Assembly (NCBI RefSeq): GCF_963921235.1
Contig: NC_086097.1
Span: 152,088,001 to 152,152,000, forward strand
Direction of reading: 5' to 3'
Length of the DNA stretch: 64,000 nt
Source: Mobula hypostoma
Taxonomy: Eukaryota
In this document: piece by piece, positions 1 through 64,000 of the stretch
How the letters are laid out: each line of letters starts with the position of its first letter
Numbering within the stretch: the stretch's first letter is position 1
The notes under the pieces: generated by a model
What the model was told of the DNA's origin: nothing
The model's input: only the letters and a program-made list of their open reading frames with translations
Database searches by the model: none
Program-made: the position numbers and the translations under genes

Positions 1-94
1 AGAATTGAACTGTTTCGCTGTTGGGCTGGGAGAAGTTGCTCTCCCGTGCCATCTTTTGTTCTTCCCCCCATTGCTTCTTTTTGTGCAAAACTAA

Positions 95-1655
95 GCTGTG
101 TGCTTAGGCCCCTGCTTTACTCACGTTATACTTGTGACTATATGGCGAAGCACAGCTCCATTGCCGTAGTCAAGTTTGCGGGCTGTCATAAGCTGATCAA
201 AGGTGATGATGAATCAGCATAGAGAAGGGAAATTGAAATATAAAAACAACCTCTTAGAAACATAGAGACATAGAAAACCTACAGCACAATACAGGCCTTT
301 CGGCCCACAATGCTGTGCCGAAAATGTACTTACTTTAGAAATTACCTAGGGTTACCCATAGCCCTCTATTTTTCTAAGCTCCATGTACCTATCCAGGAGT
401 TTCTTAAAAGACCCTATTGTATCCGTCTCCACCACTGTTGCCGGCAGCCCATTTCTTGCACTCACCACTCTCTGCGTAAAAAAACACCCCTGACATCTCC
501 TCTGTACCTTCTTCCAAACACCTTAAAACTGTGTCCTCTCGTGCTAGCTATTTCAGCCCTGGGAAAAAGCCTCTGACTATCCACACAATCAATGCCTCTC
601 ATCATCTTATCCATCTCTATCAGGTCACCTCTCATCCTCCGTTGCTCCAAGGAGAAAAGACCAACTTCACTCAACCTATTTTCATAAGGCATGCTCCCCA
701 ATCCAGGCAACATCCTTACTCAATGTCAGCAAGACCAAGGAGCTGACTATTGACTTCAGGAGAAGGAATCTAGAGGTCCATAAACCAGTCCTCATCAGGG
801 GATCAGAGGTGAAGAGGGTTAGCAACTTTAAATTCCCCAGTGTCATTATTTTGGAGGACCTGTCTCGGACCCAGCATATAAGTGCTGTTACGAAGAAAGC
901 ACAACAGCATATTTACTTCCTCAGGAGTTTGCAGAGATTTGGCATGACATCTAAAATTTTGCCAATTTTCTGTAGACATGTAGTGGAGAATATATTGACT
1001 GTCTGCATCACGGCCTGGTATAGAAACACTAATGCCCTTGATTGGAAAATTCTACAAAAAATAGTCATTACAGCTCAGTCCATCATGGGGAAAACACTCC
1101 CAACCATTGAGCATATCTATATAAAATGCTGTGGCAGGAAAGCTGCATCCATCGTCGACCTCCGCCACCCAGGACATGCTCTCTTCTCACTGCTGCCATC
1201 TGGAAGAAGATACAGGAGCCTCAGGACTCACATTAGCAGGTTCAGGAACAGTTATTACCCCTCAAACATAAGGCTGTTGAACCAAAGAGGATAATTTCAC
1301 CCAACTTCACTTGTTCCATCATTGAAATGTTCTCACAACCAATGAACTCACTTTCAAGGACTCTTCATCTCATGTTCTCAATATTTATTGCTTATTTAAT
1401 ATTATTACCATTATTATTATTATTAATACTTTTTCTATTTTCAAAGTTTGTTGTCTTCTGCACTCTGGTTGAATGCCTTCTTTTGGTGCTCTTTTTACTG
1501 ATCCTGTTATGGTTATTATTCTATTGATCTTCATTGATTCTGTTTACAGTTACTGTTCTATAGATTTGCTGAGTATCCCTGCTGAAAAAAGACTCTCAGG
1601 GTTGTATGTGGTGGTAAGTATGAACTCTGATAATAAATCTACTTTGAACTTTGAA
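95..1655 (+). mobile_element. Rex1/Babar-type non-LTR retrotransposon, 5'-truncated and decayed, split by a CR1 insertion at 255-717
   Basis: RT motifs (CVL.PLLYS, KFA, NNL|LNVSKTKEL.IDFRR) flank the CR1; ORF 809-1294 is the typical C-terminus (CITAWY...LLPSGRRYRSLRT..SRFRNSYYP); 3' UTR ends AATAAA plus TTGAAC-type tail at ~1655. Confidence 0.85.
255..717 (-). mobile_element. CR1 LINE 3' end (young family), inserted into Rex/Babar
   Basis: ORF 462-713 (LFSLEQRRMRGDLIE); CATAGAAA-type tail at 255-280; host frame rejoins across it with CTTA at both junctions. Confidence 0.9.
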
Positions 1656-1704
1656 AGGAATCATCAGCTGGAGAAAAGAGACTTACCACTAGTCTTCAGG
1701 GCTT

Positions 1705-2310
1705 AGATTAGAGCATGTAGGACAGACCCAAAAGCCTATGGCATTTATGGTGGCCATGATGCCAATTTAAATTAATCCCAACTGCCTGCACGTCATTTAA
1801 ATTCATCCATCCTTTCCCTGTTAATTCATCTGTCTATATGCCTCTTAAATGTTGCTATTGTTTGTTATTTCACCTTCTCCCTTGGCAGCATGTTCCAGGC
1901 ACCTAGCCCTATTTGTGTAAATGAGTTTGCTTTTAATCCTCCTTTAATCCTTCCTCTCTCACCTTAATCCTATGCTCTCTAGTATCTGATATTTCCATTC
2001 TGGGGAAAAAAACTTAGTCTATCTACCCCATTTATGTCTCTCATAATTTTTTAAACTTCTCTGAGGTTACCCTTCAGCCTCTAATGCTCCAGAGAAAACA
2101 ATCCTGGTTTATCCAATCTCTCCTTATAGCTAATACTCTCTCTAGATCAGAAAAAAAACATGTGTAAACCTTTTATGCACTCTCCCCAAAGCCTCTATAT
2201 CCTTTCTGTAATGCAGCAAACAGAATTTCATGCTGTATTCCAAATGTGGCTGAACTAAAATTTTATACTGCTGCAACATGACTGGCCAACTTTTATACTG
2301 AAACACTTAA
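1705..2310 (-). mobile_element. Old CR1 3' fragment
   Basis: Degenerate match to CR1 3' region seen elsewhere in the window (ctccagagaaaacaatcc, tattccaaatgtggc). Confidence 0.7.
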
Positions 2311-2384
2311 TGTGCTATATTTCCACATGCAAAATCAGAGCATACTTCAAATTAAAACGGCATTTAAAAAAATACAGCTTGTAG

Positions 2385-2610
2385 TCAGCATCGTGGCATA
2401 ATAGTTAACATAGCACTATTACAGTGCCATTGATACGGGCTCAAATCGCGCTACTGTCTGTAAGGAGTTTGTATGTTCTCCCCGTGAGTTTTCTCCAGTC
2501 TCCTCCTACATTCAAAAGACGAATGCATTGGTCGGTTAATTGGTCTCGTGGGTGCAATTCGGTGTCGAAGGCTCATTTTACCATGCTGTATCTCTAAATA
2601 CTAAAAAAAA
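2385..2610 (+). mobile_element. tRNA-derived V-SINE (HE1-like)
   Basis: tRNA-like head, then V-domain gtaaggagtttgtatgttctccccgtg...ctcctcctacattcaaaagacg. Confidence 0.75.
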
Positions 2611-3954
2611 GTCAAATATCATTATTGTTTTCTATAATGGTAATCCATAAGCAATAGTCAGACCTTGGTTTGGTGAGTATTGGCTGAAAGTAAAGTGTTG
2701 CTTAGGAATCCGGAAAAAGTTCTTACTGAAATGATGCTGATAAACCATTCAGATGAATGTGCTCTTGATTTAATGTCCATCCTAAAGATATAAATATAAT
2801 AAAATGCTATCATGTCAGGAGGAACTTATTTCATATCTGCACTGTGCCTTCAGCTTCACCGTGGAGCATCAGATTCCATGAGAGTTTTAGCTGAAGCAAG
2901 TAACCTTAATGTACTGGCTTCAGGCATGTAAGTTTACTGTTCAATAAAGGGTTTTTGACATACAATAGTTTCAGGCAATCCTTTCCTGCATTTTAGAATT
3001 TCACTTTGAGTTCAAACTATAAATACAGAGAATGGAAATGCAACAAGGCAAGGCAGGCAGGAAATCTTTGAAGGGTGAAGCACAGTGTTGACTTTGCCAT
3101 GATTATTATCTGTAATAAGATCCCAGAGACACAGTATTATATCTGCAGCAAGTGTAAAGTTCAAAGCTACATTTATTCTATGTCTGTAAATATTCTTCTT
3201 TTTGTGACACTTTTTTTAAAAAAAAGTAGCTGCTACGCCATCATGTTGAGAATAAATATACAAGAACTGAAGTAACATTCACAGCTAGTGGAATTACTAT
3301 GTATGATTTAGCATCTCCTTAACTTTGGGTTTAGAGGATGGGAATTTTAACTCCATCAGATTCTGGAGCGAGGGGTGAATGGGGTGGGATCACAATAATT
3401 AACAAATGGACCCAGAATCAATATGTAATTTTAGTTTTAATGTTCCTAAATCTGCCTTCACTCTAGAATAAATTGCCTACCTAATTTTAGGGTGTCCATT
3501 GCATTAGAACACTTTCTATCTTCTTTTGACAAGCATATTTGAAGGATAAACATGCTTCTTAAAGAAAGGAAGAATTCATTTCCATCAGATTACTGGCCAT
3601 AATGTTATTACAAATGGTTGCAATAATAAGTTGCAAGGCCGACTCCAAATCCTCTGACCTCATAGTGGGGGTTCAGGTGGAGGAAATCGCGACAGAGGGA
3701 CATTCTCCTCTAATGAGAAAAGCAATGAGGTGTCTGTGCTTGTGAATCACTGGAAAGTTATCCCAGTGTTCAATGAATGTTTACTTGACCAAACTTTATA
3801 TTATTCTTAAATTCTTACATTTCTTATTATATAGTTTGGCAAAAGTCATAGCAACTTTCTCATCAGGAAAATTCCTTATGAGGAATTCCTTATCAAAATC
3901 CCTCATAAGGTGTCACATAACATTAACACTTTGCACTTAAATAGCCTCTGCTCT

Positions 3955-4533
3955 GCACTCAGGCTTTGAAGGCCAGTGACATGGAGAGGTGTTGAAGGAT
4001 ATCTTGATTCTGTGCCTCTGATATGCACTTGAAAAGGCCAGTGAGATGGATGGGTAACAAAGAACATCCGTGGATGTTGGGATGTCCCAGATCAGTGGAT
4101 CCCGGATATGGTGTCCATGCGAGCAGACAGCATGAGGGCCACTGAGTCAGTCTAGATGTCAAGCTCCTGTCATTGGCTGGTCCATCAGTCCATACCAAAG
4201 GTCCAACTCCAAAGTCGATTGGAAATCTGGAAGTCTGGAAGTCAAAGCCCAATAGCCAAAGCCTGGAGACTTGATATTGAAGGCTGGAGGCTGTCCTTGA
4301 GTTGGAGGACTGTCTGTGTATGAGTGGGTGGGAGGTAAGGGGCTATTGTTTTGTAATCTTGTTGCTTGTGTTGTTCTGTCTCGATTTGTGTGCATTCTAT
4401 TTTGATGCCAGAATGTGGCAAAGCTTGTGGGCTGCTCCCAGCACGTACACAGGTGTGCTGGTTGTTAACACAAATGATACATTTCACTTTGTTTCAATGC
4501 ACATGTGATAAATAAATATAAAACTGAAATCTG
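3955..4533 (+). mobile_element. Unclassified non-coding retroposon with Rex/Babar-like 3' end
   Basis: Ends catttcac...atgcacatgtgataaataaa...ctgaaatctg, resembling Rex-type 3' tails; no coding motifs. Confidence 0.45.
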
Positions 4534-4999
4534 TAATAGGAACACGCAAAATACCAAGGGACTACTGGTATAGGGAAACTGCCTGGAAGCTGGAAGCTCT
4601 TTCTAGTCTTGAATGCCTGTGTCTTCTTAAATAATTTGGTGCATTAGATTGTTGGAGGTTAACAAGGTATCACACATTATTTGTAGTATATTCTCCTAAA
4701 GGAGCTTGGGAAATTATTCTCAATTACTTGTCTAAAATTTATTCCTCATTCTAGGTCTGTATCCTTGTCCATACTTGCTGCCTGAGATATTGTTTTGTCT
4801 GAGCTTACTACCTCTGGATGCAGATGGCTGAACAACTTGGAAGACATTACATGATGTGAGGTACGCTCCAAGTAATGAGTAAGCTTCAGCTGGTGTAGTT
4901 TGAGGCTTCCCCTCCAGAACATTTCTACAAATCTGGAAGACTACTGCTGTCAAAAACCTATGAACGGCTTTCAAATGTCCCTAGTATTTAGAGTCCTAG

Positions 5000-5132
5000 A
5001 GTTATAGAACATTACAGCAAAGAAATAGGCCTTTTGGCCCATCTAGTCTATATCAAGCTATTATTTGGCCTGCACCTGGACCACCGCCCTTCTTACCCCT
5101 CCCATCCATGTACCTATCCAAATTTCTCTTAA
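5000..5132 (-). mobile_element. Short CR1 3' tail fragment
   Basis: Resembles the tail of the CR1 at 40617 (cccatccatgtacctatccaaatttctctt). Confidence 0.6.
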
Positions 5133-5133
5133 T

Positions 5134-8100
5134 ATAGAAACATAGAAAACCTACAGCACAATACAGGCCCTTCAGCCCACAATGCTGTGCCAAACATGTA
5201 CTTACTTTAGAAATTAACTAGGGTTACCCATAGCCCTCTATTTTCCTAAGCTCCATGAACCTATCTAGGAGCCTCTTAAAAGACCCTATTGTATCCACCT
5301 CCACCACAGTCACTGGCAGCCCATTCCACATACTCACCACTTCCTATATAAAAAAAATCCCCTCTGTACCTACTTCCAAGCACCTTAAAACCGTGCCCTC
5401 TCATGTTACCCATTTCAGCCCCGGGAAAAAGCCTCTGCCTATCCACATGATCAATGTCTCTCATCATCTTATACATCTCTATCAGGTCATCTCTCATCCT
5501 CTGTTACTCCAAGGAGAAAAGGCCAAGTTCACTCAACCCATTCTCATAAAGAATGCTCCCCAATTCAGGCAACATCCTTGTAAATCTTCTCTGCACCTTT
5601 TCTATAGTTTCCACATCCTTCCTGTAGTGAGGTGACCAGAACTGAGCACAGAACTCCAAGTGGGGTTTGTCCAGGGTCCTATACAGTTATAGCATTAACT
5701 CTCAGCTCTTGAACTCAATCCCATTGTTGATGAGGGCCAATGGACCGTGTGCCTTCTTAACCACACAGTCAACCTGCGCAGCAGCTTTGAGTGTCCTATG
5801 GACTTGGACCCCAAGATCCCTCTGATCTTCCACACTATCAGGAGTCTTTCCATTAATACAATATTCTGCCATCATATTTGACCTACCAAAGTGAACCACC
5901 TCACACTTATCTGGGTTAAACTCCATCTGCCAGTTCTCAGCCCAGTTTTGCATCTTATTGATGTCCCACTGTAAACTCTGACAGCCCTCCACATGATCCA
6001 CAATATGCCAACCTTTGTGTCATCAGCAAATTTACTAACCCATCCTTCACTTCCACATTAGATTAGATCATGAGAACACTCAGTCCTCTTTTATTGTCAT
6101 TTAGAAACGCATACATGCATTAAGAAATGATACAATGTTTCTCCAGAGTGATATCACAGAAAACAGGACAAACCAAATACTAACACTGACTGAACCACAT
6201 AATTATAACATATAGTTACAGCAGTGCAAAACAATACCATAATTTGATGAAGAACAAACTTTGGGCACTGTAAAAATAGTCTCAAAGTCCCCAAGTCAAT
6301 CAACTTCCGAGTCCCCGATAGCAGGCGGCAAAAAGGGAGAAACTCCCTGCCATAAACCTCCAGGCACCATGAACTTGCCAATGCCTTGGAAGCAGCCAAC
6401 CACAGCCGATACTGGGTCCGTCCGTCCAAAAACTTCAAGCCTGCGACCAGCCACTCCGATACAGCCTCCCGAGCGCCATCCTCTGCCGAGCGCCTTCGAC
6501 CTTGCCCCGGCCACTGAAACATGCAAAGCCCAGGATTTTGGGGCCTTCTGCTCTGGAGATTCCGGTTACCACACAGTAGCAGCGGCAGTGAAGTGGGCAT
6601 TTCAGAAGTTTTCCAGATGTTCCTCCATACTCTCACGTCTGTCTCCATCAAATCAGAATTGTGCACGGTCCCCTACTTGACAGATAACAGATATTCATCA
6701 CCAGAGAGGCCACGCACGCTGCTGTCGTGCCGCCATCTTCTCCTCCATTCAGGTCAATTATAAAAATCACAATGAGAAGGGTCCCAGAACAGATCCCTAA
6801 GGCACACCACTGGTCACCAAACTCTACAAGCACTCATCTACAAGCACGCTTTGCCTTCTGTGGGTAAGCTAACTCTGGATCCACAAAGCAAGGTCCCCTT
6901 GGATCCTATGCCTCCTTACTTTCTCAATAAGCCTTGCATGGAGTACCTTATCAAATGCCTTGCTGAAATCTATATACACTACATCTACCAAACTACCTTC
7001 AACAATGTCTTTCATCACATCCTCAAGAAAATCAGTCAGGCTTGTAAGGCACGACCTGCCTTTCACAAAGCCATACTGACTATTCCTAATCATATTATGC
7101 CTCTCCAAATGTTCATAAATCCTGGCTCTCAGGATCTTCTCCGTCTACTTACCAAACACTGGAGTAAGACTCACTGGTCTATAATTTCCTGGGCTAACTC
7201 GACTCACTTTCTTGAATAAGGAAACAACATCTGCAACCCTCCAATCCTCTGGAATCTCTCCAGTCCCTATTGATGATACAAATATTATTGCCAGAGGCTC
7301 AGCAATCTCCTCCCTCACCTACAACAGTAGCCTGGAGTAGTATCTTATGGCTCTCCTAATTTCATTCTTAAGCTCCTTCCTGCTAGCCTTATAATCTTCT
7401 AGATCTCTGCCATTACATAGATTTTTGAACCTTTCATAAGCTTTTCTTTTCTTCTTGACTAGATTTTCAATAGCATTTGTACACTATGGTTCCTGTACCC
7501 TATCATCCTTTCCCTGTCTCACTGGAACGTATCTATGCAGAATACCAGGCAAGTATCCCTTGAACATTTACCACATTTCTGCCATACATTTCTTTGAGAA
7601 CATCTATTCCCAATTTATGCTTCCAAGTCCCTGCCTGATAGCTTCATCTTTCCCCTTACTCCAATTAAACACTTTCCTAACTTGTCTGTTCCTATCCCTC
7701 TCCAATGCAATGGTAAAGGAGATAGAATTGTGATCACTATCTCCAAAATGCTCTCCCACTGAGAGACCTGACACCCGACCAGTTTCACTTGCCAGTAACC
7801 AATCAAGTACAGTCTCTCCTCTTGTATGCGTATCTACATGTTGTGTCAGGAAACCTTCCTGAACACACCTAACAAACTCCACCCCATCTAAACCACTTGC
7901 TCTAGGGAGATGCCAATCAATATTGGGGAAATTAAAATCTCCCACTACAACAACCCTGTTATTATTGCATTTTTCCAGAATCTGTCTCCCTATCTGCTCC
8001 TCGATGTTCCTGTTACTATTGAGTGGTCTATAAAAAACATCCTATAAAGTTATTGACCCATTGCTGTTCCTAACTTCCACCCACAGTTCCTCCCTGACTT

Positions 8101-9645
8101 CTTCCTTTTCAACACCCGTGACACTATCTCTGATCAGCAGTGCCATGCCCCGACCATTTTTGCCTCCCTCCCTGTCTTTTCTGAAACATCTAAAGCCTAG
8201 CATTCTAAGTAGCAATTCCTGCTGCTGAGCCATCCAAGTCTCTGTAATGGCCACAACATCATAGCTCCAAGTATTGATCCACAATCTAAATTCATCCGCT
8301 TTGTTCGTGATACTCATTGTGTTAAAAAAGACACATCTCAAACCATCAGACTGAGCATATCCCTTCTCAATCACCTGCCTATCCTCCCTCTCACATGGTC
8401 TACAAGCTTTCTCGATTTGTGTGCCAACCACCCCTCCCTCTGTCTCTTCAGTTTGTTTCCCATCCCCCCAGTGATTCCAGTTTAAACTCTTCCCAATAGC
8501 CTTTGCAAACCTTTCTGCCAGGTTATTCGTCCCCCTGGGATTCAAGGGCAATCAGTCATTTTTGTGCAGGTCCCTCCTGCCCCAAAAGTGGTCCCAATGA
8601 TCCAGAAATCTGAATCCATGCCCCCTACTCCAACCCCTCAGCCATTCACTTATCCTCCACCTCACTCTATTCCTACACTCATTGTCACGTGGTACAGACA
8701 ATAATCCCTAGATTACTACCTTTGAGGTCCTGCTTCTCAACTTCCTTCCAACTCCCTGTAGTCTGTTTTCAGGACCTCGTCCCTGTTCCTACCTATGTCG
8801 TTGGTACCAATATGTACCATGACCTCTGGCTGTTCACCTTCCCACTTCAGGATTTCATGGATGCATTCAGAAATGTCCCGGACCCTGGCACCTGGGAGGC
8901 AAACTACCATCCACTTTTCTTTCCTGCATCCACAGAATCGCCTGTCCGACCCCCTAACTACAGAGTCCCCTATCACTGCTGCCATCCTCTTCCTTTCCCT
9001 ACCCTGTGCCAGAGGCATGGCCACTGTTGCTTCCCCCAGGTAAGTCATCCCCCCCAACAGTACTCAAACGGGAGTACTTTTTGTTAAGGGGGACAGCCGC
9101 TGGGGTATTCTCTATTATCTAACTCTTGCCCTTCTCTTTCCTGACTGTTACCCACTTATCTGTCTCCTGAGGCCCCTCTCTATCATCTCCTCACTTTACC
9201 TGCTCAGGTGAAGATCATCGAGCTGCATCTCCATTTCCCCAACCCAGTCCCCCTGCAGTTTGACGCACCTGGCACAGATATGGCTGTCCTTGAGGCTGGG
9301 AGTTTCCCAAACGTCTCACATCTGACACTCAGTACAGAACACTGTCCTCACAGACATACTTCCTATTCCTATTCTTCACAAGTAACTTACTTCGACTCGA
9401 CCCGTTATCGTCGAAGCCCCATTGAGACAAAGCCCTCCAACTCTGTTTCCCTCTACTCCGTTGCCCGGTCTATAAAGCTGTCTTCTTTTTAAATTCTTCC
9501 TGCCAGTCTACCTCGCTGACGTCCACACGCCTGCACAGTCGTTCCTCAGTCAAACCCTGAAGAAAAAATGATCACCTTTTATACTCTTCCTGCCGGTCTA
9601 ACTCGCTGACGTCCACGAACCTGTGCAGTCAGTTCTCAATCAAAA
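5134..9645 (-). mobile_element. Near full-length, defective CR1 LINE (5' UTR, ORF1 esterase, ORF2 endonuclease + RT), with internal deletions and a nested insertion
   Basis: ORF1 SGNH/GDSL esterase motifs (IGDSVVRG; CLPGARV; VHIGTND) at 8737-9057; APE endonuclease (AITETW; GDFNFP; SDHN) at 7604-8551; RT pieces at 5276-7108; frameshifts and a deletion near 7340. Confidence 0.92.
6060..6746 (-). mobile_element. Non-autonomous ~690-bp retroposon (GGAGGAGAAGATGGCG head, AATCT-repeat tail), copy 1, inside CR1
   Basis: End-to-end similarity to 16407-17040 and 43606-44267; interrupts CR1 RT with a CATT/ATT duplication (6056-6059, 6746-6749). Confidence 0.85.
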
Positions 9646-9799
9646 ATTGAACCCACATCCACCATTTCAGCTGTCTAATAATATATTTGGAGATATTAAA
9701 CTATTTCAAATAAGTGAATATAATTGAAACATACTGAAAGGAGGTAAATATTGGGAGAAGATAAATACTAATAAAAAAATAAAAATAAATTAAGATAAC

Positions 9800-10310
9800 C
9801 ATTTGTCGGTCAGGGTAGGCCATGGATGTTGTGTCCTAGCTGTCTAGATACTCATTCAGGGCAGTACAATATGAAGAGCAAGCTGTTGCTCATGTAGCAA
9901 GAACTCCTGCTCCATCCATCAGATGAGCTCCAAGGAACTGTAGAGACCAATACAATTTGGCACCAGCAGTGTTGCAGGAGTTGCCAGTCAACGTTGAACT
10001 CAATGGTAGGACTGCTGAAGAGACTCCAGCTCCAGATTTTTCCCTCGGGGTTTACTCCTGAAGCCTTCTCTGTGAACGTGTATGGCCGCAAGGCAGCAGA
10101 GGCTCGAGATCAAAGTTCTTCTTCTCCCAGATCAGCTACCAACTAAGGCTGATGAGCCCCATCTACCCAAACCATTACTGGTTTTAAGGCACCAGTAAGT
10201 CTCCTTTGCCCCTTCTGAGCCACAGTGAAGGCCAGGAACTGGACTTGGATGTCAGAGGCTATTGAAGCACACACCATTGGGAGCATCTAATAGGTAGTGG
10301 GGGCTTAGGA
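9800..10310 (-). mobile_element. RTE-related non-autonomous element (RTE 5' UTR-like sequence)
   Basis: cttctcccagatcagctacc...gatgagccccatctaccc resembles the reverse complement of the conserved RTE 5' UTR motif; no ORF. Confidence 0.6.
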
Positions 10311-10932
10311 ACCTAAGATGACCCAAACACCTTTAATTCTCATGAATGCAAGTAGCTGATTCTTCTATCTACAATCAATGGTGAGCACAGTGGCAGAGCA
10401 AAAGGTCAGGTTCATCAGAAACTCACCTACAGCTCATTTAGGATTACTGTGTTTGGCCGAGCATGTGTCAAAGTCTACAAAAAGATGAGCTACGAATGGT
10501 TGACGACCATGGCTATTAATTAGCTTGATTAAGCCCATTAATCTCCAAGGGCCCTTACTATACGCGATTGTCGGTTAAGTTTAATATGCTATGATCACGG
10601 CCACAATTTAAATTATTGACTTGGATTTTAAGTATAGAGGGATGATTTGAGAGCATGAAACTTGTAATACAACTCCTTCTTAATGGTTTTGTTAGGGATG
10701 CTTACATTTCACAAAACAATAATACTACATACAAGCAATTGAACTTGTCAAATCAATATGTGTATAATTATGGAAAGTCATGTTACCAATAAAATGTTAT
10801 AATCATGTTAGGATATAAAATTGCTTAACAAGAAAGATTAAGGTCAGCTATCATCACTAACTCAGTGTAAATCTCACAAATACCCAGTTTGTGTTTTCTG
10901 TGAGTGGGATAAACTAACAAGACTACACAGGG

Positions 10933-12809
10933 CATAGAAACGTAGAAACATAGAAAACCTACATCACAATACAGGCCATTCGGCCCACAAAGCTGTGCCC
11001 AACATGTCCTTACCATAGAAATTACTCAAGGGTTACTCATAGCCCTCTATTTTTCTGAGCTCCACGTACTTGTCCAGGAGTCTCTTAAAAGACCCTATCA
11101 TATCCACTTACACCACTGTCGCCGGCAGCCCATTCCACGCACTCAACACTCTCTGCGTAAAAAAACTTAACCCTGACATCTCCTCTGTACCTACTTCCAA
11201 GCACCTTAAACCTGTGTCCTCTCGTGCTAGCCATTACAACCCTGGGAAAAAGCCTCTGACTATCCACACAATCAATGCCTCTCATCGTTGTATACACCTC
11301 TGTCAGGTCACCTCTCATCCTCCGTTGCTCCAAGGAGAAAAGGCCGAGTTCACTCAACCTATTCTCATAAGGCATGCTCACCAATCCAGGCAACATCCTT
11401 GTAAATCTTCTCTGCACCCTTTCTACAGTTTTCACATCCTTCCTGTAATGAGGTGACCAGAACTGAGCACAGTACTCCAAGTGGGGTCTGACCAGGGTCC
11501 TATATAGCTGCAATATTACCTCTCAGCTCCTAAACTCAATCCCACGATTGATGAAGGTCAATGCACCATACGCCTTCTTAACCACAGAGTCAACCTGCAC
11601 AGCAGCTTTGAGTGTCCTATGGACTCAGACCCCAAGATCCCTCTGATCCTCCATACTGCCAAGAGTCTTACCATTAATGCTATATTCTGTCATCATATTT
11701 GACCTACAAAAATGAACCACCTCACACTTATCTGGGTTGAACTCTATCTACCAATTCTCAGCCCAGTTTTGTATCCTATCAATGTCCCACTGTAACCTCT
11801 GACAACCCTCCACACTATCCACAACACCCCTGACCTTTGCGTCATCAGCAAATTTACTAACCCAACCCTCCACTTCCTCATCCAGGTCATTTATAAAAAT
11901 CATGAAGAGTAGGGGTCCCAGAACAGATCCCTGAGGTACACCACTGGTTACTGACCTCCATGCAGAATATGACCCATCTACAACCAGTCTTTGCCTTCTG
12001 TGGGCAAGCCAGTTCTGGAACCACAAAGCAATGTCCCCTTGGATCCCATGCTTCCTTACTTTCTCAATAAGCTTTGCATGGGGTACCTTATCATATGACT
12101 CACTAAAATCCATATACGCTACATCTACGACTCTACCTTCATCAATGTGTTTAGTCACATCCTCAAGAAATTCAATCAGGCTCGTAAGGCACGATCTGCC
12201 TTTGACAAAGCCATGCTGACTATTCCTGATCATATTATACCTCTCCAAATGTTCATAAATCCTGCCTCTCAGGATCTGCTCCATCAACTTACCAACCACT
12301 GAAGTAAGACTCACTGGTCTATAATTTCCTGGTCTATCTCTACTCCCTTTCTTGAATAAGGAAACAACAGCTGCCACCCTCCAATCCTCCGGAACCTCTC
12401 CTGTCCACAGTGATGATGCAAAGATCATCACCAGAGGCTCAGCAATGTCCTCCCTCGCCTCCCACAGTACATCTTGTCCGGTCCTGGTGACTTATCCAAC
12501 TTGATGCTTTCCAAAAGCTCCAGCACATCCTCTTCCTTAGTATCTACATGCTCAAGCTTTTTGGTCCGCTGTAAGTCATCCCTACAATCGCCAAGACCCT
12601 TTTCGGTAGTGAATACTAAAACAAAATATTCATTAAGTACCTCTGCTGTCTCTGCCGGTTCCATACACACTTTTCCACTGTCACGCTTGATTGGTCCTAT
12701 TCTCTCACATCTTATCCTCTTTCTTTTCACATACTTGTAGAATTCCTTGGGGTTTTCCTTAATCCTGTCTGCCAAGGCCCTCTCATAGCCCCTTCTGGCT
12801 CTTCTGATT
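10933..12809 (-). mobile_element. CR1 LINE, 5'-truncated (young family), defective RT
   Basis: ORFs 11085-11513, 11748-12431 ([28 protein letters not shown]) and 12428-12775; tail repeats at 10933. Confidence 0.95.
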
Positions 12810-14004
12810 ATTTTTTTCTCTATAATTGATTATTATTGGACATCAGCTGAGAAATCAGAAAGCTGTAGGCAGAGTATATTCAAATGTTTCTTTCACAGCT
12901 TTCCGGTGTGAGAACCATCCAGTGAAGGGAAAAATCAGACCTTGCACATGTTCGTTCTAACTGGCTTCTCCTCACCTTTGGATTATCTCCACACACCCCC
13001 ATGCATTTTCTAATTACATATCTGGTACTGATTACCAAATTTGATTGATAAAAAATGTTAAGGCTTCCCCATTGATAGCGACATTAGACATCCAGTAAAG
13101 TTATATTTTCTGTTTCACTGAAGAGCCTGTAAGCAAGGCTGTTAGAAAAGTGTCAGTGTAGAATGGTCATTTCTGAATGTTTAGATTGTGTTCCATATTT
13201 GTAAAAGACAAACTAGAAAATGACGATTTGTGTACTGCAGGAGTGAGAGTTGGAATCTTTTTTTGGTTCAATTTCATCTCACATGAAATTGGGTTAAAAT
13301 AGCCACAGAACTGTGACAGATTAAAAAGAAATGATTTTTTATTTACCATTTATAAAACCATCAATTATGGACACACAGCACTGAGAAATAACACTGAAAA
13401 TCAAAGGCATTACACCATCCACAAAATTTCAGCAACTATCTTTCCTCACCAGATCCCACAGTCCATTATACCTTCTGCAATATTAATATAATAGCCAAAT
13501 AAATTATTTACTCTCTTTTAGGTGACACACAATTGAAGGAACCAGGAATGACAGGCAAGGGAGAAATGTGTCTGCATGCACTGATCCCAGAGTAGTGTTA
13601 TTTCTCAACGCTCAGTTGCTGATGTTGCCTGAAGCTAACTTGGCACTAGAAGCTAACACAGAACTTGAAGCCTATTCTTTTCTAAGGAGTGGTGGCCAAA
13701 ACCTCATTGTAGCAGGAAGGTCTGAATGCTGTGTTATGGGCTCAAAGCAAAGTCTGGCTTGTTGCAATACTAGCTAAGACTGAGGTCAAAGGAAATGTGT
13801 TTGCTGGTGTTTAAAATTTGTAATTAACTATAGATAGCTCTCTGTCATGCAATACATGATGAAGATTATGGATTCATCACTTTGAAGGAGTAACAGTACT
13901 ATAGTTGTGACAATTTAATTTTAGGATGGCAATATTTATGCTCCAATATGCCACCCTGCATTCAGTACTGTGTCAGCCCCACTTACAGAGATTGTAAATT
14001 TGCC

Positions 14005-14305
14005 CGCAGTTGTGTAGCAGTTAGCGTGATGCTACTACAGCTCGGGGCATTCCAGAGGTTAGAGTTCAATTCCAGCACCGTTCTGTAAGGAGTCACTGTA
14101 TGTCCACCTCGTGCAATACGTGGGTTTTCCCCGAGTGCTCCAGTTTCCTCCCACAGTCCAAAGACATACCGGGTAGGTTAATTCGTCTTTGTAAAATTGT
14201 CCAGTGATTAGGTTATGGTTAATTGAGGTTCTGGGGCTGCTGGGGCGATGTAGCTCAAAGGACTGGAAGAGGCGATTCCACAAAGTATCCTTAAAAAAAT
14301 AAATT
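14005..14305 (+). mobile_element. V-SINE (HE1-like)
   Basis: A/B-box-like head (gagttcaattcc) plus V-domain gtgggttttccccgagtgctccagtttcctcccacagtccaaagac. Confidence 0.8.
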
Positions 14306-14389
14306 TATTGAAGGCACATATATGTTGGTAGGAAAGAGAGCTGTGAAGATATGTGCAGACTACAAAGGGAAATAAAGTTGGTTGTGTAA

Positions 14390-15330
14390 TCAAGTAATTA
14401 GCTGGCAGATGGAGGATCGTGAAAGAAAACATGTAATAGCTCACTTTGGCAGGAAGAATAAAAAACTCCAGATAGAATGCCGAGGGATCTGAGTGCCAGA
14501 AGATTAATATGTAGATGCAGTGAATAATTAAGAAAGTGAGAACAATGCTACTTGGTATTCAGATGGGAATTGAATGCAGAAGGAGGATTGTGCTTGAGTT
14601 ATGTAAGACATTGGTGAGACCACTACTCTGTGCAGTATTGGTCTTATTAGAGGAAATACATGGAAGCAAATCAGTGAAAGTTTACTGAACCAATATATAG
14701 AATAGATTAAGGAAAAGGTAGACTTAAGGAAAGTTTAGAAGAGTGAAATGGGACTAGTTTAAAACGTAAGATCTGGGAGAGGACTGGTGGATCACTGTTT
14801 CAACATAAGGGATTATCCATGGACAGATACAAAATGCAGATAGTCACTTTTTTTCCAGGTGGAAATATCAAACATCAGAGTTAATAACTTTAGGGTAAGA
14901 GGGGGAAAATTTAAAGGAGATTTGTGAGATGAAATTTACATAGAGTGGTAGGGGCTTAAAACACAGCAGGTGAGGTGGTAGAAGAGATGTGATAGCAATT
15001 TTTAAGAAGCATGTGGGTAGACATATGGCAGAGAATAGAGAAATTGCAGATCAAGTACACGCAGTCTAAATTGGCATCATGGTCAGCATGATCACAGTGG
15101 GATAAATGACCTGTTCATGTAATGTAGTGTTATTCTGTATTCTATGTAAAATATAATGTCTTCTTTCAGAGGTCTTATCTCCATAAGAAGTAGTGGAAGG
15201 AAAGACTATGAGTATGTTAAGGGTAGATGTAGATAAATAATATGCAAAATGATTAAAAAGTTATCACTAGTAAACAGGAATGTGAAGTTGTAGTTCCAAT
15301 CACATCAGCATAATATTAAAAGGCAGATCG
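14390..15330 (+). mobile_element. Old CR1 3' fragments (at least two, nested)
   Basis: Degenerate HFGR.N and KTLVRP coding remnants; CR1-type tail near 15145. Confidence 0.6.
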
Positions 15331-15349
15331 GTTTGAGGGGTTGGCTGTG

Positions 15350-16258
15350 TCTGCTCTGGTTGTTAGTTCACAGTGCCCTATGGTTATCAGGAGCTGTCCA
15401 TACTGCAAAGTCGTCTGGACATTGCCACACTATCTGTCCTTTGTGGGAAAGTTCTTCCAGACCAACACCTTTAACCAGCATGGGATATCATGCAGACACT
15501 GCAGGAGAAGAACCCAATGGGCACAGTGGGGTGGATCCCTGAGCAGACCAGCCAGACAATCTGGCAGAATGCCTCACTGCTGGATCTCAGCAACAGGCAC
15601 CAGACCTTGCCTGCCTGGCAGTGAGAGGGGGCCCCCCAGTCAGATCCTGCCTGCATGCCTGGACCATTACTTCCACTGCGGGATGATGGCAGGGTGACGG
15701 TGGTGGGAATGAGGCACTTGCCGCCATGGATTTGTGAAAAGGGTGTACAGAAAGATGCAAGGACCTGTGTCACAGTTAACTCTGAGCAGCTGAGTGACAG
15801 AGGACTTTCTGATCTACAGGCTGTTCCCAGGGGCACGCATAATCACAGACGTCATGAGTGCTGCTGGCAGATCATCAGCTTGGCGAAAGATGCTCTTTGG
15901 TCGGCCTGAACACCGCACATCAAGAGGTTTGTATTGGAATGCTGCTGACGGCACATTCCAGGCTGCGGGAGTACATGCTGAAGCTTGGGGCAGTCACCGC
16001 AATGCCCGGTGGGGGAGAAACCACAGTTTAAGCTTCTCCCTTTACTGGACAGGGAGGGACCAGGGTTGGGTGAGGAATTCTCTCAATTATTGTAGAAGTG
16101 CATCACCCCAGGGGCCCATTTGAGTGGCAACAGTCCTATTGGTCTTGAGGAATGCAATGGAAATCTACTTAAAGCATTGACTAATGAAAAAGACTGCACG
16201 ATTTATCCTTGTAAATAATGCTTTATTATGAATAAAGTTTACTTTGATATAAAAAAAG
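15350..16258 (+). mobile_element. Tx1/L1-clade LINE 3' remnant
   Basis: Translations contain IISLAKDALWSA and DHYFHC, typical of the Tx1 ORF2 C-terminus; ends AATAAA plus A-rich tail at ~16230-16258. Confidence 0.7.
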
Positions 16259-16406
16259 CAAGATGTGCTGTCTGGGGATTCAAGGCTTGGAATCTTTTCC
16301 ATTGGGAGCCAATATTCCTCTATCAGTCATTCAGCAACCAGCAGTGCAGAACTATCTGCATGTACTGGCACAGACAAGTAACAAGCATTAGAAATTGCAC
16401 AGGGGT

Positions 16407-17040
16407 GATTAGATTAGATTATGAGGACACACAGTCCTCTTTTATTGTCATTTAGTAATGCATGCATTAAGAAATGATACAATATTCCTCCAGTTGATAT
16501 CACAGAAACACAGGACAGACCACGACTGAAAAACTGACAAAAACCACGTAATTATAACATATAGTTACAACAGTGCAAGCAATACCATAACTTGATGAAG
16601 AACAGGCCATGGGCACGGTAAAAATAAGTTCAAAGTCTCTCGAAAGACCCACATCTCACGCAGACGGGAGAAGGAAGAAAACTCTGTCTGCTATGCCCGA
16701 CCACAGTCCGACTCTGAGTCATTTGAAAATTTCAAGTCTCCAACCAGCCCTCTGATACCAAACACTGACCACCATCCCTGCCGAACGCTTCGACCCCAAC
16801 CCTGGCCGTCAGCAACAGGCAAAGCCAAGTATTTTGGGGCCTTCCCTCTGGAGATTCTCAATCGCACAGTAGCAGTGGCAGCGAACCGGGCATTTCTGAA
16901 GTTTCTCCAGATGTTCCGCTGTGCTTCTCACGGCTGTCTCCATCAAATCAGAATTGTGCACGGTACACTATTTAACAATTATGATTATCATTTCACCGGA
17001 AAGGCTGCGCGCGCTGCGTCGCGCCACCATCTTCTCCTCC
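16407..17040 (-). mobile_element. Non-autonomous AAGATGG-headed retroposon, copy 2
   Basis: End-to-end similarity to 6060-6746 and 43606-44267; (AGATT)n on the plus strand at 16407; head motif reads AAGATGGTGGCG in this copy. Confidence 0.85.
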
Positions 17041-17214
17041 TGCCTCTAAATTGATTAGTTTAAGTCTGCAAGCAATTTGGTATGATTTCATGTAGAAATT
17101 TAGGTTTCCTATTGTATTAGCTTTTATTTTTGCTTTTTAACCAAGGGAATGTTGTGAAAGTAAGTACTGGAGGAAAAAACAAATGGTGGAACCAGTAACG
17201 AATGGAAGGAGTAG

Positions 17215-18655
17215 TATGATGGATACCTAACCATCAGCTTGAGGTCTGGATCATTGATCCAGTGACATGAGTTCAAATCTCAGAATGCTAAAGGAGAATT
17301 TATGTAAAACAAATAAACAGATAAAACAAATAAATCTGAAGTTAATAAACAGTACCTATGAATTTACCAGTGTTTATAATCATCCTTAATTTCTAATGTG
17401 TTTTTAGGGAAGGAAGCCTGCCTTGCTTACCTGGTCTGGCATATGTGTGACTCAACAGTCAACAATACCAGCAACTGTTATTGGACTACAATTCAGCATT
17501 CAACATCATAATACCCCCAGGCTTGACAAGAAGCTCAGAAACTTTGGCCTTCACCCTGCCTTGTGCAGCTGGATCCTGGATGGTCTGCAGGTGGTAATAG
17601 TGGGCTCCCTCACCTCTGCCCCTCTGACCCTCAACACAAGAGCTCCTCCTGGCTGTGACCTAAGCCCCCTCCTTTACTCCCTGTATACCCATGACTGTGT
17701 CGCCACCCACAGCTCTAATCTGCTAATTAAATTTGCAGATGATACTACCTTGATTGGCGTTATCTCAAATAATAACAAGGCAGCCTACAGAGAAGAAGTC
17801 ATCTCCCTGACACAGTGGTGTCAAGAAAACGACCTCTCCCTCAACGTCGCAAAAACAAAGGAGCTGGTTGTGGATTACAGGAGGAACAGATACAGGATCA
17901 CCCCTATTGGCATCAATGGATCTGGGGTCGAGAGGGTGAACAGCTTTTCAGTTCCTTGGTATACACATCACTGAGGATCTCACTTGGTCTGTACATTCCG
18001 GCTGTGTGGTGAAAAAAGCGCAAAAGCCTATCTTTCACTTCAGAGGTTGAAGAAGTTTGGCATGAGTGCCCAAATCCTAAGGACTTTCTACAGGGGCACA
18101 ATTGAGAGCATCCTAACTGGCTGTATCACTGCCTTGTATTAGAACTGTGCTTCCTCTGCAGAGGGTGGTGCAGACAGCATATTGCTTCTGTGGATGTGAA
18201 CTTCCTGCTATTCAGGACATTTACAGCAACAGGTGCATAAAAAGGGCACAAAGGATCATTGGGGACCCGAGTCTCCCCAACCACAAACAGCTCCAGCCGC
18301 TACCATCCAGGAAACGGTACCGCAGCATTAAAGCCAGGACCAACAGGCTCCAGGACAGCTTCTTCTACTAGGCCATCAGACTGATTAATTCACGCCGATA
18401 GTAATTCTTAGCTATATTGACTGGTCTGTTGTATATCTTACTGTACATACTATTTGTTACACATTACTATAATTTGCATATTGCACATTCAGACAGAGAC
18501 ATCACGTAAAGATTTTTACTCCTCATGTATGTGAAGGATGTAAGAAATAAAGTCAACTGAATTGAATTCAATTCATCTCTAAAGTGCTTCCCTTGTCCAG
18601 GACATATTAAGGATGGACAATGGAGACTTGCCTGCCATGTCCACATTTGTGAAGG
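17215..18655 (+). mobile_element. Old tRNA-derived SINE (17215-17470 plus tail 18575-18655), split by a Rex/Babar insertion
   Basis: B-box gagttcaaatc at ~17269; tttagggaaggaag...ttacctggtctggcatatgtgtgactc; tail attaaggatggacaat...ccacatttgtgaa resumes after the LINE. Confidence 0.55.
17480..18575 (+). mobile_element. Rex1/Babar LINE, 5'-truncated
   Basis: ORF 17423-17974 (LSPLLYSLYTHDC, KFADDTT, LNVAKTKELVVDYRR) and 18147-18371; tail aataaagtcaactgaattgaattcaattca. Confidence 0.9.
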
Positions 18656-19650
18656 GTACTGGGATTGAAATGACTGGTATCAAACCTGATTTAGCTTGTC
18701 ATTTATTATCTGGGCAGAAGTGGGTTATCACGGCAGCAGTCTCCCTTCCTCTACCTTCACCTTTTCACTAAGTGTTTGTTTTCTCAGTACTGGCAGCCTG
18801 TTATCTGTGATATCTAATCATTTGACCATAACTGTCTATCCCAACAGAAACCTGGGAAATGTCAGAAAACATGTGATCTGCCTGCTTTCTGTGTGTCCTT
18901 GTTGAAAAGAATCTGAAGAAAGCTACCTCTTTCCATTTCCCTTAACCTTTGGGTGTTGACAACATGACATTCACCTCACCCTTAACAATGTTCTTGCAGC
19001 TTTCTCCTAACTCCCAGATTACAGCATTGCTCATTCCTGCTTCTCTTTCAATCACATAATTTTTTATGGAAACCTTAGTCTATAGCTCACATTTTAATTT
19101 TTGACAGTAATTTCAATTCTGAGTGACACTGTAAAGTAGAGATACAAAGTGCCTATTGAATACTGAACCCTATTTCCCTTACATCAGACATTAATGGATG
19201 AAAAAACCTATCCACTTAGTGGCCAATCTAATACTGTTCTATTGTCAGCACTTCAAGCGAACTTCTCTGTGAACAAATACTAAAAGAGATACCTGGCATC
19301 TCTTCTGAGTATTTGTAGTTCTTCCTTCCCCTCTTGTACAGTTGTGAAATTTATTTTCAGACTTGATGCTTTAAGCAACCTCTGCAAATTGCACTCTCCA
19401 TCATTAGATTACAAACCTCAGACATTTATAATTGGCCAAAATGCATGACCAGTTAGTGGTAGTAACCGTTCCTGACTTCCATACCTACAAACAGCAGTGA
19501 GGAGGTCAGGGAGCTATTGGAGGTCGGTTGTATGCTCACCTGGCTTCTCTTTCCACCTCAGCGTTAAATCCATGGGCGTTCTCGAAGTTACAGACTCAAG
19601 AAAAGTGGCCTTGTTCATTTGAATTAGACAGTTTATCTTCATTTAAGAGT

Positions 19651-20490
19651 TGTGACGCCAAACAAAGCTATCGGACGATTGATGCTAATGAAAGAGATAA
19701 GAGAGACAATGGAGGAATGTTCAAAATGCTAATAAGAGAGAAGAGAGGGATTAACGGAAAAGAAACACAATTCAGAATATTGACAGACAGGTTACTTTGA
19801 ACCTGAACTGTTTGAAGTTTGATGGACAGGTGATACCCCAGCAGGGGGATGAAAAGAGCAGGTTCGCTAAGGCACACCACGACACCATGACACCACGATA
19901 CAATGAGACCCTGGAAAGAGCGGTGTGCCCCCACAAGTGGTGGGAGCTTGGAGGTCCAGTTCGCGGGAACCGACCAGAGGCTCACAGGGTGTAAAGGTAC
20001 GATCGGTGGGAACCTAGGGTGTGTGTCCGCCCTTGCCTGGGTGCCAGGTTCACCGCGGAAGAACGATCGTATCCGGAACGGAGCGGTCACAGTGGGTGAC
20101 CACAGTGGGATAGAAGACATAAAAGGTTCGGCCTGAAACCAACTGCGAAGTCATCAAAGGTCTGTCTGATCCAAATTCCATCCCTCTCTCTCTCTCCAAT
20201 GGTACCACAACAGTGATTACTGCGAACTGCACTAAACTGAACTGAACTCTGCGTCACTTAAGCCTGATCATTTTACCCCTAGACTGCGATAGAGCTTGGT
20301 TGATTCCTATTACCCTAGTTCTGTGTATATGTGTGTATTATCATTGCTAACCTGTCACATTTATATCCTTACGGTTAGAGTACTGTATTACTTAGTTCTT
20401 TAATAAAGCTTTATTAGTCCCTAGTAATCCAGACTCCAACGAGTGTTCCATTTCTGCTGGTTTGGCAACCCAGTTACGGGGTACGTAACA
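19651..20490 (+). mobile_element. Solo LTR (Gypsy/ERV-type), 840 bp
   Basis: TGTGACG...CGTAACA imperfect terminal inverted repeat; flanks GAGT (19647-19650) and GAGC (20491-20494) form a 4-bp TSD with one mismatch; AATAAA at 20402; CpG-richer than flanks. Confidence 0.8.
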
Positions 20491-23400
20491 GAGCTTAGAT
20501 GGTTTTAATTAGTTTTTCAATATTTCATCGTTTTAATTAACAGTTCAAAGCATTTAAAATGCATGACCTCAAAATGTATTATTTTAATTGTTTGTTTTAC
20601 CCCTTCCAATTTCAAAATATGTTTAAAACAATGCTGCTGATAAGACAGGTTTTCAGGCCACTTCACTGAGCATGACCTTACTTTGTACCACCTGCAGCTG
20701 AGTTACAGTTGCTGGCTGACTCAGCCTTGTGCAGTAACTGAAGCAGAAATAGCTGCAGGACCCTCGGAGTGATTGGCCTGTGCAGCTACAGTGATGGGGG
20801 TGAATGTAAGACACAGGCCAGTCAGCACAAAATGACCCAACGGGCAGATCATTCCATTGTAGGGTACTAATTACACAGAAACAACCCATTCAGCCTACTA
20901 TGTGGGGGCCAGTCAAAAAATAATGTTACCCCACCTTCTAGTACTAGGTTCATCATTCTGCAGGCACAGGATTCTAGTACCCACCAAATGACATTTAAAT
21001 ATGTGGAGAAGGTCTGTCACTTTCATCGTTTCATGCAGCAAGTTAAAGACTATTTCTGAGCAAGAGCCCCCTCTAATCTTTTGATCAACTGCTTTTAACT
21101 TTTGGAAACTTAGTTGAGAGAAATGCATCTTTCCTAAACACTCCGTTGATTTTATCCAATTCTTCCCTCGGGGAATTTTCCTGACCTGACAGTACCTTTT
21201 TAATTTACCTCTCCAGTGTAATGAGGTAATCTTTATGTAGTGTTCTCCCTAAATAAACCACTAAAGAATCATTATTCCAGGTGCATTGTGATTAGTTGCC
21301 TCTAATTAAGTCAAACTCCTGAGAATTAAAGTCGATGTTGCTGACAGTCATTATTTATATTAAGCAAAGCTTCTCAGCCCGGAGTTTCCCTGTGCTGCAT
21401 TCTTTCCTTTGCAATATATGGAAAATCAGTGCAAAGAAAACTAAATATGTGCCAAGAAATATGATAATTGAAATTTCCACAATTATATGCACTAGTAAAC
21501 AAGCAATGGATTAATTGTTGAACCCCCTGCACCAAAATAGTTGAGTACCTACATTACATTGAAATAATTATGATGTTGAGTGTCTATTTACAGGGCTTTT
21601 GTGGGCTCTTAAAATTAAGCCTCCTTCTAAATTCCTCGTAGACATAGTTGAAGAGCTTTTAATTTACTATGAAATTGCTGCTGAAGTGTAACTTGTAAAT
21701 AATTCTCTGGTTTTATAAACTCATTTTCAGTTATTTTAGGTTGTGCTTGTGGCACATGATAGATGGACATCGATGAAGAATAGGTTATTTTCATAATACT
21801 GAAAAAAATTTTGAACCTTTTAATCCAAATTTGTCAATTTACCTGTTTTTAAAATATATGTAAAACCTTAACTTAAATGTTATTTTGGAGAAACATTGAT
21901 GACAACTCTGCAAAACTGGATTGATTCATGGAAGATTTATTATCTGCAATATGCATGGACTGGATAAAATGCATCGAGTGAATGGCTAATGCAAAGGACT
22001 GCGTAAATTTGAATTGTCCTGGGTATAAGTTATTTCTTGAGTGAAAGTTGAACAAAAATAAATCTTGCACAATTTTGTTACAATTATTAGTCAAATTGCT
22101 TATTGCTCCCCCAGCAACAACGAATCATGACCCTGGCGCTCATCATTACGAGGAAATCCTTGCCTTTATTTCGCTTGATTTGTTCCATTGACCTCAGGTT
22201 CACCTCTCCCAGAATGAACTGATAGTTAAGTCCCAGTTGGAATTCATTGTAAATTAGTCCTACTGTCAAAACAGATCAGAGAGTGCTATGCAAAAAGATA
22301 TTTCCATTTCTCATCAATTGTTTATGGATATACACCCACGTTCAGAGATTAAAACACAAATGAAATAGTCCATTAAGCCATCCATTACATGAAGGTTATG
22401 CTCAGTCATCATGCTGATAAACCCAGTGTCTATTTGTCAACCTTGGATCTTGCATCAATGTGGTAAAATTAAAGTCTTTATACTCTTAACATTGGAAAAA
22501 TAAAAGGGAAACACACAGCAGGCTTCTCTTTCAGATCATGGTTAAGAACAAAAAATTGTGGCACAGAATGAAAGAAAGAAGTGCTAGAATGCCTCATAGA
22601 AAGGTAATCAAATGTAGAACTGACTTTGGACCAAACAGGCGACAAAGAGTTAGCACTCAACTATCTGCTCCAATACATAGGTTGCAAGAAACACTTTGAA
22701 TAAGGAAAGACAGTTGGGAGTCCCAAGGTTGTGAAAGGAACTGTATTAAAGCAAGTTCTTTCTTTCTTTCGGGGGCTAAATTGCATTCTCTGTTCTCCCA
22801 CCTTGTTTAATAGAGGGGTCTCTGTAACCTGACCTTGCCAATTTAAATGAGGAGGTTATGCTGTGAAATATGAATCTGTCATTCTATCTGCTATTTCTAT
22901 GTCAGATTTAGAGCATAGGTGTGATTTCTTTTTCCCTTTTATAACTTCAAACTGTGAGGAACTGTGCAGCTCATCAATCTATTACTCTGACAGGATGCAT
23001 TCTTTTAAAGTTGTCAGCTTATGGAGACTGAGATTTGTCAGCACCAAAAGTGACACAAAGTACAAATACATTTAAAGTGCCAAAATTGTATTTTCAGAAT
23101 GGCATAATATTAAGTGGATAAATCTTTAAATGAGTGAAGGTGTTCACTTAGAAATTTGTCCTTGTATGCATCATCATTACACTTCATTTCTGCCACTATT
23201 TCAGGCCTGCAGAACAACATGCTGCTATTGCTATGTTAAATGAAGTTAGCACCAATGAGGACTGAGTGAACTGGTTTGTTCTTGCTGGGATTGCTTTTGG
23301 GCAGTCCTCCATCCTTTAATACTACTAAAATTGCTACTTTTCAAGTTACTAAGTAAGAAGTCCAACACTAATGGTGCCCATTTCCTTGTTGTCTGGAGAA

Positions 23401-24579
23401 ACATTGTGACAATTCCTCCCATTATCTTTTTCCCAAAACAGATAGCTAACTTTCTTTTTTTTCTTGTTCCTAAGTATTGATTTTATGGCTATGTAGTCTT
23501 CCCTATACCCATGTCTAAAATTAATATGTACAAAACTTGGAGGAATTGCTTATTCAAGATTGTTCATGTTTCCTTGCCTTGAATGTAATTAAAGTGGGTA
23601 TGAAATGAAATCTTGGCTTACTTCTATGAACAGAGTAAGGATGACACTCATTGTTATTAAGAGTAAATCAGAAAACAACTTCTGATGCTCTCGCACATAC
23701 GTTTAAGTGCAGAAATCTGGAAGCTGCTGTCAATCACAGACCTATTTAATACTAAAACTAATGCATTGCCATGATGCTGGAATACTCACCTATCAGATGA
23801 CCTGTAAGGAAGCTGGAAAAGATTGGGGTGGCTTCATTGTGAAAAATAGTTTCTAAAGGTGTGGTTAGTGATAAAATATCAAATTCCCTAGCCTGAGAAG
23901 TTAATATATAAATGTGGAAACTTTTACTTGAAGTTGAAGTGCAGGCTTTATTTGAAATAAAATTTACATTTCTCTCACTTAATTTCATCTGTATTTCCCA
24001 ATGCTTATTTCATTTTTTGCCTTATACTTCTTGATTTAATCTCTAATGCTTATTTCCATTTGATAAAATAGTGCCTATTTTCCATAGGCAAATTGCACAT
24101 AAAGAACTGGTCAGAACATATGAGGGATAATTTCTTGGTAACATAGCATATATCAAGAAATTAGCCTGTGCACATTTACATACAATTCACCTCAGTGATC
24201 CCTGAAGCATTCCTGGTATCAGTTATTACACCTAATAATGCCACAAGTTATCCATTACATGCTTCCTCCACTTGTGAAATAAATTAAAGTTTTTATGCAT
24301 GACGCACAACTTTCATTGAAAACGCAAGGGAAAAAGTTCTATGGCATCTGCATGGATGGTCCGTTCAAAGTCTAATGATCTGATGGCAACAATTGGGCTT
24401 GAGGAATTTTCATTCAACTTCTATTAGGAACTGTGTGTAGCTCATTTTACTGCATAATTCTGGGTGTAGGCTTCCACAAAGATGTTTCCAATGTATTTTT
24501 GTCCATTATCAGAATTTTTCTGTGGTATCTATGCGGCTATTAATGCCATGTGCAAAAAATGTAAAAGGCATTGAGGAAG

Positions 24580-24780
24580 GTTCAAAGGCGAAGTTGAATT
24601 TATTATCATGTGCATAATACGCAATGAAAACCTTATTTACAATGAGAATCTTGCAGTAGCATCACAGACACATAGCACCATATAGGCAGCATTCCCAAAA
24701 CATAAACAAATTATACACATTTTTTTCAGGAAAACACACAATTAGAATGAAAAATCTCCACTTTAATGCCAAGTGAAATT
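24580..24780 (-). mobile_element. Rex/Babar-type 3' tail fragment
   Basis: gttcaaag...gaatttattatc...caatga...cttgcagtagcatcacag pattern resembles other Rex tails in the window. Confidence 0.5.
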
Positions 24781-25564
24781 CATTTCCTATGTGCAAGTGA
24801 CTGTGTAGTGCTTTATTGCTGCTTTCTAGTGTACAAATTCTCGATGTTGAAGTGGTAATGCGTCATACCAGAACAAGCGCTGAATTAGGGTATGGCAGAT
24901 TTTGAATATATCGATGACTGAATTGATGTTGGTTAGCTGATTCAGGACAGATGGGTACTTACTGCTTGGCTTAGACACACTGGACTGAAAGGCCTTTTCT
25001 GTGTTGTATCTCCCTATGACTCTCTTACTGTTTGAAATTAGAAGGAAAACTGGTTTCATGGAGTCCCCTAAGGAGTGCGAGTTGAATTGCCCACTGCCCT
25101 ATTAAATTGATACTAGGATTTTGATTGCACTCTAAATTTATAGCCATGGCTATTTGGACATCATCATTTTTATCTAAAGAAAAATAAGTGACTGGAACCG
25201 TAGTAAAATTTTCCAGCAGTATGTTGCATGGAAAAAGAAATATTGGAAACAAGAGGCCTAATCTTCCCTTGTGGAATCTAATATTAAGATGAATGTTAAG
25301 ATCTCTCATTGGTTTTACTCCTCTTCTAAGTTGAGTTAATCTGGCAAGAAAGCCTCTTTGGTTTCTATGATTAGTGGGAACACAGTCTTGTCAGGGACCA
25401 GTAACGATATTGGATCTTAACTGCATTTTTTTGAAAAGAAAGTACTGGGTTCAGGAAGATGCACCTTCTTCATCCTTAGATTGTCACTTAAGGATTTAGA
25501 TGGTACAAAGGAGGATATGCTAAAATTACTCGATTGCTATTATATTTTTAATACTATAATTAAC

Positions 25565-25851
25565 TCCCCTCCCCCTCTCTTTCTTCTAAGGCCTTCTGTC
25601 CCATGATAATCCCCCTTCTCTAGCCTTGTATCCCTTTTGCCAATCAACTTTCAAGCTCTTATATTCATCCCTCCCCCTCCTGTCTTTTCCTATCATTTCA
25701 GGTCTCCCCCCTCCCCCTCCCAGTTTCAAATCTCTTACTATCTCTTTTTTCCATTAGTCCTGATGAAGGGTCTCAACCCAAAACGTCGACTGTACTTCTT
25801 CCTATAGATGCTGCCTGGCCTGCTGCGTTCACCAGGATTTTGTGTGTGTTA
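25565..25851 (+). mobile_element. Penelope-like element pLTR fragment with degenerate hammerhead motif
   Basis: Similar to 61268-61503; agtc-ctgatga-agggtctcaaccc-Aaaacgtc-gact at 25756-25791 (GAAA changed to AAAA). Confidence 0.8.
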
Positions 25852-26127
25852 CTTGCTTTTTACTTGGCAGGTTTTGTTAAAATCAACATTACTGATTAAT
25901 ACTCTGACTGGGTTTTAAATAATTTGTGCTTCTTAACCATGCAGGGATTTAAACTGAGAAGACCTTCAGTTTGAACTTCATAGTCTTCATTACGTTCAGT
26001 CATCTTCTGAAATACAGTGTGCATGATATTGTGTAAAGGAGTCCCACCACATATTACACTAATATTGTGAAGAAAATCACAGCATCTTCACTTGGAATTT
26101 GACTGATTATCATTACATACTAATGGG

Positions 26128-26580
26128 AAACACAAGAGACTACAGATGCTGAAATACAGAACTACTGTAAAAACAAAATACTGGAGGAACTCAGTGGGTC
26201 AGGCAGTATCTGTGGAGGGAAATGGACAGTCAACACTTCCAGTTGAGACCCTTCATTCAGAATGAATATCCTCTGTTGTACTTCTGTAGCAGAGAGCTTG
26301 CCAGTATAAGGAGATGAAGGATCAAATGCTTCCATGCTGGATCCAGGTGTAGATAGGAAAGGGGAGAGTGGAAAAAGTGACAAGAGGCTGGGAGATGGTA
26401 GGTGGCGGAAACAAGGGGCTGCAAATGATGTAATTTGATAGGAAAGTAGGGTGGAGCATGGAAACAAATAAGAGAGATGGGATAAGAAGATGGACAGAGG
26501 GGACCCATGAGGATTGTGTGGATGATGAGCAGATAGAGTAACTAGAGGTGGGGAACAAGACAGGAAGATTGGGGGCTGGG
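26128..26580 (-). mobile_element. Older Penelope-like pLTR fragment
   Basis: cagatgctg...gaggaactcagtgggtcaggcagtatctgtggaggg...gagacccttcat, homologous to the left arm of 60954-61506. Confidence 0.7.
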
Positions 26581-26581
26581 G

Positions 26582-26745
26582 ATTTATTTATTTATTTATT
26601 CATGTTTTTATAACTACTGTGTGGAACAGGTTCTTCCAGCCAATGAGTTGCACTGTCCACCAAACCAACTGTGTAACATTAACCTAATCACAGGACAATT
26701 TACAAAGACCAATTAACCTATTAACTGGTACATCTTTGGGCTGTG
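26582..26745 (-). mobile_element. V-SINE 3' part
   Basis: (TTTA)n tail, then caggacaatttaca...ccaattaaccta...ggtacatctttgg, antisense to the SINE at 14005. Confidence 0.65.
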
Positions 26746-27539
26746 GCATTATATTGAGTGTGTGTTGGAAGCAGTGGGTTGATGAGAAGAGACAAAAAGG
26801 GCCAAGGCGAAATGTGACTCAGTAATTATTTTCTTGCCATTCATACAGGTATTTGCCAATCTTGCTTGTTTTAGGATTTAATCTTGGTTGACCTTTAAGT
26901 ACAGTAACTTGTCTGTTGATGCAAGTCTTATGGCAAAATAACAAAGTATTTATTAGTGATCAAAGAACTAGTATTTTTTCAGCTGATAGTATTAAGACTT
27001 TGACCATTCTTTGCCCCCTTTATCCCTGCTGGCTGATCTACTGAGTTCCTTGAGCAACTTGTTTATTTGGCCTATATTCTAATCTTAGCAGTCTCTTGTG
27101 TCAAACATTATTGAAGACCCATTAACGTGGTATATATGTTATAGATGCTTGTGTGTTATTAGTGACAAAACTGGCTGCTTACACTGCTAATGTTAGAATA
27201 GTGATTCAGAATAATTAATTAGTTATAAGACACTTTATGTCAAGTAAAACTCTACTCAAAAGAAGCAGAAAAGCTGCATCTTCTCGGGTACATTTAGCTT
27301 TGGCTGTTTTATTATTGTATTGTCTCCAAGTTTCCGGGAACTTGCATGAATAAGTGTGCTGTCAGTTCAATAGAGAGCAAAGAAATAAAGATCATGAATT
27401 GACTGTATGGTCAAAGGAATCCCAATCATGAGCTCAGCACAAGTCAAGCTAATTTATCAGTGTCACTATTGTAATTCAAGAAAAGTGGCAACAAAATTCT
27501 GTGCAACAAGATTCCATTAAAAAAATTGTATACGTGCCA

Positions 27540-27780
27540 GAAATCTGTCTTAGTAATGTTGGTTGAGGGATAAATATTGTTTAGGATAATTGATAACCTC
27601 CTCTATTCTTCTTCATTAAAATACTAGACATCACTGTGGTTATATCTTGGTCTTAGACTAGTTTAAAAGGTTGGCACAACATCGTGAACTAAAAGATTAT
27701 GCTGTAATGTTCAATGCTCTAAAATGCCCCATCTGAAAGACTACCTTCACTATCTATGGCTCTTTCAGTACTTCATTAAG
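27540..27780 (-). mobile_element. Ancient Deu-domain SINE remnant (AmnSINE1/SacSINE1-like)
   Basis: atgttggttgagggataaatattg...ctattcttctt and catctgaaagact...cagtact resemble the antisense Deu domain as I recall it. Confidence 0.5.
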
Positions 27781-29094
27781 CCCCCTGAGTGCACTCTAGC
27801 TAAATCTGATTTGGCAGTTTTTATATGTGAATGAAATCAGGTGTATTTGATAACTTCCGAATCAATCAGAGATAACATTGACCATCATTTTTTTGTACTG
27901 AGAGCTTAAGTAGAAAGACAGTATTCGTCTCATTTTCCGCTTAAAAGTCAAGTTGAATTTCAACAGTTTGGTTAAGATTTCATCAATTATATCATTTCAA
28001 ATAGGAAGTATTTTGAGTTCCTGCCAGAATAATGGATGATATTACCAGTAAAGTTTTTTTTCTCCATACTGTGCAGCATTAAGTTCTGCAAGGATCAATG
28101 GTTGGTTATGACTCACATGCAACATGCAGCCCTCTGAATATATACCCTTAATAACGCAGTTCAAAAGACTAATCTAAAAGCAAGTATAAAACACTAGATG
28201 TTGAAATAAAAGCAGGATTTTCTAAATTAAAAATATAAAATGCAGGAATACTTTACCAAAGAGACAAAAACAGTTTGTTTTGGTCCAAGGTCCATTTGGA
28301 AATTTGGAAAAAAATTAGGAAAGTTCCATTTAGGGAAAGGTAGAATTCATATATGCTTTAATATGCAGGGAATGCAGAAGAGTGGAGTACAGGATGGGAA
28401 TGATAGTATGGAATTTATTAAAGAGACCACATTGGCTAGGTATTTGAGCAGTACTTGAATTAGAGTGCAATGAAACCCTCCACATCCCTCCGTAGGCTTG
28501 AAGGGTCCTATCTGTGTTGCCGCTCACACTCAGAGTATCATATAGTATATTGTAACAGACTTTGTTGCTCACTGCTTCACTTAAAACTTTTTCATGACTT
28601 CCAAAGACAAGGAGGTTAAAAAGGACTCAATTTAACTATCATTATGGAACTCCCTCCCACTTCTCCATTCATAGTGAGCTAACATTGGATCAGAGCAAAA
28701 CATTAAAATATTAGAGGGTGCATGCTTGAGGAAGAATAGCCCCATTTCCAAATAACATAATTTTACCAAATGATTCATCAAATGGAATTTATATTTACAT
28801 TATGTTAATAAATTCCCAGTGAGTGGAGAATTTTTTGAACATTAACGTTAATCAAAATATTATGTATGTTTGTACATTTCACAATGATATTCCCCTTATG
28901 GAGATGAGTATAGATCTTATTGAATGGTGGAACAGGCTCGATCGGCCAGATGGCCTATTCCTTCTCCTATTTCTTATTATTAGGTTGTTGAAATTGATCC
29001 AACTTTGACTTCAAGGTTATAGGTAATAACTTATGAAAGCCTCCTGACAATTCACATCAATAATTAAGTACCAGAATATCTATAGGACAAAAAA

Positions 29095-29575
29095 AAAACA
29101 AAATGCTGTAGGATTCAATGGATTAAGCAGAATCTGTGCAGGTAGCAGAATAGTCAATGTTAGGGTCAGGATTGTGTACCAGGTCTGAGAGTGTAGAGAG
29201 AAGATATTCAGTATAAAGGAGGGGGAGGGAGAGATAAGACAGGAGCTGGAGGATGATAGGAGAAATGAGGTGAGATAGGGGTGGGTAGAGCAAGGGAGAA
29301 GGAACCCAAGAAGCTATATGTCTGATTGAAAGGCAGATGGAAATGGGAAAGGTGAACAAAGGGAGAGAGAACTTAGATGGTCCAGTCTGAGTGGGAATAT
29401 GACACAGTAGATGTGGGTTACCAGAAACTGGAAAGTTCAATGTTCATAGAATTGGATTGTAGGTTTCCTAAGTGGATATGAGATATTGATTAGTTTCAAA
29501 TGTAACAATGTAACATGAGAGAATGTAACACTGGTGACAGACAGATCAGTGTGGGAATGGGAGTTCAAAGGTTTG
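29095..29575 (-). mobile_element. Penelope-like element 3' end including GIY-YIG C-terminus remnant
   Basis: Minus strand ~29415-29470 reads LGNLQSNSMNIELSSFW*, like the PLE C-terminal LG.LQP.GMNIEF motif, followed by pLTR-like sequence. Confidence 0.7.
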
Positions 29576-30006
29576 ACATGTGTGTTCAGAAATGATCTTC
29601 TGCACATCACTGTGTAATGCATGATTAGTTGAGTTACTGTCACCTTGCTGTCAGCTTGAACCAACCTGGCCATTTCCCACTGCCCTTTCTGATTAACAAG
29701 GTATCTTCACCCACAGTACTGCCATTCACTGAATGCTGTTTTGTTTTTCACACCATTCTCTGTAAGCTCTAGAGACTGTTATGTGTGGAAAAAGATTAGC
29801 AGCTTCTGAGATACCCAAGCCACCCGGTCTGGCATCAACAATTATTCCACAGTCAAAGTCACTTAGATTACATTTCTTCCTCATTCTGATGTTTAGTCTA
29901 AACAACAACAGAACCTCTTGACCATGTCTACGTGCTTTTACGCATTGAATTGCTGTCACTTGATTGACTGATTGGAAATTTGCATTAATAGTCAGGTATA
30001 CAAGTG

Positions 30007-30390
30007 TAGGGAATGTAGGGGGCACTGGATAGCTGTAGTACTTTGATGTCTGGCAGCTGCACTCTACCTACTGGGGTGGATGGATATCACTGGTCCTCAT
30101 CCATCTCCTAAATCTCTCACGTCTGCCTCCAAGCGGCACACCCCGGTACACTGCTTCATCTGGCGGGATAAACAACGTGAGGGGCTGGGGTAGGACCTCA
30201 TTGACAAAGTCACTGGCTAGGGTGGATGCGTTCCTCAAAGAACTACAATGGCCATGTGTTCGAGACCAGGGCGAACCACCAAGTTGGAGGACGTCGGCCG
30301 TGGTCTGGCCTGGAGAGGGATTTGTCAGGTCTCTCCAGCCCAAGACATGCAAAAGCGCCTCTACAACCCGATCCAAACTGAAGTGAACTG
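30007..30390 (+). mobile_element. 384-bp non-autonomous retroposon (RTE-like) with 9-bp TSD
   Basis: ATACAAGTG at 29998-30006 and 30391-30399; 3' tail aaactgaagtgaactg; GC-richer than host; contains an HDV-like fold. Confidence 0.8.
30073..30183 (+). ncRNA. HDV-like ribozyme fold (catalytic position apparently mutated)
   Basis: P1 ggggtg/cacccc; P2 ctctcacgt/acgtgaggg; P3 gcc/ggc around L3 tccaagc; P1.1 cc/gg; P4 ctgct/ggcgg; J4/2 gAtaaaca. Confidence 0.65.
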
Positions 30391-33199
30391 ATACAAGTGA
30401 ACTTAATTAAGTGGCCACTGAGGAAATACGGTATTTGGCTTGCGTGAGTGGACAGTGATCTAGCAAATGAAGTAAAGAAGGAAAAATATGAAATTATTCA
30501 TGTTGACATGTAGAATAAAAGAAGCATATTATCTGAATGATAAGAGATTGCAGAGGCCTCAGGTGAAGAGGAAAACTGGATGTCGCAGTAGATGTTTCAC
30601 ATACAGGCTACTTTGTGGTATAGAAAGTAGTTTGGAAAGTCAGAAGAATATTACGATTCATTTTTATTAAAGACATTAAAGTTGGGTATTTTTTTAAAAA
30701 ATCAAAGTAATGTGCTTAGATTTCTAGAACCCATTTGAACTTTTCTAAATGCCCTGATATTAGAATTCAGAAGTTGTTTCAGTTGTTATCTTATTGGTCA
30801 ATCAAACTAACATTGAAGAGTCCAGGCCACGTGGAAGATAACAAGTTCATTTATCTGTACAACTAAGTCTCAATTATCTGCTCAGTACTGCCCTGGATGA
30901 AGTAAGGATCTCAGCATATTCCCATTCTAATCTGAAAGGATTACACTTAAAGCTAGGGCCTGCTGAACACAAATTTGTTCAAATTTCCTATTTCACAGTG
31001 ATGTCAAGATCTAGTCTTTTGGAGTAAATCTGCAAATTTATCAACAAAAGGGTTGCTCCTGCTCTTGCAATTTGGGCTCTACTACTCAAACATATTTTAC
31101 TTAGAAACCACAGTCGATCACAATTCCTTCAAGCTGCACCCCACTATCTTCTGTTAACTCTTATGATTTTTCCACTTGAACAGAGAGAGGACACATAGTT
31201 CATCCATTCAAATGTACGTACAATGTCATCTCAGTGATAGAAATGGACTAGCTGATAGATAGACCTTCTGTTGCGTGCTGGATGCCAGGAGTACTTAGAC
31301 ATAGTTAGTACTTCAATGTTTCTATTGCAGCATGGAGATTACAAATTACATTTGTACAGTTGATTACATTATATAGAAAAAGACACACCGAGTTTTTGGC
31401 GGATGTTGAAACTTTACGAAGGCCGTGCTATGCTGACAGGGAAAGACAGCTCACGATAAAAGAAAGAAACACAAATGTGATAGAGTAATTTCTGACTTTC
31501 ATCACTGAAAACTACCAGGCCTGTTCAGGCAGTGGGTTTGTCAAGGCATCTTTTTTTTAATAAAAAAAACCCTTCAGTTCAGCAACTGAGTGCATATTTC
31601 TGAAAGGAGACAGGTCCACGTATTTAAACTCTCATCCAGTACATGGGGCAAAGGCTGTATCGAGGGAGAAGAATCAAGAAGATATCAAGAGTGGACATGC
31701 CTTCCACAGTGAACTATAGGTATTCATACACCAATTGAATTTATAGAGTGGAATCCTTATGAGTCAAGGTGGTTATGCGATAATCTAGAGCTAACACATA
31801 GGGCCACTGCAGGTGTTGTCAATGAGGCTCTGGATGTGGGTAATTATAACTATTGCAAATCCCAGAATCCTATCCCACTTCTGGGTAGAAATCAGAAGTG
31901 TAACTGAAATACTTCATTTCAGAAAATCTAGTAAGTCACTTGCTCAAAGCAAACATGGATTGCAGACAGAACAATATTACAGATGGAAGAAAAATGCTAG
32001 CTCCTGACTCAGGCACTGATCACAGAAGTTGAAGCACATCTTAAAATTGAAATATATAAATTGGTTTCCCTGCATTATATGAATAAACTCTACTTTTATT
32101 TTATCAGAGAAATCCAAGTGTGCTGCTGGCAATTTCTATCTGTATATTTTATCTGTGCCTTTGCAGTTGGAAGATTAAAAATAAAAGCAAAATGTATACA
32201 ATATATCTGTTGCTCCTGTCCTGTTAGAACTCAAATTTGATTAAGTTCCTCAGTTGTGTTAACTCCATAGACCCAAGAAGTCAGAACAATGAGAGAAAAT
32301 TGATTAGCTACATATCCTCAAATTACAAAACATGTTGATGAAGAATAAAGCTATAATCACAACCAATGATGCACATAGTTTAACTTGTCAATTATGCACA
32401 CCTACACATTTTTTTATTAGCATTATAGAAAGTAATGACTTCCTCTTTCTAATTGGTCTGTTCTCTCACAATCTAGCATCTCCGACTAGCGGCATCTAAT
32501 TATTTCTCTTGGTGGGTAAATTATCCGCAAATGATCTTTTGTTTATTGATAATGGTGCCCTAATGACACACAATAGCTGCCAACATACAGAGAAATCTCA
32601 CACAATAATGACAATGCCCTCTGTTGTAATTAGCTTTTATTGCCTTTAACTAACCTCCTTTCTGTAAGGAAAGGATGTTTGATGCATTAATAATGGGTAG
32701 AAGATAACTAATTATCTCTTCTTGATGTGCTTCATACTGTCCCTCCACGTTTATCTATTTTAGTGCACTCTTGAGATTGGCCTATGGTGTTTAACTACAG
32801 AGAAGGAATGAAAGATGATCATTTCAAAGAAAAAAGATGAATGACAGCTTGAATATTCCAATACATGCACAGACACCATAAGCAATAAGCAGTTGAGATG
32901 ATTAAAGTGCATTGTTGATGATTAGGCAATTTGTGGTGAAGTGTGGTGAGTTGCTTGTTGCAGGATAGGCAGATAACTTGCTAGTTAACAATAACCTCTC
33001 ATGGGTTGATGGTTGGGGATTTGGCAATGGAAATGCAGCTAAATATCAATGAATCTGGTTAGACTTTCTCTTGTTGAAGATGTATCTAATCCTCCCAAGC
33101 CTCAGCTCTTATTGGACCACATCTCAAGGTTATAGATTGCCATGGTGATTTTCTTTATTTGCTGCAGCTGCTGGCCCATGTAATCTCAAGGGTGCTCAT

Positions 33200-35690
33200 T
33201 GTTAATCAGGAACAGCATCACACATGCTGAAAGGGAGGATGTCATCATAAGATTGTCCACTGAGTCAGCGTGGGTGGAAGTCAGAAACAGGAAGGAAGCA
33301 ATCATTCTCTTGGGAGTATTCTACAGACCCTCTCAATAACAACAGAGATAACGAGGAACAGATGGGGAGGCATTTTTTGGAAAGGTGCAATAATAACAGG
33401 GTCACTTGCATGGGTGGCCTCAACTCCACTTATATGGATTGGCACTTCAGTGTAAAAGACTTACATGTAACAAATTTGTCAGTTGTGCCCAGGAAAGATT
33501 CCTGATACAGTATGTAGACAGGCTGACTAGAGCAGATAAGACCATAGGATATAGGAGCAAAAGTAGGCCATTCAGCCCATCGAGTCTACTCTGCCATTCA
33601 ATCGTGGGCTGATCCAATTCTTTCAGTCATCCCCACTCCTCTGCCTTCTCCCCATATCCTTTGATGCCGTGGCTAATCAAGAATATATCTATCTCTGCCC
33701 TAAATGCACCCAATGGCTTTGCCTCCACAGCTGCTCACGGCAACAAATTCTACAGAATTATCACCCCCTGACTAAAGTAATTTTTCACATCTCTGTTCTA
33801 AGTGGACGTCCTTCAATCCTGAAGTCGTGCCCTCTTCTCCTAGATTCCCTTACTATGGGGAAAAAACTTTGCCATATCTGATCTGTTCAGGCTTTTTAAC
33901 ATTCAGAATGTTTCTATGAGATTCCCCCTCATTCTCCTGAACTCCAGAGATTACAGCCCAACAGCTGCCAGACATTTCTCATATGGTAACCCTTTCATTT
34001 CAGGAATTATTGTCGTGAATCTTCTCTGAACCCTTTCCAATGTCAGTATATCCTTTTTAAAATAAGGAACCCAAAACTGCACACAATACTCCAAGTGTGG
34101 TCTCACGAGTGCCTTATAGAGCCTCAACACCTCCTCCCTGCTCTTATATTCTATACCTCTAGAACTGAATGCCAACATTGCATTCGCCGCCTTCACCAAT
34201 GACTCAACCTACGTGTTAACCTTTAGGGTGTCCTGCACAAGGACTCCCAAGTCCATTTGCGTCTCTGCATTTTGAATTCTCTCCCCATCTAAATAATAGT
34301 CTGCCCATTTATTTCTTCCACCAAAGTGCATAACCATACACTTTCCAATATTCTGGTACTAGACACTGAATCTGATCAGATGTCAGATCTCTCTGTGGGT
34401 GAGCATTTCAGAGACAGTCACCACAATGTTCTGATCTTTACCATAGACTTGGACTGGGATAGGAGCAAGCTCTATGGGAAAATATTTAGCTGGGGTAGGG
34501 CAGATTATGATGCTGTTAGGCAGGAACTTGCAGTGTAAATTGGAAATGAATGTACCCAGGGAAATTCACAATAGAGATGTGGAGCTTGTTTAGGGAGAAC
34601 TTGCATGGGTTTCTGAATACATTTATCCCATTGAAGCAGAGAAAAGATAGTAGGGTTGAGGAACCATTGCTGACATGAGATGTGGAACATCTAGTTAAGC
34701 AGAAGAAAGAAGCGAACAAAATGTTTAGGGAACAAGGTTCGGACACGGCTCTTGGGGGTTACAAGGTAGGCAGGAAGAAGCTGAAAAATGGCCTTAGGAG
34801 AGCTAGAAAGCTTTGGTGAGTCAGATTAAGGAAAACCCCAAGATGTACATGAAAAACAGAAGAGTGACTAGAGTGAGGGTAGTTCTGATCAGGGAAAAAA
34901 ATGAGGAAATATGTGCTTGGTCTTGGAGGCGGTAGTGGAGTTCTTTAATTACTACTTTGCTTCAGTATATTCTGGTGAGAGGGACCTTAACAAATGTTGG
35001 AATAGTGTAGAACAGGCTGATATTCTAGAATATGTCTACGTTAAGAAAGAGGATGTGCTGGAGCTTTTGAAAAACTTTAAGATAAGTAAGGCTCTGGGGC
35101 CAGAAAGGATCTGCCCCAGGTTACTTTGGGAGGCAAAGGAAAAGATTGCTGTGACTTCGGTGATAATCCTTTCATCCTTGCTGGTCACAGGGGTAGTACC
35201 AAAAGATTGGAAGGTGGCAAATATTATTCCTTTGTTCAAGAGGGATTATAGGGATTACACTGGGAATTATAGTCCAGTGATTCTTATATTAGTGGTGGGC
35301 AAACTATTGGAGAGATGATTTTCAAGCATTTTGAGAAACCTAACCTGATCAGGGATAGTCCATTTGACTTTCTAAGGGGTGGGTTATACTTTGCAGATGA
35401 CATGATGGTTTGTGGTCTTACGGATAATGTAGAAGGTTGTTGTAGGTTACAACAGGACATTGACTGGATGTTGAGCTGGGCTAAGAAGTCGCAAATGGAA
35501 TTCAACCTGGAAAAGTGTGTAGTGTTTCACTTTGCAAGGTTGAACTTGAAGGTAGAATACAGGGTTAATGGTAGGATTCCTCAGATTTGCAGTGCAAGTT
35601 GATAGTGTGGTTAAGAAGGTGAATGATGCGTTGGCCTTCATTAGTCAGGTGATTGAGTTCAAGTGCTGGAAGGTAATATTGCAGCTCTAA
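33200..35690 (+). mobile_element. Old CR1 ORF2 (endonuclease to RT) with internal deletions; interrupted by another CR1 and ending at a Tc1
   Basis: ORFs 34326-34538 (DSHHN), 34911-35318 (DWKVANIIPLFK), 35315-35602 (FADD). Confidence 0.85.
33532..34348 (-). mobile_element. CR1 3' end nested in older CR1
   Basis: ORF 33951-34199 (LYKALVRPHLEYCVQFW); tail agataagaccataggatatagg. Confidence 0.88.
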
Positions 35691-35699
35691 CTTGAATAA

Positions 35700-37305
35700 C
35701 TTCATGATTCACCCCCTCCCCCCTTGGAAGTTTTCATATTTTATTGTTTTCCAACATTGAATCATACTGGATTTAATCTGGCTTTTTGACACTGATCAAC
35801 AGAAAAAGAATTTTTCACGTCCAAGTGAAAACAGATCTCTATAAAGTGATCTAAATTAATTACAAATATAAAACACAAAATAATTGATTGCATGAGTATT
35901 CACCCCCTTCAAGTCTTTAGTAGATGCACCTTTGGCAGCACTTACAGCCTTGAGTGTGTGTGGATAGGTCTCTATCAGCTTTACACATCTGGACACTGCA
36001 ATTTTTCCCCATTCTTCTTTACAAAACTGCTTAAGCCCTGACAGGTTGTATGGCGATCATGAGTGAACAGCACTTTTCAAGCCCAGCCACAAATTCTCAG
36101 TCAGATTGAGGTCTGGACTCTGACTTGGCCATTCTAGGACATTAACTTTGTTGTTTTTAAGCCATTCCTATGTAGCTTTGGCTTTATGCTTGAGAACATT
36201 GTCTTGCTGGAAAACACATCTTCTCTCAATTTGCTGTTCTCTTGCAGACTGCATCAAGTTTTCTTCCAGGATTCACCTGTATTTTGGTGCATTCATTTTA
36301 CCCTCTACCTTCACAAGCCTTCAATGGCCTGCTGCAGTGAAGTATCGCCACAACATGATGCAGCCACCACCGTGCTTCACAGTAGGGACGGTAAATTTTT
36401 GATGATGTGCGGTGTTTGGCTTACTCCAAACATAGCGTTTAGTCTGATGGCCAAAAAGCTCAATTTTGGTTTCATCAGACTACAGCACCTTCTTCTAGAT
36501 GACTTCATTGTCTCTCACGTGCCTTCTGGCAAACTCTAGCTGAGATGTCATGTGAGCTTCTTTTCCCAACAGTGGCTTTCTCTTTGCCACTCTCCCATAA
36601 AGCTGCAACTGGTGAAGCACTTGGGCAACAGCTGTATGCGCACTTTCCCCCAGCTCAGGCACTGAAGCTTGTAACTCCTCCAGAGTTGTCATAGGTCTCT
36701 TGGTGGCCCCCTTCGCTAGTCCCCTTCTTGCACAGTCACTCGGTTTTTGAGAATGGCCTGCTCTAGGCAGATCTACAGCTGCGCCATATTCTTTCCATTT
36801 CTGGATGATCTACTTAACTGTACTCCAAGGGATAGTCAATGACTTGGAAATTTTCTTGTATCCATCTCCAAACTTATGCTTTTCAATACTCTTCTTGCAG
36901 AGTTGCTTGTAATGTTCTACTGTCTTCATGATGTGTTTTTTGTTAGGATATTGACTCACTCAAGTTGGACCTCACAGATACAGGTGCATTTTTACTACAA
37001 TCAAATGAAATACCTTGACTGCACACAGTAATCTCCATTTAAATAATTATGTGACTTCTAAAAGCAATTGGCTACACCCGTGATGATTTGGTGTGTCATA
37101 TTAAAGGGGGTGAATACTTATGCAATCAATTATTTTATGTTTCTATACTTGAAATTAATTTAGATCACTTTGTAGAGATCTGTTTTCACTCTGGCACAAA
37201 AAAGTCTTTTTCTGTTGAAAAGTTCAAAAAAGCCAAATTAAATTCACTGCGATTCGATGTTGTGAAACAATAAAACATGAAAATGTCCATGTGACATGCA
37301 CTGTA
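35700..37305 (-). mobile_element. Tc1 (IR/DR-type, DD34E) transposon, near full length, inactivated
   Basis: ~200-bp terminal inverted repeats (~35706-35910, ~37103-37303) with internal attcaccccc direct repeats; ends CACTG-TA; transposase remnant from ATG 36929 to ~35909 with SDETKIELFG, QQDN and [11 protein letters not shown] motifs, plus stops and frameshifts. Confidence 0.9.
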
Positions 37306-37769
37306 GCACGGAGAATTCATCAGTACTTTCACAGAGTGGTATTTGTATGAATAGACTTGGTTCAGGTCTTGCAGCGCCAACATACGTAATTTTGAGATCA
37401 TAAGCTTGGCATAAGTTTATCTCTTTTAAAACTTTAGAATAACTGATATCATAATCATTTGCCCCCTAGGTGTAAGTGCTTGAACTTCACAAAACCCTTT
37501 TCCATCATTCCTCATTTCACCTATTCAACACAGACATGCAAAAGTCTACAGGTATTGGATAATAATACAAGCTTCTGGTGGAGTTCAGTGGCTTAGGCAG
37601 CATTTTTAGAGGGAAATAGATCAACTACATTTCAGGTTAAAACCCTTTATTTGGGAGATAATTTAAAGAGGCTCAGGAGGGGGACATGTAATCTCACATG
37701 AAATCTCAGCTAGAGTAACTGGCATGCAATATTTTAGGTTTTCTTTTTGTACCCCTCAACTGCAACTAG

Positions 37770-37986
37770 AAGAAGAAATTGCCTTTCAACTCACGAGAGT
37801 GCATAGGCCATCAACTTTTGCTGTTGATGTTTCTGTAGCAGGCAATTTCTTTTTTATGAGGTCGAGTTGCTAGCTTGACGCTCAACCCAGCATGGATGGA
37901 AAGCGTGCAAGGGAGCCAGCTGGATTCGAACTTGGAACCTTCCACCTCAAAGTCCAGCTCTGATGCCACTACACCACCAGCCAGCC
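37770..37986 (-). mobile_element. Short tRNA-headed SINE with RTE-like body and tail
   Basis: Minus strand: A-box tggtgtagtgg, B-box gttcgaatcc, gctagcaactcgacctcataaaa, ggcctatgc...gaaagg, (TTC)n tail; 12-bp TSD with 2 mismatches (37758-37769, 37987-37998). Confidence 0.75.
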
Positions 37987-38286
37987 AACTATAACTAGTC
38001 TCCTCTTAAAAAAGAGTTTGTACTGGTTCTAATGTTCTAATTTCTTTCTGATATAGAAGCTCCTCTGTAATTTCCTGTTAGATTTATTAAAGAATATCTG
38101 ACAGCTACAACCTAAGCAGGAGACTGATCTCAGTGTCTTCACTGTTAAATCTTTCCATAATTTTAAAAGCTCCCCATTAAAGAAAAATTACAATAAATCT
38201 GTTTTGGACTTTCTTCAGTGCCTGTATTTCTCTTTTGCTGAGACACAGTGGAATCCTTCACAATTCGTTAATATTATAAATGTATC

Positions 38287-38640
38287 AAGTTGAAATTCAA
38301 AGTACATTTAATTATCAAAGTATGTATACATTATAGAGCTCTGAGATTCATCTCCTTACAGGCAGCCACAAAACAAAGAAATAGAGAAGAAACCATGAAC
38401 GAAAGAAGACCGTCAAACACCCAATGTGCAGAGGGGGAAAAAAATGTAAGCAATAAACAGAAGCAAATAGCATTCTGAACTGAAGTCCACATAGAGAATT
38501 CATCCACAGTCACTTAGTTCGACACAGAGCTCAGTAAATGTTGTGGAGCGGCAGCAAGCTGAACCAGTCCTTCCTTCGCCTCGGGCCCCATCTCCCGAAC
38601 CTTCTGAATATCGCCCGATGCCTGAATCATTATCCAAATT
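38287..38640 (-). mobile_element. Rex/Babar-type 3' UTR-derived fragment
   Basis: ttcaaagtacatttaattatcaaagtatg...ctgagattcat is antisense to the tail at 1590-1655. Confidence 0.55.
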
Positions 38641-38664
38641 GAACAAGGAATTCATTTTGTCCTA

Positions 38665-41600
38665 GAAGAGCAAAGAGTTAAATTGTACCACAGAGGCAAA
38701 ATTCAAAAGGGTGAAGAATGCAGGACTGAGGGTGCTGTATTTAAATGTGTGTGGCATTCGGAATAAGTTGGACAAACTCGTGGTAAAATTAGAGATTGGT
38801 CTGTATGCTGTGTGGTCATCACTGAGTCATGGCTGAAAGAAGGCAATAGTTGCATCGAAAGGACAGGCAGGAAGACATAAGTGGTGGTGTGGCTCTGTTG
38901 GTAAGAGATGGAATTATATCTTTAAAATAGGTGACATAGGGTCAGAGCATGTTGGCTCTCTGTGGGTGGAGTTAAAAAATTGCAAGGATTTAAAAAAAAA
39001 CACACTATGCGAATCATATACAGCCTTTCAAAGAGTAGCCAAGACGTGGGGTTGAGATTGCAAAGGGAGCTGGAAAAGGCATGTAATAAGGGTAATGACA
39101 CAATTGTAATAAGGTACTCGATATGCAAGGGGATTGATAAAATCAGGTTGGTGTCAAATCGCAAGCAAAGGAATTTGTTGAATGCCTACGAGATAGTCTT
39201 TTAGAGCAGCTTGTGCTTGAGCATACTCAGGGAAAGGCTATCTTAAAGTGGGCATTGTGTACTAACCCAGATCTTATTCGGGAGCTTAATGAGCTTAAGG
39301 GAAAGGAACCCTGAGGAGACAGTGATCATAATATGATTGAATTCATACTGCAATTTCAGAGGGAGAAGCATAACTCACATGTATCAGTATCATAATGGAA
39401 TAAAGGGATTAAAAAGTCATGAGAGAGGAGTTTGCCCGGGTGGATTGGAGAAGGATACTGGCGGGGATGACAGAAGAGAAGAGATGGCTGAAGATTCTGG
39501 GAATAGTTCACAAGACTCAGGATAGATATATCCCACAGAGAAAGAAGTTCTCAAATGTCAGGGCCAGGCAACCATGGCTGACAAAGGAAGTTAAGGACTG
39601 CATAAAAGCCAAGGAAAGGGCACATAGGGTAGCAAAAGTGAGTGGAAAGTTGGATGATTGGGAGCTTTTAAAATCCAACAAAAGGCTATTAAAAAGAGCT
39701 ATAAGAAGGGAAAGGATGAAATATGAGTGCAAAGTAGCCAATAATATAAAGCAGGATACCAGAAGATTTTTCAGTTGTATACAGAGTAATAGGGAGGTGA
39801 GAGTTGATATTGCACCACTGGAAAATGATGCTGGTGAGGTAGTCATAGAGGACAGAGAAATGCCAGATGAACCTACAGGTACTTTGTATCAGTCTTCACT
39901 GTGGAAGACACTAGCAGTGTGTCAAAGATCCATGAGTGTCAGGGAGCAGGAGTGAGTGCCATTGCTATTACAAAGGAAAAAGTGCTAAGAAAGTGCTAAG
40001 CAAACTCAAATGTCTTCAGGTGGGTAAGTCACGTGGACCAGATGGACTACATCCCAGAGTCCTGAGAGAGGTTGCTAAAGAGGTAACGGATGCATTGGTC
40101 ATAATCTTCCAAGAATCACTTGATTCTGGCATGGTCCCGGAGGACTGGAAGATCATAAATGTCGCTCCACTCTTTAAGAAGGGAGGAAGGCAAAAGAAAG
40201 GAAATTATAGGCCAGTTATCCTAACCTCAGTGGTTGGGAAAATATTGTAGTCCATTATTAAGGATGAGGTTTCAAAGTACTTGGAGACTAATGATAAAAT
40301 CAGTCAAAGTTTCTGTAAAGGGAAATCTTGTTGGACAAATCTGTTGGAGATCTTCGAGGAAGTAACAAACAGGGTGAACAAAGGAGAGACAGTGGATGTC
40401 ATTTACTTGGATTTTCAGAAGGCGTTTGATAAGGTGCTACACGAGGCTGCTTAACAAAAGAAAATCCTATGATGATACAGGAAAGATACTGGCATGAATA
40501 GCGGAATGGCTGACAGGCAGGAGGCAGCAAGTGGGAATAAAGGGGGCCTTTCCCAATTGGCTGCTGGTGACTAGTAATGTTCCTCTGGTCAGTATTGGGA
40601 CCTTTGCTGTTCACATTAGAAACCATAGAAAGACCACAGCACAGAAACAGGCCTTTTGGTCCTTCCTGGCTGCGCCGAACCATTTTCTGCCTAGTCCCAC
40701 TGACCTGCACACGGACTATATCCCTCCATACACCTCCCATCCATGTATCTGTCCAATTTATTCTTAAATGTTAAAAAAGAACCCACATTTACCACCTCGT
40801 CTGGCAGCTCATTCCATACTCCCACCACACTCTGTGTGAAGAAGCCCCCCTTAATATTCCCTTTAAACTTTTCCCCTCTCACCCTTAACCCATGTCCTCT
40901 GGTTTTTTTTCTTCCTTTGCCTCAGTGGAAAAAGCCTGCTTGCATTCACTCTATCTATACCCATCATAATTTTATATACCTCTATCAAATCTCCCCTCAT
41001 TCTTCTACGCTCCAGGGAATAAAGTCTTAACCTATTCAACCTTTCTCTGTAACTAAGTTTCTCAAGTCCCGGCAACATCCTTGTAAACCTTCTCTGCACT
41101 CTTTCAACCTTATTTATATCCTTCCTGTAATTTGGTGACCAAAACTGAACACAATACTCCAGATTCGGCCTCACCAATGCCTTATACAACCTCATCATAA
41201 CATTCCAGCTCTTATACTCAATACTTTGATTAATAAAGGCCAATGTACCAAAAGCTCTCTTTATGACCCTATCTACCTGTGACGACACTTTTAGGGAATT
41301 TTGTATCTGTATTCCCAGATCCCTCTGTTCCACTGCACGCCTCAGTGCCTTACCATTAACCCGGTATGTTCTACCTTGGTTTGTCCTTCCAACATGCAAT
41401 ACCTCACATTTGTCTGTATTAAACTCCATCTGCCATTTTTCAGCCCAGTTTTCCAGCTGGTCCAAGTCCCTCTGCAGGCTCTGAAAACCTTCCTCGCTGT
41501 CTACTACACCTCCAATCTTTGTATCATCAGCAAATTTGCTGATCCAATTTACCACATTATCATCTAGATCATTGATATAGATGACAAATAATAATGGACC

Positions 41601-43597
41601 CAGCACTGATCCCTGTGGCACACCACTAGTCACAGGCCTCCACTCGGAGAAGCAATTCTCTACTACCACTCTTTGGCTTCTTCCATTGAGCCAATGTCTA
41701 ATCCAATTTGCCACCTCTCCATGTATACCTAGCGACTGAATTTTCCTAACTAACCTCCCATGCGGGACCTTGTCAAAGGCCTTACTGAAGTCCATGTAGA
41801 CAATATACACTGCCTTCCCTTCATCCACTTTCCTGGTAACCTCCTTGAAAAACTCCAATAGATTGGTCAAACATGACCTACCACGCACAAAACCATGTTG
41901 ACTCTCCCTAATAAGTCCCTGTCTATCCAAATGCTTGTAGATTCTGTCTCTTAGTACTCCCTCCAATAACTTACCTACTACTGACGTTAAACTTACTGGC
42001 CTATAATTTCCCGGATTACTTTTCGATCCTTTTTTAAACAACGGAACAACATGAGCTACTCTCCAATCCTCCAGCACCTCACCTGTAGACAGCGACATTT
42101 TAAATATTTCTGCCAGGGCCCCTGCAAATTCAACACCAGTCTCCTTCAAGGTCTGAGGGAACACCCTGTCAGGTCCTAGGGATTTATCCACTTTAATTTT
42201 CCTCAAGACAGCAAGCACCTCCTCCTTTTCAATCTGTACAGTTTCCATGATCTCACTACTTGTTTCCCTTAATTCCATAGACTTCATGCCAGTTTCCTTA
42301 GTAAATACAGTCGCAAAAAACCTATTTAAGATCTTGCACATTTCTTTTGCTTCCACACATAGCCGACCACTGATCTTCAAGAGGACCAATTTTAATCCCT
42401 TACAATCCTTTTGCTCTTAATATACCTCTAAAAGCTCTTTGGATTATCCTTCACTTTGACTGCCAAGGCAACCTCATGTCTTCTTTTAGCCCTCCTGATT
42501 TCTTTCTTAAGTATTTTCTTGCACTTCTTTTACTCCTCAAGCACCTGATTTACTCCCTGTTTCCTATACATTTCATACAACTCCCTCTTCTTCTTATCAG
42601 AGTTGCAATATCCCTTGAGAACCAAGGTTCCTTATTCCTATTCACTTTGCCTTTAATCCTGACAGGAACATACAAACTCTGCACTCTCAAAATTTCCCCT
42701 TTGAAGGCTTCCCACCTACCGATCACATCTTTGCCAGAGAACAACCTGCCCCAATCCATGCTTTTTAGATCATTTCTCATTTCTTCAAATTTGGCCTTCT
42801 TCCAGTTCAGAACCTCAAGCCTTTGTTTGTCAATTGATTAGATAATGGAATTGATGGCTTTGTGGCAAACCTTGCAATTGATACAAAAATGGGTGGAGGG
42901 GAAGGTAGTACTGAGGAAGCAATGTAATTGCAGTAGGATTTAGACATTGGAAGAATGGGCAAAAAAGTGGCAGATAGAATTCAACATTTGGAAATGGTAT
43001 GATAATGCATTTTGCTAAAGGAACAATAGTGCAGACTATTATCTAAATAGGGAGAAGATTCAAACATCAGAGCTGCATAGGGACTTGGGAGTCCTTACGC
43101 AAGACTCCTGCGCAATGTTACGCAAGGTTAATTTACAGGTTGAGTCTGTGGTAAAGTAGGCAAATGCAATGTTGACATTATTCCAAGGAAATAGAATATA
43201 AAGGCAAGGAGATAACGCTGAGTCTTTATAAGACACTTGTTGGACCGCATTTGTGCCCCATATCTCAGAAAGGATGTGTTGCGATTGGAGAAAGTCGAAA
43301 GGAGGTTCACAAGGATAATACTGGGAATGAAGTGTTAACAGATGAGGAACGTTTGGCAGCTTTAGGCCTGTACTCACTGGAATTTAAAAGAATGCGGGCG
43401 ACCTCATTGAAATCTACTGAATGTTGAAAGGAGAAGATAGGATGGATGTGGAGAGAATGTTTCTTCTAGTGGGGGGTATCCAGAACTGGAGGGCACAGCC
43501 TCAAAATTGAGAGGCAACCTTTTAGAACAGAGGTACAGAGGACTTTTCCTTTAGCCAGAGAGTAGTAAATCTGTGAAATGCTCTGCCACAGAGTGAG
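38665..43597 (+). mobile_element. CR1 ORF2 remnant (38665-40616 and 42819-43597), split by a younger antisense CR1
   Basis: Endonuclease remnants (ITESWL, SDHN); ORFs 39419-39955 and 39936-40250 (GPDGLHPRVL, NYRPV); RT resumes at ~42819. Confidence 0.88.
40617..42818 (-). mobile_element. Young 5'-truncated CR1 with an open 508-codon RT frame
   Basis: ORF 40863-42389 has all RT motifs ([37 protein letters not shown]); frameshifts near both ends; no endonuclease or ORF1. Confidence 0.95.
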
Positions 43598-43605
43598 GTC
43601 TTATT

Positions 43606-44267
43606 GAGGAGGAGAAGATGGCGCGACGCAGCGCGCACGGCCTCTCCAGTGATGAATATCTGTAGTCTATTAAGTAGGAGGGCATGCACAATTCTGATTT
43701 GATGGAGGCAGAAGTGAGAGCACGGAGTAACATCTGGTGAAACTTCTGAGATGCCTGTTTCGTTGCCGCTGCTACTGTGTGATCCGAAATCTCCGGAGGG
43801 GAAGGCCCCGAATCCTCTGCTTTGCCTGTTGCTTGGCGGCCGGAGCCGGGGTCGAAGTGCTTGGCAGAGATGGTGCTCGGTGTCGGAGGCTCGAAGTTTT
43901 TGGACAGACTCATAGTCGGACTGTGGTCGGGTGCTTCCAGGATGCTGCATCGGCAAGTTTGTGGCGCTGGAAGCTCATGGCAGGGAGAGTTTCTTCATTC
44001 TACTGTCTGCATGAGATGTTGGGGCTATCGGGACTTTAAGACTTTTTTTTACCGTGCCCATGGTCTGTTCTTATCAAATTACAGTATTGCTTTGCACTGT
44101 TGTAACTATATGTTATAATTATGTGGTTTTTGTCAGTTTTTAGTCTTGGTCTGTCTTGTGTTTCTGTGATATCATACCGGAGGAACATTGTATAGTTTTT
44201 GATGCATGCATTTCTAAATGACAATAAACTCTGACTGAGTGTCCTCATAATCTAAATCTAAACCTAA
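43606..44267 (+). mobile_element. Non-autonomous AAGATGGCG-headed retroposon, copy 3
   Basis: Starts gaggaggagaagatggcgcgacgcagcgcgc; ends gacaataaa...cataatctaaatctaaacctaa. Confidence 0.88.
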
Positions 44268-44864
44268 TAGTTGTCTATTAGTTCATTAAGTCAGTGATAT
44301 ATGTGGTTATCAATTTAAGGATTTGAAAGAGTTCCAATTACAATTTAAGAAGGAGCTTATTGCTATGTATAAACATACATTAAACGCTTAAACAATAAAG
44401 GAATTTCAGTTCATCATTGCAAATTTTTTTTTAATTTTCAGGTCATATATTTAAAATCAGATGTTGTCTGAAGTTAATAAGAATCTTTTGCATTTGAAAG
44501 TATAATTTCAAGTCCTATGAACATATGGTAGAATAAACAACATTCATTGCTTTGTATTCAAGAAAAGATTTTCAGAAAAATAATCAGAAAATAAAATACT
44601 GCAGGTTCTGGAAACCTGAAATGAAAGGAGGGAACTCTTGAAATACTCAGCAACTGTGGACACTTTCAGGATACTGACTTCTTGAACATACTTACTTCTC
44701 AATAGACGTTGAATATTTCCAGCATTTTCTTTTTTTCTTTCTTCTACAGTTTGTTGTTTTTTTTTTAAGTTTGTCTACACTGCGTAGAATGCAGTGGCTG
44801 GGCCCAAGTGGTTTAGTTCCCCAGAGGGAATGTGACCAAGCAGGCAGCCAGATTGTTTGAGAGT

Positions 44865-46215
44865 CTGAATAAACTGGATCACTAAATTTGTGGATGACAC
44901 CAAGATTAGGGTTAAAGAGGGTGGCAAGGAAAACTATCAAAGCTTGCAGCGGGACTTGGACCAAATGGAAAAAAAATGGCTGAAAAAATAGCAGGTGGAA
45001 CTTAAGGCAGTCAATTGTGAGGTATGCTCTTTGGAAGGGGCAACCAGGGTAAGTTTTATATGTTGAGCAGTAGGGCATTGAGCAGTGCAGTAGAACAGAG
45101 GAATCTGGGAATATACATTCGTAATTCCTTGAAAGTGGTGTCATAGGTAGATAGGGTCTTAAAGAAAGCATTTGGCAGATTGGCCTAGCCCTGTGGGGGA
45201 CGTGGCTTATTTTGATTGTCGGAAGTTGCTTCCATTCTGATTGTTTAGTTTAGAAACTGCAGCTGCTTTACCCATTGGTTAGTTGCCTGCTATCCAGTTT
45301 CAAATATCCTACATATATAGGGAGCGCGTGTGGGAGGTTATTTCTGGCATATTTGTTTAAGACAAGCAGTGCACATGACCATTGGGAAGGTATGCTCTGT
45401 GAATACTTAAGTAAATATATTTGTTGAATATTCAGATTTGAAGTTTCTGTAACTTGGGGAACATGAATGTTTGGTTGAATTTTTACTGTTTGTAAGTGAT
45501 TAATACACTTATTCATGGTCAGTGTTCTCTGCCTCACTTGCCAGACCTGTGAACCTCATTCAAGATTACAGACTTTCATAAATCAATATACTGAGTACAG
45601 GCGTTAGGATGTTATGTTGAAATTTTATTAGATGTTGGTGAGGACTAATTTGGAGTATTGTGAGTAGTTTTCAACACCTACATACAGGAAAGGTATAAAT
45701 AAGATTGACAAAGTGCAGAGAAAATTTAAGGATGTTGCACAGGACTTGAGGACCTGAGTTATAGGGAAAGGTTGAATAGGTTAGAACTTCATTCCCCAGA
45801 AAGTAAATGATTGAGGGGAGATTTGATGGAGGTATTCAAAAACTTTAAGAATATAGATAGGGTAAATGCAGGTAGTTTTTTTTCCCACTGAAATTGTGTG
45901 AGACTACGAGTTGAGGACTTGGGTTAAAGATGAAAGGTGAAATATTTAAGGGGAACATGAGGGGGAATATTTAAGGGGAACGTAAGGGGGGATTCTTCTC
46001 TCAGAGGGTGGTGAGTGTGTGGAATGAGCTGCCAGAGCATGTGGTGGATGTAGGTTTGATTTCAACTTTTAAGAAAAACTTAGATAGGTTCATAGATGGG
46101 AGGGGTAAGAAGGGATATGGTCTGGATGCAGGGCAATGGGACTAAGCAGGTTAATGGTCAATATGGACTATATAGATTGAAGGGCCTGTTTCTGTGCTGT
46201 AGTGTTCTATGGCTT
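44865..46215 (+). mobile_element. CR1 3' region, interrupted at 45187-45570
   Basis: Decayed relative of the 40617 element (aactggatcactaaatttgtggatgacaccaagatt; tail gggcctgtttctgtgctgtagtgttctatgg). Confidence 0.85.
45187..45570. mobile_element. Probable degraded solo LTR inserted in CR1
   Basis: CR1 ttggcct|ttcataaatc is split by ~384 bp ending ATTACA; flanks GCCT/GACT fit a 4-bp TSD with one mismatch; 5' TG not intact. Confidence 0.5.
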
Positions 46216-46779
46216 TGTGAGTGCTGATTGTATCAGTGTCTGTTAAAGGTTAAAGAGTCCAGTTAGCTAGCCAACCTCTGCACAAAAAGTAAAAGGGATC
46301 CAGCAGGAAGTTACTATGAAGATGAAACCAATGGCTTCCCCTAATTGTATACAACTTATTAAGCCATCAAGGGAATTACATTAATCAATTAAATTCAGGA
46401 TTAATGCTGTGTTTTTATGCTGCTCTTCATGGAGGTCAATACTCAACACGAACAGCATATTAATCAATAGAACAGCTCAACAGCCAGGCAACTTCGTGCT
46501 CATATTATTGTACTTTGATTGAATCATGTGCATTGTGGTTAGAGTGATTTGTGAGTCTTTAATGGATACTCGGTCCTAAAATCATGGTGGATAAATGGTG
46601 GTAGCTGTGGCTACTATTACAGTCTGAGGAATATGATTTATTACTTATATTAATAGCATATATTAGTTAAAAGATCATCTACTTCAACACAATCTCTCTT
46701 TATCCATAATCAAAGTTGAAACTTGGATATTGACTGGTCATCTGTGTGGCAATAAGCACTGTTTAATCAGCAATTTACA

Positions 46780-47532
46780 TCAAAGCCAAAACCATTGCTT
46801 TTAGTTTCCAACCAAAACTCCATTCTGTAGGTACCAATCCTACTCCTTTACCTGACAACCATCTAAACCAGATTAGTAATTATCTTACTTTTGCATTTGA
46901 TGCTGAGGTGAGCTTTTCTTTACATATCCTCACTTTGCAACATCGTTCAGCTTTATAACATTCTATAACCTGTTCTGTCTCAGCTTATCTAAAGTTGAAA
47001 TACATATCCATGCCTTTCGCTCTGGATCTGACTACTCTAGTGCCCTCTGGCCATTCTTCGTAAATTCAAGGACAACCAGAGTGTTGCAACCCATATAATA
47101 ACTCAACCATCATTCATTCGCCCATCCACCATGCACTCACTAATGTGCCTTAATTAAGCAGCACCTTGACTTAAAAATAATTCTTTTAGTTTTCAACTTC
47201 TATGGCCACTTCTCTTAAACTTTGAAATGTGCTCCTGCACTGAAATTTTCTGCCTCCTTCCAATCCTGGTTTGCTGCACATCTCCAATTTCATTGGCTTT
47301 GATATTGGTTGGAATGTCTTCATCTGTGAAGGACTCTAAGCTCTGCAGACATCTCCATCATTCTATCTGTCTTTTCTCTCTAAAATCTTCCCTTTTTGTC
47401 TAAGCATTTGTACATCTGTGATATTAAGTCATTGCATGATATGATGTCAAATTTTGTTTATAAATGATCATGAAGGACCTCGGGATATTGTAGTACATTT
47501 ACAGTGATTCATGATTTCCATGCCTTATTGTT
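46780..47532 (+). mobile_element. Old L2 LINE 3' part
   Basis: Remnants of IHAF...DYS.AL coding sequence and an L2-type tail (tgaaggacctcgggatattgtagtacatt). Confidence 0.65.
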
Positions 47533-48349
47533 AGAATAGTTTATGAAGGCTCTAGAGTGTTATTTCTGGTGATGAATTACAATCTTTCTGACTAATGCTA
47601 TCTCTGCATATGACTTTCCATAGAATTCTGCAACTTTAACCAATTCAAAGATGAACTTCTTTCTTTAAGACTGTCTGCTTGGCTATGGTGGAAATATTAT
47701 TAAGACCTGGAATCAATAGTTCTAGTGATAGACTCATTTTTCATCATCAGCTAAGAAACTGATTTGGATTAAAACTTCAAAGCAAAAATGACTGATAACC
47801 CATGAAGTAAATAGCTGTCATTTGAAGTAATTTCAGAAAATTCATTATGTCAAAATAAAGAACACTTTTACACTCTTTGTTTGTGCAATATATTTTTTAA
47901 CTTTTAATGTGACTTTCAATGCTCTGCTTCTAAATTACTAAGTTATATCTGTATTATATTTTATTGACATTTATAGCAGTTTAGCTGATTTATGTTGATG
48001 AGTACCATTTGGCAAAGTAGTTGCTACTGAGAAACAAATTATAGCCTTAAAATAAAACATTAAGTTATTGCCATATCATAAGTATTGAATGGTCAGATGT
48101 GAAAAGAGATACTGTTACAGTAGATTTCATCAGAAAATATCGCCAGACATATTGAATAGAATTTCTATGGGGGCTCTCCAACTACCGTCTCCACCCTAGA
48201 TAACAGATCAATTGAAACCCTTGAGAAATATTATAGAATTGTCCTCCTTAGAGTTTTCAATATAAAAATCACATCAATGAGTCCCTACAGAACTAGTTGA
48301 TGTTCCTCCTCAAATAGGCTTTTTGAATTGGGTACAGAAGGGATTCGAT

Positions 48350-49003
48350 GGGATGTTGCAGCTATGAGGGTAAGCTCAGAAATGCTAAGTTTGTTCTCAC
48401 TGAGTGTGGTGACTGAGCTGTTGAAGGAGGCTTAGATGTGATAGAGAGTTTAAAGCATACCCCCTAGCGGTGATGTCTAAAACTAAAGAGGGCGTAGGTT
48501 TAGTATAAGGAGGAAGAGGTTTAGAGGGGAACAGAAAAGGATTTTTTTCACCTGGAGGTTGTTTGCGATCTCTATTGCGCTGTCTGAGTGGATGATGGAA
48601 GTAGGTACCTCATAACATTTATTCCATATCTGGAGAAACACTCAATGCTTAGTTGTAGAAAGATAAGGATAATGAGCTGATGAATGGGAATAATGTAGAA
48701 AGATCCTTGAAGGTTGATGTGGATTTACCAAGTTTTTGGAGTGCACATCACGGATGATCTCACCTGGTCCCCCATCACCACTTCCTAGTCATGTAGGTAA
48801 AGCGGCGCCTCCATTTCCCGTCTGGTATAGGAAATGCAAGGCATTTGACTGAAAATCCCTGTAATGGATTGTGAGGATTACTGAGAGAATCATCGGGGCT
48901 CTCTCCCTCATCCAGAACATATACCAGAAGCTCTGTGTTCTCAGAGCCTTCAGTGTTGTGATAAGACCTCTCCCATCCATCCCACAATCTCTTTGACCTC
49001 ACT
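48350..49003 (+). mobile_element. Old CR1 3' fragment (48350-48730) followed by Rex/Babar fragment (48730-49003)
   Basis: CR1-like aagaggtttagagggga...tttttttcacc; Rex-like GVHITDDLTWS and VWYR...ERIIG coding remnants. Confidence 0.6.
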
Positions 49004-51817
49004 TGTAATATTTGAGTTGTTGATTAAGCATTCTTGTTCATTTAAATAATTCACTACAAGTTGTATGTAAAAATATATGAATTGCATACATCATGACGCT
49101 ACTGCATGATATGCACACTCCTCGCTTAAAGTAAACACAAAGATAGACTCGCATGTCAGACGCCTGTGTCTTCCTTTGAATTAGTTTAATATTTTGAAAT
49201 TACAAAACAGCAGTGGTGCTGAGGTATTTTTAAAATGAACCCAAGACTGCTACCAACCTGTTGAAACATAGCAAGAATTTTGAGTTAAGATAAAGTGCAG
49301 CAAGGACTGGTGAGTAAAGAAAAAGTGCAATACATGCTGAGACAGGTGAATTAAAAAATGTCAGAAAATCGAAGAACTTGGGATTCATAAAGACTGATTA
49401 CTGGGTGATACTAATCATTAAAAAAAAGCAGAAATGGCTGGCTACATCTTAATGACCGTCAAGATCGATTCCACAAGAGGTAATTGGCTCATGTATACTA
49501 GGTAATTGAACAGTATTTTGAAGCAAATAAAATAACCAATGAGAAACAAATACTAATTTTTCTAAGTGCATTAGGTTTTTAAGGCATACAGATTGCTTCA
49601 AAATTTGTCTGCTCCAACCAAACCAGCAGAAATGAGCTTTGTTGCAATTGTGAAGGTAATGCAGGGACACTTAGAACAGAAGCCATTGTTGATTGCAAAA
49701 CATTTTAGGTTTCATAAATGGAATCAAAAGGAAGGGAAGTCTATTTCAGTGTATGTGGCTGAATTGAAGAGATAGTCTGAGCATTGTCAGTTCAGTGATG
49801 GGCTGAGAGATTATTTAACTTGTGGAATCTTACAAGCAAGCATTCAAAAATGGTTCCTAACTGAATCACAACTTGCATTTAAGAAAGCATTTGAAATTGC
49901 TGTTTCAATGGAAACCACAGACAAAGATGCAATTAAATTGCAGTCAGGAATGAAAGCGATCATGAACAAAATTGCAGTGTCTGAACAGAAAAAGCTCTGC
50001 CAAATAAATTGTGTTACTGTTGTGGCAGGGGTTCACATACACCAGAGCAATGCAGATTTAAACTTGAAATGTGTAGAAAATACAACAAAGTAGGACACAT
50101 ACAAAGAGTATGCTGGGCAGACAAAAATAAATGGACTTTACAGGGAAGAGAAAGAAATATACAAAAAAATCAAGTTGCAGTCTGAAAAAGAACAGTAATC
50201 TGCATGCAGTTGGTGAAAAATCTGAGAATGATGAGAGGGCCACAGGAGTGGGTAGCCTTGAGATTTACAGTGTGAAAACTAGCAATAGACAACCAATATG
50301 GCTTATACCAGAAGTAGATGGCAAATTAATTAAAATGGAATTGGACACTTTCAGTTGTTTCAGTCATTCCACAATATCAGCTTGAACGGCATTTCAAGAT
50401 ACTGAACCTGCAGATTTCCAATTAAGAACTTGCACTGGAGAAAAGATAACTCCTATGGGAATGACATTTGTAAAAGTGAAATACAATAACCAACAAGCCA
50501 TACTGAGCTTGTATGGTAAAAACAGAAGGGCCAGCATTCAGGAAGTGTGATTAGCTAAGAAAACTACAATTTGATTGAAGCTCCATCCACCCTTTGCATG
50601 CCACATCCCTAGCGATAAAGCCAACTGAAAATAAAATAAGAAAGGCACTGGACCATGCCAAATCTGGCTCTGTGCTGTACACCATGAACCATTGTCCAAC
50701 AAAGGGAAAATTAGTGTTGGTGCCAACCTCTGCCCCTCTAGTTGGAAAGCATATTGGACCAAGGAAGAAACATACTGCTCAAAGGAGTCATGACAGTGGC
50801 AAAAGCAGTGTTCCAACTGCAACCATTTTATGGAAACGTATCTGAGAAAGCTTTGGATATGTTAATCGGGCAATTACTTTCAAAATATGGCTTGACTCTA
50901 AGCTGGAAGAGAGTTCACGGATCTTCTGGAAAGTTGCACGCATTTGGCTTTTGAGAGTATAAAGAACTAGAATCTACTCCACATGCATTAAGGTTTATTG
51001 CATGAACTTCAACTGGGAGACAAAAAGCTGCTTGTTAAAGTAGATGCAACAACCGAGGCCCAGCTGGATGAACGCAAGGCCAAAAAGAAAGAAGTCAATG
51101 GAGATACAAAAACAGATGATTCATCAGATGATGTTGTGGATGTGGAAACCAAGAGGAGAGTTCGTATCTTAAAGGGAGCAATGAATAATAGAATACGCCA
51201 GTGAACTAAATACACCTTCCCAAGATCAAGATGCACAAACTGGAAGCAAAAGGAAGAAGAAAAAATATGTCCAGAGACGTCTGAACCACTTCTTGCATAC
51301 TCAGAATCAACTCCTACAACCACCACAGAAGAGGTCCCAGAACCTGAGATTGTTTTCATAGGTACAAGTCTCAGATGCCAAGCAGAGTGATTCTCCATTG
51401 TTAAAGGCATTATCCCACAAGGGTAAGAAACCCTCCACAGCAATTAAATCTTTAGGCCTGAATGGGATAATTTAAAATTTACTGTACTGTGGAGGTCTAT
51501 ATATAGAAGATGCATCATATAATATGCTATGTATATAGATGAGAAGTATTCTCTATTGTGTTGGTTTATATCTAAGCAGGGAGGATTGTTGTGCATTTAA
51601 TATTTCAGTAATATTTGAGCAATCTTGTAAATATGTTGATTAAGTATTCTTCATTTAAATAATTTACTACAGATTATGTCAAAATCCACGATTTGCATAT
51701 GTGATGATGCTACCATATGATACATGCGTGCCTCACTTAAAGTAAACACGAAGTTAGACTCACATTTTGGATTTGTATGTCTTCCTTTGAATTAATTTAG
51801 TATTTTGAAATTACAAC
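49004..51817 (+). mobile_element. Non-autonomous Gypsy-like LTR retrotransposon (gag/protease remnants, pol deleted) carrying a host gene fragment
   Basis: Two homologous LTRs (49004-49212, missing its first ~20 nt; 51587-51817); PBS-like tggtgctgagg at 49214; PPT aagcagggagga before 51587; gag remnant (FRFHKWNQKEGKSISVYVAELKR); Cys/His knuckle remnant ~50010-50115; protease LIKMELDT. Confidence 0.88.
50714..51263 (+). pseudogene. RBM25: Processed fragment of RNA-binding motif protein 25 (N-terminal RRM region) inside the LTR element
   Basis: Joined frames read VLVPT..LVGKHIGPRK / GNVSEKALDMLIGQLLSKYGLTLSWKRVHGSSGKLHAFGF*EYKELEST.HALR / LHELQLGDKKLLVKVDATTEAQLDERKAKKK...DVETKRR..ILKGA / EYASELNTPSQ, colinear with vertebrate RBM25 as I recall it (GNISEKASDMLIRQLLAKCGLVLSWKRVQGASGKLQAFGFCEYKEPESTLRALRLLHDLQIGEKKLLVKVDAKTKAQLDEWKAKKK); one stop and at least three frameshifts. 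Confidence 0.93.
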
Positions 51818-54800
51818 CTCCTATTGCCAGGCTGAAGAGATTTGAACAGCTGTGAAGGATTTTCTCTTTTCTCTCAGAGACAAATTGTTTTGGTCAGCTC
51901 ACATGCAAGAACTTATGTGGGAATTCTTAGCTTTAGATCTAGTCAGTTTAGGGCAAAAAGTCAATATTTGCAGAGTGGAAAATGGAAGTCTATATCTGGC
52001 TGAGTAAGTTATCCAGCAGAAGGTAGAATACTGTGCCTGTTCAGTATACTGTATGTGCGTCACCAGGCCATCCACCCACATAATTGATTCAACTCATTTT
52101 ATGACCATAACTTATTCTATTCTTGCTCATGTACTCAACTATCGTCACCTAAAATTTGTTGAAAATACTGTGGAGAGGATTACTACCCCATAATGCATTT
52201 TTAAAATATTATGCTAGAAAATCTGTCATCTGTCTGAAAATGTGTCCATCATCATTCAGTGCTTTATAATAGCAAGGCCACTACATACTATGATATAATC
52301 TGTCATTATGCTGAATATAGGCTGACGTAAATAATTGTAATGATGTTTTTAAGAAACAGGAAGGAGCTAAAGCTTTTCGATGTTCACAATGTGACCCAAT
52401 GTTTTCAGATAAAAGCCATCTCCATATTTTTCCATTGTGTTTATTACTGATTGCTGGTTATTTGATTGCTTCTGGTTTTCTTTCAATTCAATTACCTCAA
52501 TTATTAGCATCGTTTTCTGGTCATTGGCCATATAACAATGTGGGATAAGTATTGCTTCAAAGTCCTAATTTCTAATGAAGTTAATCAGATATATTTAGAT
52601 CTCATATTGTAATCTTTCTTTTATTTGCTTATGTTTATTTTTCTATTAAATATTTATATTAAGAGAAAATGCCATTCTAATTTTCTGTTCTTGAGTTTTT
52701 GAAGATTATTCAAATACACATGAATCACTCCTAAACCTACAACTCGCCATCACCTTTCAACCAAAAATACATCCGGGTCATGGTCAGGAGTAGAAACTCA
52801 CTGAATCACAGCAGCTTTCAAATAATAATGCTCAGGCTAATCTTATTTTTCAGCACTTGCATCGTAGTCTTGTAGGTTATGATAATTTAGTTAAAATCCA
52901 CATTTTTTTGAATGAGATGAAGGCTACATTTTTACTACTTCGCATTGTCTATTCTCCTTACTGATAACTAGTATACTGTATTAATACAGAGTAGAATGGA
53001 AGTCAAGACCACTCCACTTTACTTCAGGTATGCATCTGATAACTAAGTATTTAGTGATACATATGCTGGACTTCAACAGTTTGGATCCTACCTTTGATTC
53101 CTCGAGCATTATTAGAGACTTAATAACTTTTGTCTGGTTTCTAAAGATAGAATCATGCAACAGTCATACATTCAGGAAACTGAAAAATGATGACCCAACA
53201 TATATGGAAGTTTGTAAAAGATGCTAAAAATATATAGAGCTATAATGGGTGTCAAATTAAAACTTTCAAATTTGTTTTTAAAAGTATAGTTGATTATTGA
53301 TATTAATAATTTGATAGATAGATAATATTGATATTAATTATTGATATTAATTAGTATATTGATTATTAAACCATTCCAACCAATTCAAACATATTTCAAT
53401 TCTAACCTAAGCCAAATCCAAAAAGCATTTTAACACTTTGCTGTGCAACTACTTGGGGGAAAAAAACTAAAAGTCACTGAGAGACTAAATGAGGGAGTAT
53501 CTGTATGACATGCTTCCAACTAAATGAATTCCAAGTCAAAAAAGTACATTTAATCCTTTATTACAAACCAACTATAAAATCATTAATCTCTTCTATAATT
53601 CATGTAAATGAAAAACAAGCAAAATATATGCAATTGGATCAAATCCAAACAAGGATGAGCAGTCAAGAAAACATATGCACTCCCGACTCACCCCCTCTCT
53701 ATGCCGCCATGCAGATGTATTGGTGATTATAATCATTTACTTCTACCACCACACAAAGCTGCATGACAAGCCCACATGTCAAATTACCTTAACCCAGAGT
53801 GAGGATGTTCAACACAAACAATACAGACAATAAATAGATACATGGCTCTTACTGTGCATATCTCTCTTAAAGCAATACCAACTCATGCTGAAATACGCAA
53901 GAGCACCAGGTGCACAGGCAGGCTTTTATTTTAGGATTTATTTTAGGATCTGAAATTAACTGTGGACATGAAAAAAGGTAGCATTCATAGTTTTTCTGAG
54001 CAGCGTTCTTATTGCTTTCCATAAACTAGAAGTTATAATCTACTTTACCCAGTTTAAATAAATAGTTTAAATCTTCAACCTAATGACTTGTAAAATACAC
54101 GATTTCCTTTCATAAAATCAGGTATTTCCATCACTGATAAATTACCATTGTTTGATCATATTTGTCATTGAGTGCATCCAATTAATCTTGACCAAGAAAA
54201 TTTCAATGAATAGGATGCTCAATTACATTTACTTTGTGCAAGGATTAATTTTACTCTTTCGCACTTGTATAGTTGTAAGACTGTGGCCTGTTTGAGAACT
54301 TAGACAGATTTATAATCCTGTGCTTTAAAGGATGTTTGTGGTTGCATGGTCTGAAAACAAAAGATTGCTGTAGGAGAGGGAAATGTTTCCCTGTTCAGTA
54401 TAAGATTTGGTTCTGTTGGTTCTGTGCCAAAAGAATTGATTTCTTTTCAAGCTCTAAAGCATGAACAACTCTTGCATGGCCAAGCCAACCCATTATTACG
54501 ATAACAATTGTTGCAGACAGTGTTGAAAAAGACACAACAATCAAATAGGCTTATGAATATAGCCAACAAGGTTGTTTTTCATTATTAGGCTTTGCAGGTG
54601 GTGAAGAAATCACCTATAATGTGTCTCCTTTGATTTAAAGAAGATTAAAATGCAGTGAACTGCTATTGGCAATTTCAAATAAGTGTTAGAAGATACAAAT
54701 TTCTCTTCTTTGAATTTCGCATTTGTTGATAAACTGATAATTATGGAGAGAAGACAAACGAAACTGCTTGCTCATGGCAATAATACATGAAATCAACCAT

Positions 54801-55044
54801 TATAGTTCATGTTGCAGTTCGTGGCATTCAATATTCGAGGTCACAGCAGCTGTCAGAAGTATGGATCAATCAGTCAAACCAAGTGCTGCAGCAAAGTACC
54901 TGTGATACTGCACTATTAATTCAAAGTCTGCATTATTAATCCAAATAATAAAAATCCAGATCTTCATTTATCAGTTTGAATTTAGTTTAAGGAAAAGGTT
55001 GGCATCAATAAAATTGATCTGGAAGTTATCATGTGGTTGCAAAA

Positions 55045-56100
55045 AGCTCAAAGTAAATGCATTATTGAAGAACGTATACGTCAGTATATACTACCTTGAG
55101 ATTCATTTTCCTCTAGGCACTTACAGTAGAAAACAGAAAAACCAAAGGACTCTATAAAATAATGCATATAATTTCCTCAGCCACTGCTCCCTGTAAGGAG
55201 TTTGTATGTTCTCCCTGTGACTGTGTGGGTTTCCTCTGGGTGCTCCAGTATCTTCCCACAGTCCAAATATGTATTGGTTGGTAGTTTGGACTTTGTAAAA
55301 CGTTTCATGATTAGGCTAGGATTAAATTAGAGGAATGCTGGTCAGTGTGGCTCGCAAGGCTGGAAGGGCCTACCTGCATTATATCTCAATAGGTAAGTAA
55401 ACAATAACTGACAAACAACCAAAAGAAGACAAAATGTGCAAATTAAATAAATAATATAGAAAAGTTCTGAAAATGAGTCCATAGGTTGTTGAATCAGTTC
55501 AGAGTTAAGGTGAGTGAAGTTATTCACACTTATATCTCAGTACTTTTATATTTGTGTGTTGTAGCACTTACTTTTTATTTGCAGTTATTTTGTAAATAAC
55601 ACTATTCTTTGAATTTCTGGTCAGGTGCTAACTGCATTTCATTGGCTTTGTATCTGTGCTCGGCACAATGACAATAAAGTTGAATCTGATCTAATCTAAT
55701 CTTACTCAGGAACTGATGGTTGTACAGCAATAACTGTTCCTGAACCTGGTGATGTGGGACCTAGGGCTTCTGCACCTCTTGTACAATAGAAGCAGCAAGA
55801 AGAGAGCATGACCTGGATCGTGGGAGTCCTTGACGATAGATGCTGATTTTTTATGGTAGTGCTCCTTGTAGATGTGCTCAGTGGTGAGGAGGACTCTACC
55901 TGTAATGGACTGGACTATGTCCATCACTTTTTGTAGGTTGTCCCATTCATGGCCATTGGCATTTCCATACCAGGCCATAATGCAACCAGTCAGCATACAC
56001 TCTACTGTGCATATATAGAAGTTTGTTAAAGTTTTAGATGACATACTAAATCTACACAAACATCTAAGACAGTAGAGGCATTATTATGCCTTCTTTGTAA
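55045..56100 (-). mobile_element. Rex1/Babar 3' part with nested V-SINE (55180-55390, +) and a Rex-type tail fragment (55530-55702, +)
   Basis: ORF 55706-56059 (CIMAWYGN...TRFRNSY); V-domain at ~55190-55270; second tail ends gacaataaagttgaatctgatctaatctaatct. Confidence 0.8.
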
Positions 56101-56624
56101 TTCAATAATGAAATCTTATCATTTACCTTGTCTAAAAACAATATATTTGACTAAACTGAACTTTGAAGGGGCCAGCAAGTTATACAAGTCTTGTTAACAA
56201 TATTAACATTCCTGATATTTATTTTAAGAAAAACATAAGCTTAAAAAATATCATTAAAACACCTTTTAAAGTTAGGCAGAGTAGATACTTTATGTTGTGA
56301 CAATTTTTTCTGATTCATAGGAAATGCAGTGAATATAGAGTATGTGGGCTTTTAGCAAATATTAGTGTGAGCTTTATTACAAGATGCATTGTATATGGTA
56401 AAAGAGGAAATATACCAAAATGATTAAAGGTCAGTTGACAGATTGATAGTTAATATTTAAAGGGTTATGTTTCATTGGTCAATGCTGACGCCGCAGTTTG
56501 CTAAGGCATTACCTGTACTATGGGTTCAGTGAATAAAAACTGAAATCCCACTACAGTGACCTGAGAATATGAATTTAGTTTAAGGAAAAGTAGGAATATA
56601 AAAGAAAATCATTGACATCAACAG

Positions 56625-56865
56625 GGCAGGGCAGCACAGTAGTGTAGTAGATATTGTAATGACATTACAATGCCGGTGACCCAGGCTCAATTCCCTCTAC
56701 TGTCTGTGCCTGTTTTCTCTCAGACTGGATGAGTTTCCTCCATGTGTTCTGGTTTTCTCCCACATTGCAAAGTAATATGATGGGTTAATAGATTAACCGG
56801 TCACAGGAGGTATAAATAGGTGGTGTGGACTCATTGTTACTGTGCTGTATCTCTAAATAAATAAT
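56625..56865 (+). mobile_element. V-SINE
   Basis: ggcagcacagtagtgtagt head; ggctcaattcc B-box; gtttcctccatgtgttctggttttctcccaca. Confidence 0.7.
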
Positions 56866-57527
56866 AAATTTATAAGTGACTGGATATTAATTCAGCAAAT
56901 TTGATGTGATAGTGAGTAGGTTGTTAAATACTTTACTGTATATAGATGAATAAATTGAGAAGACAAATAATAAGTGTAGAGATATGAGGTAAAATATTTT
57001 GAGATGGAAAGCAAGGAACTTAAATTAATGGAAATGAAAAAAAAGTTGTAAGCATTGGGAAAAGAACTGTGGTAGTGGATAACTGTCATAGACAAGTCAT
57101 AGCTGATCCGACAGAAGAGTTTGTAAAGATTAGGACATGTTTCAGAAGTCATCATCTTTGAAATAGTGCATTGTTATGTGAGTATCTACTGTAAGGAACA
57201 TAACCTTGTAGAAGCATAGTACGTCCTGCTTGAAAGTGTCTCTTTTTATGGGGAGAATGAGTAGGGGTGGAGATAGATGGGAATGGCAGTGTCAGTAACT
57301 TGTCAGTAATTTCCACTTTACATGATCAGCAGTAATAAAAATTTGTTAAAGTTAAAAAAAAATCAGTGGAAATTGCATCACATTCTTCTAATACAAGTTG
57401 TCAATAACAACAGATCCTTCAGGAATAATAAATTCGTTAATATCACAAGAGAATATCCTTTCACTGTTCTAATATAAAACCATCCTAAAATCACATTTCC
57501 CAACCCCTCCAGAATTCCTTCTGTGCA

Positions 57528-57710
57528 TGACAGTACAGCAGTTAGTGCTGCCACCACCAGCTCCAGTGGTCCAGGGGTCAATCTGCTTTGGGGTTGCTTT
57601 CTGTAGGGGATTTATACATACTTCATGTGAGTTTCCTCACATTCCAGGTTCTTCTCACATCTTAAAACATATGCTGGTTATTACATAAACTGTAAGTTAC
57701 CCCTAGTTAG
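57528..57710 (+). mobile_element. Old V-SINE
   Basis: gtacagcagttagtgctgcc...cagctccagtggtccaggggtcaatc head and degenerate V-domain. Confidence 0.55.
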
Positions 57711-59464
57711 GTTGGTGGTGGGGGTGGAAGGGTGGCGATTGAGGTGGGAGGCGGGGGGATGATGTTCAGGTTGTAAGACAATAGGATTGACAGGAAAATT
57801 ATGAAACTCAGATAGACCTGATAGCCAAATGAACTTGTCCAATGTTGCAAGAAAATATAAAATATGACAAAAAATGTTGAAGAATCAATGGAATAGGATC
57901 CTGTAGCAGAATCTGTCCTTCAGTTTCTATTACAATTCTAGTTGCTGAAATCACAGGTGGCTGTCCAAGCCTGAGATAAACACTACAGTTTCCTCACAAT
58001 TCAACCCGTTATTTTCTGGAATGAAGAGCTTCAGTAAAGTGTCTTCGTGGATACATTGACTCTATAGTTACACCTAGGTAAAGTAGTCATTTTGCTCTGA
58101 AATAAAGGCAGATCAGACAAATGCATATTCTAAAAGCAGTGCGCTAAAATAAAGTCAGGAGATTCCCTTGCTCTATTGTAGACAATTCGACAAATTACCT
58201 GCTTATTTAGACAAATAAAAACTAGTGCGGAGAGCAAGCCATCTCCATTGGGAGACATTTTGAAAGCTGCAATCTGAAAAGAGTACAAATAAGCCAAGGT
58301 TTTAGGCATATCCAATCAGGAGCAAGCACTATGGTAAATAGATAAACTAAAACCAGAATGTAATTTATACCCTTAGCAACACTGGATGTTCATTTTGCAC
58401 AAATGTTTATGAAAATTGTTGATCTGGAAACTTCAGTCAATGTTTCAAATAGAGACTCCCTTTTAAGCGAGGTATCTCTCAGTTTATGGTTGTGTGCACA
58501 CATCGATATAAACTATTCTCTGCAATCTCTTGGCTTATCTCTTCACAACCTGTAGCCTGGTATCAGTAATTTGCCTTGTATATTTATTGGCACACATGTG
58601 GGAGAGGGATGGAGGCTGTTGTGAGGAGTCACCTCAGTTCAAGTCATTGGCAACTGAAGTTATGAAAACTGTGTGCAGGGAACAAGGAGGTGATTTGGAA
58701 TGGGAAGAACAATAATGTCAGCAAAATTAGAATGTTAGCAACCTGCTGAATGACAGATGACAACTCTGCATTGGCTGCTAGCCAAGTGATCCATTTGAGG
58801 TTTGTGAGGTTTCATTGATTAAATTATTGTATCTGACCAATCCGCACAGTAGAATAATGAACAGAGGTTTCAGGAAGCCAATGCAAACAATAACTAAATT
58901 CTCATTCTCTTGTGACATTTGTTAATTCATTGCTCCTGATTGTTATTGATATATCAACTGTTAGTGTTATTTTTAATGGATAAGGGCAAGAAATATGTGG
59001 TGTAATTTCTGCCAACACTCTGACACTGTTATCAATCCCTTGTTGCTGCTGAATAGCATAATGTGAAAATCAATATGGGTTATAAATTGTGCATAGCTAA
59101 GTGTTTACTGTCCTTTCTGTAGCGAGAACCCCAGAGTGATTAGGACTGATTGTGTGGTGAATATGAAGCATTTAGTATTCACAGATAAGAGGGAGGTGAT
59201 TTGCAAATATGGTTGGCCAATGTTCCAGCAGAATTTCCTCAATAATGATAACTAATCAACTTCCTGACAATGCAGAGTAGGTGGGAAATTTCAGCTGATT
59301 GCCGTTACTGGAGACAAATGTCTTGCGAAGCTCCACAACTCCCTATCCAGTAGGATTGTAGAAGTACATTTCCTTGGAAGCTTTCACCTAGAAAGTGTGT
59401 TTTGATTGCTGGAAGATGGAAGATGGATAAGGTGTAGGTGTTACATCCACATTTATTGCTTGGC

Positions 59465-60420
59465 AAGAGATCATGATCCTGAGATTCTGTTTCTTGTGGG
59501 CATTCACTGTGAATATTAAAAAAAGCAATAGAATAAATGAAGGACTGCACACAAGACAGACAACCATTGTGAAAAAGACAACAGACTGTGCAAATACAAA
59601 AAGGAAAAAAACAACAATAATAATAAATAATAGACCACGATCAGAAAACAAAGCAATGTTCAAAAATTCAAAGTTCAAAGTAAATTTATTATCAAAGTAC
59701 ATATCTGACACCACATGCAACCCTACAATTCAATCTCTTGCAGACATACTTAAGTCCATAAAATAATAATCATAACAGAATCAATGGAAGAACACACCAA
59801 CTTGGGTGTTCAACCAGTGCACAAAAGGCTGCGCAGATACAATAAATAAATAAATAAGGAATAAATATTGAGAATATGAGATGAACAGTCTTTGAAAGTG
59901 AGTCCTGGGTGGTGGGTATCCTGGTATATGCATCTTCACTGTCCAGATGTTCCAGGGTTGAGTGAAGAGCCAATAAAATGGCATCTGTTTTTGACCTGTT
60001 GTTGACAGTAATCAAATTGGAGTGGACTCAAGTCGCTCCTCAGACTGGAGTTGATGTACTTCATCACCAACCTCTCAAAGGACTTCATCACAGTGAATGT
60101 AAGTGCTACCGGATTATAATCATTGAGGCAGGTTACCATGTTCTCCTGGGGCAGTGGTATAATTGAAGCCTGCTTGAATCTGGTGGATACCACAAACTGC
60201 TGAAGCGAGAGGTTAAAGATATCATGAACACTACAGCCAGTTGATCAGCACAGGTTTTCGGTTCTCTGTCAAGTACCCCATCTGGGCCAGATGCTTTCTG
60301 TAGGTTCACCCTACCAAAGTATGTTCTCACGTTGGCCCCAGAGACTGAAATCACAGGGTTGTCAGAGGCTATGAGAGTTCATAAAGGTGCCTCCATGCTT
60401 GTCAGTCAAAGGAAGGATAA
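59465..60420 (-). mobile_element. Rex1/Babar remnants: two 3' UTR pieces plus an internally deleted RT 5' part
   Basis: ORFs 60133-60354 (KASGPDGV...CADQLA), 59936-60193 (CLNDYNPVALT.TVMKSFERLV), 59770-60015 (DAILLALH). Confidence 0.8.
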
Positions 60421-61048
60421 AAGGCATTAAGCTCATTTGGGAGTGAAACCTTGTTACTTCATATGTCTTTTGGCTTTACTTTCTAGGTAAGAGAATTCAA
60501 GCCCTGTTACAGCTGCTGAGCATCCTGCACATGTGTAGTGACTTTCTGGAGATCATACTAGAACCTCTTGTATCTTACTTGGTCGCCAGACCTGAACACC
60601 ACTGATCTGGCCCTCAGCAGACTGCGGATCTCTTAGCTCATCCTGGGCTTCTGCTGGGGGAAGATTCTAAATGATTTGGTGGGGACCTACTTTATAATGT
60701 CTGTGACACCGTGGTGTATCTGTGCCGAATATTTCTGGAGATGAAAGAATGAAGGAATAGTGAACAATGTGAAAGGAAGAGATAGTGTAAATCTCCAATA
60801 AATGTGATGAAACTTCTGAGTTTTGTCACAGAACAAGAAGAAATACCAATAATGTCATCATTGTAAAAGAAAAAATATGTTTTAAATTTGACAAGAATAG
60901 GAGGCAGCAAATGGTTCTACAGAAGTTGGAGAAACTGAGGAGTAAAATGTACTCAACAGGAATTCTGCAGATGCTGGAAATTCAAGCAACATACATCAAA
61001 GTTGCTGGTGAACGCAGCAGGCCAGGCAGCATCTGTAGGAAGAGGTGC

Positions 61049-61084
61049 AGTCGACGTTTCAGGCCGAGACCCTTCGTCAGGACT
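61049..61084 (-). ncRNA. Minimal type I hammerhead ribozyme motif (Penelope-associated)
   Basis: Minus strand: agtc-CTGACGA-agggtctcggcct-GAAA-cg-TC-gact. Confidence 0.8.
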
Positions 61085-61405
61085 AACTGAAGGAAGAGTG
61101 AGTAAGGGATTTGAAAGTTGGAGGGGGAGGGGGAGATCCAAAATGGTAGGAGAAGACAGGAGGGGGAGGGATGGAGCCAAGAGCTGGACAGGTGATTGGC
61201 AAAATGGGGATACGAGAGGATCATGGGACAGGAGGTCCGGGAAGAAAGACAAGGAGGAGGGGGTGGGTGATCCTCTCGTATCCCCTTTTACCTATCACTT
61301 GTCTAGCTCTTGGCTCTATCCCTCCCCCTCCTGTCTTCTCCTATCATTTTGGATCTCCCCCTCCCCCTCCAACTTTCAAATCCCTTACTCACTCTTCCTT
61401 CAGTT

Positions 61406-61441
61406 AGTCCTGACGAAGGGTCTCGGCCTGAAACGTCGACT
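61406..61441 (+). ncRNA. Minimal type I hammerhead ribozyme motif (Penelope-associated)
   Basis: Stem I agtc(61406-09)/gact(61438-41); core CTGACGA 61410-16; stem II agg/cct; GAAA 61430-33; palindromic ACGT in place of stem III; predicted cut after C61437. Confidence 0.8.
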
Positions 61442-61544
61442 GCACCTCTTCCTACAGATGCTGCCTGACCTGCTGCGTTCACCAGCAACTTTGATGTGTG
61501 TTGTAATAAAATGTACTATTTTTTTGGGATTTATGGGCCACAAA

Positions 61545-61813
61545 TTATTTTATTTATTAAGATACAGCATTATAACACTTTCGGCTCTTCAAGCCACAGC
61601 AATTTACTGATTTAACCGTAGTCTAATCAAGGGACAATGTACAATCACCAATTAACCTACAAAACAGAATATCTCTAGACGGTGAGAGGAACCTGTCACA
61701 CCCAGAGTAAACCCACGTGCACTCGGGAAGAAATGTATAAACTTGCTTATAGAGGATCCTAGAACTGAACTCCAGATTCCGTGGCGGCCCCTCCGTGGCG
61801 GCCCCACCGTGCC
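61545..61813 (-). mobile_element. V-SINE
   Basis: (TTTA)n tail; cacccagagtaaacccacgtg antisense V-domain; head has a local duplication of ccgtggcggcccc. Confidence 0.7.
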
Positions 61814-62149
61814 TCTGCTAAAAGTTCTGTAGCTAAAATTTTTGCAAAGTTCCTCTACAAGCAATATGGATATTATTTGTTATAACTTGCATTAATTTAT
61901 TTGGTATCTCTATATTTTCCTGTAAATACTTGCAAGGAAATTAATTTCAATGTAGTATATGGTGACATATACATACTTTGATAATAAGTTTACTTTACTT
62001 TGATACTGAAGATTATTAATTATAGAATTTCTCTTACTTAGATATTAGTTTTATGTGTGAGAAGGTCAAGAATGGGTGCAGAGGAGGTTTACAGGAAGAA
62101 CAAATCTCCAATTTTGTGAAAAGACTGAAGGATCAGGGATTGGATTCAG

Positions 62150-64000
62150 AAACAAAGAAACATTGATACATAGAAATATAGGAAACCTACACCACAATAC
62201 AGGACCTTCAGGCCACAATGCTGTGCCGAACATGTACTTACTTTGAAAGTACCTAGGGTTACCCATAGCCCTCTATTTTTCGAAGCTCCATGTATCTATC
62301 CAAGAGTCTCTTGAAAGACCCTACTGTATCTGCCTCCACTACTGTCACCACCAGCCCATTCAACGCACACACCACTCTCTGCATTTAAAAAAAAACTACC
62401 CCTCAAATCTCCTCTGTACCTACTTCCAAGCACCTTAAAACTGTATCCTCTCGTGTTAGCCATTACAGCCCAGGGAAAAAGCCTCTGACTATCCACACGA
62501 TCAATGCCTCTTATCACCTTGTACACCTCTATCAGGTCATCTCTCATCCTCTGTTGCTCCAAGGAGAAAAGGCCAAGTTCACTCAACCTATTCTCATAAG
62601 GCATGCTCCCCAATCCAGGCAACATCCTCGTAAATCTCCTCTGCACTCTTTCTATAATTTCCACATCTTTCCTGTAGTGAGGTGACCAGAACTGAGCACA
62701 GAACTCCAAGTGGGGTCTGACCAGGGTCCTATATAGCTGTATCATTACGTCTCGGCTCTTGAATTTAATCCCATTGTTGATGAAGGCCAATGTACCGTAT
62801 GCTGCCTTAACCATACAGTCAACCTACGCAACAGCTTTGAGTTTCCTATGGACTTGGACCCCAAAATCCCTCTGATCCTCCACACTGCCAGGAGCCTTAC
62901 CATTAATACTATATTCTGCAATCATATTTGACCTACCAAAATGAACCACCTCACACTTATCTGGGTTGAACTCCATCTGCCACTTCTCAGCCCAGTTTTG
63001 CATGCGATCAATGTCCCACTGTAACCTCTGACAACCCCCCACACTATCCACAACACCAGCAATCTTTGTGTCATAAGCATATTTACTAAACCCATCCCTC
63101 CACTTCCACATCCAGGTCATTTATAAAAATCACAAGGAGGAGGGGCTCCAGAACAGATCCCAAGGCACACCACTGGACACAAACTTCCATGCAGAATATG
63201 ACCTGGCTACAACCATTTTGCTTTCTGTGGGCAAGCCAACTCGGCATCCACAAAGCAAGGTCCTCTTGGATCTCATATCTTCTTACTTTCTCAATAAGCC
63301 TTGCATGGGGTACCTTGTCAAATGCCATAGACACCACATCTACTGCTCTACCTTCATCAATGTGTTTAGTCACATCTTCAGAAAATTCAATCAGGCTCGT
63401 AAGGCATGACCTACCTTTGACAAAGCCATGCTGACTATTCCTAATCATATTATGCCACTCCAAATGTTCATATACCCTGCCTCTCAGGATCTTTTCCATC
63501 AACTAACCAACCACTGAAGAAAGACTCACTCTTCTATAATTTCCTGGGCTATCTCTACTCCCTTTCTTGAATAAGGGAACAATATCTGCAACCCTCTAAT
63601 CCTCCAGAACCTCTCCTGTCCCCGGTGATAATGCAAAGATCATTGCTAGAGGCTCAGTAATCTCCTCCCTCACCTCCCAGAGTAGCCTAGGGTATATCTC
63701 TTCCAGTCCTGATGACTTATCCAACTTGATGCTTTCCAAGAGCACCAGCACACCCTCTTTCTTAATGTCTATATGCTCAAGCTTTTCAGTCCGCTGTAAG
63801 TCATCCCTACAATTGCCAATGTCCTTTTCCGTAGTGAATACTGAAGCAGAGCATTCATTAAGTACCTCCGCTGTCTCGTCCAGTTCTATACACACTTTTC
63901 CACTATCACACTTGATTGGTTCTATTCTCTCACATCTCATCCTCTTGCTCTTCACATACTCGTAGAATGCCTTGGGGTTTTTCTTTAATCCTGCTCACCA
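62150..64000 (-). mobile_element. CR1 LINE (young family), runs off the window edge
   Basis: ORFs 62296-62814, 62824-63120, 63086-63502, 63596-63955, closely similar to 10933-12809. Confidence 0.95.

What the first reader, a model, noticed from the sequence alone, without database searches (positions are those of the whole stretch)
50714..51263. Host splicing-factor RRM (RBM25) captured inside a Gypsy LTR retrotransposon in place of pol
Seen: between two homologous LTRs with PBS and PPT, gag and protease remnants are followed by ~550 bp that translate, across frameshifts, into a continuous RBM25 segment from VLVPT through the RRM to EYASELNTPSQ, with no intron-sized gap. Retroelement-like sequence then resumes; RT, RNase H and integrase are absent. 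Known: LTR elements can transduce host mRNA by RT template switching. Inferred: an mRNA-derived capture that may have been amplified as a non-autonomous family, and when young could have expressed a Gag/PR-RRM chimera or RBM25-matching RNA. This copy is dead (TGA at 50952-50954, at least three frameshifts). I know of no description of such an element in chondrichthyans but cannot search for one.
Basis: partly seen in the sequence, partly recalled or inferred. Interest (0 to 1): 0.88.

Follow-up and report, generated by a model that had tools for sequence, protein, structure and literature searches.

The report
Mass-amplified retrotransposon carrying RBM25 fragment
A crippled jumping gene swapped its copying enzymes for a spliced piece of the host's RBM25 messenger RNA and was then copied to roughly two thousand places in this fish genome, a known kind of accident at an unusually large scale, with the captured piece apparently carried as dead cargo.

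Summary
Confirmed, and larger than described. Window 49004-51816 is a dead Gypsy LTR element in which about 2.5 kb of pol (RT, RNase H, integrase core) is replaced by spliced RBM25 mRNA (50656-51267; 83.6% identical to the host exons; five exon junctions crossed). RT- and integrase-bearing relatives show 7-nt and 9-nt microhomologies with the mRNA at the two switch points, and the 5' fusion is in frame. The 5' junction occurs 913 times in the genome at up to 2 mismatches (control 0), about 2,000 copies by extrapolation. Copies have distinct 5-bp target duplications and also occur in runs from three other organisms. They radiate star-like, carry nested deletions of a once longer cargo, and decay neutrally; I found no selection on the RRM. 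Best reading: one reverse-transcriptase template-switch capture, then amplification in trans by helper elements, with the cargo as passenger. The mechanism is published (Tan 2016). The scale exceeds the cases I read (1-9 copies), and my searches found no report for RBM25. This scan noted the same family before at another locus, and sibling families with other cargo.

The parts
49004..49212 (+). 5' LTR, with deletions near its start (about 240 bp in sister copies, TG...CA ends)
49214..49224 (+). decayed primer-binding-site-like sequence; primer tRNA not identified
   Evidence: position after the LTR in sister copies; ARAGORN test negative
49434..50180 (+). broken gag with zinc-knuckle region, K02A2.6-like Gypsy single ORF
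   Evidence: tblastn of P0134/P0125, 50-63% identity
50185..50655 (+). broken aspartic protease and the first residues of the RT region, up to the 5' switch point
   Evidence: RT-bearing relatives run on from here into RT
50656..50665 (+). last 10 nt of RBM25 exon E3 (my label); holds the 7-nt microhomology with the parent pol; in-frame fusion
50666..50713 (+).
   Evidence: host exon with AG/GT ends at G000:C1:99832633-99832586
50714..51102 (+). RBM25 exons E4 (50714-50882), E5 (50883-50940) and E6 (50941-51102), spliced; RRM domain; TGA at 50952, two frameshifts
51103..51267 (+). RBM25 exon E7 plus a short purine-rich stub left by deletions in E7-E10; ends at the 9-nt microhomology of the 3' switch point
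51268..51455 (+). C-terminal tail of the pol ORF after the integrase, out of frame with RBM25
   Evidence: integrase-bearing relatives L090-L099 lead into the same tail
51574..51586 (+). polypurine tract
51587..51816 (+). 3' LTR, last bases damaged

Best explanation
A spliced RBM25 mRNA was co-packaged in a particle of a K02A2.6-like Gypsy element. Reverse transcriptase jumped from the end of the integrase region into RBM25 exon E10 at a 9-nt match. It copied about 1.07 kb of mRNA and jumped back to the protease/RT boundary at a 7-nt match, dropping about 2.5 kb of pol. The product kept both LTRs, PBS, PPT, gag and protease. It was transcribed as a non-autonomous element and copied in trans by RT and integrase from helpers, in an old burst, to about 2,000 sites. 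Deletions in the purine-rich RE region shortened the cargo, and the flanks appear to have been exchanged with co-packaged helpers. The cargo rode as a passenger; every copy examined is dead. Shown: structure, exon junctions, microhomologies, frame, copy count, TSDs, neutral decay. Inferred: co-packaging, RT jumps, trans-mobilisation, helper recombination, passenger status.
For: Five exon junctions in the window and up to eight in long copies (L021 reaches E10). Exact 7-nt match at the 5' switch in 3 of 4 RT-type loci fetched; exact 9-nt match at the 3' switch in 4 of 10 integrase-type loci; chance about 1e-3 and 1e-4 on a simple model. 913 genome matches to the chimeric junction vs 0 for the reversed control, and 1,953 for the parent-type junction. 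29 of 29 sister loci are collinear across the junction. 5-bp flanks match 5/5 in 2, 4/5 in 4 (one after a 1-nt shift) and 3/5 in 2 of 10 loci with both ends; 2 unresolved; all different. Star-like tree, 24 of 28 inner branches open. Non-shared changes neutral, pN/pS 0.83-1.15, with 58 stops. In 15 copies, variants shared by 3 or more copies are third-position-biased in gag (45% vs 32% of singletons, p=0.01) but not in the cargo (36% vs 33%, p=0.65). A cargo-free derivative lacking the integrase core also gave 2,893 first-look candidates, so cargo is not needed to multiply.
Against: Host and copies differ at 22 shared sites, 21 synonymous and 1 nonsynonymous. That is 0.13-0.16 per synonymous site, somewhat more than the copies' own drift (median tip 0.082; LTR-LTR K2P/2 = 0.108). 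The gap could hide a period in which the founder kept the RRM intact. The 5' fusion is in frame, and the measurable long (354), mid (144) and modal short (45 nt) forms differ by multiples of three; another long copy (332) and many short ones do not fit. The 3' match lies in purine-rich sequence, so its chance value is understated. The 30 main loci were the best hits to the window's cargo, which biases cargo diversity down; a protease-selected sample gave pairwise p 0.181 vs 0.156. Helper recombination rests on region-wise diversity and on a tail variant seen in 2 of 30 chimeric and 2 of 10 parent loci.
Confidence: 0.74

Rival explanations
1. Same capture and amplification, but the cargo was useful to the element. 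The in-frame Gag-PR-RRM polyprotein released an RRM inside the particle that aided RNA packaging or export, or the host-matching RNA sheltered the element from small-RNA silencing because targeting it would also hit an essential gene.
For: In-frame 5' fusion just past the protease; stop-free frames cross it in natural copies, e.g. L010, L019, L023, L030. The RRM exons E4-E6 survive in all 30 loci while the RE-rich part was deleted. 21 S: 1 N shared differences, with a synonymous excess over copy drift. The chimera makes up 913 of 2,866 matches to the two junction patterns.
Against: No third-position bias among shared cargo variants, unlike gag. Variants carried by 4-8 copies have pN/pS 1.09. 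21:1 is also what purifying selection on the host gene alone gives, and the host tip is short (0.036). The 30 loci were found with the RRM exons as query, so retention of E4-E6 is partly built in. Cargo-free derivatives multiplied too.
Confidence: 0.16
2. The founder arose at DNA level: a break in an integrated element was patched with RBM25 cDNA or mRNA by microhomology-mediated repair; the family then amplified as above.
For: Microhomology at both ends with loss of the intervening pol fits microhomology-mediated repair as well (established knowledge).
Against: It needs a free RBM25 cDNA and a 2.5-kb loss inside one element. Double template switching gives exactly this structure and is documented across animals (PMC5131818, sections 6 and 9). 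A cargo-free derivative rejoins at the same 3' site, which suggests an RT jump hot spot.
Confidence: 0.07
3. An ordinary LINE-made RBM25 retrocopy landed in an LTR element, or the copies spread by segmental duplication.
For: The window is LINE-rich. One near-identical pair, L010/L015 (1.2% apart, same contig), looks like a DNA duplication.
Against: The cargo ends inside exon E10, far from the mRNA 3' end, with no poly(A) and no TSD of its own; pol is replaced, not interrupted. Copies have their own 5-bp TSDs and unrelated flanks on many contigs.
Confidence: 0.03

Closest known systems
LTR-mediated retrocopies of animals (Tan et al. 2016, PMC5131818; abstract, sections 6 and 9, and passages read)
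   Same: Partial spliced mRNA between LTR-element halves; microsimilarity at both switch points; no poly(A) or own TSD; secondary retroposition as a non-autonomous element; in-frame fusion.
   Different: Their re-mobilised cases have 'more than one insertion site'. Here one capture gave at least 913 junction matches (about 2,000 copies), with nested deletion forms and signs of flank exchange. Old and dead rather than young or polymorphic.
Maize Bs1 (as described in PMC5131818; original papers not read)
   Same: Host exons inside an LTR element; all copies share the switch points.
   Different: One to five copies, three parental genes, a plant, and proposed to make a functional hybrid protein; no constraint seen here.
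Crocodilian CrocERV31-nectin3 and CrocERV29-KIT-ligand (PMC4299795; passages read)
   Same: Old vertebrate LTR-element lineages that carry a captured host mRNA in several copies and in more than one species.
   Different: Retroviral, not Gypsy; cargo replaces env or sits beside it with pol kept; six and nine copies; purifying selection reported on the cargo.
Pepper NLR retroduplication by LTR elements (PMC5664825; abstract only)
   Same: LTR retrotransposons raise the copy number of a host gene on a large scale.
   Different: Plant, many different genes, yields functional resistance genes; here a single junction-defined dead family.
K02A2.6-like Gypsy polyproteins of fishes (P0121, P0125, P0134)
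   Same: Single ORF, gag-PR-RT-RH-IN order, similar C-terminal tail; 50-63% identity over gag, 64-68% over an RT piece of a parent-type locus.
   Different: About 850 residues of pol replaced by RBM25. The clade name Mag is recalled, not tested by a tree.

Membership tests
LTR-mediated retrocopy (Tan 2016) | introns removed (exon junctions crossed) | tested here: met
   five junctions over introns of 5805, 3425, 1738, 2778 and 4833 nt (the last intron is 4824 nt after the E6 end was corrected)
LTR-mediated retrocopy (Tan 2016) | flanked on both sides by one discontinuous LTR element | tested here: met
   gag-PR upstream, pol tail-PPT-LTR downstream; parent-type loci continue at both points
LTR-mediated retrocopy (Tan 2016) | microsimilarity at the switch points | tested here: met
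   7 nt exact at 5' (3 of 4 RT-type loci), 9 nt exact at 3' (4 of 10 integrase-type loci)
LTR-mediated retrocopy (Tan 2016) | no poly(A) tail or TSD around the insert | tested here: met
   insert ends about 28 nt into exon E10 and runs straight into the pol tail
LTR-mediated retrocopy (Tan 2016) | co-transcribed from the LTR | not testable with these tools
   implied for the founders by re-mobilisation; only contigs could be laid
non-autonomous LTR retrotransposon family | many copies with the same internal structure and independent TSDs | tested here: met
   913 junction matches; distinct 5-bp TSDs
non-autonomous LTR retrotransposon family | lacks RT/IN; related elements bearing them exist in the genome | tested here: met
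   RVT_1 and RNase H hits in parent-type loci, integrase C-terminus loci leading into the same tail; no intact helper was sought or seen
Ty3/Gypsy | pol order PR-RT-RH-IN in the parent | tested here: met
   parent-type loci L084, L087 and L089 are collinear with P0125 in that order
Ty3/Gypsy | PBS complementary to a tRNA 3' end | tested here: inconclusive
   a decayed site sits 1-2 nt after the 5' LTR in sister copies; ARAGORN found 0 genes in the 2 loci tested
Gypsy Mag clade (name recalled) | placement in an RT tree | not tested
   only similarity to proteins named K02A2.6-like
functional retrogene / domesticated chimera | intact ORF under purifying selection | tested here: not met
   window copy broken; non-shared pN/pS 0.83-1.15 over 30 copies; 30 of about 2,000 copies examined, so a rare intact copy is not excluded

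The most novel reading that the evidence does not exclude
The capture was adaptive for the element. An in-frame RRM, released by the element's own protease inside the particle, or an RNA that the host could not silence without hitting essential RBM25, let this chimera out-replicate its kin. Together with the SUDS3, USP35 and MYH16 families noted by this scan, one Gypsy lineage would have repeatedly used host mRNA as cargo on a scale of thousands of copies. That would make LTR amplification, not LINE activity plus host selection, the source of the most-copied 'retrocopies' in these fishes.
Probability: 0.16. Interest if true: 0.85.

Novelty: new variant of a known kind. Interest (0 to 1): 0.62.

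Why it matters
It shows that a single LTR-mediated mRNA capture can itself become one of the abundant repeats of a vertebrate genome, two to three orders of magnitude above the copy numbers in the cases I read. That matters in three ways. First, annotation: such copies can be mistaken for gene-family expansions, or lost to repeat filters (the VGP pipeline drops candidates that are 40% or more repeat-masked). Second, interpretation: a 2026 preprint lists SUDS3 among the top retrocopy parents in cartilaginous fishes and ties retrocopy numbers to non-LTR elements and later selection. Families like this offer a different, testable cause. Third, the family is a fossil of an ancient mRNA. It preserves an RBM25 isoform with a 48-nt cassette exon that has not changed in the host since capture, and it gives a large sample in which to study RT template switching, nested deletion and helper recombination.

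Tried and rejected
A Pfam PWI search of the genome found two other PWI genes, not RBM25; the host gene was found with the C-terminal part of P0001. Pfam and PDB searches with the window's own broken pieces were blank. The four RT-type loci did not reach the pol tail within 4 kb, apart from a rearranged integrase-less form in L085, so the 3' parent junction came from separate loci. Protease-to-cargo distances were too scattered to give a frame (18 values, no mode); the frame was read at the junction itself and from natural open frames. The primer tRNA test failed. The window's flanks could not be joined into one pre-insertion repeat. The tree does not resolve the length classes. No RNA holder listed; the one guessed-RNA run laid (X21) may hold DNA and says nothing on expression. 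Runs with small word shares that I did not lay are no evidence. A sequence look-up and a word look-up of earlier findings returned nothing. Rows dropped: L015 (near-duplicate of L010) (codon part; diversity part; distances; distances); it was kept.

Full report
Observation. The window is G000:C1:152088001-152152000 of a 3.48-Gb genome. It holds a 2.8-kb LTR element at 49004-51816. The LTRs match over 49018-49205 / 51634-51816 at 77.7%. A polypurine tract precedes the 3' LTR, and a decayed PBS-like site follows the 5' LTR. Gag and protease remnants align with single-ORF K02A2.6-like Gypsy polyproteins of fishes (P0125, P0134). The middle is RBM25. A sister copy gave 284 hits, and the 120 listed are RBM25 or unnamed/hypothetical proteins. 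RRM_1 passes the Pfam cut-off in 3 of 8 sister-copy frames tested. The window's TGA (50952) and three frameshifts are as reported.

Spliced origin. I found the host gene 52 Mb away on the same contig and delimited ten exons, all with AG/GT ends (labels E2-E10 are mine). The window's insert aligns to the joined exons at 83.6% over 605 nt, from 50656. It covers the last 10 nt of E3, a 48-nt cassette exon E3a, then E4, E5, E6 and E7, crossing five junctions whose introns are 1.7-5.8 kb. The extra 58 nt were missed because none of the 120 fetched RBM25 proteins shows the cassette peptide in a simple motif test. In 44 copies the cassette shows 0 shared differences from today's host exon, against 20 synonymous and 1 nonsynonymous in E4-E7. 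Zero in 48 nt has P of 0.002-0.008 if the host sequence were neutral, so it looks like a real, constrained exon.

A family. A DNA search with the insert gave 2,850 first-look candidates, of which 40 were scored, at 79-82% identity apart from the window itself. Of these, 30 loci were fetched, the window included. All 29 sister loci align from the protease side through the cargo. In 27 of 30 the match to the mRNA starts in the last part of E3, and in 16 at exactly the same base; the other three start within E3a. A 25-base pattern across the junction matches 913 places at up to 2 mismatches (reversed control 0); the parent-type pattern matches 1,953. Only 20 of 45 fetched chimeric loci pass that filter, and the window does not, so the family is about 2,000 copies (1,350-3,000 by binomial arithmetic). 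Of 10 loci with both ends, 5-bp flanks match 5/5 in two, 4/5 in four (one after a 1-nt shift) and 3/5 in two; two are unresolved. All differ from each other, so these are separate integrations. One pair (L010/L015, 1.2% apart) is a later DNA duplicate. Runs from three other organisms and studies (X5, X9, X17) each laid 39,000-45,000 contigs on the element. Listed pieces bridge the 5' junction (X17) or exon junctions (X5, X9), and one X17 contig runs from the 3' LTR 283 nt into the unique flank, which suggests this very insertion predates the split from that organism.

Switch points. I fetched 20 of the 39 other protease-region hits (13 chosen because the hit stopped short, 7 others): 15 continue into RBM25, 4 into RT, and 1 is a deletion. 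Parent and mRNA share TGCCACA exactly at the junction in 3 of the 4 RT-type loci, and the fusion is in frame, just inside the RT region. Stop-free frames cross it in natural copies such as L010, L019, L023 and L030. I fetched 10 of 150 integrase C-terminus hits. Eight lead into the same tail by motif match, and four carry GAGAAGAAA, which also lies about 28 nt into host exon E10 where the long copies leave the mRNA. This junction is out of frame with the pol tail. On a simple model the chances are 1e-3 and 1e-4; the second is understated because the region is purine-rich. By P0125 numbering about 850 codons of pol are gone. There is no poly(A).

History. Long copies (L021, L024, partly L029) keep E8-E10, four loci are intermediate, and the rest, including the window, are short; the sample is biased toward short forms by the query. 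The founder therefore held about 1.07 kb of mRNA and lost the RE-rich part in steps. The cargo tree is a star: 24 of 28 inner branches are open, the host tip is 0.036, the median copy tip 0.082, and the window 0.14. LTR-LTR K2P averages 0.217 in 11 copies and is 0.245 in the window. The burst is old and came soon after capture. In 15 copies with all parts, gag is more diverse than the cargo (pairwise p 0.224 vs 0.157; variants in 4 or more copies 78/694 vs 25/584 columns), and its shared variants favour third positions. A tail variant occurs in 2 of 30 chimeric and 2 of 10 parent loci. This fits one cargo moved among helper backbones by further template switches. The sample was picked on cargo similarity, however; a protease-picked sample has cargo p 0.181, so I hold this as likely, not shown.

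Did the cargo matter? Over 196 codons and 30 copies, non-shared changes are neutral (374 synonymous, 1,028 nonsynonymous, 58 stops; pN/pS 0.83-1.15). That is expected of any dead copy. More telling, variants shared among copies show no codon-position bias in the cargo while they do in gag. A cargo-free derivative lacking the integrase core multiplied to a similar order (2,893 candidates). Against this, the 22 differences common to the copies versus the host are 21 synonymous to 1 nonsynonymous, and their rate (0.13-0.16 per synonymous site) slightly exceeds the copies' drift. Host purifying selection explains the ratio, but without an outgroup a constrained founder is not excluded. The measurable length classes also differ by multiples of three, which codon-periodic RE repeats would tend to give anyway. 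I put passenger at 0.74 and useful cargo at 0.16.

Comparison with what is known. It works like, and meets the tested features of, the LTR-mediated retrocopies of Tan et al. 2016 (PMC5131818; abstract, sections 6 and 9, passages). That paper predicts secondary retroposition, reports it at more than one site for two fly cases, and gives one to five copies for maize Bs1. Crocodilian ERVs with nectin3 or KIT-ligand have six and nine copies (PMC4299795, passages). Pepper NLRs expanded through LTR elements (PMC5664825, abstract). The Greenland shark preprint notes retrogenes flanked by LINEs or LTRs (10.1101/2024.09.09.611499, passages). A 2026 preprint lists SUDS3 and four others as top retrocopy parents in cartilaginous fishes, with no RBM25 in its main text (10.64898/2026.06.26.734816, passages; supplements closed). 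The VGP paper does not mention RBM25 either (PMC13320880, passages). Nine searches of the held library (listings only) showed no report of this family; subscription journals and Repbase/Dfam were not searchable.

Verdict. A real feature and a new variant of a known kind: the mechanism is published, while the thousand-copy scale, the nested deletion series and the fossil splice form are what is unusual. Interest 0.62.

Noticed in passing
G000:C1:99832633-99832586 (L039:8586-8633, - strand): 48-nt in-frame RBM25 cassette exon, not seen in 120 fetched RBM25 proteins by a motif test, unchanged in the host since capture; the element preserves an ancient isoform that includes it.
   Followed up: partly
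L085:1120-1500; L088; L089: A second abundant non-autonomous derivative (2,893 first-look candidates): keeps RT and RNase H, lacks the integrase core, and rejoins the pol tail at the same purine-rich site as the RBM25 family; possibly an RT jump hot spot.
   Followed up: partly
L044:2650-2890 and L047:2396-2636: Two solo LTRs of this family 36 and 66 kb upstream of the RBM25 start codon; L047 has a perfect 5-bp TSD. Probably reflects abundance.
   Followed up: no
L015 and L010 (G000:C96): Two copies 1.2% apart, 1.2 Mb from each other; L015 has an internal tandem duplication of the cargo.
   Followed up: no
window 60987-61503: Near-perfect inverted repeat, 222-nt arms 96% complementary with 73 nt between, made of a SINE-like repeat also found at 25566-25855; a foldback duplication.
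   Followed up: no
window 40866-42416 (-): 517-aa stop-free frame in a LINE-like repeat, the longest in the window; related copies at 5131-7345, 10933-12767 and 62161-63993.
   Followed up: no
G000:C12:101537467-101616061: Eight matches of a 14-base motif, several spaced about 1.6 kb apart; ARAGORN found no tRNA in the two tested. An unexplained tandem cluster.
   Followed up: partly
L074 (G000:C12:48367990-48368590): A derivative that jumps from the protease/RT boundary almost directly to the PPT and 3' LTR.
   Followed up: no

What the first reader, a model, noticed from the sequence alone, without database searches (positions are those of the whole stretch)
60943..61517. Penelope fold-back insertion with an intact hammerhead motif on each strand
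Seen: perfect 11-bp TSD, ~236-bp inverted arms, 44-bp loop, a one-sided 33-nt extension, and an intact CUGAcGA...GAAAcgUC core in both arms. Known: Penelope-like elements carry minimal hammerheads in pLTRs, often form inverted structures, and such minimal motifs with a palindromic stem III are thought to cleave as dimers. Inferred: read-through in either direction gives an RNA with one ribozyme plus its exact antisense, so self-cleavage would compete with a long dsRNA hairpin (ADAR/Dicer substrate), a possible self-silencing configuration.
Basis: partly seen in the sequence, partly recalled or inferred. Interest (0 to 1): 0.7.

Follow-up and report, generated by a model that had tools for sequence, protein, structure and literature searches.

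The report
Ordinary head-to-head Penelope stub
This 575-base DNA hairpin is a real but ordinary leftover of a very abundant repeat that is most likely a Penelope-like jumping gene of a ray, laid down in a pattern already in print, and its two tiny ribozyme motifs are predicted to be masked in any RNA read through it.

Summary
The anatomy is confirmed: 11-bp direct repeat, arms of 237 and 236 bp, 44-bp loop, 33-nt one-sided tail, a minimal hammerhead core in each arm. Both outer junctions lie in DNA contigs of two species; the centre joint was not bridged. The layout is published for Penelope-like elements, including the tail, opposite-strand hammerhead pairs and siRNA from inverted copies.

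Three corrections. (1) In either direction the antisense arm is made first, so the ribozyme is predicted to be paired as it emerges; there is no real competition. (2) The conserved G10.1-C11.1 pair is G·U in both arms. (3) The arms differ at 9 places, 3 of them alleles shared with other family copies, and the centre shows no microhomology. This favours two cDNAs joined head to head over a snap-back, on weak single-locus evidence. There is no A-to-G editing scar. Transcription of the locus and a link to an RT/GIY-YIG frame were not shown. The scan has reported this kind of insertion many times, in this genome and at least 12 others. Low interest.

The parts
60943..60953 (+). left copy of 11-bp direct repeat (putative target-site duplication, 9 of 11 A/T)
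   Evidence: single-copy flank-junction contigs in two species
60954..60986 (-). 33-nt one-sided tail; 60954 is a common end of family copies
   Evidence: loose ends before 60954 in 248, 214 and 190 contigs of X1, X5, X6
60987..61223 (-). left arm: pLTR-type repeat, hammerhead (sense) strand on -
61053..61080 (-). minimal type I hammerhead core of the left arm; predicted cut between 61053 and 61052
61224..61267 (-). 44-bp loop: further family sequence belonging to the left copy, ending in the family's G-rich (sense C-rich) tract
   Evidence: family depth runs on to about 61262-61267; aligns with the 25.6-kb copy
61268..61503 (+). right arm: inverted, tail-less, more 5'-truncated copy
61404..61442 (+). 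minimal type I hammerhead: stem I 61405-61409 with 61438-61442, core 61410-61416, extra A 61417, stem II 61418-61429 closed by G·U, GAAA, palindromic ACGU in place of stem III, predicted cut after C61437
   Evidence: sequence; fold evaluation; features compared with PMC4209133
61504..61506 (+). 3 extra bases (TAA) that match neither the tail nor the left flank
61507..61517 (+). right copy of 11-bp direct repeat

Best explanation
This is a short, non-coding, head-to-head pair of ends of a high-copy repeat, likely left by one integration of a Penelope-like retrotransposon in which the enzyme would have cut both DNA strands about 11 bases apart and started copying from each cut end. One end would have started at the outer RT start (giving the 33-nt tail) and the other at the inner start (no tail). 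The two cDNAs stopped after 314 and 236 bases and were likely joined at their truncated ends without homology; the loop is simply the 44 bases by which the left copy ran further. The two templates may have been different pLTR copies (two RNAs, or two units of one tandem RNA). The insertion predates the split of two related species and has decayed since. It encodes nothing. In any read-through RNA the antisense arm comes first and is predicted to mask the hammerhead, so such RNA would be plain dsRNA. Shown: anatomy, presence in two species, high-copy family, allele sharing. Inferred: PLE membership, two-ended priming, end joining, masking.
For: Layout equals the published one: inverted 5'-truncated copy plus a 30-40 bp tail at one end (PMC8557442 passages); inverted pLTR, 31-bp tail and 9-10 bp TSD (PMC3846280 passages); opposite-strand hammerhead pairs 100-700 bp apart (PMC4209133). 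The Anolis PLE protein cuts and extends both strands of an AT-rich target in vitro, and its two RT starts bound the tail (PMC11167929). Family 3' ends: 60954 is a frequent end; the 25.6-kb copy ends near the tail-less end and the 26.2-kb relic carries a tail-like end. Summed contig depth in X1 is 0.57-8.7 million over the element against 15-90 in the unique flank bins (not a copy number). Of the 6 arm differences within 61150-61223, 3 are alleles shared with other family copies (61173 A 22%/21%, 61197 A 40%/29%, 1-base deletion at 61205 8%/5% of depth in X1/X5); chance 0.008-0.04 under two rough post-hoc models. The left copy's end (GGGGTGGG) cannot pair with the bases just inside the loop, and family sequence beyond it does not continue TGA (loose ends), so there is no snap-back primer. 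14 of the 15 joints shown (of 1287) link left arm to right arm at other positions, which I read as inverted junctions of other copies.
Against: No RT/GIY-YIG frame was linked to this repeat. Both arms share a base at 61035/61455 that only about 22-26% of family depth carries, which fits one source as well as two related sources. 9 differences (1.9% per arm) can also be reached by age alone: flanks of species A and B differ by 25 of 1423. Family shares are depth sums of short contigs passing an 85-90% filter, not copy counts, and linkage of the three alleles was not seen. Later ectopic gene conversion would give the same pattern. PMC3846280 (Discussion) favours self-priming for inverted junctions with palindromes. 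Earlier scan notes report loci where one RNA seems copied twice (not tested here). No empty site was seen.
Confidence: 0.62

Rival explanations
1. Same PLE stub, but made from one template: a single cDNA (or one RNA copied twice) folded back or self-primed to give identical arms, which then diverged by mutation or by gene conversion from other copies.
For: Self-priming is proposed for head-to-head Penelope junctions (PMC3846280). The arms are identical across the hammerhead and share a minority allele at 61035/61455. Total divergence is compatible with age.
Against: No pairing of the left end inside the loop and no palindrome at the apex. 3 of 6 inner differences match family alleles. Differences crowd towards the loop (KS p=0.03).
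Confidence: 0.27
2. One reading: the locus is read through, and the RNA switches between hammerhead cleavage and a long hairpin that feeds ADAR/Dicer and silences the family.
For: A 236-bp, 96% paired hairpin would be a dsRNA substrate if transcribed. siRNAs match inverted regions of rearranged Penelope copies in transformed D. melanogaster (PMC3681739 passage).
Against: The antisense arm precedes the ribozyme on both strands; core paired >0.99. Even a lone arm forms stems I and II with probability <=0.01. Published minimal PLE hammerheads show no monomer activity and low dimer activity, and the Anolis one needs its protein. Polarised against family alleles, only 1 of 8 substitutions (61146) is clearly A-to-G on one strand. 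The same review says such siRNAs do not silence Penelope efficiently. Nothing sets this copy apart from the rest of the family.
Confidence: 0.05
3. The interior (arm lengths and loop) is mis-assembled although the insertion is real.
For: Long near-perfect palindromes are error-prone in assemblies, and complex PLE insertions are known to trouble them.
Against: The arms differ at 9 places, which a read-folding artefact would not give. Both outer junctions, in inverted orientation, are in contigs of two species.
Confidence: 0.03
4. A non-autonomous unit (MITE-like or retrozyme-like) that moves as a whole hairpin.
For: Inverted ends, a short duplication, no coding capacity.
Against: The ends are asymmetric (33-nt tail). 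Arm-to-arm joints of other copies fall at many other positions, and none of the 15 shown is this one. Retrozymes are same-strand tandem units (preprint 10.64898/2026.07.22.740005).
Confidence: 0.03

Closest known systems
Complex insertions of endonuclease-bearing Penelope-like elements (Craig et al. 2021, PMC8557442, passages; Arkhipova et al. 2013, PMC3846280, passages and Discussion)
   Same: Head-to-head inverted 5'-truncated pLTR copy, 30-40 bp tail at one end only, short TSD, AT-rich target.
   Different: No ORF remains here; TSD 11 bp against 8-10 bp in the rotifer examples; a 44-bp asymmetric loop instead of a palindromic or overlapping apex; clade not determined.
[quoted passage not shown]
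   Same: Type I, short stem I, extra nucleotide between 9 and 10.1, palindromic remnant of stem III; opposite-strand pairs 100-700 bp apart are mentioned there.
   Different: The G10.1-C11.1 pair called highly conserved there is G·U in both arms (C in only 21-25% of family depth in X1/X5).
Poseidon_Ac of Anolis (Frangieh et al. 2024, PMC11167929, main text read, parts 1-2 of 4)
   Same: Two 3' ends a tail-length apart downstream of the hammerhead; both-strand cutting and extension would explain two outward-facing 3' ends.
   Different: That work is in vitro and does not show formation of the inverted junction or a TSD; no sequence relationship was tested here.
Animal non-LTR retrozymes (preprint 10.64898/2026.07.22.740005, part 1 of 5 and passages)
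   Same: Non-coding, PLE-derived, type I hammerhead.
   Different: Retrozymes are same-orientation tandem units; here the two motifs are on opposite strands and cannot share one RNA.

Membership tests
EN+ Penelope-like element insertion | ORF with RT and GIY-YIG endonuclease linked to this pLTR | tested here: inconclusive
   None in the stub; no genome held; protein searches gave only two Mobula predicted proteins that include this repeat or nothing; pattern scans found no contig.
EN+ Penelope-like element insertion | pLTR carrying a minimal hammerhead | tested here: met
   compared
EN+ Penelope-like element insertion | adjacent inverted 5'-truncated copy, head to head | tested here: met
   outer junctions in two species
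EN+ Penelope-like element insertion | 30-40 bp tail at one end only | tested here: met
   33 nt; 60954 is a family end
EN+ Penelope-like element insertion | short TSD at an AT-rich target | tested here: inconclusive
   Perfect 11-mer, 9 of 11 A/T, but no empty site: both species laid carry the insertion.
minimal PLE hammerhead | core C3 U4 G5 A6 G8 A9, G12 A13 A14, A15.1, U16.1, H17 | tested here: met
   both arms
minimal PLE hammerhead | unpaired nucleotide between 9 and 10.1; palindromic stem III remnant | tested here: met
   A61417; ACGU at 61433-61436
minimal PLE hammerhead | G10.1-C11.1 closing pair of stem II | tested here: not met
   G61418·U61429 (or A-U in the other register)
minimal PLE hammerhead | self-cleavage as a dimer or with protein | not testable with these tools
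   needs an assay
Rfam hammerhead families | match to a covariance model | tested here: not met
   0 of 11 hits at E<=1 are hammerheads
non-LTR retrozyme | same-strand tandem units each with a hammerhead | tested here: not met
   the two cores are on opposite strands
ADAR-edited retrotransposed hairpin | one-strand excess of derived A-to-G | tested here: not met
   Of 8 substitutions, 1 is derived A-to-G (61146); at 61186, 61191, 61200 and 61022 the left-arm base is the family base, so the change is C-to-T or G-to-A in the right arm.
miRNA precursor | Rfam family score | tested here: not met
   all MIR hits are below their gathering scores and reflect generic pairing

The most novel reading that the evidence does not exclude
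The two arms record two different template RNAs used in one integration, and the minimal hammerhead serves less to cut than to pair two element RNAs through its palindromic stem III, delivering one template to each protomer of a dimeric RT-endonuclease at the two cut ends. Head-to-head stubs with mismatched subfamily alleles would be the genomic footprint.
Probability: 0.07. Interest if true: 0.6.

Novelty: already known. Interest (0 to 1): 0.12.

Why it matters
This locus is one old, non-coding copy of a family present in very many copies, and every structural feature has a published counterpart. Its value is as one data point on an open question, how PLEs make inverted arms and a one-sided tail. 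If arms with different family alleles prove general, two templates and two priming events per integration would follow, which a genome-wide count and the existing in vitro system can test. The self-silencing idea would matter only if this locus were shown to be transcribed and edited or diced.

Tried and rejected
No whole genome was held, so no genome-wide count, full-length element or paralogue haplotypes. Rfam: no hammerhead; MIR hits are generic hairpin matches below threshold. Unconstrained folding of four fragments gave no hammerhead fold and z-scores near 0; a two-strand fold of the 39-nt motif gave an extended duplex, not the double-hammerhead form, so it is uninformative. Expression: no RNA holder listed. 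The runs guessed to be RNA hold family sequence (X11, X13; X18 is marked probably DNA), and X11 had no cover in the flank bins 60684-60747 and 61516-61579; neither is evidence about this locus. Centre joint: depth 73 (X1) and 7 (X5) at 61268-61273, none at 61274-61284, no bridging contig listed; my reference held only 17 bases beyond the joint and a hole proves nothing. Link to an RT/EN frame: searches gave none. Host gene: 205 of 555 stop-to-stop frames (those of 55 aa or more outside self-repeats) plus 3 frames over the element were scanned against Pfam; hits were a LINE endonuclease, a Tc3-type transposase, a UBA-like stretch at 18583-18768 just under cut-off with no homologue found, and two weak hits, so intronic or intergenic is unknown. 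ADAR scar: rejected. Literature: 'Penelope + pLTR + twin priming' gave 0 papers; 'Penelope + elasmobranch + retrotransposon' gave 4 listings, none on this family by title. Lunse et al. on dimer cleavage was seen only as a citation in PMC6765202; one search fetched an unrelated paper. Supplements were not read, including those of the bioRxiv preprint, which may list the chondrichthyan families.

Full report
Observation. A hammerhead core lies at 61410-61437 on + and 61080-61053 on -. The 3' ends of both copies face outward, so the pair is head to head. Rfam finds no hammerhead among its 11 hits; the MIR hits are generic and below threshold.

Context. The window is rich in decayed LINE-like frames (one endonuclease hit). 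The only two protein hits of the element's longest frame are predicted Mobula proteins that contain a stretch of this repeat, so the host is probably a ray. No genome is held. A second, single copy lies at 25566-25855 (79% identity) and an older relic with a decayed motif near 26130-26580. No host exon was identified near the element, so whether it is read through is unknown.

Is it real? Contigs of public runs cover both flank junctions in organism A (no differences) and organism B (5 of 382 and 14 of 488 other letters) at single-copy depth. The inverted layout is therefore real and older than the split of the two species, whose flanks differ by 25 of 1423. No empty site was seen and the centre joint was not bridged. 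Summed depth over the element is four to five orders of magnitude above the unique flanks; the tool warns that this is no copy number, but it shows a very abundant family. Position 60954 is a common family end. The loop is family sequence that runs out in a G-rich tract.

The hammerhead. All core nucleotides are present, with the extra A after position 9 and the palindromic ACGU described for minimal PLE hammerheads (PMC4209133). The G10.1-C11.1 pair, called highly conserved there, is G·U in both arms; C is carried by only 21-25% of family depth in X1/X5, so this looks inherited rather than local decay. That paper found no monomer cleavage and low dimer cleavage for the motif it tested. The Anolis PLE hammerhead cleaves only with its protein and is dispensable for insertion in vitro (PMC11167929).

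On + the left arm (antisense) is transcribed before the ribozyme; on - the right arm is. The full hairpin folds at -505 and -486 kcal/mol with the core paired at >0.99, against -6 to -7 kcal/mol for the ribozyme stems. RNA cut off at 61420, 61445 or 61460 is already fully paired, and a lone arm forms stems I and II with probability <=0.01. These are equilibrium models, but the geometry leaves little room for competition: read-through RNA would be plain dsRNA. That inverted Penelope copies yield siRNA is reported for Drosophila, together with the statement that these do not silence the element efficiently (PMC3681739 passages). Polarising the arm differences with family alleles gives one clear A-to-G (61146) of 8; the others are mostly C-to-T or G-to-A, so there is no editing scar.

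How it formed. The layout is the published PLE signature: an inverted 5'-truncated copy and a 30-40 bp tail at one end (PMC8557442), with 8-10 bp TSDs in rotifer examples (PMC3846280), and opposite-strand hammerhead pairs. The Anolis enzyme cuts and extends both strands and has two RT starts that bound the tail. I infer that each cut end primed one cDNA, one at each start, and that the truncated ends were joined. Two things favour this over snap-back for this copy: no pairing partner for the left copy's end, and 3 of the 6 inner differences being alleles found in other family copies (22%, 40% and 8% of depth in X1; chance 0.008-0.04 under rough post-hoc models). Against it: the arms share a minority base at 61035/61455; age alone can give 9 differences; gene conversion is not excluded; the shares are contig-depth sums; linkage was not seen; and self-priming is the published proposal. 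A search for 'Penelope, pLTR, twin priming' found no paper, which does not show that the idea is unpublished.

Family-level side result. Of 1287 joints, 15 were shown; 14 join the left arm to the right arm, which I read as inverted junctions of other copies, and 11 of those 14 have one end within 61075-61088 or its mirror, the 5' foot of the hammerhead (the window was drawn after seeing the data, and only the best-supported joints are shown). This copy is not of that type: both arms run well past the hammerhead.

Earlier notes of the scan. 16 findings in at least 13 genomes hold the same words, and several in this genome describe the same family, two-ended priming and the hammerhead-foot hotspot. 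They are unchecked AI notes and are not counted as support. My two-template reading was written before I read them; the editing test was prompted by one of them.

Verdict. Observation confirmed, interpretation partly supported. It works like, and very probably is, a truncated EN+ Penelope-like insertion; the defining ORF could not be tied to it here. Already known as a kind; interest 0.12.

Noticed in passing
family copies laid on window:60300-62200: 11 of 14 shown arm-to-arm joints have an end at 61075-61088 or its mirror, just 5' of the hammerhead core and not at the predicted cut site; this may mark the 5' end of a short element RNA. Only 15 of 1287 joints were shown.
   Followed up: partly
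window:60943-60953: The left repeat resembles the consensus of letters that other family copies carry before 60954 (AAAA-C/T-G-CAAA; agreement only about 0.47-0.49), but not in its last bases: either an A-rich target preference or partial primer-template pairing.
   Followed up: no
window:61504-61506: Three extra bases (TAA) between the right arm and the repeat; 11+3 equals 14, the upper TSD length that earlier scan notes give for this family, but they match the left flank (GAG) at only 1 of 3.
   Followed up: no
window:61299-61317: Three C-to-T differences in the right arm within 19 bases, all at the second C of CC; one of them (61317) is also a common family allele.
   Followed up: no
window:25566-25855 (+): Single tail-less copy of the same family, 79% identical, hammerhead G12 changed to A; its 5' end falls in the same C-rich tract where the left copy of the finding ends.
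   Followed up: partly
window:26130-26580 (-): Older related pLTR relic with a decayed hammerhead-like motif at 26259 and a tail-like end.
   Followed up: partly
P0001, P0002: Two predicted Mobula proteins contain about 40 residues translated from this repeat across the hammerhead, apparently exonised or mis-predicted exons.
   Followed up: no
window:18583-18768 (+): UBA-like Pfam hit (PF22566, E 9.6e-06, just under cut-off) with no homologue found; perhaps a decayed gene fragment.
   Followed up: partly
window:36498-36809 (-): Tc1/Tc3-type transposase fragment (PF01498).
   Followed up: no
window:61778-61805: A 14-bp tandem duplication present in organism A and absent from the organism B contigs.
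   Followed up: no
window:40863-42416 (-): A 517-aa open frame of a LINE-type reverse transcriptase, similar to several broken frames in the window (family label recalled, not tested).
   Followed up: no
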